From Enoplolaimus lenunculus (Eukaryota), in the NCBI GenBank assembly GCA_030248215.1, contig JASANG010000443.1, positions 248,001 to 312,000 of the forward strand: a DNA stretch of 64,000 nt, in the 5' to 3' direction. Both the position numbers and the translations under genes were made by a program. Shown here piece by piece: positions 1-64,000 of the stretch; position 1 is the stretch's first letter; every line of letters begins with the position of its first letter. The notes under the pieces are model-generated. The model was not told where the DNA came from and ran no database searches. It saw nothing but the letters and a program-made list of their open reading frames with translations.

Positions 1-2
1 CA

Positions 3-635
3 ACCAGTCTATCGTGGCTCATTATCGCTCTAACAGGCGTGGGAAAAATGTGCGCCGCCGGCGGATTCAGTGCTACCTACCAGTGGTCGGCGGAAATTTT
101 TCCCACGGTCTCGAGAAATTCTGGTATAGGCATCGCGTGTGCTATGGGTCGTCTAGCATCTGCGATATCACCCCTGGTTGCACTACTAGGCACCTACTAC
201 GAACCGTGGGTTCCGTTCCTTATTTACGGTCTAATTGGCGAAGCGAGTGCATTGACAATGTTCTTGTTACCTGAGACAAAAAATACTACGCTACCTCAAA
301 CTGTGGCTGATAGTATCGCGTTATCACGCATAGCGACAAAGTATCACGCACCACCCCAGCAATCTATGAGTACTACACCGTTACAGAAAGCCGACACCGT
401 ACCCGTAGAAATTTTGGACGAATCTTTTGAAGGAGTCCGTTTGCCTTTGACCCAGAGTGAAAATAACGATGACGTCATCGCTGAATCCAACTTAAGACAG
501 TCACCGGATGAATCGAGTGTTAAATTTGAATTGAAGCTTGATTTGGACGAGGAATGTGAAAACTTAGAGCCCAATAACGAGCAGAATAGCGGTTCCGGTG
601 ACAAATATAGTGGCGCTGTGCGGAACAGGGTCTAA
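3..635 (+). CDS. SLC22-family organic cation transporter (MFS), 3' terminal exon, 5'-partial
   Basis: Frame is open from the window edge (TSLSWLIIALTGVGKMCAAGGFSATYQWSAEIFPTVSRNSGIG...). It carries the SLC22 motifs AE(L/I)FPTxxRNxGxG and LLPETK after the last TM, then an acidic tail and TAA at 633-635. Confidence 0.9.
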   Translation, partial: TSLSWLIIALTGVGKMCAAGGFSATYQWSAEIFPTVSRNSGIGIACAMGRLASAISPLVALLGTYYEPWVPFLIYGLIGEASALTMFLLPETKNTTLPQTVADSIALSRIATKYHAPPQQSMSTTPLQKADTVPVEILDESFEGVRLPLTQSENNDDVIAESNLRQSPDESSVKFELKLDLDEECENLEPNNEQNSGSGDKYSGAVRNRV

Positions 636-685
636 CATTGTCGTTGAATAAGAGCATCGGTGTCTGAGTGGTGTATAGAATTGTG

Positions 686-838
686 GGCCCATGTATAGAA
701 CAGGGCATGAACAGTAGTATAAGTATAGTCCTAAGTCTAAGACTAAGCCTAAGCCTAAGTAAAAAATAGTTTAAAGCTTAAACTGGCTCTGTTATAGCCC
801 CTTCGGAAAACGATCCGGTCTTGTTCTATAAATGGGCC
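686..838. mobile_element. Family A MITE (GGCC termini, 8-bp TSD, GCCTAA/TTAGGC-like core; Merlin-like)
   Basis: TIR GGCCCATGTATAGAACAGG ... TTGTTCTATAAATGGGCC; perfect 8-bp TSD GAATTGTG at 678-685 and 839-846. Confidence 0.85.
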
Positions 839-880
839 GAATTGTGTATAACAAAGAAAACAAATTGTTTTGTAAAGAAT

Positions 881-1226
881 GGCTGAGTTTCTGAAACCCT
901 ACTTAAGTACAACTTAGTACTTGTGCTAAGTAATTACTCAATCATTTTGTCTTTTTAAACGCATACTTAAGATGAGTAAATACTTATGTCGCTAACTACA
1001 CTTGATACACTACAAATTAACCGTCCAGACATACTAACCTTGTTCTAATTAAAATTGTCGATTCATACTGCCTCGTCAATATAAAGCAAATTTATTACTT
1101 TCTTATAATAACAATAGCTGGCATTTGGCGTTTGTTTCTGCTGGAAAATTTAAGTATTTGCGACTAAAGTAATTCACTTATTTATATCTTAAGTAAATAC
1201 TTAAGTAAGATTTTAGAAACCCAGCC
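881..1226. mobile_element. MITE with 3-bp TSD (PIF/Harbinger-like)
   Basis: TIR GGCTGAGTTTCTGAAA ... TTTTAGAAACCCAGCC, flanked by AAT on both sides; internal TACTTAAGTA palindromes. Confidence 0.65.
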
Positions 1227-1841
1227 AATTTGTCAAACTTATAATATTTGCGCCTGGTTTGACTCCCGGCAATGGGATGAATCAATATGTAAAACTTGAG
1301 ACATTTGCATCTTAAATATTAAGGCTTGAAATGATTTATAGTGAAGAAATAAATTTCATGAATTTATAAGACACAAATTTCTCTCTTTCAAAACGAATAC
1401 GTCTTATATATCAGATCTGATTTTTAATTTAATATATGTAACAGCTCGTTTTGTTTATATATATTATATCCAAAATCTAAAAAATTTCGATGCAACCGCC
1501 ATCTTCTTTTAAAACTTTATAAAGCCTGATATTCGCAACACATCAATTGTGTTTGCAGAAAAATAAAACATCTTTGAAACTTTCATACTTCAATATTCGT
1601 TTTCCGTTTCTGTTATTTTTTACTATCTGACTACACCCTGATATATATTTACAATTTTAAACCTGCCCTGGTCGCTTCACGTTAAATTCGGAAAACCTTA
1701 GTTAAGTTTCATCTTCTTTAGGCTTGCTTAAAACTGAGATTAGCTGTAGCATTTTAGATTTACTTTTAAACGTAGACTTTCGTTTATAACGGTTTAAGGC
1801 ATACGGGTTTGTGAAATAGACTCGAGCCTTTTAGAAAAAAG

Positions 1842-2119
1842 GTCCCATGTAAGGATCAGGGGTGGAACGTTTTTCTGTGGGACTAGAATAGAGTAGGCTT
1901 AAGGTTTAGACTAATTTTTTGCTTGGCTAGGCTTACGCTTAGGCTTAGGCTTAGGAATAAACTCATTGTGACGCTATGGCTTAGGCTTAGGCTTAGGAAT
2001 AAACTCATTCTTACGCTTAGGCTTAGGCTTAGGAATAAACTCATTCTTACGATTAGGTTTAGGCATAGGCTTAGGAATATGCTTATAATACTGTTCCGCC
2101 CTCGTTCTTTACATTGGCC
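1842..2119. mobile_element. Family A MITE with expanded TTAGGC repeats
   Basis: Same TIRs as 686-838; 8-bp TSD GAAAAAAG at 1834-1841 and 2120-2127; internal (TTAGGC)n blocks. Confidence 0.85.
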
Positions 2120-2326
2120 GAAAAAAGTTTGGACGCTTTTCTTAAATAAATTTCGGATTTTCTTGCGTAATTGTTGCAAAACTTTCGCATTTTCGCACTT
2201 GGTTCTAAATGTATTGTGTTAACTTGTGGCCTGTTTTATTAATCAATGTATTTAAATGAGTTCAATAGTTTCAATATTAGTTGAAATAGTAAATCTTCTA
2301 TCTTTTAATATATGAACAACATTGAA

Positions 2327-2540
2327 CATTGCACAAACTGGTGAATCAAATATTGACTCTCTCCGAAATAGACGTTTCGGGATTACACAAATTGAGTAAA
2401 AATTCGACTCCGCCAGAGTCAAATTCGATTCACTGAGTCGCACGTTTGACTCTGGCGAAGTTGAATTCGACTCAGTTTGTGTAGTGTCGAAAAGCCTATT
2501 TCGGACAGAGTCAATTTGACTCACCATTTTGTTTGCAGTG
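2327..2540. mobile_element. Family C palindromic MITE (CACTGCAAAAAATGGTGAGTCAAATTGACTC termini; CMC/CACTA-like)
   Basis: Near-perfect fold-back sequence. Other full or partial copies lie at about 15662-15835, 49220-49606, 51587-51786, 59991-60181, 61442-61652, 62120-62280 and 62652-62845, usually flanked by TA. Confidence 0.75.
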
Positions 2541-2710
2541 TAGATGGCTTGTAAAACATAATAACTCGGTCACATTACAGATGTCATTCGAAACATTTTT
2601 TGGCTTCCAAACCGCATCTTTCAAGACGATTTTATAATTAGAGAAGCATTAGAATGAGTTAGCAAAATGCAATTAAATAACAGGGTGTAACCGGATATTC
2701 ATTTACGGTA

Positions 2711-2957
2711 CACTCAAAATAATATTTCTGATGTTTAAGAAAAAATTCCTTACATTTAAGAAATGTAATTAGCAAGGTGCACTTGAGAAGTATTTCTGTT
2801 ATAACAGAAAAGTGTTCAAAAAATTTTTTTAAATAAAGTCTGAAAATAAACGTTTTCCAGTTATTTTTAGAAAAATTGCCTTAAATATCACAAAAACTTT
2901 TCAGATTTGCCACAGAAAATACGTTTCTAAATAAATTCAGAAATACTTTTTTGTGTG
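2711..2957. mobile_element. CAC-ended MITE nested in a CAGGGTGTAACCGG-type repeat
   Basis: TA-CACTCAAAATAATATTTCTG ... GAAATACTTTTTTGTGTG-TA. Removing it rejoins the host repeat as seen at 56615 ff. Confidence 0.6.
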
Positions 2958-4924
2958 TACAATTCGGTGTCCGTTTCCGTTTTTATATGAATATCAGAAA
3001 TTTTATTTTTATGCTATAAATTAGTTAACGTGAGTTGATGATTTGTTAGTTTAAAGGGTCACAAATAATAACTTAGTTTTAGTTTTCTCGATGTTTACCC
3101 TCTCTGCTCGAATCCAGTAACGCGGCCGTCAAATCGTTTTTACTGCTCCACCCAAATACAGGAAATAACACCAAATTATACACACACCTTCGAATTATAC
3201 GTGTCCTAATTGTTGTAGCCTGATCCGAAACTCTTTGTGCACACTGTGCCTAAATTCCGGTTTAATCCAGCCACTGGTCCACAATATACCAATGTTCTTC
3301 AAGTTCCTCGAAAACCGTGCAACTGTAACCCCGAGAGAATTATGCCCAATGTTTCCAACAGCCGTGCCATTCTAACGCCATTACAATTACACCAAATTTG
3401 TTCCAAACGAACCCCGTTAGAATGGCTTTTCACAGAATTAATGCAAATTTATTCAGAAACAAAACCACAACTCGGTCATGAACAAATCTGAGACTAATTC
3501 CGGTCCTGGCTGCCGTTCTGGATATCTCGACCAAATTTGCATAAAACTTCAACCGAGTCCAGCAATCGGAACTCCGTCTAGTATACCCAACCAGGCCCAA
3601 CACCCAGAAACAACAACATACGACAACAATATACACCCATGTTTTGGGCTGACATTATCCTAGCTATGTCGTTAACTGCAAATACAGGCAGTAAAAATAC
3701 GCAATGTTTAGTGGCCATACAGAGCCCAGATAAAATTCACATTCCGGCACAACCGCCATAGAACTGATTTTATAATCTTTACACCGTAAAGCAACGCCTA
3801 TAAAGCTTAACTTTTGTTCTAAGAGAGACTATGTGGAGCCAGGGACTCCCTTAAGGTATGGTTTAGGATTTGGTTTTAATTTATGTTTTAGTTTTTAGAT
3901 TGAAATATGATTGAGCGTAGCACAGCCAAATTCAATTAAAAATCACGTATATCTCGCAATTTATCATTACAAACATGCTGTAATTGTACGATAAGGAATA
4001 AATATTACAAAATTCATCCAAAATCTTAAAAATTTCAGTGCATCTGCTATTTTTGCTTTAAAATTGTAAAAAGTCCGGTGAATATTTGCATGCCTCAATA
4101 GTGTTGGCAATTACAATAACACATCTTTGCAAAATTTCTACTTCAATATCCGTTTTCCGTTTCCCTATTTTGATTACTAACCATTTCTGATATTTTTACT
4201 ATCCGTTTACGAAACTAACAGCATATTTGCAAACACGCCCTAGGGGCGGAACTACAAGCTTTATTCCTAAGCCTAAACCTAAGCCTTAACCTAACCCTGA
4301 GCGTGAGAATGAGTATATTCCGAAGCCTAAGCCTAAACCTAAGCCAGGCAAAAAATTAGTCCAAAACTTAAGCTTATTCTATTCTAGTCCAACACAAAAA
4401 ACGTTCCACCCCTGATCTTTACATGTGCCCAGATTTCTAAAACCCAGAGAAGCTCTTGTACGCCTTCCCCTGCATGCGCTTTAGGCTTAGCATTAGAAAA
4501 ATATTCACGTTCGTTGAAATGTTTTCCTAAACCTAACCTTTCTTAAATTTTACCAAAGTCTACAAGAACCCCAGACATTTTAATATCTCCTAAATCATAC
4601 AATTTTAAACTTTTTAAATTCTGCAATATTTCAACTGAAACAACACCAACGGCCAGATTTCTCAATTTACCATCATTTGTTTGCTTTTTTTCACACCATT
4701 TTAAATTTTAACCTGTCTTTTGAAGTGATATTCAAAAATAATAAACTGTAATAATTTCCCATTTTATTAATGTACATTGCAATTTATACTGAGCAAACAT
4801 TGTTATTAATATTAATTAAATGATGAAATGCGATACTTTTTGTCTTTTATTGCGTGCAAACAGTTTTAATTTCATACAAATTTTGAACAGAAATTTTTGT
4901 CACCGACACCAGGGTTTTTTTGCG

Positions 4925-5175
4925 CACTGTAAATTTCAATGAGTTGATTAATCAATTCTGCTAGCGAGTTTGTTAGATCTGAATTAATATCAGTAAACAT
5001 TAACTCACTCTCAGTTGAATTGATTGTCACTCTGAGTTGAGTGACTCTGGGTGAGTTGATTACTTAACTCAGAATAAATTGAAACAACTCCAAATTTTGA
5101 GTTCTGATAGTCCTAACTCAAACGGAGTGTTTCAAGTCTTTCTGAGTTAAAATCAACTCGCTGAAATTTACAGGG
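4925..5175. mobile_element. Family B MITE (CACTGTAAATTTCA(G/A)TGAGTTGATT TIR, 2-bp TSD; CMC/CACTA-like)
   Basis: About 250 bp with internal AACTCAG/CTGAGTT repeats; flanked CG...CG. Roughly two dozen full or partial copies occur in the window. Confidence 0.8.
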
Positions 5176-6091
5176 CGTTTGAATTTTAACAAAAATTCTG
5201 CGGTTGAGAGTAACAGAACTTCCTCGTTGAGGTTTTGAGTTAACGATTACTTGTTGATCCTCGTCTATGCACTGCAAAAAATGGTGAGTCAAATTGACTC
5301 TCTCCGAAATAGGCTTTTTCTGAATACACAAAATTGTCAAAATGTAACTGCAACTGAAAACTTTAAGCTCTACCTTTAAACGAATAACAAAATCTAAACT
5401 TTAAATTCTACTTCATAGCGGCAAGCAGTGATGTTAGCCCCACTAATTCTCAAATATACCTCGATATTTGGTTCAACAGTATCCTTTCTATAGTGAAAAC
5501 GACGCTCCATTGAATTGGTTAATTTTTAAAAATCTGGGTCCTGTTATTTATTATTTCATATGATTTCATATTTAAAGTTTTGAAATGCTCAAAATGCTTA
5601 ACTGCATTTAAACTTAAGGCCAAGTTGTTCCTGTGATTTGAGAATTGACAGACCTCCACAAATATCATAATTTTACACGTTAGTAGATGGCTAAAACAGT
5701 CAGCTATACAAGCAATTTTTACTGAAACTGTGAACAATGCAGACAAACATACTGCAACAAAAAGTCAAAAGTTACACACTTTAGTTTTCGATATAATTAC
5801 TAAAACTCAAAATTCCGATTGCGATTCCGGTTCCGACAAAAAATTTGATTCCGATTCCGATTCCGCTTCCGACAAAATTTACTTCCGATTGGAACCCTTC
5901 TGTATAAAGCGTTTTGTAAATATTCAGTAACAACCGTAGATTACCAAATAACGTGTGCTACGATATTAATAAAAATTTCCAATCCATAAATTAATCATAA
6001 CCCAGTATTAAAATTAAAAAGAGCATAACTTACAACCGCAACAAAAATTGCAATTACCTTTATTGCAGTATTAGTGCAAGCAATTGTGAAA

Positions 6092-7378
6092 ATGTCCGCT
6101 GCGTGTAGCATACCGTGTTCATCGTACATTGTACGAGCGTTGTTCTTTATATTAATCACAGCTGCAATTGGACTTCTTATTCGACAATGCATCGTCCTGA
6201 CCGAAGAATATTTAGCCGATCCGGTTGCGTCGAACGTTTATACGAAAACTCCGCAAGCGTTCCCAGTTTTGATGTACTGTCCTCGTCACTGGATTAACGG
6301 ATCGATCCTAAACCGGTATAATATTTCAGCGGAAGTAATCCTGTTTGCGTTTGGTTTTCTTCCGATGATACGCGATATTACACTATTGACAGCAATTACT
6401 CATGCAGTACGGACACTACAATCGCATGATCCAAGCATTAAGCTGAAAATGCACAATAAATTCTACGACAGCTTGCAACAATTAAACGTGACGTCATTGC
6501 AACTATTTTTGCACGCAATCGCACTTCAACCCAACGCAGTGATTCAAACTGTCCCGCAAGATTCAGTTGGAATTGCAGTTGACATTGACGTTGAATTAAA
6601 GTTAACCGTTGACACGCCGTGTTTTAAGATTAAACCGCTTGTAACCTTGACAATGCTATCAAGTATGTATCAACCACTCATTTTACAGTTCACCTTTTAT
6701 AATCCTTCGCTTCGACAGCTAAATCATCTTCCCGATACTGGACGTGTTTATTTAGGACCACACGGAGAGACAGCTTTTCCAAAAGGCTCAACGCTCCGCA
6801 TTGCGCCAGGGCGTCAGTATGACCTTAGCATCCACGCCGTATCGTTTCGTCGTCTTCATACCGCCGCAAGACCGTGTAGCGATCGCTTCACTGCTGCCGG
6901 CCAAATGGACTGTATAGTTCAGTGTTACAACGAAATCGTCTGTTCTGGCATATGCCGGGTATTTCATCCGAATTACGTCAACGGAAGCTTGAGTAGAAAT
7001 CTGCCTTGTTCAACCTACGACCCCTCGGAAACGCATTGTTTTTCACGATTGCAAACGTACCGATCGTATTTTGACGTCGAATGCGGCAACCGCTGTCCGG
7101 AACCGTGTCAAACGGTCTCGTATCAACAATCAGTGTCAACTGAAGATTCGCCAACCGCTCATCAAAAAAGCCCTTACAACTCACGAATCACGTTGACTTT
7201 CGCTGATCCGTGGAATTGTTTACAAATTGCCGAATTTCGAACGCTCACATTTCCGAGGCTGATTTCAAATTTTGGCGGTGTGATTTCGATATTTTTAGGC
7301 TTTTCAGTGGTGTCGCTTGTGCGTGACGTTGGTGTTATCGTGTATCGTTATTTGTTCGGCGGAAGCACGCGTTTATAA
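6092..7378 (+). CDS. DEG/ENaC (amiloride-sensitive sodium channel family) subunit, intronless, ~428 aa
   Basis: TM1 followed by EYLADPVAS and FPVLMYCP; Cys-rich thumb ending CGNRCPEPCQTVSY; pre-TM2/TM2 LISNFGGVISIFLGFSVVSL with GxS filter. First ATG is at 6092 (the track's start at 6074 is GTG). An unseen upstream exon is possible. Confidence 0.9.
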   Translation: MSAACSIPCSSYIVRALFFILITAAIGLLIRQCIVLTEEYLADPVASNVYTKTPQAFPVLMYCPRHWINGSILNRYNISAEVILFAFGFLPMIRDITLLTAITHAVRTLQSHDPSIKLKMHNKFYDSLQQLNVTSLQLFLHAIALQPNAVIQTVPQDSVGIAVDIDVELKLTVDTPCFKIKPLVTLTMLSSMYQPLILQFTFYNPSLRQLNHLPDTGRVYLGPHGETAFPKGSTLRIAPGRQYDLSIHAVSFRRLHTAARPCSDRFTAAGQMDCIVQCYNEIVCSGICRVFHPNYVNGSLSRNLPCSTYDPSETHCFSRLQTYRSYFDVECGNRCPEPCQTVSYQQSVSTEDSPTAHQKSPYNSRITLTFADPWNCLQIAEFRTLTFPRLISNFGGVISIFLGFSVVSLVRDVGVIVYRYLFGGSTRL

Positions 7379-7402
7379 CAGCACAAGCTTAATGCTATAC
7401 TA

Positions 7403-7735
7403 CGCCCATTTATTGAACAGGGCCGGAACAGTAGTAAAGCATGTTCCAAAACCTAAGCCTAAGCCTAAGCGTAAAGATGAGTCTATTCCTAAGCCTAAGC
7501 CTAAGCCTAAGCCTAAGCGTAAGGATGAGTCTATTCCTAAGCGTTAGCCTAAGCCTAAGCATAAGCCTAAACAAAAAATAAGTCTATAGGCTAAAAGTAA
7601 GGATGAGTCTATTCCTAAGTCTTAGCATAAGCCTAAGCCTAAGCCTAAGCCTAAACAAAAAAATAGTCTAAAGCTTAAACTGATTCTATTATAGGCCCTC
7701 CGGTAAACGATCCGGTCATGTTCTATACATGGGCA
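7403..7735. mobile_element. Family A MITE with expanded GCCTAA repeats, about 25 bp after the ENaC stop
   Basis: Family A TIRs; degenerate TSD CTATACTA/ACATACTA; multiple (GCCTAA)n blocks. Confidence 0.8.
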
Positions 7736-8214
7736 ACATACTACATCATTATATTGTTAAAATATATCTAAAACCGAATGAACTATTTCACACTTCACTA
7801 GACATGATTTACGCGAGCCATGCACGGAAGTCGCAATCAGAGCCAAAGCAGCCACGCCTTTACCTCCCATTTGGGAACCACCCCATAGAGGGCCCGAACC
7901 CTAAGATTTTAAACAAATAATTTAAAAAAAACTTTCATTATAGCGAAGGGCCCCATTCGGAGGCTTCTGATGGAGGACGGGGTAGCAAATGTTATGAAAC
8001 GCAAAAATTGTAAGGTAAAAACCTTATCATTTTATCACGAAAAGTTTTCTGATGAGTAAAATTGTAAGGTAAACACCCTATCATTTTATCACAAAAAAAT
8101 TCTGATGAAAAGTTAGGGCCCTTATCTTTTTTACAAAACATTTTTCTATGGGAATAATTGTAAGGTAGGTAGGTGTAAAGTTGAAACCTAGTATATAGCA
8201 CCAATCACCAGATA

Positions 8215-8466
8215 CACTGTAAATTTCAATGAGTTGATTAATCAATTCAGCTAGCGAGTTGGTTATTTCTGAATCAATATCTGTAACGATTAATTCACTC
8301 TGAGTTGAGTTGATTCTTACTCTGAGTTGAGTTGACTCGGGGTGAGTTGACAAATTAACTCAGAATGAATTGAATCAACTCAAAATTCTGAGTTCTGATA
8401 GTTCTAACTCAGACTGAGTAATTAAACTTATTCTGAGTTAAAATCAACTCACTGACATTTACAGTG
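8215..8466. mobile_element. Family B MITE
   Basis: TA-CACTGTAAATTTC ... ATTTACAGTG-TA. Confidence 0.8.
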
Positions 8467-9676
8467 TAGTAATAGCTTCGTAGGTGGTCTCAAATTTCGC
8501 GCAGAATGTGATAGAATTTTGAAGCGCTTTTATTCGGTGATCCAACGGTTTAACAAGACCTATTGCCAACTGGTGTTTAGCGGCTACACATATTTGAACG
8601 GAATTTTCAAATTTAAGATACTCATTGCTCTACGTAATCCTACTACTATTTCGCTGTTTTATGGTCTCCAAACAAATTTAAATTCAACTTCTTCATTTTA
8701 AAACTAATCTCTTTTTCTGTTAGCCCTAAAATCACAAGCGTCCGCGTGTGTCGTTCATGAGATACCGTGATTTGTTGACAGCAGTGGTAAACAAATTTAG
8801 CCCATAAAACACGGCTGTAACCAGGGTGTAAACGGATAGTAAAAAATAACGGAAACAGAAAACGGATATTGAAGTATAAAAGTTTTAAAGATGTTTTATT
8901 TTTGTGCCAACAAATCTATTCTTCAGGCTTTCTAAAATTGAAATAAAAAATGGCGAATGCATCTAAATTTTTAAGATTTTACATGATTTTTGTAATTTTT
9001 GTTTTATATGGAATGATTGCAGCATATATGTGTAATTAACCATTGTAAGATATATACATGATTTATAACTAATTTTGAGCGTAAAAACTAACACAATTTC
9101 CGTTATTTCTATAACAGAACCGGAAACGGACACCTTTTTTTACCGGAAACGGATATCTAGTATGCGTTACAATTAATCCGTTCATTTGTTTTAACCTTGG
9201 CGTAACTGAAATTGTTGGCTGTTGGTGCATCTGAGTATGTAATGCAAAATGAAGACTAATAAGACACCAAAAAGAAAAACAAAAAAACCAAAAAAAAAAA
9301 AATATCTAGTAAGTACGATTTTGAAAACCTAGCCAATATTTGTTTTGCAGTACCATTGTCAGCAAACAGATCTTACAAACGCCGTCAATAGCGGATCTAT
9401 AGAGCTATTACGGAGTGTACGCCCAACCCCGTCTGAAATTTTTTGTGATAAAATGGTAAAGGTCACACTACCTTTTACAATATTTCATTGCTTATTGTAA
9501 AAATTGCGTTTCATAACATTTGCCAGGTGCATCCGTCGGAAATTTTCGGATCCGTTGATGCTGAACGCCGTGTTTTGAACCCTAAAATAAAAATCGTTTC
9601 GAAACTTAATTTTACACTTAATATATATTAAACATTTTGGATTAATTATTAAATATCCATTATATGTACAATTGTA

Positions 9677-12279
9677 CACTGTAAATTTCAGTGATTTGAT
9701 TTTAACTCAGAATGAGTTCAATCAATTAGTTTGAGTTAGGACTTTCAGTAATTAGAATTTGGAGTTGATTAAATTCGTGTTAATTAATCAACTCACCCAG
9801 AGTCAACTCAACTCTCAGAGTGACTTATTGTTTACTGATATTAATTCAGAAATAACCAACTCGCTCGCTGCATTGATTAATCAACTCATTGCAATTTACA
9901 GTGTAAACTGCATACAAAAATGCAAAAGTAATCCAATGCTCGGAACGCCGTTTCGCGGTCCGGCAAATGTTTGTTTTGGACTTTTTTGATTCCTTTTCCC
10001 GAATGATAACTTGTTTCATTTTTTATTGGTCACTAAAATTGCGGTTTGACGTTATTGATGTAACCTAATATCTTCAGTTCAAAACCCATAATCTTTCTTT
10101 TTGATTAAGTGATTCTACCGTAATCTCGTTAATGTCGACTGAACCAGATAAAACTTTTGAAACACAACCTTTGTGCTGAAATGCAAGAACGCTAACGTTG
10201 TACTGATTGCGGCACATGTAAACATCAGTGGTTGAACGTTTTGCTGTGGAACAAGAATAGAGTCGCTCTAAATTTCAGTGAGTTGATTTTAACTCAGAAT
10301 GAGTTGAATCCACACAGACGCGTGAGCTCTGAATTAGGTGTTTCAGAACTCAGAATTATGAATTGATTTAACTCATTCTGAGTTAATTAATCAACTAAGC
10401 CAGAATTGAATCAGCTCAGAATGAGTTAATGTTTACTGTTATAACTCAGAAATAACCTGAAATAACCAATTCTTCATCTGAGTTGATTAATCAACTCATC
10501 GGAATTGACAGTGTAACCTTTAAGCTTTAGACTATTTTTTTGCTTGGCTCAGGCTTAGGCTTAAGGCTTAGGAATATGCTCATTCTTACGCTTAGGCTTT
10601 GGCTTTTATGCTTAGGTTTATGAATAAGCTTATAATACTTTGGCGCTGATTGCCAACAATCGTTTGGTGGTAGCTATAAAAACAATGCTTCGCATCAGAT
10701 ATTAGTTTTCAACCCAAAATCTCTATCGCTTGAGTTTTTAATTAAAATTAATGGTGCCATTTTACTATGGGGACCCAAGTAAGAGATGGAGGAAATGATA
10801 TTTTTATTTTTCATCTTTAGAGGATACCCGGTGTTATTCGGTTACGGACGGCATGCATTTTTAAGTCACCCCTCATTAGATTTACGCCCTTCTTGTTTAT
10901 ATTCCTTCTATCGATCAGAACTTTGAAGTTCCACTGTAAACTCCAATGAGTTGATTAATCAATTCCAGCTAGCGAGTTTAGTTATTTCTGTATTAAAATC
11001 AGTCTCCATTAACTCACTCAGAGTTCAGTTGATTCACACTCTCAGTTGAGTTGACCATGGGCGAGTTGAAGAATAAATTGAAACAACTCAAAATTTTGAG
11101 TTCTGATAGTCCTAACTCAAACTTAGTGGTTCAAGTCATTCTGAGTTAAAATCAACTCATTGAAACTTACAGTGTTCCAACGATTTAATTTGCCATTTTC
11201 AGCCAATGAACAATGCTGCTATTTGCGTTGAAATCTTAAAATTAATCAACTCATAGAGAGAATTAGTTATTTTAGGTTATTTCTGAGTTAACAGTAAATG
11301 TTTGTTCACTCTGAGCTGATTTAATATACCGGATCAGTTAATTAACTCAGACTGAGTTCAATCAATTCTGAGCTTGGGTTTTGAAAGACATAAATCAGAG
11401 CTCATATTTCTCCATGGATTCAACTCATTCTGAGTTAAAATCAACTCGCTGAAATTTACAGTGCATTCTTTATGTTATTTGCCAGAGAATAACAACCTGG
11501 TGACTCGAACAAAAGGACGGTCATAAAAGGGGTCCCTATTTTTGTGTCAAAATTCATGGGAATCCACGTGTCCCGTGTTACACTGTAAATTCCAATTATA
11601 AGTTAAACTCACGCAAATAGTTATTTCTGAGTTAATAAATGTTAATTGACTCTGTCGGAGTCGACTTTTGACTCGGTTTGTGTAGTCAGGAAAAGCCTAT
11701 TTCATAGAGAGTCAATTTGACTCGCCATTTTTTGCAGTGTACACTGTGAATTCCAGTGAGTTGAGTTTGACTCAGAGATTGAGAATCAAACCAACTCAGA
11801 GTGAGTTAGTGCTTGCTGTTACTGATTCATAATTAATTAACTCGCTATTTGAGTTGATTAGTCACCTCATTAGGGTTTACAGTGTATGTGAGTAATAAAG
11901 TTTGTTATTTTGTGCGTTGACGTTTCAGTTAGATTCCGTAATTGGAACGAGTCCGCAAATTATAATTACAGTCCATAAAAGAGGTCAGACCACTCGAATG
12001 GCCTAATAAACAGATACTCAGACCACCCGCACTGTAAATTTCAGTGAGTTGATTTTAACTCAGAATGAGTTGAATCAGTCAGTCTGAGTTAAGACTATGA
12101 AATCTCACAATTTTTAGTAGATTGAATTCATTCTAAGTTAAGTAATCAACTCGCCCAGAGTCAACTCACGGAGAGTGTGAATCAACTCAACTTGAGTGAG
12201 TTAATGTTTACTGATATTAATTCAGAAATAGTCAACTCGCTAGCTGAATTGATTAATCAACTTATTGAATTTTACAGTG
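9677..12279. repeat. Cluster of family B/C/A MITEs (B at 9677-9903, 10264-10513 nested in family A, 10932-11174, 11742-11884, 12030-12279)
   Basis: Repeated CACTGTAAA...TTTACAGTG termini and shared internal sequence. Confidence 0.75.
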
Positions 12280-12993
12280 TATGCAACTTGAGCGACTAAA
12301 ATTATCTAAAAAATCATTTGAAATAAATTTATAGAATAAAGATCTATTTTTGAAACACGAAAATTAGTAATTAAAATATTCTATTTTTTTAGAACAAGGG
12401 CTCGTGAAGTTCGTTTACGCTTAAACTCATTTTAAATCTTACATATTTTTTAGTTTAACCTAGCCTTAGGCAATGAACTTTAAGAAACACATAATTTCTC
12501 TGCTGCACTTGTTACTTACTTAAACAAAAAATAAGTTTAATTCCTGGGACAATGTAAAGAACATGGGCGGAACCGTACAAGCATATTCCTAAGGCTAAGC
12601 CTAAGCTTAAGCGTAAGAATGCGCATATTCCAAAGCCTAAGCCTAAAGTTAAGAGCCAAGCAAAAAAATTAGTCAAAGCTTAAACTGACTCTGTTATAGC
12701 CCCTCCGGAAAACGATCCGGCCCTGTTGTATACATGGGCCGAAAAACGTTCCGCCCCGCATCTTTACATGAACCTAATCTCGTGTTAAAGTTAAAAATAT
12801 GTCTAAATGAAGTAACTTACAATTCTAGATTAGTTACTCCGTTCAGCGATTTAAGTTTTACTTAAACTATAATATTCAAGTTTTAAATAGTTTAAGCTAT
12901 AATTTAAGTTTAAGTTTTTACGGAGTATACCTACATATCGTGATCACAAATGAAACCGAAATCATTCCACAACGTCATACTGACAGTTGTAAA

Positions 12994-14051
12994 ATGATTA
13001 CGGCAACTGCGATGTCACTGATTGGCTCAAAACTCGTTTTTGTCGCTATGATGATAGTTGCCGTATGCTTAATGTTTTTCCAACTCGGCCAATTAACAAT
13101 CGAATACGCCTCTGAACCAATAGCGTCCAGTATGAACTCGAAACAGCCGGATAAAATGCCAGAAATTATGTTTTGTCCTCGTTTCTGGATAAACGCATCT
13201 CAAGTGGAACGTTACAGTATATCACATCGTGCAATTGCGTTTGCAATTTCATTGCAACCGTTCGTGCGCGATATTAATTATTGGCTTGCACTAATTAACA
13301 ATTTTAACAATTGCGCACCTGGTGTGGGCTGTAGTCGAACGGCAAATATTGCACAAGAAGTGCAACTGCAGCATGAATACTACAGCATGCGGCGTGCGAT
13401 GAACGTAAGCTCACACGACGAGCTGATGCGATCGTTGGCTCTCGATCCAGACGCAGTTTTGAACAAAATTTCGAATCCGGCAAGTTTTTTAGATTTCAAT
13501 ATCAGTTTGAGTCTTCGTTTAACGCTAGGAATGCCTTGCTATCGCGCAGTTACAACACAAAAACTAAGCGTACTCAATAGTATGTACGAATTTTGGCCAA
13601 TCAAAGTTGTATTCTCTAACTCATCCGCAACTATGCCCGCAGTATCGCCAGTTGGTTGGTTATACTTTGGACCGAGTGGATCTACAATTTTTCCAAAAGG
13701 CGGCGCTGTTCTCATTAAGCCTGGCCGGTCTTATAGGATTCAGCTTCGTGCGACTTCATATCGACGTGTGTCCACACGTAAACGTCCGTGTATCCAACAA
13801 CACGAACAGTCACAGGTGGAGTGTGCTGTTCGCTGTTTTAACACTTTCCTTTGTGGAAACCGAATCTGTCAGTTGTATCTACCGGAATATGTTACCGGAA
13901 GCGTTGGAACGTCGCTTCCGTGTTCTTCGTTCAATTTGGGAACAAGGCGTCATTGTATCATGAAAGATGACCAATCAAAAATTGTTCAGAAGGAAGACGA
14001 ATGCATCAAACGTTGCCCGAGACCGTGTGATACAATTTCATATGATCATGG
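12994..14051 (+). CDS. DEG/ENaC subunit paralog 2, exon 1
   Basis: Colinear with the 6092-7378 protein (EYASEPIAS, MPEIMFCPRFWIN, LYFGPSGSTIFPKG, ECIKRCPRPCDTISY). Ends CAT GG|GTAAGT (phase-2 donor at 14052). First ATG is at 12994. Confidence 0.88.
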
Positions 14052-14155
14052 GTAAGTATTCGAGCAGGTGAAAATTACCTTGGCACAAATAACTGTATCT
14101 ATAATTTTTGTCAGCATTCACTCGTTTCATTCGTTGCTTAACCACGAACTTCATG

Positions 14156-14980
14156 CGGGGTTCACGATATAAATGGTGCAGCTGGGTCACGTTTTGTCAC
14201 GTTCTATATTTTGGGTAACATTTTGTCTGCGATGTAACCCAATATATAATATTCCAAAAACACTGGTTGTCTGCAAACAGGTATCGGTCACATTTTGTCT
14301 TGCAATATCATATGATATCCCCTACTTTGTCTGTCAAAACCATATGAATATTTTACGCGGGAACTTTAAATTTTGGGACGGGACGGAATATCATATGATA
14401 CTAACAGACATGTTCCGTTAGTATCATATAACATTACGAGACAAGTAAATAATAATACTAATAATATGGCGAGAAATTTTAATTTTGGCAGAAGAATTTA
14501 AAATTTGGAGGAAAAATTCAAATTTTGGCGGGAAATTCAAACTTTGGGGAAGTTCAAATTTTGGCGGGAAATTCAAACTTTGGAGAAGTTCAAATTTTGA
14601 CGGGAAATTTAAAATTTGGTGGGAAAATTCCAATTTTCGCAGAAAAATTTAAATTTTGGTGGAAATATTTAAATTTTGGCGGATTGCCTCATTATACGTC
14701 TTAAACTACAAAATAGAATATAATATGATACTCCAAATCCGTCTTGCTGAATATCATACATATGCTGTTAATTTGGAACATCATATGATATTCAACAATA
14801 ATGTTTGATAGTGTCATGTGACATTCAAACACTTGTATATTGAGATAACCTACAGCAGTATCACATGATATTCGACTTTTGTCTGTCCGTGTCATATGAT
14901 GGTAGCAAAAATATATATTGATGTCGAATTAACATGTGACAAAACGTGACCCGACTGCCCAGTTATAACGTAAACACCGC
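14156..14980. mobile_element. TIR element GCGGGGTTCACG(A/T)TATAA... with ATCATATGA-rich interior
   Basis: Left end GCGGGGTTCACGATATAAATGG; right end CCAGTTATAACGTAAACACCGC; AT on both sides. Related ends lie near 21251 and 33412. Confidence 0.6.
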
Positions 14981-16256
14981 ATCAGCAACGTAAAAAAAGC
15001 ATCAAAGTCGTTTAATCTTGTCAGATGAAAACAAAAGATATCAGGTACAACTGAAGGTTTGCCTCCGGCTCCGGCTCCTTCAAAAAATCGGCCTCCGGCT
15101 TCACTGGAATATATTCCGGAGGTTCCGGCAATTTTGGTAGCAAAATTTTGCATAATTTTGCAAAATTTATCTGTTTAGCGGGTTTCGTTTTACTTTTATC
15201 ACAATTTCGAAAAGAATTTACGAAATTTCGTAGAAAATTTGCGTAAAAACCAAACAACTTAACAACCTGTTCCAGGTATTGGCTAGAATTAACCAATTAA
15301 TCACGATTTTTACAACCAAATTTCGCCTCACCTCCGGCTCCGGCAAGTTTCGTTGACCTCGGGCTCCGGTATTTTTCACCTCCGGTTGCACCCTGAAAGA
15401 TAAAGACCTACCATGGACTATAAGCCAAGCTATGAGAACCTTGGAGTATGACAATCCGATAAGCCACAAGCTATAGTATAGCCTAAAAGCCTATAGCCTC
15501 AGTGTAGTCTGACAGCAAAATAAATAAGCTAGCATAGACTTTAAGGCTGCGCGGAAACTTTGGGATTCTAAGATTGTCAAACTCTAAGGTTCCTATATAG
15601 CTTGGCTTAAAGTGAATGAATGCTATACCTTTATTTGTTGTTGTAGACTACACTGGGCCTACACTGAAAAAAATGGTGAGTCAAATCGACTCTGTCCGAA
15701 ATAGGCTCTACGAAATTGAGAAATTGAGGCAAACTTCGACTCCGCCAGTCAAATTCGATTCACTGAATCGCACGTTTGACTCCTGTAGAGCCTATTTCGG
15801 AGAGAGTCAATTTGACTCACCATTTTTTTGCAGTGTATAGAGTTTTTAAACTGCGCGAAAGCTTAGGGCTTCTAGGATTGTCAAACTTTAATATCTATTA
15901 AATAGCAAAGATATAGCCAAGCTATATGAACCACATATAGTTTGACAGTCCTAGAATTACTAAGATTTAATAATCCTTAAAGTTTATAGCATCAATGTAG
16001 TCTAAAACAATATATAATACTATCACAGAACTTAAGCATGTAGCAGGAACGTGAAAGCATCAAAATTTTAGGCTAAAATTTAAGTCTATAATGAGGCGTA
16101 AAAACACAATTACAAAGTTGTTCACAATCTGGCCTAAAAAGTTTGGCTCCAAATCCACAGTCTAAAACTTGAAAAATTTCATAGATCACTATCAGCCCCT
16201 TTCCTCGAAGTACTGCGAATATACATGGTTTTTCCCGTAAATTTCTCCGAAACATA

Positions 16257-16329
16257 TGGCCACGCCGGCAATCGAACCTCGGACCTGTCGCTTGCGAGTC
16301 AAGCGCGCTACCCATTACACCACGCGACC
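16257..16329 (-). pseudogene. tRNA-like / SINE-head sequence (73 nt, CGC at anticodon position)
   Basis: GGTCGCG-TGGTGTAATGGGTAGCGC...GGTTCGATT...CGTGGCCA. A and B boxes, acceptor and D stems are present; anticodon and T stems do not pair. Confidence 0.6.
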
Positions 16330-16788
16330 GATATCATAATTTCCTCTGGTGCAATATGTGTACGAGTATATGTGTGTCTTTAACATTACACACGGTACAC
16401 CACGTATGCTAAATTAGCTTCTATTTTTCTGTTTCTGGTGAAAGTTCTGCCTAAATATATTCCTAAGTACAACTAATTCAAACTTTAAGTTTAAGTTTAA
16501 GTTTAAGTCCGAAGCGCTCGTTTGCCGAACACCCCGGGTTTTATTAAAAGGATAAACCACATTTACATCAACGAAAGCAATTATATAAACCAAAGAAGGC
16601 AACAACATATTATCATAACATAACAAAGGTCCTTGAAAATTACCCATTATTCTACTCTGCTTGCAAGGATATTATTCAGAGCAAATATGTTAAAAAGCAC
16701 ACAAGAAACCTAGTTTCAAAACAAACTACAAATCAGGTACGCTGAGAAAAAGACATTCGAAAACCCAGCATGCTATCATTCTGTCGGG

Positions 16789-19130
16789 TTATTGTTCCAA
16801 AAACCTTAAAAAACATTCTTCTTTTAGATACAGCTTAAGTTTGCACAAATTTCTATAAACATTTTCCTGAAAAACATCAACAACACAGACATTTTCATTG
16901 TTAAACTCTAGTTTACATCGAGCACTCCACATTGCCAATTGTGCATGTTGGACGATGAAATTAAAAGCTATTCTCTTTAATGGGTCGTGAATATTTCGTC
17001 CCAAAATTAAATCCGAAATCGTTATTTCATTTACTCCAGCTACCTGTTGCAAAACGGGAGTAATGAAAAAACTAATTTCTTGCGCCCGCAAACAATAAAT
17101 AAACACATGAACATTATCCTCCCGCACTTCAATTCCATCCAAATAACAAAACGAACATATATTTGTCCCATCTGTAAAATTACTAGTGCGGTGATTAGTA
17201 TACAATGACTTGTGTCTTAACCTAAAATGGACGTCTCGCGCAGAGCCGTCAACATATTTCGCTTTTGCCCATATCCATGATCGCTCGACAAAAATAGGTT
17301 CAACTCCTAGCTCGTCTCGCCAAAAAACATGTTTAGGATGCATGAGTCCCTTATACACAGCGTGTATCCACATTTTATACAATTTATTTGCCGACACTGT
17401 TTTTAAAGATAACTTTTCGCCAAAAAACCAACAAAAATTTCCATCCATTTTAAAAGATGACTCAATCATTGCAATCCGTATCTCTTTATATAACTCCGGT
17501 ACATCAATGCGTCTCAGTTGACGTTTAGTCGAAAACTGAACTTGCCGAAAGAAATGTTCGAAACATCTCTTCCAACTCACAACTTCGGTACCTCTTAATA
17601 TTCGAATATAAAACATTAAACGATTCACTTTCAGTCTGACAAAAATATTTGGGAAATTTATCCCGCCGTGACTAGGTTGTAAAAACAGGATATCCCTTCT
17701 AATAATACTAGCGGTGGACGGGTACCACAACCACTTATAAACCACATTGACAGTTTCCTTCACTAGTTGCTCAGGGGGTGTTACTAATTTTATCAAATAA
17801 TTAAACATACACAAAAAATATATGTGAACAAGATGGATTTTTCCAAAAACAGAGATACCTCGGGGCGGTATTCGCTGTTCAAGACTCACCTAGAACTGCA
17901 TCTGAGTCTGTTACTAACGTGCCATCAGACCTTTCGATCGAGCTTATATGCCTGGCTTCCCAGTTCTTACGTTGAAGAGACTTGACTGTTGCTAAAGAGG
18001 CGTTGTCATTTACCTCACTACCGTAGTACGTATTATGCCTGCAAGAAGCAATATAAAATGCATTCAATAATTCGATTTCATTTTTTAGCTTTTTAAGACC
18101 CGATCTGAGATTCGGATTGTTTGGATACTGTCCTATCAGCATTTGTACATTAATAACTTGGCTCTCTAATGATTTCCTCAACATGTCGCGTTCCTTAGCT
18201 TTATTTTTACCCAACTTTACAAAGAAGGTTTTAACATCAGCCTTAAATACTTCCCACATCATAGAAAACCCTGTGGAAATGTTCATTAAATGTTTGAGCA
18301 GCGTTGAAACAACGGTCTGTACGCCGACTTCACTCAAAAGCAATGTATTCATCTTATAGTATCCTTTACCTCTCTTTAAATTAGGTAAGCGAATCTTAAC
18401 TCTAAACAACCTATGATCTGTCTTGTTCACGGCGCGAGCGGTACACAAAGCGCCCGGTTGTAAAAAAGCCGGCATATAAATCCGATCTATACGAGACTGA
18501 CTTCCATGAATGTCTGAAAGAAAAGTAAAAAAGTCGTTTTTATTTTCGATGTGTCTCCCTAAAAACATCAGATATCACCAACAGTTCCTTCAAACAATAA
18601 AGCTCTCTCAGGCCTTGCTGCTGATCATATGACGGCCGTGATCGGTCCAAAACCGGGTCCTCAACTAAGTTAAAATCACCCAACATAATAACACATTTAT
18701 AATCAAACCAAAACGAATTTTGCACTTGTTGCATCAGCTGGTTGAAAAAAACTACTCGCTGCTCGCCGTTCGCGGGAGCATAAATACCAATTAAGAAAAA
18801 ACAAAGAGAGCCAATACTAAAAGCAATCGTGACCGCCCTACCCTGAATATTAAAAATGTTTTCAATTTGACCAACAGGAGCTGTCCTATTTATAAGGACC
18901 GTTACCCCTGTTTTACTATTCTCCTCGCTTGCGAAACTGTGAAATATTTTAAAATTGCGTGAGAAAATTCTATCAAAAATCTCTGCATCCCAATTGTTTT
19001 TAAAATGTGTCTGTTGCAGACAAATCAAATCCAAATCTTTTATCCTTTCAAAAACTATCGACACTTTTCGAAAATGCTTAATGGATCTGCAATTGAAACT
19101 GGAAAAAGAAAATAAATTTGGCAGATCCAT
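16789..19130 (-). pseudogene. LINE ORF2 remnant: APE endonuclease, linker and C-terminal zf-RVT region; RT core missing
   Basis: APE motifs SFNCRS, ICLQQTH, IYAP, LGDFN, SRIDRIY, TDH across two frames (frameshift near 18545). After DSDAVLGE (~17885) it jumps to post-RT sequence (GISVFGK, GGINFPNI, CSFC...EDNVHVFIYC). No QG/YADD-type RT motifs are seen. Confidence 0.85.
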
Positions 19131-19183
19131 ATTGACTCTCTTTCATATCAATTTAAGGCATGTAAAACAAAAAAAATGCACGT

Positions 19184-20857
19184 TCACATTGCAATGTTTG
19201 GCTTTTTGCCACTAATCACATCTGACTCTTCATACAACCGCTTAACACCTGTAACGCGAGAAGATATATCAGACGATGTGCTTACTGTTCTCACCTTTCG
19301 TAACATAATGTGTTCTCGCACAAGAGTCTGACAGTCACCATTTAAGTTTAAACTGCCAGGACGCCAGGTAACTCTATTTTGAGCTCGATTATCAGAGTGT
19401 CCACGGCCGCAGCTCCAAGGCCCCGGCCCAGGTACAGTCTCAACCAATAGACCCTCTGTTGACAATAGTGTGCGCCCAATCACATCACATTGTTGTGCTC
19501 GTGCAAAACAAATCGTATAAATTAATTCGAAAACGATACACAAATAATGTAACGTTGTGCCCGGCCAAACTATCTGACTATGTAAAAATTTTATTGATTT
19601 AGGATCGTCTGTTCCCCAAACTTTCTCTTCGATATCTTTGCGACCACTGAATCTCGCCTTCCACACTGCGACAAATTTTTCAGGAGATGAGAAAGACTCG
19701 CCCCAAACAGATACTGGATTGTCAACATGGAAATTCGAGAGACGATAATTGCTTGGATGTTTCGAATCAAAAAATGTTTTAACGCCTTCACCCTCAGGGT
19801 GAAATGGCGGAGACATCGATCGTTTCAAATGCAAATATCTATACCAAGCAGAAAAATTGAGAAAAGATTTCCCGGATTCTGGCAGTTTAGTCAAATCCAA
19901 CTTTCCATTGATGACTAAAGCTAATGGTTCTCTCACAATAATATCATTGTTAATGCTGGACTGAATATTTTTGATTAACCCCATCATAAAGTTACTGATA
20001 TCAAGAAACTGCTTGTTTGTATTTAACTTGCTGCGATCATTGTCTATCCCGGCTTTCATTTGTTGCCGTTGTTGTTGTAATTGTTGTTGTTGTATTTGTT
20101 GTTTCTGTTGCTGCTGTTGTTGTGACTGTTGTTTGGGTTCTTGCTCTTCTTGTTGTTGTTTAGCTGAGTTCGTGTCCACTTCAGTGTTGTTCAAAGCAGG
20201 AAAATCAACACAATCTAATTGTTCATGTCCAAATTTATAACATGATTTGCAATACCGACCCATACCCGGGTACCATGCCCGAATTATAATATATCCGCGC
20301 CTAAAATGAGGATCGCACCATTGGAGCCGAGGAGGTATTTTATAGTCGCGGCGGATCTGGACTAAGAAACTTCGACCACTTGAGATGTATTCACTTCCTC
20401 GATGCTTGATGAAACGACCAGGTTGCAAGCACTGAATATTTTGAGCAGCTAAGAAAGACTGTAGCGCTTTATCCGGAACTTCAAAGGGGACGCCATATAG
20501 ATGTAAAGTTCGAACAATAAAAGGAGATTGCAATGTTGCGTCGCGAGGAATTTCTAGAATTACCTCCGAGTCCCCAATTTTAATTGATTTACCCGCTGCT
20601 ATAGATGCAATGTCCTTGGATGGGAAAATAATTTTAACACTATTACTAAACTTCTCACCGCCCTGGACAGTGAAAACCTTATTAACAGCGTTCAGCACTT
20701 CTACGCACGTTAAGTTATTAAGACCATGATATTTAAGATTAGTTACATAGAGTGTTCTAGACCGTAATAAGTTCGCATAGTCCCCTTTTAATTCATTTGC
20801 ATCATTATTACCCTCGACGTCGTAATCCTGATTGTGATCAATTGCTGCCGTGTCCAT
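19184..20857 (-). CDS. LINE ORF1 protein (557 aa): RRM-like region, CCHC knuckle, poly-Q linker, C-terminal NADAR/YbiA-like domain
   Basis: LHLYGVPFEVPD (Tx1/L1 ORF1-type); CKSCYKFGHEQLDC = CX2CX4HX4C at aa 203-216; Q-rich aa 234-266; aa ~359-517 follows the NADAR motif order (LSNFH, FSSPEKF, WKARF, LLSTEGLLVETVP, WSCG, W-x-x-G-x-x-NLNG, LVRE). Confidence 0.85.
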   Translation of the reverse strand: MDTAAIDHNQDYDVEGNNDANELKGDYANLLRSRTLYVTNLKYHGLNNLTCVEVLNAVNKVFTVQGGEKFSNSVKIIFPSKDIASIAAGKSIKIGDSEVILEIPRDATLQSPFIVRTLHLYGVPFEVPDKALQSFLAAQNIQCLQPGRFIKHRGSEYISSGRSFLVQIRRDYKIPPRLQWCDPHFRRGYIIIRAWYPGMGRYCKSCYKFGHEQLDCVDFPALNNTEVDTNSAKQQQEEQEPKQQSQQQQQQKQQIQQQQLQQQRQQMKAGIDNDRSKLNTNKQFLDISNFMMGLIKNIQSSINNDIIVREPLALVINGKLDLTKLPESGKSFLNFSAWYRYLHLKRSMSPPFHPEGEGVKTFFDSKHPSNYRLSNFHVDNPVSVWGESFSSPEKFVAVWKARFSGRKDIEEKVWGTDDPKSIKFLHSQIVWPGTTLHYLCIVFELIYTICFARAQQCDVIGRTLLSTEGLLVETVPGPGPWSCGRGHSDNRAQNRVTWRPGSLNLNGDCQTLVREHIMLRKVRTVSTSSDISSRVTGVKRLYEESDVISGKKPNIAM

Positions 20858-21467
20858 TGGGGTTTGTGGTTGATAGTTAAGGTGGAAGTCTCCTCCGACA
20901 AAATACTGCCGCCTCCAGCAATACTAATGACATCGTGATCAATGGTTGTAGGCATTATTTAATATAAAAGTAAAAACTTTAATTTACAGTATCATATATT
21001 TTACAGGACATTCAGGCTAGTTTAGACAACCATGCAGACATTTTCAAACATGTCATATGATACTGACGGACAATATTTCGAATATCATATAATATTGCAG
21101 TACAGTAGTGGATGTCACATTAAAAGATAGCAGGCAATTCAAATTTTTTGAATTTGACAGCGGATTTACGTGTATACAAAATGTTGCCCGCTATTGTTAT
21201 AATAGGGACAAAACGTGTTCCAGGCTACCCCAGTTATAACGTGAACCCCGCATTATATAGTTAGAAAAAGCTATTGTAAACGATCATAGCATGGTTATTC
21301 GTTCATGAATATCGCAGGGTGCGACTAGGTCCACAGAATTTACAACGATTGCAAAGAGCGAGAAAACATTTTCGACTTTCTTACCCATACCCGCGTCATA
21401 AAAATAAAAGATCAGTCCGTTTTTCGTTTCCGTTATTTTTACAATCTGTTTTACGTTGTGCTTACAG

Positions 21468-21738
21468 GTACTACGTAGATCCGACCAAAATTGAAACCGA
21501 CATTGCAATAATCGATCTTGCATATTCGGAACCGTGGAATTGTTTGGAGTTAGTCGAGTTTCCAACGTTCACAATTGAGTCGCTCGTGTCGAATTTTGGA
21601 GGCGTCATTTCGTTGTTTTTGGGTGTTTCTGTGATGTCGGTGCTCAAAGCGATTGCAATGGTTGTCAACGAACAACTGACGATGGTTACGAAATTACAGC
21701 CGCCTTCGGAAATTACTTTAACTTTGAAGAAATACTAG
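21468..21738 (+). CDS. DEG/ENaC subunit paralog 2, exon 2 (TM2)
   Basis: CTTACAG|G acceptor is phase-compatible with exon 1 (GG+G = Gly). Encodes YSEPWNCLELVEFPTFT...LVSNFGGVISLFLGVSVMSV, matching paralog 1 (FADPWNCLQIAEFRT...). Joined CDS is 1329 nt, 442 aa. Confidence 0.88.
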
Positions 21739-22871
21739 CACCAGTACAGAAAACCTGATATTTTAAGTAGAATTTTTTATGTTTTATTTTTCTGTCAGCA
21801 CAATTATTGATTCCTGCAAATAACATGTGGCTTTTTAAAATATTTAAAGAGAAAATAGTATAATTTTACTGTAGTGACCCGAGGTGGGACTGATATTTAT
21901 TTAGCCAATCCAGAGGGTACCCCTCTGTTATTTATTTTTAACCCGCCTTCCGCCGCCCTTCCTTACTGATATAAATCCAGTATTGCAAGTACTCGTTAAA
22001 TTAAACGTTTATTAATCGCCTTGTATCAAAAGCTTGAGCGATAATACAAGGTTACATTTAAGAATGTACTTTCAAAACATAAGTATACTTTAAAGTTTTG
22101 AACTAAATTTTGTTTGGTACTGGAGTCATATATGCAGTACAACTAGAGAGATTTGACATTTGTAGACTCTAATTAGGGTTCAGGGATTCTAGATCTGTAC
22201 TCTTTAACTTATTAAAGTCGTCATATATTCAATTGAATAATGCATCATATTCACACCAAGAATAAACCTGGAATATCGTATGCTTAAAGTTTCAGCTCAT
22301 CTGAAACCGCATCATACAATGTTAGAGATCTTGTAGACATACAAAAACACTTAGCTAAACCTTTGCCTAAGGTTTTATTTAAACCAAAACCACCGCCTGA
22401 ACCTAACTACCTCTAAGCCTTAACGTTAAACTTGTGAAAAAGTGTTCAAACGCCTACAGCAAGTACAGAATACACTGTTGTACCACGTACAGCACAGATA
22501 CGAACAAAACTTGGGTTTAAGCCTGACAATTACCTAAACAAACCCGTGCTCGCAACTATGTTCGCTCCTGTGCGATACATGCGTAGCAATAGCGACGAAA
22601 GCATAAACACCAGTGATGACAATCTTTATAAGCCGCTATCAAATTCGTCCAATAACGTCTTCATGACAAAGTAAACCACACAATTCAATCTTAAGTCCAA
22701 CAAATTTCATATCATACTCAAAAATGAAGATACTTCTAAATAGAATAGACCGCCGTTAATTTAATCAACAGTTGGTGATAGCGCTATCACTATGAGGTCT
22801 CACAATTCACTAGATCTTTATAGCAGAACCAAAACTGTTACGTTTGTTATGATTTGCAAACCGAGACCGAA

Positions 22872-25800
22872 TCACCCCATAAGCGTAGAAGCTGTATTTG
22901 TATCCGATTTGAGAATGTTGGCAGACGGAACGTTTGATCCAGTTGAAGAAGGCCTGAAATAAAAAATTGGTAAAATTACTATAAAGAGAGACTTCGAATA
23001 AAGCGTTATCCTTATATTCTTGGCAAATCCAAGCTGACTAAAATTAGTTATCGTATATTTATTGGATAAATCAGCAATTACTGGCTAGCGGACACAACGG
23101 CTGTAAGGCTCTGCCTATTGACCGTATGCTTTAATGTGAGTAGAGTACCCATCATTAGTTGGTGATAGGTCTTGTATCTCCTGAATTACTAAACAGTGCA
23201 CTTTGAAATGCGGTGAAATTGTTGCGTTTGACCTTCAGGTTTATAGTGGCAGCAGATCCACTTTATGAGAACTTAGCGAAAATTGGCAATACGGACTACA
23301 GACATACACTTGAAAATGCGGAAACAGCTGCCAAGGTTGATTGAATCAGAGAATCTTTTCTTCGAAATTATGCACATTATTTCAATTGAGTTGTCCTACT
23401 CCTGTGCAATTTTTTGAGATCTACAGCCTGCAAGCATTCGTTTGTTTGAAAACCTATTGTTAACCAGTGATAAATGGTATAAACAAGTGAGAATATGGAC
23501 CCTTACCTTGAAGCCGCTTGTTGCTGCAACAACTGATGTTGTGGATGCTGAGCGCCGCTTGCACTTCCGCTGTTATTATTTCCGCTGTTGCTGTTCACAG
23601 TTTTGCCGTTTGAGATCGGTGTCACAGGCTTTGGAATACGAGCCAGCAGGGCAGCAATTTCACGTTTTTCGTCAAAACGCTTCCATACTTCGTATAATTG
23701 GACTACTTCGCGAACAATTTCGAGCACCTGAAACAAAATATTGCCTATAATATTGATTGCGGAGCTATGATATTGAACCGTTATTCAATGTGCGCTTACA
23801 ACTCTCAAAACTCGATGAGGCCTTCTTAGATAACAACAGTATAGAACTTACATAAAAATCCGCAACATAAGACGAATACCACAATCAAGTCCAGGGTATA
23901 CTCTTGGTGACAAACCAATTTGAAAATCCGAAAACGATTCAAGTAAAAAATCCCTTCTCTAAAAAGCAAAAAACTGTGTTTTAAACGTTTCCACTCCGAT
24001 CCATGGTTAACTAAAATTACATTTAGCAAAAAACTAACCTTATCCATATCGCAATTGAGCTCAGCAAACCAGTCTTTTAAGTCTTTGTTGATCACAACGC
24101 TTGCAATAAGTAGACATCCTAAAATATTGAATGAATCTTTGATTTACTGACCGTATTCTCAAATGCGTATACATCAGTGAATGGCGAGCTTGGGAACCGA
24201 TAAGAATTCCATCTGACTTGCCCTATTTCTGTACCATATTTTGACTTCCGCAAGGCCAATTATTTTACGGGTTGCTGGGTATTCTGTTGTACTATCAGAG
24301 TTGGTGTAACTTCAGCTTACACGATAACTTCCTCAATACAAAATGATGCTTCATCTTCGAGAAGAATGCTTTAAATTTTCCATCTGTGTTTTAAAGCGCT
24401 TCAAAATATTTTACAAAAATATTAATTTTGCACTGTTTCAAATGTTGTTTAGCTAGTACCATGTTTTCCAATAAACCCATGGTACCCACAAAGCTCTGCC
24501 CTTGATTCCACAAGTACAATCCATAATCATTCCTTTGCCTAAACAATACGATTATGACTTGTTGACAAAAACTAACCTAAAGCAATCTGATACGGAGCAT
24601 ACATCAGTGACACATCAGTTCGTAACGTATCATTGACTATACCCCTGAAATAAGACCCAATTTTTTTGGCCCAAGACAGAGGGTGGAATCTAAAAACTTT
24701 ATGGGGTGCTAACTATCCTCAGTAGGAACCAATATAAGCTCTAAACAGTCTTGAATGCGTTTCTGTCATCCTATTTGTTCCTTCATAAAAGTGTAAATAA
24801 AGAAAATTTATAATAAAAATAAAGTAGGTCATTTTTGTCCAAGTACTTTCAAACATTTTTGCGTCCAACAATACTCTTCAGCGCTTTTAATGATTAAATG
24901 CTTGAAACAAAAATAATAGGAATGCAACTGCTTCAACGCATAAATTCAAAGCTTAAACTAACCACGCAAGCGACAATAGACTATCATCTTGCGGTAGGTC
25001 TTGTTGAAAAAACTGCAATAATGGCCGATACGGATGATAAACAATCAAACAGCAGTCCTGAAATTTCATAAAGCAAAATGTTTGAAAATCACAAATTTAT
25101 TTACACACCTACCTAAATACATTCGTTACTGTACACAACAGCTCAGTTAAAAATCCAGGTCGCCAAATTTAACCAAGCGAAATCCAATAACCAAAAATTG
25201 TACGCTTTATAGTGCGACAGCATTACAACCACATAAAACATGGTAGGGATGTTTCAAAGCATAAGGAGGTAAACTGGAAATTAATCAAATTGATTTCCAT
25301 TCTGAACTTAGCGTTAATCTCAATAATTCATAATTACAACGCATGCAACTGCTTGAAACCTGTTCACCGCAATAGTTTAATAGACGACATAAAACTTGCG
25401 CAGTAAAAAACAAGTATTGTGCCGCGTTAAGGGCGGCACTATACTTGTCATACAGCGCCATCCTATTTGTGCATTGCTTACTGTACCGGCTGGCAATTCA
25501 TATACGGTGCCGAACGCCGCCAGCAACTGCCAGTCGACATTATAACTCGAAAAAGTATAGCGCCGCCACTCGACTTTGTTTTGTCCAAAAGATTAACGGG
25601 CAAGCGCGACTATTTCACTTTTACAAAAAAGCATCGTAAATATACTAACCATCATCTCCAGGAGAAAAAATTCAGCTTCGTACACATCTCTGATCTGATA
25701 CGGATATTCATGAGGATGAGCATACGAGTAATTTTTCTTGACTAAAATTTAAAATAAACTGAATTCTTTCTAACTTGTAGTTGAATCTCTACACACATCA

Positions 25801-28800
25801 CATAGGTATGTTGATCAAAATTTCACCACAACAATTCAAATGCGGTTAGAATATAATGAGTTGATATGTTGGCTATTCAAATACCAGTTTGTGTAAACAG
25901 TGAAATACGTATATCACCTGGAGTATTTTACGACTCCAGAAGCAGTATTCTTAACAAACTATATTATGTACAATTTATTGCCAACAATAGTCTTTATACA
26001 ATTCCTAGCCGCAACAATGTAAACTTATATCAACATTCACTCTCTATAAAGCTACAAGATCTATCACCAACTGGTAACAGGTGCTACGAATACGGGTTCA
26101 GGCGTTAATTGCGATGAACAAATAGAGTAAGACTGCTCATTACTTTTCTTTCTATCGTGCGCCTGGCTAGCACCAAATGCTGCTTTACTAATATACTCTT
26201 TACTAACTTACTGATAGTACTAATTCCTTGAATAAGTTTCACTTGAGATTGCAAACCAAATTCTTCAACTTTTGACGCCAAAAATACACAAGTCGGAACC
26301 AACAAAAATGGATCGATAGACTTCAGGGAATTTCTATTAAAACAACGATGATACACAAACTGCGACAAATATATATACAAGGTGGCAGAGTTCCAACGGA
26401 ATTCCGATTCCGGCTGAAATTCCGACAAAATTTGCATTCCGATTTCGATTCCGACGGTGCGTGATTCCGGTGATGTGTGTTTTTCCATCAAAATTATTTC
26501 ATACTTAAACTTATGTTCCACTTTGATTTAGGGCAATTAAAAAGACAGAAAATGAATTGCAAAACCACCTGATTTCAGGAATTATACTTTGCCACTGAAA
26601 ACTTACACTGAAAAAATACTGTGTAAAGTGTGAAATAAAATCTATTTCGTCTTACGACTAAAAATTACCAAAATCATAACACTTAAATCTAAAAATTCCG
26701 ATTCAGGTTTCGACGAGCAAAATCAGATCCGATTCCGACCCCAACAAAATTAAGTTCCGGTTGGAACCATGCAAGGTGGACATAATTAGACGTCAAAATA
26801 TTGCGTCCCTGCCTGAGCGACAAATAAGTACATAATTATTTTAAGCGCAAAATATACACGGTAACTTAGGCAGTCTCGTCTTAAGACCAAAATAGAATTA
26901 TATAACCATTTTGGAGGGAATTCGGGCCAATATTTCTACTGAGCCTACAGCAATGCCGAAACATTAAATTTTACACACCAGTTTAACAAATGAATGAACG
27001 TTTTACAGGGTCAAACTTTGGTACCTGGCATAAAATCTTTTAAAGTAAATCGTGGCAGACGCAATCACTTGTTGTCGCACTTTGAGCGTTTCTCCCAAAG
27101 TTTGAATAACTAAAATTAGTAATAGAGATGCCGTGGAGCCATAATATTTTACTGAAGCTGGAGATGAAACCTTGGCCTCGGCAACCGGGCTGGTACCAAC
27201 CAGAGCCAATGAATATTCTGTAAAAAGCATTTTGTTTTGTCAACACAGCCGTTTATTGCACGACAAACAAGTTTTTGCTGAAAAATTAAACGTTGAGCAT
27301 AACGAATAATTTCTATTTAAAGCCATATTCACACGTGAATACTAGAAGATGTTTGATTACGTTTTTACATCGCCTGAAAACCAGATTCTTATTCATAGCT
27401 TCAACACGCATCGAGTGAAGTAAAGACATCACTAAAAACTTGGACTCCGTTAGGCTCCGGGACCTTAACCCCTTTACAAGGGCGACGATAAGTGGGGCGA
27501 TTAAGCGCCCCCCCACATTGGTCCGAGCCGACCAAAATTTTCTCTGCCTAATTTCTAAGTTCCGATCGTTTTTCTGAAAAAATGTTAAAAACATTTGCGC
27601 ATCGCGCATCTTAAGTAAGCACCAGGGTGCAACCGGACGTGAAAAAATACCGGAGCCGGAGGTCAACAAAACTTGCTGTAGCCGGATGTGAAGCCGGTTG
27701 TGAGGCGAAATCAAATAGTTAAAATGATGTTTAATTTGTTAATTTTAGCAAATATCTCTGATGCGTTGTTAAATCGTTTGGTTTTATGCTTATTTTTTAA
27801 CGAAATCTCGGCAATTTTCTCCTCAAAATTGTGCCAAAAGTTAACACTAAACGCGGCAAACAAATAATTTTGTGCTAAGCACTCTTCATGGTGGCATTTT
27901 CATCCCGTGATCAGGTGGTTTTCACACTTTACCCTGGCGAAAATAGTAGGCTAACTGCAGGGTTTTTTTCTGTTATCCGCCGGGCCCATTACCATGAAGG
28001 GCCAGTGGGGAGGGGGTGTGCCACGTGGAACAGTTCGCCCCCTCCTAACCTTGCCTGTTAGTCAAAGAAAACCCTTATTGCCCCTAATAAAATTTTTTAG
28101 CCTTCCATAGTAAGGTGAGCTGCCTACGAACCTCTATCCCTCAAGCCGGCGTTTGCCCAAAGATAGTTGGATTTTGAAAATTATTACATATATGAGCTTC
28201 TCATAACCTTCCCTGGTCTTTCCACTGTTAAATTAGAATTTTCGAAAAATTTGATTTTTAAGGTCCCAAGAATCCCCATTGGGACCCAAATTGTTTTGTT
28301 AAAAAGTTAAACATATTATACATCATTCGACGCAGCCTGTGAAATGGGTCCAATTTTGTTAAATTTTTCTCAGTTAAACCTCTGGTTACCACGTTATGGT
28401 CAAATTATTGATTTGCGCCATCTGAAATCGTTGGCAGCGTGCCTAATCAGTTATTTGACCATAAGTTGTTAGCCAATAGACAGACGTTTGATTGCAGAAA
28501 ATTAAGCATAGTTAGACTCAGCTCCACAAGTTGCGTCGAATGCAAGAAATTTTTGGGTCCCAAGGGGTCCCTGGGACTTTAAAGATCAAATTTTTCAGAA
28601 AATTCAAATTTGGGCGTGGAATAACCGGAGGGTGTTATGAAAAGTTCAGATACGCAAAACTTATCAAAATCCCGGCATCTTTGGGCAAATAACAGCTGAG
28701 GGATAACGGAAAAGTCAAAAAATTGTGCATGCGTCCCCGTTAGGTTCTTCATATCACCGCCACTGCCCAGATACCGGGGGATCTCTAATTTGTAGTATAA

Positions 28801-29394
28801 CTAACTATATACCTATGCGGTAAAGCAGAAATATTTCACGCGCTTGTAAATGGCGACACATGTTACAATTACACTGCGACGTTCCTTCTAAAATCTATTT
28901 ATAAAACCTGCTTGAATTACTTATAAACACACTGCGCAGTCATTCAAAGAAACACATCACGGATACAACAACCCCAGGATTTCGTTTTAAAAATGACCGC
29001 TACGTATCGCACCTAAATAAACACATTAAAACGCTTACTGTTCGAGAAGAATATCATAACTTTCTGATAATCATCGTCACCACTGAAGAGCTTTAAATCA
29101 TCTTTGCGCGCCAGGAGAATGTCTTGACGATCCAGTATCCATTCTTGGCTAAATACAATAAAACCAGCCACTTGCTACCATGGAGCTAGTTCGGTTTATA
29201 CTTAGTTTCTTAAAGATTTTTGAGGTATGAAATGACCTAAGAAAATAACACCAATGTTTAATATTGAATCGTCGCAATGTTACTGTGAACACAACCATAC
29301 AACGGTTGTAATTTAATGCAATACTTGAGTTTAATAGAACAATTTATTTAACTGAAACTTACTAATGAGAACTTTGCCAAAAGTTGCCGGCCAT
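22872..29394 (-). CDS. CCNC: Cyclin C (Mediator CDK8-module cyclin), 10 exons, ~328 aa
   Basis: Exons 29394-29363, 29148-29039, 27109-27025, 26333-26212, 25741-25650, 25057-24963, 24644-24577, 24118-24039, 23727-23507, 22953-22872, all GT-AG and in phase. Protein reads MAGNFWQSSHYQEWILD...LKVRQQVIASATIYFKRFYARNSLKSIDP...ASKVEEFG...LEMMDCCLIVYHPYRPLLQ...VNDTLRTD...WFAELNCDMDKVLEI. The last exon is less certain. Confidence 0.95.
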
Positions 29395-30867
29395 CAGTTA
29401 GTATTCTGTGACGTAAGAGTTCAAATACGCATACGATCATTAATATTAAATATACACTTAGATTAAGATTTGAGACACATGTATGTCCAATATTATGCCA
29501 AATCTATTGCCACTCAAACGCACAAGTGTTCCATTCTGCAAATTAATACAATACAAACCGGACCTAAGCATGGAAAGTATGCAGGGTGCAACAAGAATTA
29601 CAATTTACCGAAACCGGAATTTAAATTACCGGAAACAAAACCGGAAAATTAAAAGTGCATGCCATAGAAAAATTCATTGTAATGTTCTTTTTTGTAATTT
29701 TATTAGTTGAAATAACCCTAGTTAATAATAGGTACGTATTCACTTTACTACGTATACTTATGAAATTATTTAATTTTTATCGTCAGTATTTGTTAAACAT
29801 CTTATTTTCCGCTGATCAAAATTTAATACCAGAATTTTTAATTCCAGTAAAAAATTTACTGCAACCAGAAGGTGAAAAAATATCGGAACCGGAACGCGAT
29901 TCAAGTTGCGCCCTAATAGAATGCAGTGGCAGATCCAAGATTTCTCAGTGGGGATCATGCGAAGTTGATGATTTGCTAGTTTTAAGGCCCCCATATCACC
30001 ACTTAGTCTTAGTGCTATCCCGCTGTTACACTTATCGCTCCGATTTAGTGACGCGGCCGTATTAATGTTTACTGCCCACCCCAACACCGATATGACACCA
30101 TTTATTAATATGACACAATTACGGCTCAAGTTAAAATATCCTAATTGTTGTAGCCTGATCTGAAATCTTATGTGAGACGTGCCTAAATTCTGTTTATTTT
30201 AGCTACTGGCTCACAAAATACCAATATTTCTCCAAGTCCCCCCAGAAAGCTGTGCAATCCTAACCCCATTAGAACAACACCAATTTCTGCAAAACTAACC
30301 CCGTTACGCCTAAGCCTAACTTAACTTCTAAGAGTGACTAAGTAAAGCCATGGACTCCCTTAAGGTGTGGTTTGGGCCTTGTGGTTTGGTTTTAGTTTAA
30401 TTTAGCTTTTAGTTTGAAATATGGTTTGAGAGTGGCACAGCCAGCTACAGATCCAAGGTTGACCGATCACCTCTACCTTCCGACGACCTCACCTAAAAAT
30501 AACAATTTTAACGGAACTGTCGAACTGGTGCGCCAAAACAGTATAACCGGCCTAAAATTTTGCCATACTTTGGAAACAAGGGCAATACATTTATTGATGT
30601 TTTATCTTTAAATATGCTACACGATATAGGTACATTTTATAAGAATGAAAAGCCTTGATATAAATCTCTGTTGTTGGAGAGTATTCCGTCGTGCAGAAGT
30701 ATTTACAAGCGAGCATTATAAGCGAGTAGTTTTGATGTACGCGACCGCGGTTACTTCACGTCTGTACGTCTCCGACGTAAAATACTGAACGAAGGAAAAC
30801 TTGGGGGCGAAGCGTGTTGTTGGTACTATACGGTCTGCACGACCCCTGTTTGAAGTTTTGCCAAATT

Positions 30868-30939
30868 TAACCACACCGGGAATCGAACCTCGGCCCTCTT
30901 GCTCTCGAGAAAAGCATGCTACCACTACACCACGCGGTC
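30868..30939 (-). pseudogene. tRNA-like sequence (72 nt, CGA at anticodon position, no long variable arm)
   Basis: GACCGCG-TGGTGTAGTGGTAGCAT...CGAGGTTCGATTCCCGG-TGTGGTTA; same family as 16257-16329; anticodon and T stems mismatched. Confidence 0.55.
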
Positions 30940-31824
30940 ATTGCAACAACTTCTTATACCGGTATATGTGCACAGGCATGGCAACATTTGCTTTACATAC
31001 CACATATACCGACTCTGTACGTCACCGAGGTAAAATATTGAACGAAGGAAAACTTGGGGGCGAAGCGTGTGAGAAACCAGATGTAATTCTAGTATAATAC
31101 CGAAAGCCTTAAAATTTTGAGCCACGCATGCCTGGTCATCTAATCCCAAATCAGTACCCTAGATCCGCCCTGGTCGGTATGTAGTGCTTAAAAATACCAT
31201 AGTTTGTGTATGCTTTTGCCTATCGAAATCTGATTAATACCACCGCCCTAGCTAAGTACTTAACGTGTCTATTTCGAATCGTGTCCTAAAATGTGAATAA
31301 TTAAAGTATGTAAACGTTCTTTGCCAGTTTCTTAATTTGAAAAGTAATTATTTCCTCGTATGCCAAGAGTTACACCTAATGCAATTGTTTAAATCCAAAG
31401 GAGAAATTGCGTTTTAAATTTAAATATAGCTACAGAGTACACACCTATCAGCAAGACGCTGCAGTCCATTTTTCAGTCGAATCGTTTGACAAAGACCCTG
31501 CTTAAACTTCATCTTCAGATGTTATGTATTTTGTTGGGTTTGAAACATTTCAATTAATGGGAGACAACTTCTCCAGAAATACAAAATACGATACTAAAGA
31601 AATTTTGATCATAAAAAGTTAACGGTTGCGCTTTTTTTTTATCAAGTCTGGCCCAGTTCGTCCCCATCCATCACCGTGCGTCATCCTTACGGCGCCGTCC
31701 GTCATTGACCGTCACTATACGGTTTCACGTGGGTGTAACGTGCGTGCAATAACGCACGGTGACGGACAGCGCCGTACGGTTGATGCACGGCGACAGACGG
31801 CGCCGGACGGCGACGAAAGTCAAG

Positions 31825-31936
31825 AAGTATAGCGCAACCCCAAGTCGTTCTTTTCAACCTAAAGAATCCGATTTTACTTTAAGTATAGCGCAACCCCAAG
31901 TCGTTCTTTTCAACCTAAAGAATCCGATTTTACTTT
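31825..31936. repeat. Perfect 56-bp tandem duplication
   Basis: AAGTATAGCGCAACCCCAAGTCG...ATTTTACTTT occurs twice (31825 and 31881). Confidence 0.85.
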
Positions 31937-33164
31937 AAATTAGATATAGTCCACTATTAAAGTCACATCACTGCAGCCCAGCCAGTGTTTCGTTTGCAGA
32001 CAATATAAAAATAGTATATAGCACCTAACATATATGTTAATCTTCTGGAATACAATGGCATTGTATTCTGCGACTGTTGTACAATGTTTAGCTCTAAACA
32101 AAAATTACACCAGTAATGGGTCAAACACGTTGTCTACGCAGCTGTAAAAAATTGTACAATAGTCCCTAATATTCGTATTATTTACCTGCAATGTTTCCAA
32201 ATTGAATATCCAATAGTAGCCCACATCCAGTATACACCGACCGAACGGCGTATACTTCGTCACATTGAGCATACACATGCCGTGTAAGGTGCGACCGGAT
32301 GTCTTCCCCTGGCTTCGGCTCCGGCAAAAAACCGACATCTGACTGCTACTTCGGCTCGTATTATGACTTGCCGGATGTTTTTTAAAAATTTCAAAAATTG
32401 AAACCATCATTTGTATACATGCCAACTGCTATGGAAGCGATTGAGTTTACTTTAATCATATTTTTTCTGGCATACAAGAGTTGTTAATATCTGCATGTGT
32501 CCGTAGTACCTACGCTCCAATCATCATTGGGTTACAATAACGCTGATGAAAAGTCTCGGTGTCGGTCAATTTTTTTGTCACCACCGAAAAAAATATAAAA
32601 TTTTCATCAGAAATTATTTCTATAATGGTTTTTTCATAGTTTTTTATGTTTTTCATAGTTTTTTATGATTTTCCAAAACATGCTCATAATTATTGCGTGA
32701 CTATGACTTTAACAATAACTGGTAACATGTTGCCTGCACGTTTATTCGCTATCAGATTCAAAAAATTTGAATTATCTGCTATTCTGATGTGATATCTACT
32801 CTTCGTGCTGCCATATCATACGATATACCAAATATTGTCTGTCAGTTTGATTGTCCTGTAGAATGTCCATAGGATACTAAAATTTCAAATTTGAATTATT
32901 TGTACTTTGGACTATATTTTGGAGAAATTCACCGAGAAACAGACACGTAGAAGCTAATTGCAACTTTCGAAATTATTTAGTGCTGAATTATCTAACTTTT
33001 TAATGCTTTTATTACCTCGCACTAAATGTCACGTAGTATCATATGATAAATTGTTATGTGTATACGATGATAGCTTGAGATCAGTGATTTGTAAGCCAAT
33101 ATAATGTGACATTCACATTTTGTCTACACAACCGCTATTCAGATCACATTTTCGTCAAATCACC

Positions 33165-33381
33165 TTGGACAAAACGCGCTCGAATTATCTTAGACAAAAC
33201 GCGTTCGAATCAATTTGGACAAAACGCGTTCGAATCAATTTGGACAAAACGCGTTCGAATCAATTTGGACAAAACGCGTTCGAATTATCTTAGACAAAAC
33301 GCGTTCGAATTATCTTAGACAAAACGCGTTCGAATCAATTTGGACAAAACGCGTTCGAATCAATTTGAACAAAACGCGTTC
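33165..33381. repeat. 25-bp minisatellite (~8.6 copies), subterminal to a GTTATAACGTGAACCCCGC TIR
   Basis: Unit (G/A)GACAAAACGCGTTCGAAT(CAATTT/TATCTT) at 25-bp period from 33167. Confidence 0.9.
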
Positions 33382-36202
33382 CAAGCTGCCCCAGTTATAA
33401 CGTGAACCCCGCATGAGACTGCCATCCCTGATCGTAAGATAAATATATTTAATGTACATAGGTAAAACAGTATGCGTTTAATTGTAACACGGGTCAAACA
33501 TAATATTGAAACTGAACGCACCACTACAGAAACAAAGAATAGTGGAATAGGATCGTTGTTAAGGTGTTAAAAGTTCATCGGCGTTGAGAGGTTAACCTTT
33601 GTTACGTGAAGTCTTTGGATACATAAGGCCACGGAAGGAACAATAGTTAAATTTTTTCTATTTGAATAACATCTAAAAATAGATTTTAAATATTCGGCTG
33701 CGGATCCGGCCGGATATTAGATTATCCAGCACCGCCTCCGCCTCCGGCATTTTTTGGTATCCGGTCGAACCCTGAATTGCCACATTGTCAATAGGTCATC
33801 CTAATATCATAAGAACAATATTGTTTTATTCCACCATTGCAGCAAAGTGTGTGCAGTTTTCTTACAGTAACGTAGACAGCATAACGTGGATAACCCACAA
33901 AGGCTGTATTTCGATATATTCTTGAATGAATGGTAAGCTTGGGATCAGCAGCTGATCCAGAAATTTCTGACTGGGGGGGGGGGGGTTGGCAAATGTTTAT
34001 GAAACACAAAAATTGTAAGGTAGAAACCTTATCATTTTATCACCAAAAACTTTTTTGATGGGTAAAATTGTAAAGTAAGGACGCTGTCATTTTATCACAA
34101 AAAATTAAAAATTAGGGACCTTATCTTGTTTTATAAAACATTTTTCGAGTGGAAAAATTGTAAAATAGAATCCTTTACCATTTTATCACAAAAAAAATTC
34201 TGATGGGGGCGTACGTCCCCTACCTCCCTTTGGATCTGCCAGAGCGAGCTTGGGATTACCTGTGCATTACGCCACTTTTTGTGGCCTGTTTGCAAAGGAA
34301 AACCCTGAAAAACAATTTTTTTGTAAACGAGCATGTATGCTTATAATACATAGCTATATTTTTATAAAACATTATATATTTACTAATTTCAAAAAATATA
34401 CAACTTCGGCCAATGTTAAAGCGGCGTCCAGGTTTCTGGTGGGTTCACAAAAGAGTAGGTTTAGAGTCTAGATTATATTTTTTGCTTAGGCTTTAGGCTT
34501 AGGCTCAGGAACACATTTTTGCAACGCTCATAGGTTACGGCTTATGCTTACGAATACGCTTAATCTACTGTTACGCCCCTTAAAGTATTAACATTGGCCC
34601 TACTTCTAATCTAATATACCCATTTGGTCAATTATATAATATTGTTGGTTGTCATTGCATATACGCCACTTGGCTATTTTAGGTTCGTTCTACAATAGTA
34701 CCATCGTACACCAATAGCCGCCTACTTCTGTGGTTATTACGGGGTCCGGATCAAAAAACTGGTTAAAAATAATAATATAACAACAGCAAATTATTAATTA
34801 TACCTCAATATTAATACAGTGTCGTCTCATCGGACAAGTATCAAAAATTGAATGCCTTCGGCCCGCCTGTCCGCCGGGGCCGAGCCGGGCCTTTTCTGCC
34901 GTCATGAATAAACTGACGTTTTATAACAATAAATAATAATAGACGCCAGAACGATGATGTGTACTAAGGAACAACTTTAATGGGTTCCATTCTTATCGCT
35001 CCAACTTTAATGGGTTCCATTCTTATCGCTCAAAAGTATACTTTCTGTCTCGAAGTTTATGTTTTTCAGCTAGGGTTTCTACGAAATGTGCTGAATAGCA
35101 GCGCTTATTGCGTACGAGTGAAGATGTCCTATTAATATTTAGCTTATAGTGGTGGTTGTGTAAAAATAGCCTCAAGCATTGTACGATTTGTTTCGTTTTG
35201 GGGCCTAAAAATTTAATGTTTTTTAAGCTTTTAAGTGAAGTTCATATACTTGCAAAACTATCTGATAACGCAAGTTTGATTTGAGAATTGTTTTTGATTT
35301 TTAGCACTAAAAGATAAAATAAATTTTTGAAAAGTTTTGAAAAGTTCACGCGAATCTGATATGAAGTACAAATTTATCAAACGCCCCCCCCCCCCCCCCC
35401 GGCTGCTGGCGCAATGGCGCCGACAGCATCTTTATGTTCAGGGTAGGACGGCAAATGGACCATCAAACAAACACGCAACTAAGAGCTTAGAACCAGGTTG
35501 TAAGATATAAACAAACCAAGCATAGGTTTCCTCCATAATTGAAAATCGTACTGATTTGGCCAAATGATGCCGGAAATCAATTTACTTTGCTACAAAATTT
35601 CTTTGTGCTGAATAAATATTCCCACGCCATAAATTTTCTATTATTTTCATTTCGGGTTTAATCAGTATTGCTGTTTCTACTGGTTTTCACTAGTGAAAGT
35701 AAGGGCAAAATTTACAGTACTAAGTGTTCTTTGCACTAGGATTTACTGCATTTATACATCGGTTCATCAATATTTAGCGTGTTGCTAACAACTTTAGCTT
35801 AAGTTACAATTACCTGAACGGATTCCTGATTTTGACCCATGATAAACATCACGGGCGGAACGTTATTCCGTGGCACTGGAATAGAGTAAGCTTAAGCTTT
35901 AGACTATTTTTTGATCAGGCTTAGGCTTAGGTACAAACTCATGCTTACACTTCACTTAGACTTAGGCTTAGGCTTAGAGTTAGGAATATACCGTGCTGTT
36001 CCGTCCCTGTTCTATACATTGGTCATGACTTCTTAGCTACATTTTAACTTAGTTTTACATATTAGTATTTTACTCCGATAACATTAATTTATGTACTTGT
36101 TAGTTGCAGCCTAACAAAAATAGTATATACTTTTTTGATAATAAACGATGAAAGAATATTTCTTGAGTAGGCAAAGATAATTTTGCTAAACATAGAATTG
36201 TT

Positions 36203-36400
36203 GGCCAATGTAAAGAACAGGGGCGGAACAGTATTAAGCATACTCCTGAGCCTAAACCTAAGCCTAAGGCGCAACAATGAACATATTTCTATAAGCCTAA
36301 GTTTAAGCCTAAGCCAAGCAAAAAATTAGTCTAAAAATTAAGCTTACTCTATTCTAGTGCCACAGAACAACGTTCCGCCACTGATCTTGTTACATGGGCC
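36203..36400. mobile_element. Family A MITE
   Basis: GGCCAATGTAAAGAACAGGG ... TACATGGGCC; perfect TSD GAATTGTT at 36195-36202 and 36401-36408. Confidence 0.85.
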
Positions 36401-37421
36401 GAATTGTTCAACGTTGTCTGAAGCTTTCGATAATATGGTCCGAAAACATCTTCAAGACGGGCACCCTGCAACCGGTTTATAGCTACAATCCAGGTCAGCT
36501 GGCAAAATAAATAGAAAAATGTTGTACGTCGTAGTTGCGTGACAAAGTAATAGCAAAAACCTTTGGCAATAATGTCTTCTCTAGTAATATTAATAATAAT
36601 AATAATAATAATAATAGTAATATTAATAATAATTTGAAGGATATTGAAATTTCGTTGGATGAGCTTCATTAGCATACGGTAATTGATTTTAATATATCTT
36701 ATTTCATGGGTTTGTAGATATATTAGGATATTTGCGTCAGTTTCTTCTCATATTCCTAGTTTTCAAATAGAAACCTATATTACGCCATCATTATGGCTGA
36801 ATAAGCTCACACATGTGTATAGCATCTGTTTGATCGGCTGGTGATTGGCTTTTCACTCAAATCCCTGTTTCAAATTATAGCTCATATTCTCAAATGTGTG
36901 TAGCACTTATTATCAGTTGGCGATAGGTCGCGTAACTTTCGAACCAGGGATGGTGAAGTTTGAAAATCAGCGCATTTGTTACATTTCATTTATTTCTGTG
37001 CCAATTTTGAGATGTGCAATTGCAGCGGTTCGTTAGTTTGATAAGCTATTACTAACTGGCGTTAGATGCTATATGCATTTGACAATATCGGCCTATATCT
37101 CATATGAAATAGAAAATATTCAAAGCGGAAGGATTATTGGAAAAATGTTTCGTTTGCTGTTCGTAAATGCGTGAAATTTTTGATTTGCATATGCCGTTGT
37201 TTGTTGGTCTCACAACTTTTACTCCAGGGATATCATGTCAATTCGTCGCCCGACATCTCGTCAACCGACAACTTGCAATTTGAAATATTATGGAATGAAG
37301 AATTTTTTGCCAACGCTAGACCTAGCGTTAGCCTTCTCGGATTGTCGCCCTGAGCTTAAATTTACCCTCTAGGAATTTGAATCAATATCACTTCCATAAT
37401 CCCAATAAATTCTGATATATA

Positions 37422-37780
37422 CTCTCTAAAAGCTTAAACTAACTAGATTAAAGCTTAAGCTAATCCAGCAGTATTAATCTAATTTTATAGATTAAGTAAA
37501 CTAACAGGTTGGTTTTACTCTTAAACTAGTTTAAAATCTTACGCATTTTTAGTTTAATCTAAGCTTAGTGAACCCCCTAGAAGCGCATAATTTCTGACTT
37601 GGAATTGTTACTTAAACCAAAAATAAGTTTACGTATTAAACTCGTGTTTAATTTAAAAACACGATAGTTTAAGTAAACCTTAAAATTCTAGTTTAGTTAG
37701 TCCGTCCAGCCGTTCAAATTTTACTTAAACTGATATTCAAGTTTAGTTAAGCTATAAATTAAGTCTAACTTTTTAGAGAG
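37422..37780. mobile_element. CTCTCTAAAA-TIR MITE (another copy at ~48148-48491 nested in family A with TA duplication; partial near 12400-12925)
   Basis: CTCTCTAAAAGCTTAAAC ... AACTTTTTAGAGAG; reverse complement of the 48148-48491 copy. Confidence 0.7.
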
Positions 37781-38074
37781 TGCATGTGCGTGTATACTAC
37801 ATACCTTTAATAAACCTTTAAACGGCTGGCTAAAAAATTAAAAAGTTTCACAATGAAATATGAGCAGTAAACGGTGCATGGGAATTTTCTTATCTGACGT
37901 TTAGACACAGTGGGTAAAGGTGATTGATGGCATTTTTAGGTGCTTTGTTGTCTGAGCTGTTTAGATTCATCTGTACATGTACACGCTCTGCGGATGCCAA
38001 AAATTTAGAATTTCATGCCATCCTGTGTTTAAAAATTTTCTATTATTTCGACAATTTATTTTGAGATATTTTGA

Positions 38075-38280
38075 GGTTCGATTCACTGAGTTAAAATTTT
38101 AGTGTTTTTTGCTTTGATTCGCTGAGTTGAAATTTTAGTGTTTTTTGCTTTGATTCGATGAGTTGAAATTTTAGTGTTTTTTGTTTTGATTCGCTGAGTT
38201 GAAATTTTAGTGTGTTTTCGCTTTGATTCGCTGAGTTGAAATTTTAGTGTTTTTTGCTTTGATTTTGCTGAGTTGAAATA
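38075..38280. repeat. ~36-bp minisatellite, 5-6 copies
   Basis: Unit GATTCGCTGAGTTGAAATTTTAGTGTTTTTTGCTTT. Confidence 0.85.
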
Positions 38281-40380
38281 TTAATCTTTGAACTGAAGTT
38301 TGATTCACACGACAAACCGTTGTGCTATATTTAAATCTCGGGTATTCTCAAACGAATACAAAACTTTTTCGGCAGCTGCAGGATAGGTTTTCGATCTTTA
38401 CCATGATTAGGAAATTCTTGACTTCTTGTACTGTATATCCCAGTGAGATGATTTTAACTCAGAGTGACTTCAATCTCTCAAACTGTCAGTTAGGACTTTC
38501 AGTATTCAGAATTCTGAGTTCATAAAACTCATTCTGAGATAATTAACTCAACTCGAACTGAGAATTAACTCAATTCAGATTGAGTTAACATCTACTGTTA
38601 TTAACTCAGAAATAACTAATCGAATAAGAGGGGGACTGATATTTATTTGGCCTCTCCAGAGGTTACCCCCTTGTTATTCGGTTATGGACTGTTATTTATT
38701 TTTAACCCAAGCTCCACCGCCCTTCGTTACTGATGTATTTCCGGTACTGCAATTATTCGTTGAATTAAACGTTTATTTGTCTTGTGTCAATAGCTTGAGC
38801 GATAGTACAAGGTTATACTTAGGAATGTAATTTCAAAATTTAAGTACGTTTTAAAGTTTTGAACACAAATTATTTGGTTCTGGAGTCATGTATACGCTAC
38901 AGTTAGGGTTATATAATTGACATTTATGGACTCTAATAAGGGTTTAGGAACTCTATCCGCTTACGGACTCTTATTTACATTTGAGACTAAAATCATCCAC
39001 TGTCCGTAGCAGCAATTAATTGCATTGGTCCGTGCTACACCCTGTAAATTTCAGTCAGTTGATTTCAACTCAGAATGAGTTGAATCCACTCAGACGCCTA
39101 AGCTCTTAATTAGGTCTTTCACAATTCAGAATTCTGGGATGGATTGAACTCATTCTGAGTATTAATTAATCAACTCACTCGGAATTAAATACGCTCAGAG
39201 GGAATTAACATTTACCGTTATTAACTCAGGAATAACCAGAAATAAACTAATTCTTTCTCTGAGTTGATTATTCGACTCACTGGAATTTTACACATGCCTT
39301 TATAAGTGTCACACCCGTGTTCACAATGGCGTTCACACGAAATTTTAACTGGAAAACACTGTGGAATGTTTAGGCTCCTACAAATACGAAAATTTTAGGC
39401 CACACAACGTCACGTTATAGAAACAAACTCAATTCGTGTAGTGCCAAAAAGCCTGTTTCAGAGACAGTCAATTTGACTCACCATTTTTTGCAGTGTAGAG
39501 ATCCTAACAATAATTTCTCGTAGGGTGAATGCCGGGGTAATGTTGAATATTCCTATACAACATGACATCCTTGTTTTCCTTATATTTTTATCTTCGACTG
39601 TAAGTGACTGAATGATATTTTAAGCTTTAATCGAATCAAAGTTTTATTTTAATTTGACATTTTTTGATGTATTGTTTTTCTTGTTTTTGACCATTTAGGC
39701 GTATATTTTACGGTATTTCCAAATAGAACGAGGAAAATATATAGGGCGCGGTCCAACGTCATCAAATATACGGTGGAGCCTTGTTACCAAGGTGTCGTTT
39801 CCGCCTGTCCTTTCAAAATTTAGCCAGTTTTTAGGTCCAATAGCCACCCATTATTATCATATATTTTTGCTTTAATATTAAAACAGTCACAGCATAAAAC
39901 AATCGAGGTCCATGTTACTTTGAGGGCCGACCTGTTTTTTTCGCAGGACTATAGTAAGCTTAAGCTTTAGACTAATTTTTTTTGCTTAGACTTATACGTT
40001 TTATTATCTTTGGCGTATTAGGCTTGAGAGCATTGGCCTATCCTTATAAGCTGATGTTTAGGTTTAAGCGTAAAAGTATGCTTATATGTTTACGCCCCTC
40101 AAAGTAACATTGGCCAAAGAATCAATATCGCAAATCTCGTTTTTCCGTTCTGTATATCGAATCTAATATACAAAATGTTCTGAGACAACACCATTAATTA
40201 TGTATAAGGATACGGCATTAAAGGTTCGTGTTCTTATTTTGACCAGAATCGTAGCTATAGGATTTCAGTTTGGCAGGGCATAAACCTTTTGTTAAAGTTG
40301 GTTTACGACCAAAAGATTTTTCGACTTCTAAGATCCTGGGGGGTTATTCTAAAGCCTGTGAAAAGTATTTTTCTGGTAAA

Positions 40381-40627
40381 CCCTTTCTCACATGAATATT
40401 TTCTATTTCCCCTGAGACCTACTTTTGTACTAGGATTCGAACTCCAGTGACTGGTGCGGGAGGCGTTTACCATAACCACTCAGCTATAGGAGCTTGTCGC
40501 TCGAGCCCGAGGGGACTGTCACGTCTTGTGGTGATTTAGTACTATGTATACGTGTTGCAATTGTTAAACACTGTGCGATATATATTATTTAACGTATATC
40601 CCAAAGTCAACTATATGTGAGAAGGGG
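40381..40627. mobile_element. CCC...GGG TIR element (piggyBac-like) carrying a tRNA-like Pol III cassette
   Basis: TAAA-CCCTTTCTCACAT ... ATGTGAGAAGGGG-TTAG; internal A/B boxes on the minus strand; homologous to 61018-61284. Confidence 0.55.
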
Positions 40628-41086
40628 TTAGACTAAAAATTTGTGGGGTGATATATCCTGTTGCTTGGTTTTGTTTACACCCGGATATTGGTCTTTTACA
40701 CGAGCTGTAGCTGTACAAACATTCGAAACTGGGCCATACCAGGCTAGCGTCATGTCTATAGGACTGGTAAATCTTAGGGAGCGGAAACCCCACCCCGGCC
40801 TAGCCCCCCAACAGGGATAGAACAAATATTTTGTAATAAGGTTGAGAGGACTAAAATGGCGTTCAGATTCTCGCTCGCTTCGCTCGTGAGTTTGTTTTCA
40901 ACTATTTGTGTGTCCTGTGGGACAGGCCGCCCCACGATTGCCAAAAATAGCCTAAAAATAACACAAAACGAACTTGTCTCGGTTTTAAGAACTTGTTAGG
41001 CTCAAAAGTATTAGCTGAAAAGCTCTTGTCACCCGTACGGCGCCGTCCGTCATCATACGTTATCGTACTTGAGTTTTATTTGCGTA

Positions 41087-41339
41087 CACTGTAAATTTCA
41101 GTGAGTTGATTTTAACTCAGAATGAGCTGAATCACTGTAGTCTGAGTTAGGACTATCAGAATTCAGAATCTTGAGTTGATTAAATTCATTCTGAGTTAAT
41201 TAACCAACTCACCGAGAGTCAACTCAACTCAGGGTGAGAATCAACTCAACTCAGAACGAGTTAATGTATACTGATATTAATTCAGAATTAACCAACTCGC
41301 TAGCTGAAGTGATTAATCAACTTATTGCAATTTACAGTG
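41087..41339. mobile_element. Family B MITE nested in an AAGTATAGCGCAACC-ended element
   Basis: TA-CACTGTAAATTTCAG ... ATTTACAGTG-TA; flanks match the 31625-31840 palindromic element. Confidence 0.8.
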
Positions 41340-43527
41340 TACGATACCGTACGATGACAAACGGCACCGCAAGTCAAAAAAGTATAGCGCAACCCTAAAA
41401 GCAGAAATCAAAAGAAAACAGATATTATAATTACATAACAATATATAAAAGCTCAATATAAAAATCGTTGAAATGCTACTAAATTTCTGTTATATATCTG
41501 ATATTTTCGTGGGACAGGTGTGGCGCACGGTTTTTTTCGTGGGGCCCCATGGAACGGCTAGAAAAAGTGTCCCCGTGTATAGCCGCAGGCTGAGGTTGCC
41601 ACGCTACACACTCTATCGGCGGGTCTGTATATATGTATGCGATCCTAAGAATTAGTACGATTTTTGACCCGAACCTTAATATATTTACATGTTTGTTAGC
41701 TTATAAATGTTTAATTCGTTGCTGCTGCTGTCTAAAAACACAATAAATAGATTTTCGCTGTTTTTAATTAGCAAAATGATTTCCAAAAAGCATACAGTAG
41801 GGCACGGTTAAAATCCGGAAATGTGTTCCGGTTTTTAGACAGCGCCTGATCCACGATTGCACAACGACACTCAACAGTGTAAATTCTGATGAGTTGATTA
41901 ATTAACTTGCTCACACAGCGACAATTATTTATTTCTGGTTATTTCTGAACTAAATAACAGTAAACATTATTTCATTTCTGAGCTAATTTCATTCTGGGTG
42001 AGTTGATTAACTCAGAATGAGCTCAATAATTTCAGAATTCGGAGTTCTTAAAGACCTAACCCAGAGTTGACACTTCTGAGTGGATTCAACTGATTCTGAG
42101 TTAAAATCAACGCACTGAAGTTTACAGTGCAAGGCTAACTTTTTATTGTGATACTTAAAATATCATTATTTGTCCGGTTCTAACCTCGTTTCGCTCGCGA
42201 ATTTTTCAAAATACTACGTTTGTTTCGGTTTCCAAATGTGGCCCATCTATAAAACAGGCCGGATCGTTTTCCGCAGGGGCTGTAGTAGAGTGAGTTTAAT
42301 AAGCTTTAGACTCAATTTTTTTTTGCTTAGTATTACGCTTAGTAATAGGCTCATCCTTACGCTTAGGCTTATTTGTATTCTTACGCTTAGGAATATGCTT
42401 ATACTACTGTTCCGGCCTTGTTCTATTATGGGACCCAGCTGTCAATCTAACCCACTTCCAGTGTATATTTCAACGTTGTACTTTCTGGCCAAGCATTCCT
42501 CAACCCCATACCTTGTTTATAGCACTACATCGGTCTGTAGGCCAAAATCATATTTCTAACAAGCAGTCGCGGTTCTTTGAAAAGTCAAATTTAGCCAAAA
42601 CCTATTTTTATGGCCCAATTATACGCGCCGTACCAAAACTAAGGCGTGCTAAGAACCTGTGGTCATTATGAGAATATTAGTTTTCTACGCGAGTCCGTAA
42701 ACAGAGGGGGCTGGGTGTTTACTCAGCCCCTCTCCCGTGAGAAACTTTTATCGTCCCCACGGAGAAAACGCTCAGCCTCGCTTGTAAGTCATCGAAACCC
42801 TTGTATATGCGTGTCACCCCAGAATGATGAGCTGTCTTCGACGAGACGCAGCCATCTCATTATTTTTACGGGGTCAAGTGATTTAAACTGAGACATGAGG
42901 TGTGGAATCTGCCAAACATGGAGGGTAAAACTTTTTCAAAGGACAAAAATTGTCGAAGAGGGCCGAGTCTATTGGCCATTCTACTCAACTACAGTCTTGC
43001 TACAACTACGCTTCCAGTTCATCCGGATATAGGCCGGGAGACGGCGTTTTTTTCCGTTAGTCGGCACAGCTCGCGTTTACCCAAAACTCGTTAGACTTAC
43101 AAATATTTGCATATTTAAGATTCTCATGAACAGCCGTGAGCATTCCACGCCCAAATTTGCATTTTTGAAAAATTCGAAAAAACTTTTTGACAATAGAATG
43201 TTTTTGGGTTCGAAGGGAGGTGGGAACTTGGGCCTTAAAAATCTAATTTTTCAAAAATTTCAATTTGGGCGCCTATAGGATCTCAGAGGACGCCATGAGA
43301 AGCTCAAATATGCAAAACGTTTCAAAATAGAACCATTTTTGGGCAAATGCGGGCTAGGGTTGGATAACAGAAAAATACCCGAGAGACCCACGAATAGTGC
43401 GATTAGTGCCCGGCCGTAAAATGTATTTTAGGGGTTCTTTTCAACATCAAGCGTAAGAAACTCATGCACTGTCAGGGTCTGCTTCAGAATAGTCGGCCCC
43501 CCCAAACAGGTCCGAGGGTCTGCTTTA

Positions 43528-43847
43528 TAGGATAGTCAGCCCCCCAAACAGATCCGAGGCGGACCCCACGGTAATGTTTCATAACTTCGTAGTCTGCAAA
43601 AAAACTGTTTAGCTTGCCAATATCGTGGGTGCCCTCCAAATGGTCTGGGCCCCAAATTGGGTAGTTTGGAGGGGGCGCTTCCGCTTTATAGGATAATCAG
43701 CCCCCCAAACAGATCCGAGGCGGACCCCACGGTAATGTTTCATAACTTCGTGGTCTGCAAAAAAACTTTTTAGCTTGCCAATATGGCGGGTGCCCTCCAA
43801 ATGGTCTGGGGCCCCAAATTGGGAGGTTTGGAGGGGGTCGCTTCCGC
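43528..43847. repeat. ~160-bp tandem duplication
   Basis: GGATA(G/A)TCAGCCCCCCAAACAGATCCGAGGCGGACCCC...CGCTTCCGC occurs twice. Confidence 0.8.
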
Positions 43848-44158
43848 CGGCACTGCGCACTGACATTATGGAACATTCGGCTCAGGTTGCATAAGATATG
43901 ACTCAATATAGAGGTCGTTTTCTTGACCTAGCGTATAATATAAGCTCGCGGTTGCTTAGGTCTTATTGTACCCTTTAAGTTGAATTGCTTGAAAACGGCT
44001 TTACCGCGAACACGTCATCGATACTTATTCTTAGCCTGGTATATTTAATGAGATAATTTCGTTTTTTAGTTATGGACTCTAAGAACGGATAATAATACGT
44101 ATTTAAGTGTTCATATATCAAACTGGAAGATTTCACTTAGGCAGGTATTAGAAACCGC

Positions 44159-44341
44159 GGCCAATGTAAAGAACAGGGGCGGAACAGTGTTATAAAGCGT
44201 AATCCTAAGCCTAAGCCTAAGCGTAAGATTGAGCATTTTCCTAAGCCTAAGCCTAAGCGTAAAAGCCAAGCAAAAGAAATTAGTCCTTACTCTATTGCAG
44301 TCCCACAGAAAAACGTTCCGCCCCTGATCTTTACATGGGCC
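44159..44341. mobile_element. Family A MITE
   Basis: GGCC termini; degenerate TSD GAAACCGC/GAAAATGC. Confidence 0.8.
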
Positions 44342-44543
44342 GAAAATGCTTAGCGGCTTAGGTATGAATTGTGGTTTACAATTCTAACGTAGAATGGAGC
44401 TTACTGTATAGCGTGCGAGACATGCTTGTCATGGTGAATATGCAATATACGCAATGCAGATTTTATACTATGCTTGCCGGCAACATACGGCCGACACATA
44501 TAGTCGATCAAAAACGTAGAGAAGCGGGCCGCATGGCGAAATG

Positions 44544-44795
44544 CACTGTAAATTTCAGTGAGTTGATTTTAACTCAGAATGAGCTGAATCCACTCAGAAG
44601 TGTGAGCTCTGAATTAGGTCTTTCAGAACTCAGAATTCTGAATTGGTTTAACTCATTCTGAGTTAATTGATCAACTAACCCAAAATTAAATCAGCTCAGA
44701 GTGAGTTAATGTTTACTGTTATTAACTCAGAAATAACCAGAAATAACTAATTCGCTATCTGAGTTGATTAATCAACTCATAGAAATTTTATAGTG
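44544..44795. mobile_element. Family B MITE splitting a tRNA-like sequence
   Basis: TG-CACTG ... ATAGTG-TG. Joined flanks read GGGCCGCATGGCGAAATG-ATAGAACGCTTACCTCGGAA...AGTTCGATCC. Confidence 0.75.
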
Positions 44796-45634
44796 TGATA
44801 GAACGCTTACCTCGGAATCATACGACCGCTAGTTCGATCCTCGCTCTGTAGGTTGGCTTTTCCTTCTGCTTAAAGGGTCTGAATCCTCCGTTCCTGCCTA
44901 GACTGACACATGCAAACGGATACATTGCCCATTGCTGAAATTCATAGAGGAATATTAACTCACTCTAAGCTTATTTAATTCCGGGAAAGTTGATTAATTA
45001 ACTCAGAACGAGCCAATCCAATTCAGAATTCTGAGTTCAGAAAGACGTAGTTCAGAGCTCACGTTTCTGAGTGAATTCAACTCATTCTGAGTTTATTAAA
45101 ATCAACTCACTTGAATTTACAGTGCAGCTCATAAAAGCGAATCTGTTTTAGATATTTTATAAATTTACTGACTACCGCATTATTGTTAAATTGGTACCCC
45201 GAGACATAAACTGGTTATATGGTTAACATGGCATCCAAACGGTCTCAAAAATGGGCCCTATTACAGATTCAAGAAAAGTTTAGTGATACCCATACGAAAT
45301 GACGTTTTGGAGACGCCATTGTTCACATCGTTAACCCTTAGAGAGTCGATATTAATGCTATCAAGAGTTGATACACTGTAAATTTCAGTGAGTTAATTTT
45401 AACTCAGAATGAGTTGAATCACTCAGTCTGAGTTAGGACTATCAGAACTCAGAATTTGTAGTTGATTGAATTCATTCAGAGTTAATTAATCAACTCACCC
45501 AGAGTCAACTTAACTCAGAGTGATAATCAACGCAACTCAGAGTGAGCTAAAGTTTACTGTTATTAACTCAGAAATAATCAACTTGCGAGCTGAATTGGTT
45601 AATCAACTCATTGAAATTTAGAGTGTATTTATAC

Positions 45635-46576
45635 CAAGAGTGTATAACGGAGAGTATGACACTTCTCGATCTATACACATATATTGCGTGATATTACGCG
45701 GATCTTAATAGATGTTACCGCACCCTTGATTGAGGGGGTACTTAACTACAACTGCAAGTTAACACTCGCAAAATACATCTATGCATGTTTAGGGCAGACC
45801 TCTTTTCATCTAATACGCAATTTTGTTTAATGCAAAGCCGTACAGAACCCCCCCTCAATCAATGGGGGGGGTTAGACAAAGTAAGGTCCGCGTGATACTA
45901 CATCACGCTAACACGTGTTGTATGCATAGTGTCACACTCTTCCTATATTATACACTATTGATAATACCAAGAGTGGGTAATCGCTAACAAGAGTTGTGTA
46001 ACTGGGCACATTCTGTGTAGAAAAGAATGTACCAGGCACGTGTTGCGTTTTTGCCCTACCCCCACGTTTATTTAGAGGGGGGTACAACCGGTGCGACCCA
46101 TGTCACTTTATGTATGTGGCGTCCAACATGTTCCCCTTATAGTTTAATTTAGGGGCATTCATGTGATAGCGACCCCGCTCTAAACAAGAGGGGAGTCGAC
46201 CAAAAACGCAACACCCGGTGGAACATTTTGTAGCATGCGGGACGCCAAGAGTTGCACAATCTTGTCATTATCCACTCTTGATAATACTCAAAGACAAGAG
46301 TATGCAATAGCGGGTCATGCATTGGACAAAATGTACCAGGACGCGTTGCGTTTTCGTCGTACCCCTCTTATTTGGCGCTGGAGTCGATATTATCGAAAGT
46401 ATGCAATATAGATTGCGTTTAAAAGTATAATCGTGGCAGCCAACAAAATGTTTAACAGTTCAAGTGAAGACAATCGTTCAATTGCACCACCCCCCAAATA
46501 AGGGGGGTATACCAAAAAGGCAACGTGCGTTGGATATATTTTTTCTACACAGAATGTACCCAGTTGCATACTCTTG
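45635..46576. mobile_element. Cluster of CAAGAG...CTCTTG TIR elements (P/Galileo-like)
   Basis: Elements at 45635-45960, 45968-46280 (7-bp TSD ATAATAC at 45961-45967 and 46281-46287) and 46295-46576. Confidence 0.6.
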
Positions 46577-47135
46577 TTCAAGTTATGTGCTCTTGATTCG
46601 ATTAAATTGCTGTCTTGGCAGGTTGACTTGTTCATTGCGTATATTATATATTTAAATATTGTAACCCAAATTTCAAAATGATTTTCACTGAAGTCGCTTC
46701 AGAGCGTGTACTGAACATTTGTCTACCGAACCAAAGTTTTATTTTCAGTATTTTTTGACTTAAAATTGAATTTTAAACTCAAAATTTGAACTCAGAGTAC
46801 TCGACAGACATGAACTTGCTTGCTGATGTCAATTAAGCCTTGTGCGTAGACAGGTTTACACTGCATATTCGTGTAAAAATTGCTCAACACTGCGCATTGT
46901 GTATTAATAATTTAAGGTTAAACAGTTTACACTGACAGTTGCTCATGAATGTCTGTGGGGGAAGAATTTTAAGCAGTCAACGATTCTACGGAATAAGTCG
47001 TGATCGTAAACACCTTCAAGCTGAGAGAACGAGCTGGTTTGAAACCCGGGTTGAAACCGGATTTGAGATAAAATAGAAAATATTCAAACGGAACAGGGTC
47101 AAAATGCATCCGTAACGAAGTTCTTCTGCCATATG

Positions 47136-47386
47136 CACTGTAAATTTCAGTGAGTTAATTTTAACTCAAAATGAGTTGAATCACTCAGGCTGAGTTAGGA
47201 CTTTCAAACTCAGAAAGTTGAGTTAATTCAAATCATTCTGAGTTAATTAACCAACTCACCCCGAGTCAACTCAACTCAGAGTGAGAATCAAATCAACTCA
47301 GAGTAAGTTAATGTTTACTGATATTAATTCAGAAATAACCAACTCGCCAGCTGAATTGATTAATCAACTCATTGGAATTTACAGTG
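47136..47386. mobile_element. Family B MITE
   Basis: TG-CACTGTAAATTTC ... AATTTACAGTG-TG. Confidence 0.8.
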
Positions 47387-50293
47387 TGGATACTTGGACG
47401 GATCCTCTCTAATTGACAACCCCAACTGTATAGATGATTTATCCGGGCCCGTAGCCAAGAAGGGGCCAGGGAGGCTCAGCCTCCCTTGAAATATTTTAGC
47501 CCCCATAGAAAATTTTCAACTTTCCTTGCAAGACAATAAAAACCTTTAAATGCCCCCTGAAAAATTTTTAGCCCCACACCCCCCCCAACAAGGTGAGCTG
47601 GCTACGCGCCTGCGTTTAACTTGAGGCTAACGGGTTTTGCTATCCTATTGTCGGTTAGTTTTTGTTTTATAGCGACAGATCAAAAAGTTTCTATGCCGAT
47701 ATTATCAGTTTTCTCGTTCAATACGTCAATGAAGTACGATTTTGTAAGCTTCTGGGTTCGCTTCGACAACACAAGTTTGCCTTGCAAATTGGTTTTTATG
47801 TCAATAGATATTCTTTTATGTGCCGATATTATACATATATATAATATATATTATATATTATATATATCTGTATATATAAAATATATAATATATATTATAT
47901 ATTTTATATATATATATATATTAGTTAAGTCTCGACTTTTGTCAAATCGACACCGACGGAGGTCGAAAAACGGGGCCATGGTTCGTCTGGACATTAAAAT
48001 CGTAGGTTCTTGTATGGTTAAGAAAAACCTTAACCAACTTCTTCACCGTGGCTTATTAAGCCTTTGCCTAAGCCTTGTGTATGCCAGGCCTAAGTCTGTG
48101 TGTGCTGTGCATAAAGGGCCAATGTTACTTTTAGGGAAGTAACAGTACTCTCTAAAAACTTAAGCTTAAATTATAGCTGAACTAAACTTGAATATCGGTT
48201 TAAGTAAAACTTAAACGGCTGGACGGACCAACTAAACTAGAATTTAAAGTTTCACTTAAGCTAACGTGTTTTTAAGTTTAACACGAGATTAAGTAAACTT
48301 ATTTTTAGATTAAGTAACAAGTACAGCGGTGTATTTAAGAGTTCATTAAGTTTAGCTTAAACTGAAAATATGTAACATTTTAAATGAGTTTAAGCGTAAA
48401 CCTACCAGTTAGTTTAGTTAATCTTGAAAGATAGTTTAATACTGGTGGATTAGCTTAAGCTTAAATCAAGTTAGTTTAAGCTTTTAGAGAGTAGATTAGG
48501 CGTATTCCTAAAGCCTACGCGTAAGCCTAAGCGTTGCAAAAAATGTGTTTGCAAGCCTAAGCCCAAGCCTACGCCTAAGCCTAAGCCTAAGCAAAAAATG
48601 TACATTATCTAGAATCTAAACCTACACTTTTGTAGACAAACCAGAAACCTGGACGGCCCTTAAAGTAACATGGGCCAATCTAAGCATTAAATTAACCTTA
48701 AAAAGGAGATATGTGCACGAGAATAAATCTAGTCCATAACCAAGTTTATCAAATGACCGTAAATATATATAGATCCCGGCGCGCTAGCGGATCCTGAGTC
48801 GGGCGGATGTAGTGTACGGCACTTAGAAAAATTTTTGTGATAAAATGATAAGGTGCCTACCTCGCAATTTTACCCCTCAGAAAATTGGCCAAATATAGCA
48901 TACTGCAAGTTGCGTTGTATGACTTTTGCCAGTCCAGCCTCCGGCAGAAATTTCTTATCCACCGCTGTCCCGGCGCTACTTCTATACGAGCCCATAGCCA
49001 GATGGACTACATGGGTGATGAGCGCCCTTGGAAGACTTTTGATCCACCTAGAAAATTTGTAACCTTGCTTGTAAGTCAGAGCAAACCTTTGCATGCCCTT
49101 TTTCAAAAATGTTTAGTTCCCCTGTCACGGGGAACGGGCTACGGGATTTATTCTGTAAAAATTTTGACCGCAAACATGCTTCAGAATGCAGTAGACATTA
49201 ATAAACACAGTATTTTGGACACTGCAAAAAATGGTGAGTCAAATTGACTCTCTCCGAAATAGGGTCTACGGGACTACACAAACTGAGTCAAATTCGACTC
49301 CGCCAGAGTCATACATGCGATTCAGTGAGTCGAATCTGGCGCTGACGGAGTCGAATTTGACTCAGATTGTGTAGTCCCGTAGAATCTATTTCGGAGATGC
49401 AATTTGACTCAACATTTTTTGCAGCGTACGAGTTTCAAGGCTTTTCCTGACTACACAAACTGAGTCAACCTCGACTCCGCCGGAGTCAAACGTGCGACTC
49501 AGGGAGTTGAATTTGACTACTGGCGGAGTCGAATTTGACTCAGTTTGTGTAGTCAGGAAAAGCCTGTTTCCGAGAGAGTCAATTTGACTCACCATTTTTT
49601 GCAGTGTATTTTCCAGTTATTTTTTCATCGAACGACTAGAAAAAACATTCGGAGTTTCAGATGATCCATTTTCAGCTCAAAAATTTTCACCATATCAGAG
49701 AGCTAATTGATGGCGTCTACATTCAAAATCTTTAATCTGTTCCCTCATTTTTGGCAAATTTATTGCTTCAAAATATAGCTATATTGTAATATATTTATGC
49801 TCTCATTAAGAAATATATACATATATACTATATATACTGTTGCGGATCCAGGATCTCAAAATGGGGGGCCAAAATTTCACAGGTAATAAACTTACTTTTG
49901 ACCCATACACAAACCACGAACTATTGTCACAAAATTGCTATATGATTTTTGTCTCGAGATGCTGTTGGGGGGGGGCACGGCCGGGGTGCCCCCCATGGAT
50001 CCGCCATTGTATATATATTATATATAGTGTAACATGATATTTTACATGTCCTTCTTTTTTAGGTTCGGTACCAGCTTTTGATCAAGGTTTATTCAGCGTT
50101 TTGCATTTCTGCTGAAATTGAATATAAGCTAGGCTGTGTTCCTAGATATTACAGGTTCATAGGAAGCAGGTACCCACCCGATGTATACAATGGATATGCC
50201 GCATGTAGGGCGTCCAGTTACAGAGTAAATCCTGAACAAATTCGTGGCTTTTTGAAGTTCGCTTAGGCTTAGAACAACATAGATTCGTGCTTA

Positions 50294-50544
50294 CACTGTA
50301 AAGTTCAATGAGTTGATTAATTAACTCAGAGTGATAATTAGTTATTTCTGGTTATTTCTGAGTTAATAACAGCAAATAATAATTCAGTCTGAGCTGATTT
50401 AATTCTGGGTGAATTGATTAATTAACTCATAATGAGTTCAGTCAATTCAGAATGGTGAGTTCTGAAAGACCTAATTCAGAGCTCAGGCTTCTGAATGGAT
50501 TCAACTCACTCTGAGTTAAAATCAACTCACTGGAATTTACAGTG
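50294..50544. mobile_element. Family B MITE
   Basis: TA-CACTGTAAAG ... AATTTACAGTG-TA. Confidence 0.8.
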
Positions 50545-52293
50545 TATTGGGTTTGATGCGTTTCTATTGTTTTCGGGACCAATTCTATAGATGGGTTACA
50601 AGGATGTATATGTGAATATTGCTACATTTGCAGGCATTGGAGTTTTATTATTTCTTGGAGTTCAGTAACGATTTATTCATCACCATACCAAGATTTGACG
50701 GTTTTCTTACACTATAAATTCCAATGAGTCGATCAATCAATTCAGCTAGCGAGTTGGTTATTTTTGAATTAATATCAGTAAACATCAACTCACTCTGAGT
50801 TGAGTTTATTCTCACTCTGAGTTGAGTTGGCTCTGAGTAAGTTGATTAGTTGACTCAGAAAGAATTGAATCAGCTCAAAATTTTGAGTTCTGATAGTCCT
50901 AACTCAGACTGAGTCATTCAACTCATTCTGAGTTAAAATCAACTCACTGAAATTTACGAGTGTAATTCTCCAAACTTGGCAATTTATCGTCATTTTGCGT
51001 ATAGACAAGCAAGCATCTTAGCCCGTATCCTCAAATGTGTATAGCATCTACCATCAGTTGGTGATAGGTCCTGTAACTTTGGAACATGCTCACGGTGAGG
51101 TTCGAAATTCAGCACATTGTTTGCGTTTAATTTGCCCTACTTTTGCACCAATTTTCTAATCTGCAATTGTAGTCGTTTGTCAATTTGAAAACCTATCGCT
51201 AACTGATGATTACGTACTATACGCATTTAAGAATATGGGCCCTAGTCATAAAACCCTGCGCTAAACTCTACAACCGTAACAACTATATTTTTGACGTTTG
51301 CACACTTTCGCCCTGATTTACGCTTAGGCTTAGGCTTTAGCCGGTCCCGTGGCCAGAGTAGGGTCAAAAGAAGCTCAGCCCCTTGTAAGAATGCGGTCCC
51401 TCCTGGTTAATTTTCAACCTTGCTTGTAAGTCATTGAAAACCCTTGCATGCCCTTTCTGAAAAATTTTCATCCCACTTAGCTATAGGTAAGCTAGCTTTG
51501 GACCTGGGCTTGGTGTAGCAATCATTGTACCTATACCTAAGCCTACACCTTTGCCTAAGTTTAACCTTAGCTTAAGCTTGATTCTACACTGTAAAAAATG
51601 ATGAGTCAAATTGACTCTGTTGGAAATAGACTTTTCCTGACTACACAAACTGAGTCAAATTCGACTCACTGAGCGATTCAGTGAATTGAATTTGACTCTG
51701 GCGGAGTCGTATTTTGTCTCAGTTTGCGTAGTCAGGAAAAGCCTATTTCGGAGAGAGTTAATTTGACTCCCCATTTTTTGCAGTTTAACAATAAACCTTG
51801 AACCTAAGGTCTCAGCCTAAACAATACGGGGGAAGCACAAAGGCCTACGTTTGTTTAACGCTATACGACACTGTTCTGTTCTAGATATATTCACCTGCCA
51901 GGAGGTATACTATACACAAACACTATTGTTATAGTTTCTCTATTGAATTTACATTAAAACGCGAGTTTGGCACAAAGACAGTCCATTTCCTGTAGCCAGT
52001 ATATTAACTGTGGGGTTTTTAGGCAAAACCTTGTTTACGAGAATATAATTATCTTAATATAACCTGTTTTTCGATACTCTATATGCGATAAATAATACCG
52101 ATTAAAGGTTTGCTTGTTGAATAGAATGGTTTATACCAGAGGTAAAGACCATGAATTACCTTTAGATTTGGCTTTTGTTCACTTTTACCTGGACAGGCTT
52201 AGACCATAGGCACAGGCATAGGCTCAGATGTTAGATTTAGGTTCCACAAATGCATATCTAACCGAAGACGTAAACTAAATCTTTGTGTAAGCC

Positions 52294-52482
52294 GGCTAAT
52301 GTAAAGAACCGGGTCGGAACAGTATTATAAGCATATTTATAAGCCTAAGCCTGAGCGTAAGAATGAGCGTATTCCTAAGCCTAAGCCAAAGCCTAGGCCA
52401 AGCAAAAAAATTGTCTAAAGCTTAAGCTTACTCTTTTCTACTCCCATACGGAAACGTTCCGCCCCTGATCGTTACGTGAGCC
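52294..52482. mobile_element. Family A MITE
   Basis: Perfect 8-bp TSD TGTAAGCC at 52286-52293 and 52483-52490. Confidence 0.8.
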
Positions 52483-53400
52483 TGTAAGCCTAAGCCTAGG
52501 TTTAACGATTTCATTAGAAAACATATTGGGAACGTAGTCAGGGGGAAAGATGTAAAATGAAACTCAAGGTCTACCCCAGAATAATCAATAGCGGACCCTG
52601 GTGGTGTACGCTTCGTCAGGAATTTTTGTGTGGTAAGATAGTAACGTCCCTATGTTACAATTTTCCCCTTCAGAAAATTGGCACTTATATAGCATACAGT
52701 ACACAAAATTGTAATGAGTTGCTTAAACAACGCAACTAGTGAGTTAGTTATTTTTGAATTAATATTATTAAACATTCTCAATATGAGTTGAATTGATTCT
52801 CATTCTGAGTTGAGCTGATTTTGGCTAAGTTGATTAATTAACTCAGAATGAGTTAAATTGAATCAGAACTCTGACTTGTGACAGTCCTAACTCCGATTGA
52901 GTGATATAACTCATTCTGAGTTAAAATCAACTCGCTGAAATTTGTACAGTGTAAAAATATCGTTTGATAACTTTTGCCTGCCGCCCCGCCTTCCATCAGA
53001 AATTTATGAATCCGGTGCTGGAGACAGGTACAGCCTTTTCGCTCAGATTTAAAAAGTTTCCAACACGAGTTCAAATGCCTGAAGGTGAACCGTATGTGGC
53101 ATTTTCAACTTATAACAATTTTCTGACCATAGAAAATATGGCCAATGTTACTTTAAGGGACGTAACAGTAGATAAATCGTATTCCTAAGCCTAAGTCTAA
53201 AGCCTACGCATACGGCAATATCATATGTTTCAAAAAGTTTTACTGAATATACAGTTGCATAATTATACTAACAGTACAGAGCATAATTAATACAACTGCA
53301 AGCTTCAATAACTGCATAATAATTACATTTTTCCCTGTCATGTTCCACTTAAATCATGCATTTATATCAGATTCGACTCCTGTCCCCAAAATCTACCAGC

Positions 53401-55216
53401 ATGACCCCCTTTGTCCCCTCGAAAAGTTCAATTTCTCACGCCACTCGTCAACGTCTAACCATCCCTCGGTTACGTGTCAATCAAACTCAGCTTATTTGCA
53501 TATTAACCGCGCTAGCTATGTCATTTTTACCACTAGCAAATTGTAGATCTCGTGATGGAATTATCTGTCGAATTTGCCGGCACAGAACGGTTTCTATGAT
53601 GCCATCACGCGCTGTGCCGCGGAACCGGATAGTGTTCAATGCAAAAAATGCGACCTGTGACGAAACCGATGTCCGGTGTTATCGAGATGAAACTTGTCGA
53701 TCTACTGCAGCGATTAATGGTATGGCCAATAGGGACAGAGAGACCGGTAGTACTTTATGTGGGCGTATTAGATTTGGCCAATAGGGACAGAGAGACCGGT
53801 GGTACTTTATATGGGCGTATTAGGTTTGGCCAATAGGGACAGAGAGACCGGTAGTACTTTATGTGGCCGTATTAGATTTGGCCAATAGGGACAGAAGGAC
53901 CGGTGGTACTTTATATGGGCGTATTAGGTTTGGCCAATAGGGGCAGAGAGACCGGTGGTACTTTATATGACGTATTAGCTTTGGCCAATAGGGACAGAGA
54001 CCGGTGGTACTTTATATGGGCGTATTAGCTTCGGCCAATAGGGACAGAGAGACCGGTGGTACTTTATATAGGCGTTTCAGCTTAAGCGTTATTTATCTCA
54101 CCCATCAGAATAATTTTATGATAAATAGTTTAAGATTTCTACTTTACGAATTTTTTACATTTATTTCACAAAATTTGCGTTTGGCATCTATTGTTGTACG
54201 TCTTCCGACAGAAATTACTGAATCAGCCGCTAGTATAAGGGTGGCTGAAGCTCGAGAGATTTGCCGAGCGTGGGATGTTGGTCGTGTGGTGGGATGGGGC
54301 CCCCACAATTCCCCCACGGTTGAAACGCCAGGTTGTCTTTATGTTCTGTAAAGCTACCATCTTGACCTTTTCTTGCGTTTTGCCCCCACCCAAATCACAG
54401 TTTGCTTCTGGCGCCACTGACCAAAAATGTAGGTTTCGTTTTGGTTCCAATCAAGCTTTAATTTTGGTTCAACTCCAAAAATTTTCTAAATCTTCGATCC
54501 AATGAGTTGATTTATCAAATCAGCTAGCGAGTTCGTTATTTCTGAGTTAATAACAATAAGCATTAAAACTCAGTGTGAGTTGAGCTGAATTTCGCTCTTG
54601 ATTTGATTCCGAGCGAGTTGGTCAGTTAATTCAGATTGAGTTGAATCAACTCACAATTCTGAGTTCTGATCGTCCAGACTGAGTGATTCAACGCATTCTG
54701 AGCTAAAATCAACTCACTGGAAATTACAGTGCAGTATATACCGCACAGATTTGCTAGAAATTCTCTGGTATTTCAGGCGACACCTACTGGGTAATGAAAG
54801 GCTGCTACCGACCACAACGATACTCGCCCAATAGGCGAACAGCATCCTGGTCATCGAATCATAATCGAGATCACGACTACTCACCAGCAAATGGCTACTC
54901 ACGAGCATCTGAACTGCCTTTTGATTCGTTAGAAGAGTACACGTTCTCTGAGCCGTTAGCCAATAGGAGACCACAACCGCAGTGCACTTGGGGAACGCTG
55001 GACGTTTTTTCGCTAGGACGACTGCCTGAAGTAGTTCGCCCACTTTCAAGACACTTATCAGCGTACGAGTGTGTTTGTGATTGGGCGGATCGGTGTAATG
55101 CTGGGGCGTTTTATAATTCAGCATCGAAATTTTTAGTTCCAAGCGATTGGCGAACATTTTTGTGCAGTTTTGTTGCAGTTGGATTCGTTGTGCAATTGTT
55201 TACTGTGATCAGATGA
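53401..55216 (+). CDS. GPI-anchored Ly6/uPAR (three-finger; quiver/odr-2-like) protein, 2 exons, ~252 aa
   Basis: Exons 53401-53719 (AAT G|GTATGG) and 54777-55216 (TTTCAG|GC), phase 1. Hydrophobic signal LICILTALAMSFLPLANC; 10 Cys in Ly6 order (CRIC, ATC, VRC, ETC, MKGC, PQC, ECVC, DRCN); hydrophobic C-terminal GPI-like signal. The start could also be 53356. Confidence 0.85.
53723..54075. repeat. 52-bp minisatellite (~7 copies) in the Ly6 intron
   Basis: Unit TGGCCAATAGGGACAGAGAGACCGGTGGTACTTTATATGGGCGTATTAGGTT at 53723, 53775, 53827, 53879, 53931, 53982, 54032. Confidence 0.9.
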
Positions 55217-55338
55217 GAAGTAAAGGCATACACATTCAAACTACTGTCCCATAGCGATCCCGAAATATTTCTGCCAAAGTTTAAAACAGGACCGTAACAG
55301 TAGTATATGAATATTTATAAGCCTAAGCCTAAGCGTAA

Positions 55339-55581
55339 AGCCCTATGCTACATGTTTTTGCTGTGAGAACTTGCAGCTGCAACCTGCACACAGAACTTGC
55401 ATTTTTTCATCAGCCAATGAGAAAGTGACTTCAATATATTCAGTGAACATCAATGGTTGTTCACACATGTGAACTAAATTCGTAGCTTTGATTTTTAATA
55501 AAATATTTGCAGCTGCAACAAGTTTTTCGAACGATATTTTGGACAAACTAGCAGGCAAAACTTGCACGTGTGAATAGGGCT
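55339..55581. mobile_element. Harbinger-like MITE (TAA TSD) nested in a family A element
   Basis: TAA-AGCCCTAT ... ATAGGGCT-TAA interrupts the family A motif GCGTAAGGAT. Confidence 0.65.
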
Positions 55582-56924
55582 TAAGGATAGGCTTTTTTCC
55601 AAAGCCTAAGCCTAAGCAAAAATAGTCTAAAGCTTAAGGTTACTCTGTTTAATCCCGTGTCAAACGATTAGCCCTATGCTTTACTTGGTCAAAATAGCGA
55701 AAAAGCCAACAAATTCCTAGCTGTCATGGGTTTGCAAGTATTTCTGGGTGTAACCGGATGTTCGTTTTTGTCTCTGGTAAAAATCGGTGTCCGTTTTCGT
55801 TTCCATTACCTTTAATACATAAATAACGAAAATTCTGACATTTTACGTCCAAAAATAGTTCTAAATCATGTTTACAACTGGCAATTTTTATTTACAGATA
55901 TGCTGCAATTGTTCGAAATGAAATAAATGTTACGAAATTCATTCAAAATCTTAAAAAAATTCGACGTATCCGCTATTTTTTATCTTCAGAAAGGCCGGAG
56001 AATATTTGCACATCTCCATATTGGGTTTTCAAAAAATATACCATCTTTGAATTTTTGTACCCTCAATATCCGTTTTCCGGTTCCGTTATTTTTGGTACCC
56101 GTTTAGATCCAGGTATTTGCAGCGGTCCAGTGGTTTTTCTGCAGGAGCGAAAATGCGCTGCTTGGCTCTCAGTATCGTATTCCTTGTTTGCCTATGGTCC
56201 ACGCAAGCCGAATAAGTGATACTAGCGCTATTGTAAGCCTAATCGTATGTTGGAGCAAAAGTAGAAAAATACCGGATGAACGAGATATCGGCGAGCCCCC
56301 AAAACATTGCTTAGGAATTTAATAGGTACTAGACTGCCAGCTTTGCACAATGCGCAAAAGTTAGCGAAAGCACAAAAATTTCCATGCAAATTTTCTTTTC
56401 ATACAACACTCACGTGTATTTCCAAAGAAATTATTGTAAACAAAGTAATGCTGGAAATTTGCCAAAAATAAGTATGTGGGGCGTTGCAGCTTTAATATAT
56501 AGATTAACGAAAGATTTGGCACAAGGTGAGCTGAGAAAATAGCATTTCCCGTTTTTGGCGAATAAGTTTTACAGTTTAGCGAAAAAAACAAGCCTTAGGT
56601 TTATTGTGAAAAACAGGGTGTAACCGAATATCCGTTTCCGGTAACATTGGTGTCAGTTACCGTTACAGAAACCGGAAATTCCGTTATTTTTACGCCCAAA
56701 GTTAGTTAATATAAAGCGCGCATAAATTGCGCAATTTATAATTACAGATACGCTGCAATTGTGCGATATATAAAATACAACTTACAAAATTCATTCAAAA
56801 TCATAAATTTTCGGCACATCTGTTATTGTTTAATTTTTTAGAAAACACTGTGAATATTTGCATACCTCAGTTGTGTTTGCAAACAAGAATAATAAAACAT
56901 CTTTCAAACTTTTACACTTCAATA

Positions 56925-58795
56925 CACTGTAAATTCCAGTGAGTTGATTTTAACTCAGTTCGAGTTCAATCACTTTGTCTGAGGTAGGACTATCAGAACT
57001 GATAATTCTGAGTTGATACAACTCATTCCGAGTTAATTAACCAACTCCCCCGGAATCAACTCAACTCAGAGTGAGAATCAGCTCAACTCTGAGTAGAGTT
57101 AAAGTTAAATTTTATTAACTCAGAAATAACTAACTATTCGTCTGAGTTAATTAATTAACTCATTCGAATTTTAACAGTGTATCCGTTGTCATTTATTTTG
57201 AGTTTTGATCCCTATTCGTTTCCGTTATGTTTACTTTCTGTTTTAAATCCTGGTAAAATTAAACTACATTCAATGTTAATTAATTTATACATAAATAAAC
57301 GTCTATTGTGCTGCTGTTATTATCGGAGACAAACATGAACGTTTTGCGATTGTACTGTAAATTTCAATGAGTTGATTAATCAATTCAACTAGCGAATTGG
57401 TTATTTCTGAGTTAATAACAGTAAACTTTAACTCACTCTGAGTTGCGTTGATTATCACTCTGAGTTGAGGTGACTCTGGGTGAGTTGATTAATTAACTCA
57501 GAGTGAATTGAATCAACTAAAAATTCTGAGTTCTGACAGTCCTAACTCAGACTGAGTGATTCAACTCACTCTGAATTAAAATGAACTCACTGAAATTTAC
57601 AGTGTGGCTATTAATTTAGTTGTCACTTGTACCAAATTGTTTCAGTTGAGTAAACTGTAGCCAATCGTTGAAAATTCCAATGAGTTGATTAATTAACTCA
57701 GAGAGAGAACTAGTTACTGCTTGTAATTTCTGAGTTAATAGCATCACATATTAACTCACTCTGAGCTGATTCAATTCCGGGTGTGTTGACTAACTCAGGA
57801 TGAGTTAAATATAATTCAGAATTCGGAGTTCTGAAAAACCTAACTCAGAGCTCGGAGCTCTGAGTGGATTTACCTCGTTATGAGTTAAAACAACTCACTG
57901 GTATTTACAATGATGGTGAACAATTATGCTTAATAAAAAAGTTATAAATTTAGTAAGAACCAGGTATAGTTTGATATTCGAACCCTGAAATATAAGTTTC
58001 ACCAACTAAAAACAACTGACAATTTTTCTACTTTGACGGACTTGTAGCCGCTTTGGAACTGGGGTTAAGCTGTATTCACTGTAAATTTCAGTGAGTTGAT
58101 TTTAAAGAACTCATAAATTTGAGTTAATTCAATTCATTCTGAGTTAATTAACCAACTCACCCCGAGTCAACTCAACTCAGAGTGAGAATCAACTCAACTG
58201 AGAGTGAGTGAATGTTTACTGATATTAATTCAAAAATAACCAACTCGCTAGCTGAATTGATTAATCAACTCATTGGAATTTACAGCGTAGTTCCGATTGA
58301 ACCTTTTTGTTTCGACGAGAAATTATCACAGTAACGCAAGTTTTTCTTCGTTGCACATGGAATTACGAAATGATTCCTCATTGTGTACTCATTCATGTTT
58401 ATATTGCTCTAGCAATCAATGACCTACCCGGAGGGCGTTGGATTTAGGGTCAAACCCCTCCGAGACGTTAAAAATTTTGTAAGCTTGTTTCCAGAGGGTG
58501 GTGATATACTGGCCGTGGGGCAGCGTGTTGGGCCGCACGTCAAAAAATTTTTTTTACAAATTGATAGGATGTACCATGCGTCAATCACTAAATTTCATTG
58601 AGTTGATTAAACAACTCAGCTACGGACTTATAGTTATTTCTGAGTTAATCACAGTAAGCATTGACTCACTCTGAATTGAGATGATTCCCACTCTGAGTTC
58701 AGTTGATTGCGCGTGAGTTGAAAATTAGAGTGAGCGTTCAGACTGAGTGATTCAACTCATTTTAGTTAAAATCAACTCGCTCGGATTTACAGTGA
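56925..58795. repeat. Cluster of family B MITEs (56925-57179 nested in a CAGGG-ended repeat, 57353-57604, ~57670-57912, 58077-58287, ~58587-58794)
   Basis: Shared termini and internal AACTCAG repeats. Confidence 0.75.
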
Positions 58796-58959
58796 TATAT
58801 ACACCTGCGTTACCGTACGGTGCCGGACAGTGACGAACGATGCCGGACGGTGCCCAACCTCATCAAAAGTATAGCACTACCCGCTACCCATAAAAGCTAG
58901 TTTCAGATTTTAGTCCAAAAATTTGAGTTTATTTACAATTTGAATCTTATCGTCAAATT

Positions 58960-59148
58960 GGCCCATGTATAGAACAGGGCCGGAACAGTAGTATAAGCTT
59001 AAGCCTAAGCGTAAGCCTAAGCGTAAGAATGAGCATATTCCTAAGCCTAAGCTAAGCCTAAACCTAAACAAAAAATTAGTCTAAAGCTTAAACTGACTCT
59101 ATTATAGCCCCTCCGGAAAACGATCCGGCCCTGTTCTATATATGGGCT
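58960..59148. mobile_element. Family A MITE
   Basis: TSD GTCAAATT/GTTAAATT (7 of 8 match). Confidence 0.8.
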
Positions 59149-61017
59149 GTTAAATTTATATATATTGTATAAAACGATATAAACCTACATTGAAAGAGTT
59201 GTATTTTTGATCAGAGCTGCACTTTACCCGCTGGTAACGCGGGACGGGTAAGACAATTTTGATGCGGGTATACCGCGGGTGAAGAATTTCAAAGCGCAGG
59301 TTAAAATTTGTCATTTTTATCCACGTAAACTATTCATAAAAAACCTTGAAACCAGATAATGTAGAAAGGCTTCAATTTTTATAATCTTTATTTACCGCAT
59401 GAGAAAAAAATCAGTATCGAGTGACATCAATGCACTGCAAAATTACACAATTGTATTGAACGCAGAAGAAAAAATAAGCGCGGATAAAGACGGGTAACAG
59501 TAAAAAAGTGTTGCACGCTTAAAAGAGGGTAAATGGGTAAAAAAATAAAATTCCCACGATTAAAGCACAGCGTGGGAAAAATTTCATTACAAACTTGCAC
59601 CTCTGTTTTGAATTAACGCGCTAGCTGCAACTGGCAACTAAATTTTGAGGCACGACAACTATTGTCAGTTTTGGAACCAAGATTTGCATTCAGAGGTAGG
59701 TCCGTGCGCTTAATCTGGCCCGTCTTGGGGAACACAGCCCGAGTGGCAGGTGACCGAATTGAACAAATTTTCCGTTATATGCTAACCAATAGCATTGAGA
59801 CACACCATTTCTTAGTCAATCTTTCCATCCAATTAGTCGATTAATCTTTGTTGAGTACTGTTTAATCTTAACAGTAAGTATAGTAGTAAAGTTGTGTTTT
59901 AGAAAAAACACACAAAAACACTTCTACTTTGTCTAATTTTACCAATAACAGTGCACAGTAATCTTTGATGTTGTTTAGAACCTAAAAGTACACTGTAGAA
60001 AAATGGTGAGTTAAATTGACTCTCTTCGAAACAGACTCTACGGGACTACACAAACTGGAGTCAAATTCGACTCACTGAGTCGCAATGTTTGACTCTGACA
60101 GAGTCAAATTTGACTCAGTTTGTGTAGTTCCGAAAAGCCTATTTCGGAGACGGTCAATTTGACTCACAATTTTTAGCAGTGTATTCAATTGGTGATATAT
60201 ACTGTTTGTACGTTTCAAGCCCATGTAAAGATTACAAGCGGAACGCTTTTCTGCAGGATTGTCTGTAATAGAGCTAAGCTTAATCTTTAGATTGTTTTAT
60301 ACTTAGGATTAGGCTTAGACTTAAGCTCATTACGCTTAGGCTTACACTCAAAATATATTTGATAATAATTAAAAAAAATTTTATATTTTTTAAAAATGAT
60401 TATCAGGAGGCACCCTTTAAAATTTTTTTTTTAAAGCTAAAATTTTTTCAAAAAACTTTTGAATAAACGCTTTAAAGTAACCTTTTACAATTTTTTTAAT
60501 AAAAAATCAATATTTTCTATACTTTTCAGCTTTTCAGCAGTTCCCCATTAAACTCATTACTACATAATTTCTTTTTAGGCTTAAGAATGTGCTTATGTTA
60601 CTGTTACGACCTTGTTCCATATAATGGCCCGAACCAGCCTATGGTAAGCAACCAAAACAAAATTTGCCCGTTTTTGCAATAACCGTCTGGTCAGTAGAAT
60701 TCGACATCTGGTGGCACTGCAACAGTATTTTACGGTAACTGGCAATAGATGATATACACACTTGAGAATACGACTCATACCGTTTGAATTTTACCTAAAA
60801 AGTAATTTTGTGCTTTGTTAACCAAAATTAACCAGTTTCATTTGAAAAAAAACAGTGCAACCGGAGGTGAAAAATAGTGAACAAGAAGATTGACAAAAAT
60901 TTTGGCAGCTGGAACCAGGACTGAAGCCAAAATAGTCAGTCGTTGATTTAGGTTAACTTATAAAATCACGGCATATTTTAATATATTTAAAGATACTCAG
61001 TAAGAATTTTTTCATTA

Positions 61018-61284
61018 CCCTTTCTCTCACATGAATATTTGCAATTTCACATGAGATGTAATTTCAAGGTGAGTTTCGATCCCCAGTCTCACGGATGGGA
61101 GGCGTTTACGATGACCACTGAGCTATAGGAGCTGGACGCTCGAGCCCGAGGGCGCTCTCACGTCTTGTGAAGATTTTACAGTGCGCATATATGTTATAAA
61201 TGTTAAACACTGCTCACAGTGTGTACTTATTGCTCGTACATTATTGTATTTAGTTGCTTATAGTATACTCTATGAGTGAAAGAG
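61018..61284. mobile_element. Second piggyBac-like element with tRNA-like cassette
   Basis: CCCTTTCTCTCACATGAATATT ... TATGAGTGAAAGAG-TTAA; interior colinear with 40381-40627. Confidence 0.55.
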
Positions 61285-61441
61285 TTAATCAAATTAATTT
61301 GTGACAAGCGTTGATGTAGGGACAACAGAAATTTTTCGTTGAGGTAGGGTCGGCGAGGAGCAGAGAGAGTAAAAAAGTGTTGACCCTGTCTGAACGCGTG
61401 TCACAAACCGGTCTGTGACACGCGATGACGTAGGATCAATA

Positions 61442-61652
61442 CACTGCAAAAAACGTTGAGGCACATTGAATCCTTCCGATATAGGCTCTACTCGACTACA
61501 CAAATTGAGTCAAAATTTGACTCTACCAGAGTCACATTCAACTCACTGAGTCGCACATTTGACTCTGGCGGAGTCAAATTTTGACTCAATTTGTGTAGTC
61601 CCGTAGAACCTATTTCGGAGTGAGTCAATTTGACTCACCATTTTTTGCAGTG
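61442..61652. mobile_element. Family C palindromic MITE
   Basis: TA-CACTGCAAAAAA ... TTTTTTGCAGTG-TA. Confidence 0.8.
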
Positions 61653-63046
61653 TACATTTCTACGCTCTTAGGTTGTGATATGCGTTCACATAGAGTCAAC
61701 AGAAATTTTTCGTTAAGGTAAATTTTTCGTTGAAGTAGGGGGTTAACATGTCGTTGTTAACGCTATAAAATGACACATTTTGGCGGCCCGGCCGAATTTT
61801 TTAATGTAACCGACGCATTGAAAATGTTTCTATGGCCAAATACTGACAAAGAACAAAATGACACAGCCATCTGTCAGCTGATCTGTAGACTTTTGGCTGC
61901 CAAACTGTCTTAATTAGCAATTGCCAGACAATTTAACGGCTGTCGAACCGTAAAAACAACCAAGGTTTGGCTGTTTTAATATTTATAAGATTTATGACTC
62001 GTAGACGGTGACTAAAAACGTACATACTTAAAATAGTCCAATTCACAGGAATGGAATTGGTTTTGTTTCTAGTTTTTGTCTACAAATTTGAGTTTGCCTG
62101 CAGCTACCGGAAAGCCATAGACGGTAAAAATGGTGAGGCAAATTGACACACAATGAGTCAAATTCGACTCATTCAGTCGCATGTTTGTCTCTGGCGGAGT
62201 CGACTTTGACTGACACGTTTCTGCCGTCCCGTAGAGCCTATTTCGGAGAGAGTCAATTTGACTCATCATTTTTTGCAGTGTAGAACAGTCAACGCTTCGA
62301 GAAAAAATTTTGATTTCTTTATCTTATTGTCAATTATAGTTTTCGATTATCGGAAAGCGGGTGTTAATGTCCGCAGAATGGGCGGTACCCCCCTCATTTG
62401 AATGCTGTGAGTTGCCAGGGTTTCAAATTTATGATAAACCTTTACGCCTGAGCCCAAATCTTGACACCGGATTACAAGACGACATCAACTTTTCACTATT
62501 AAGTAGACCTCAGTTCAGTTCAACTTGCCTTCAAATCCTGAATATTGAGCAAAACCCAATTTGTCGCTTGATTATAACAGAGTCAGCTAAAAGCTTGAGG
62601 CTAATATTTTTGCTTAGGCTTAGCCTTTAGGCTCAGTTAGGCATAGCCTTACACTGCAAAAAAATGGTGAGTCAAATTGACTCACTCCGAAATAGGTTCT
62701 ACGGGACTACACAAATTGAGTCAAAATTTGACTCCGCCAGCGTCAAATGTGCGACTCAGTGAGTTGAATGTGACTCTGTTGGAGTCAAATTTTGACTCAA
62801 TTTGTGTAGTCCCGTAGAGCCTATTTCGGAAGGAGTCCATTTGTCTCACCGTCTTTTTCCGAAGTATATCCTTACACTGAAACTTAGGCTTAGGTTTAGG
62901 GATATGCTTTGCACTGTTAGGTCCCTCAACGTAGCACTGGCACAACTCACTATCAGATCAGGTTTAATATTTAAACCCGACTAAATATAAAGCGCCGGTG
63001 TCATGAAAAAATTTGCCCCCCCCCCCATAAAAAGTAGCCGTTTTCC

Positions 63047-63280
63047 GGACAAATTTTCATATGAAAAGTTGCCCCTCCCCGGACAAATCTTCATATGAAA
63101 AGTTGCCCCTCCCCGGACAAATTTTCATATGAAAAGTTGCCCCTCCCCGGACAAATTTTCATATGAAAAGTTGCCCCTCCCCAGACAAATATTCATATGA
63201 AAAGTTGCCCCTCCCCGGACAAATTTTTATATGAAAAGTTGCCCCTCCCCGGACCAATTTTCATATTAAAATTTGCCAGC
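63047..63280. repeat. 34-bp minisatellite (~7 copies); inverted partial copies at ~63930-64000
   Basis: Unit GGACAAATTTTCATATGAAAAGTTGCCCCTCCCC. Confidence 0.9.
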
Positions 63281-63603
63281 CCTGACGCTTTTTCATAGAA
63301 ATTGTCTATAAAAAGGGTCCCTCTTCATGAAAATTTGCCACCCCCCCTTCGACTGTAAAACTTTGGGCCAACCACACGAGTGATTTTTATTACACGTCAA
63401 TTTTGCCCGTAGAATGTGTTTTATTATGTGGTGTGTTTAAATTTTGCCAATCTAGATTTAAACGGATTTTTGACACTTTTATACACACAAAATGTGCTTA
63501 TAGATATAAATATGTCAATATTTTTAGGAATTCTTTTAAGAATGACGAATTTTGAGTATATAATCTTTTGGCTTCAAAATAATATATATCCTACTGAAAA
63601 ATG

Positions 63604-63784
63604 AGACAATGTTTACTTTCAAGGGCGTAACAGTAGATTAAGCGTATTGCTAAGCCTAAGCCTAAGCGTTGCAAAAATGTGTTCCCAAGCCTAAGCTAAA
63701 GCAAAAAAATGTAATCTACAATATAAACCTTATTCTTTTATGGACCCACCAGACACCTGAACGCCCCTTAAAGTAACATGGGCC
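63604..63784. mobile_element. Family A-related MITE (GTTACTTTAAGGG subfamily)
   Basis: Perfect 8-bp TSD GAAAAATG at 63596-63603 and 63785-63792; GCCTAA repeats inside. Confidence 0.8.
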
Positions 63785-64000
63785 GAAAAATGGATCGAAG
63801 AAGGTATTGAACACAGTCCGTGGAAAGTTTCAAAACCGGAAATCAGACGTTCTGCTTCCGCGATGCCGAAATTTTTGCTTCTACGGAAACATTGGGATTG
63901 AATATTGACGTTTTGCGTCCGAGGTGGGCGGGGCAAATTTTCACATGAAAATTTGTCCGGGGGTGGTGGCAAATTTTCATATGAACATTTGTCCGATGGG

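Follow-up and report, generated by a model that had tools for sequence, protein, structure and literature searches.

The locus described here raises the question of what a NADAR domain does in the first open reading frame of a LINE retrotransposon, and whether it belongs to the element at all. The window, that is the whole stretch of 64,000 nucleotides (64 kb) analysed, carries an open frame that a sequence-only reading had taken for a LINE ORF1 protein fused to a NADAR/YbiA-like domain, and that reading asked whether such a fusion had been described before, whether the family keeps it, and whether the domain could be binding-only.

Architecture of ORF1 and identity of the NADAR domain

ORF1 and its parts are the following.

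19184..20857, minus strand, ORF1, 557 aa, open frame (open-reading-frame call)
20273..20761, minus strand, two predicted RRM domains, aa ~33-195 (structure model and Foldseek)
20210..20251, minus strand, CCHC zinc knuckle, aa 203-216 (sequence)
20060..20160, minus strand, Q-rich tract of CAA repeats (sequence)
19817..20035, minus strand, predicted helical segment, aa 275-347 (model)
19307..19774, minus strand, YbiA-type NADAR domain, aa 362-517 (Pfam, family profile, model)

As had been claimed, the 557-aa frame is open and adjoins an APE-type ORF2, the endonuclease frame beginning 54 nt downstream of ORF1; it should be added that the ORF2 of the window copy is broken, as described below. The CCHC knuckle and the poly-Q linker of the earlier reading are likewise present at aa 203-216 and 20060-20160, and C203, C206 and C216 of the knuckle are invariant across 37 aligned rows. 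For the N-terminal part, a full-length model of ORF1 gives Foldseek matches to tandem RRMs at E 3e-5 and up, a profile built from 37 ORF1 relatives matches the nucleolin RBD12 weakly (E 0.002), and a Pfam search for RRM in ORF1 gave none.

The NADAR/YbiA identity is borne out by profile and structure comparisons. The Pfam NADAR profile PF08719 matches aa 362-517 over positions 2-162 of its 163 with an E-value of 4.3e-6, the score of 27.5 bits being below the gathering score of 35.1. As a single sequence ORF1 matched none of the solved NADAR structures, and the profile of the 37 relatives reaches 8BAU, a NADAR of Phytophthora nicotianae, at E 1.4e-25 and YbiA (2B3W) at E 1e-23. Moreover, the AlphaFold model of aa 300-530 has a mean pLDDT of 91 and gives in Foldseek exactly two matches at E < 0.001, which are again 8BAU and 2B3W (probability 1.0; TM by target 0.69 and 0.74), the YbiA fold consisting of a helical core and two small sheets, and an Atlas feature search with the query also yields NADAR clusters (0.93). 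A chance profile match was rejected in view of the scores of the relatives, which go up to 120 bits with the Pfam profile, the confident model and the recurrence of the motifs in 33 clusters. It is the residue in the last strand that defines the NADAR subfamilies, namely Glu in YbiA, Asp in BC4488 and His in phage (PMC11125620), and E473 of ORF1 aligns with E125 of 8BAU, as in the YbiA subfamily. In front of the core, the stretch of aa ~320-347 is common to the closest relatives, and the high-confidence model places it beside the NADAR core.

The LINE copy in the window

The element around ORF1 and the intron that holds it are composed as follows.

16489..20973, minus strand, RT-deleted copy of an L1/Tx1-type LINE, ~4.5 kb (extent taken from the duplication)
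17890..19130, minus strand, N-terminal part of ORF2, comprising the APE endonuclease and a linker, with a frameshift near 18543
16789..17889, minus strand, C-terminal part of ORF2 beyond the RT deletion, containing a Cys/His motif (42-49% identity to RT-bearing ORF2s)
16489..16508, minus strand, 3' tail of (CTTAAA)n repeats (sequence)
16480..16488, no strand, probable target-site duplication AAACTTTAA, 3' side (sequence)
20974..20982, no strand, probable target-site duplication AAACTTTAA, 5' side (sequence)
14052..21467, plus strand, intron of a DEG/ENaC host gene, GTAAGT...TTACAG, containing the LINE (GT-AG ends, gene match)

The L1/Tx1-type setting read from the sequence holds: an ORF1 with RRMs and a CCHC knuckle stands upstream of an APE-RT type ORF2 whose relatives are closest to L1, and the RRM and CCHC in ORF1 fit the Tx1 clade. 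The APE frame is similar to the endonuclease of human L1 (E 7e-4), and its Q-E-T-H motif has Gln in place of the Glu of relatives. The C-terminal piece of ORF2 matches six RT-bearing ORF2 proteins out of 838 candidates at 42-49% identity, two of the six being complete with endonuclease and RT. One complete relative, P0083, gives E 3e-82 with human L1 ORF2p vs 6e-16 with R2, in a PDB comparison that comprised L1 and R2 only. Aligned with P0083, the window ORF2 has residues 11-428 and 809-1164, while residues ~429-808, about 380 aa with the whole RT, are absent at about 17890; moreover, an extra base near 18543 is absent in the other copies seen in contigs of sequencing runs. Because ORF2 is frameshifted and its RT deleted, the window copy lacks the intact, RT-bearing ORF2 of an autonomous LINE; it is dead and cannot move alone.

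The marks of a non-LTR insertion are the 9-bp duplication, the (CTTAAA)n tail and a 3'-biased depth. The 9-mer AAACTTTAA occurs 12 times in the 64-kb window, so that the duplication alone supports the ends of the element weakly. In run X1, a joint leads from 16496 to 21002 with 14 letters between, which resembles an uninterrupted target repeat. Within the 64-kb window no second copy of the LINE was found. The element is antisense to the host DEG/ENaC gene, and the host is a probable nematode: TTAGGC, the nematode telomere motif, occurs 113 times in the window vs 22 times for TTAGGG. About 160 bases past the 3' end of the LINE, a tRNA-like sequence at 16257-16329 on the minus strand (Rfam 32.1 bits, without an ARAGORN call, in a bin of very high depth) likely forms the head region of a SINE of tRNA origin.

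Copy number and spread of the family

The abundance of the element was assessed in three runs, which represent no more than two samples from a single study and are possibly the source of the window, with contig depth as a rough copy estimate. In run X2, one contig of 540 bases spans 19169-19708 with one differing letter at a depth of 3,526, against a depth of 37-46 for the flank contigs, that is ~75-95 times the flanks for the NADAR-domain contig; over the three runs and the ORF1 sites, the excess amounts to 18-270 times. The depth in X2 is ~2,500-3,500 across ORF1 and up to ~10,900 near the 3' end, a gain that is expected from the 5' truncation of LINE copies. Among the matches listed, the ORF1 variants have at least 7 differences, with 4 synonymous and 3 nonsynonymous.

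At the protein level, 79 proteins of a 50%-identity library match ORF1 at E 0.001 or better, and the CCHC knuckle and the NADAR occur together in 33 of 80 when the query is counted in (clusters below 50% identity), counting only NADAR stretches of at least 120 aa and dropping shorter ones. Word-indexed protein searches gave 0 of 5,442 candidates with ORF1 and 0 of 7,993 at E 1e-10 with the alignment of the relatives, which in both cases is taken as a limit of sensitivity, as relatives exist; metagenome scans for the DNA loci of two relatives confirmed 0 of 42 (P0002) and 0 of 221 (P0014) pattern matches. The pairing of ORF1 with ORF2 was examined by comparing contig sizes between 31 ORF1-side and 6 ORF2 records. 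P0007 pairs with the complete ORF2 P0083 by an exact contig size of 5,652 and a shared source, and P0048 with the ORF2 P0082 by an exact size of 8,010, again with a shared source; with jittered sizes, two matches came up in 7 of 100,000 trials. Very probably, on this indirect evidence, the NADAR-bearing ORF1s of P0007 and P0048 adjoin RT-bearing ORF2s.

The domain is nevertheless dispensable in some lineages, because the ORF1 relatives P0022 and P0049 have no NADAR although they lie on contigs of 6.5 and 11 kb; altogether 7 of 37 N-terminal rows are without NADAR, some of them cut short. The family-wide retention on which the sequence-only reading had made its claim depend is seen in the multi-copy depth and in the 33 knuckle-NADAR clusters. 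A one-off capture is rejected by the many copies and by the fusion in 33 clusters under 50% identity, and the fusion is real, family-wide and probably selected.

A kept catalytic centre in a remodelled pocket

Residue positions were mapped via the alignment with 8BAU, for which chain numbers equal the paper numbers plus 2. The query keeps the equivalents of E43, K50, K75, E125 and W133 as E393, K400, K423, E473 and W481, and has S427 for R79, Y438 for W89, V442 for R93 and P478 for D130, the last of which agrees with the earlier remark that the Asp of D-x-x-W is absent. By mutagenesis, the equivalents of E43, K50 and E125 are needed for hydrolysis of guanine-ADP-ribose (PMC11543638), the Glu is essential in SCO5665 (PMC12945103), and the first Glu and the Lys matter in T4 AdfN (PMC11825919); in the E. 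coli C7 NADAR, SCO5665 and T4 AdfN, mutating catalytic positions abolishes or weakens hydrolysis (PMC11543638, PMC12945103, PMC11825919). This catalytic set of an ADP-ribosyl-guanine hydrolase is complete in the query as E393, K400 and E473. The pyrophosphate is contacted by R79, W89, R93 and W133, and by D130 via water only (PMC11543638), and from this set only W481 is kept. The functional residues of YbiA, as cited second-hand, are Glu48, Trp89, Asp130 and Trp133 (PMC6469090); of this set, which serves the N-glycosidase action on riboflavin intermediates, two of the four are kept, with Trp changed to Tyr and Asp to Pro.

The same pattern extends over the LINE-type branch of the NADAR tree described below. 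Of the 42 rows of this branch, 40 have the E43 equivalent, 39 a Lys or Arg at K50, 40 the E125 equivalent and 39 Trp133, and the two exceptions at E125 look like a local gap shift, the Glu being invariant in a second alignment. Arg at R79, by contrast, is present in 4/42 LINE-type rows vs 16/27 outside, and a basic residue at R93 in 0/42 vs 13/27, while the Asp of D-x-x-W occurs in none of the 19 rows of the query subclade, in 21 of the 23 other LINE-type rows and in 24 of 27 outside. Because this Asp is absent in the subclade and the two phosphate-binding Arg are mostly lost, the pocket is remodelled, and judging from the aligned rows the catalytic centre is kept inside the rebuilt pocket, the changes being lineage traits. 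As to the suggestion that the domain could be binding-only, the lost Asp is indeed listed as functional in YbiA, but its contact is water-mediated, and binding-only is not established because the three residues for hydrolysis are kept.

History of the domain

A quick tree was made from 69 NADAR domains, after three duplicate repeats of P0047 had been dropped, and in it a branch with SH-aLRT 99 separates all 33 knuckle-bearing rows and 9 others, mostly fragments, from the rest; the query sits on a fairly long branch. With a midpoint root and outside rows that are only those retrieved by the query, the tree suggests at most that the NADAR-ORF1 fusion arose once. Over 443 pairs, which are not independent, the mean identity is 34% for the NADAR vs 27% for the RRM-CCHC part with a Spearman correlation of 0.74, and the better conservation of the NADAR fits joint descent under selection, as far as such sequence comparisons go.

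Other arrangements of the domain were also observed. P0056 has a Ty3/Gypsy-type RT and RNase H (aa 9-333) followed by a NADAR (aa 530-684) that falls inside the LINE-type branch, adjoining the query subclade with SH-aLRT 96; a search for an integrase in P0056 gave no match, and a domain exchange between LINE and LTR element is possible, as is an artefact of nested insertion. Outside the LINE branch, P0047, P0052, P0075 and P0051 consist of NADAR domains in tandem, two to seven per protein; P0047, with 4,240 aa, has seven, several of them near-identical.

Relation to known systems

The question whether the fusion had been described before can be answered: it has, briefly. In Crassostrea gigas, several families of Tx1 LINEs in Repbase are reported to have a YbiA-family NADAR in their ORF1, in one paragraph with Fig. 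S2 (PMC12477816). Like ours, these are L1/Tx1-type LINEs with a YbiA-type NADAR in ORF1, and thus the NADAR-ORF1 fusion is already known in outline from oyster LINEs, as that paragraph describes it. The published record found is this single paragraph, which is without residue analysis or function (PMC12477816). Compared with the oyster elements, known to us by description only, the points that are new concern the host (probably a nematode), the pocket, which is remodelled throughout the subclade with an intact catalytic centre, and the breadth of the family with its multiple copies shown, although the oyster alignment figure may already show the residue states. Literature on NADAR combined with transposable elements, retrotransposons, or ADP-ribosylation and ORF1 gave nothing relevant beyond PMC12477816 among the matches listed, and a narrow search, mostly of sources outside subscription journals and Repbase, returned no report of Tx1/L1-clade LINEs in nematodes.

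Among other relatives, 8BAU and 2B3W share the predicted fold and the equivalents of E43/E48, K50, K75, E125 and W133, but the structural identity is only 15-16%, the equivalents of G78, R79, W89, R93 and D130 are replaced, and the NADAR of the window is fused to RRMs and a knuckle. The DarG1 antitoxins (BC4488 family) and T4 AdfN/gp30.3 belong to the same superfamily and act in a conflict setting, whereas the residue at their family-defining position is Asp or His and that of the window NADAR is Glu; an antitoxin of the DarG1 type was rejected on account of this YbiA-type Glu, a match to 8BAT of only E 1.7, and no ART partner gene at the locus. In Ectocarpus, a Gypsy lineage (IV) is described with a bacteria-like YbiA-family NADAR in Pol's N-terminal region (PMC12477816), which is also a retrotransposon-borne domain of the YbiA type, but in Pol of an LTR element rather than in ORF1 of a non-LTR element. 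Finally, SNA-3 of C. elegans is an RNP-associated protein of a nematode that likewise contains NADAR domains, but it is described as a host trans-splicing factor with three of them (PMC9303266).

Proposed function and alternatives

L1 ORF1p coats the element RNA in cis, and by analogy the ORF1p of the NADAR-LINE family, with its two predicted RRMs and knuckle fused to a YbiA-type NADAR, would do the same. The particle would then carry a NADAR N-glycosidase in cis, and this enzyme would free the RNA or cDNA of the element itself from base-linked ADP-ribose or some related ribosyl adduct, keeping reverse transcription from stalling. From the conserved residues we infer that the domain is active with a base-adduct substrate, and a particle-borne N-glycosidase that clears element RNA or cDNA of base-linked adducts is our tentative preference, a reading that we hold for quite possible though short of probable. 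It is drawn from the conserved catalytic residues, the fusion with RNA-binding parts, the activity of NADARs on RNA and DNA, and their use in conflicts. In fact, NADARs strip guanine ADP-ribose from both RNA and DNA (PMC11833690), phages use NADAR as counter-defence (PMC11825919), and animal RNA viruses have either a NADAR or a macrodomain, largely alternating, in an account whose relevant passage mentions no retrotransposons (PMC9503650).

The nature of the mark is the difficult point. The tested NADARs remove guanine-N2 ADP-ribose and are inactive on phosphate-end marks (PMC11833690), and guanine-N1 marks made by PARP15 resist them (bioRxiv 10.64898/2026.03.31.715305). Human PARPs write guanine-N1 or phosphate-end marks (PMC11833690; bioRxiv 10.64898/2026.03.31.715305), and in the literature consulted, no animal enzymes other than pierisin and the clam CARP-1 are named as writing guanine-N2 ADP-ribose (PMC12945103). 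Because the tested NADARs spare phosphate-end and PARP15 guanine-N1 marks, a host writer is missing from the proposal, and a counter-defence role faces the difficulty that the marks of human PARPs are not erased by them. The loss of the Asp and of the two phosphate-binding Arg suggests that the LINE NADAR acts on a substrate or linkage unlike that of the NADARs studied so far, guanine-N2 ADP-ribose.

Several alternatives should be weighed here. The domain might be a non-enzymatic module that associates with RNA, ADP-ribose or an RNP factor of the host and aids in particle assembly, localisation or TPRT, as the changed equivalents of Asp130, Arg79, Arg93 and Trp89 would allow, and the nematode SNA-3 offers a precedent of NADARs in an RNP setting, its first domain being described without the conserved residues (PMC9303266). 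However, the two acidic catalytic residues and the basic one persist in nearly all 42 rows at ~34% mean identity, which fits catalysis better than a scaffold, and we regard this alternative as rather unlikely. An active N-glycosidase could also serve housekeeping in the element cycle or act on a small molecule without reversing any host attack, the substrates considered being an RNA-processing by-product, a NAD-derived signal or a damaged nucleotide. For such an enzyme one can cite that YbiA cleaves small riboflavin intermediates (PMC11543638), that processing of RNA intermediates has been proposed (PMC12477816), and that low-molecular-weight ADP-ribose derivatives are the proposed substrates of viral NADARs (PMC9503650). 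We nevertheless think it unlikely, as the RNA-binding fusion and the predicted helical extension point to a polymer substrate, nucleic-acid-acting NADARs being known to bear extensions (PMC11543638), and phosphate-end ADP-ribose is not cut by the tested NADARs (PMC11833690).

That the domain is a functionless passenger or a chance resemblance is very improbable. The sub-threshold Pfam score of the query and the NADAR-less relatives would agree with it, but the open frame and the motifs are kept in the 33 clusters below 50% identity, relatives score far above the query, up to 120 bits, the model is confident, and the NADAR is conserved better than the RRM part, so this reading is largely refuted.

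Accessory enzymes of retrotransposons are pointers to host defences, and an ADP-ribose eraser kept over dozens of diverged LINE families would imply that nucleic-acid ADP-ribosylation is an anti-transposon mark in invertebrates, in parallel with phage NADARs and viral macrodomains. A bolder version of the particle-borne N-glycosidase, which we offer as a long shot, is that retrotransposon RNA or cDNA in invertebrates is marked by the host with a base-linked adduct of the ADP-ribose type, that a broad lineage of LINEs brings along a NADAR eraser in its particle, that the pocket of this NADAR, with the catalytic Glu-Lys-Glu kept, is tuned to a linkage uncut by known NADARs, for example PARP-made guanine-N1 or uracil-N3 ADP-ribose, and that the domain was once passed to the Gypsy-type P0056. 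If true, hosts would have a chemical means of defence against transposons that has not been described, and NADARs a novel specificity.

Other features of the window

The DEG/ENaC (ASC) gene that holds the LINE is the second of a tandem pair of nearly intronless genes, located at 6029-7378 and at 12994-14051 plus 21468-21738, and its 7.4-kb intron is full of nested repeats besides the LINE. Two stretches, 15637-15834 and 12030-12900, contain short repeats in very high copy number; with their sharp ends and inverted termini they are MITE-like. Further along, a cyclin gene exon (Pfam Cyclin_N), which we take to be cyclin C-like, lies at 26105-26527 on the minus strand, and a tRNA-Ser(CGA) was called by ARAGORN at 30867-30940, also on the minus strand. 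Degenerate TTAGGC arrays are dispersed at 1928-2079, 7452-7654, 44195-44262, 52340-52403 and 58994-59067, as telomere-like repeats within interspersed elements.
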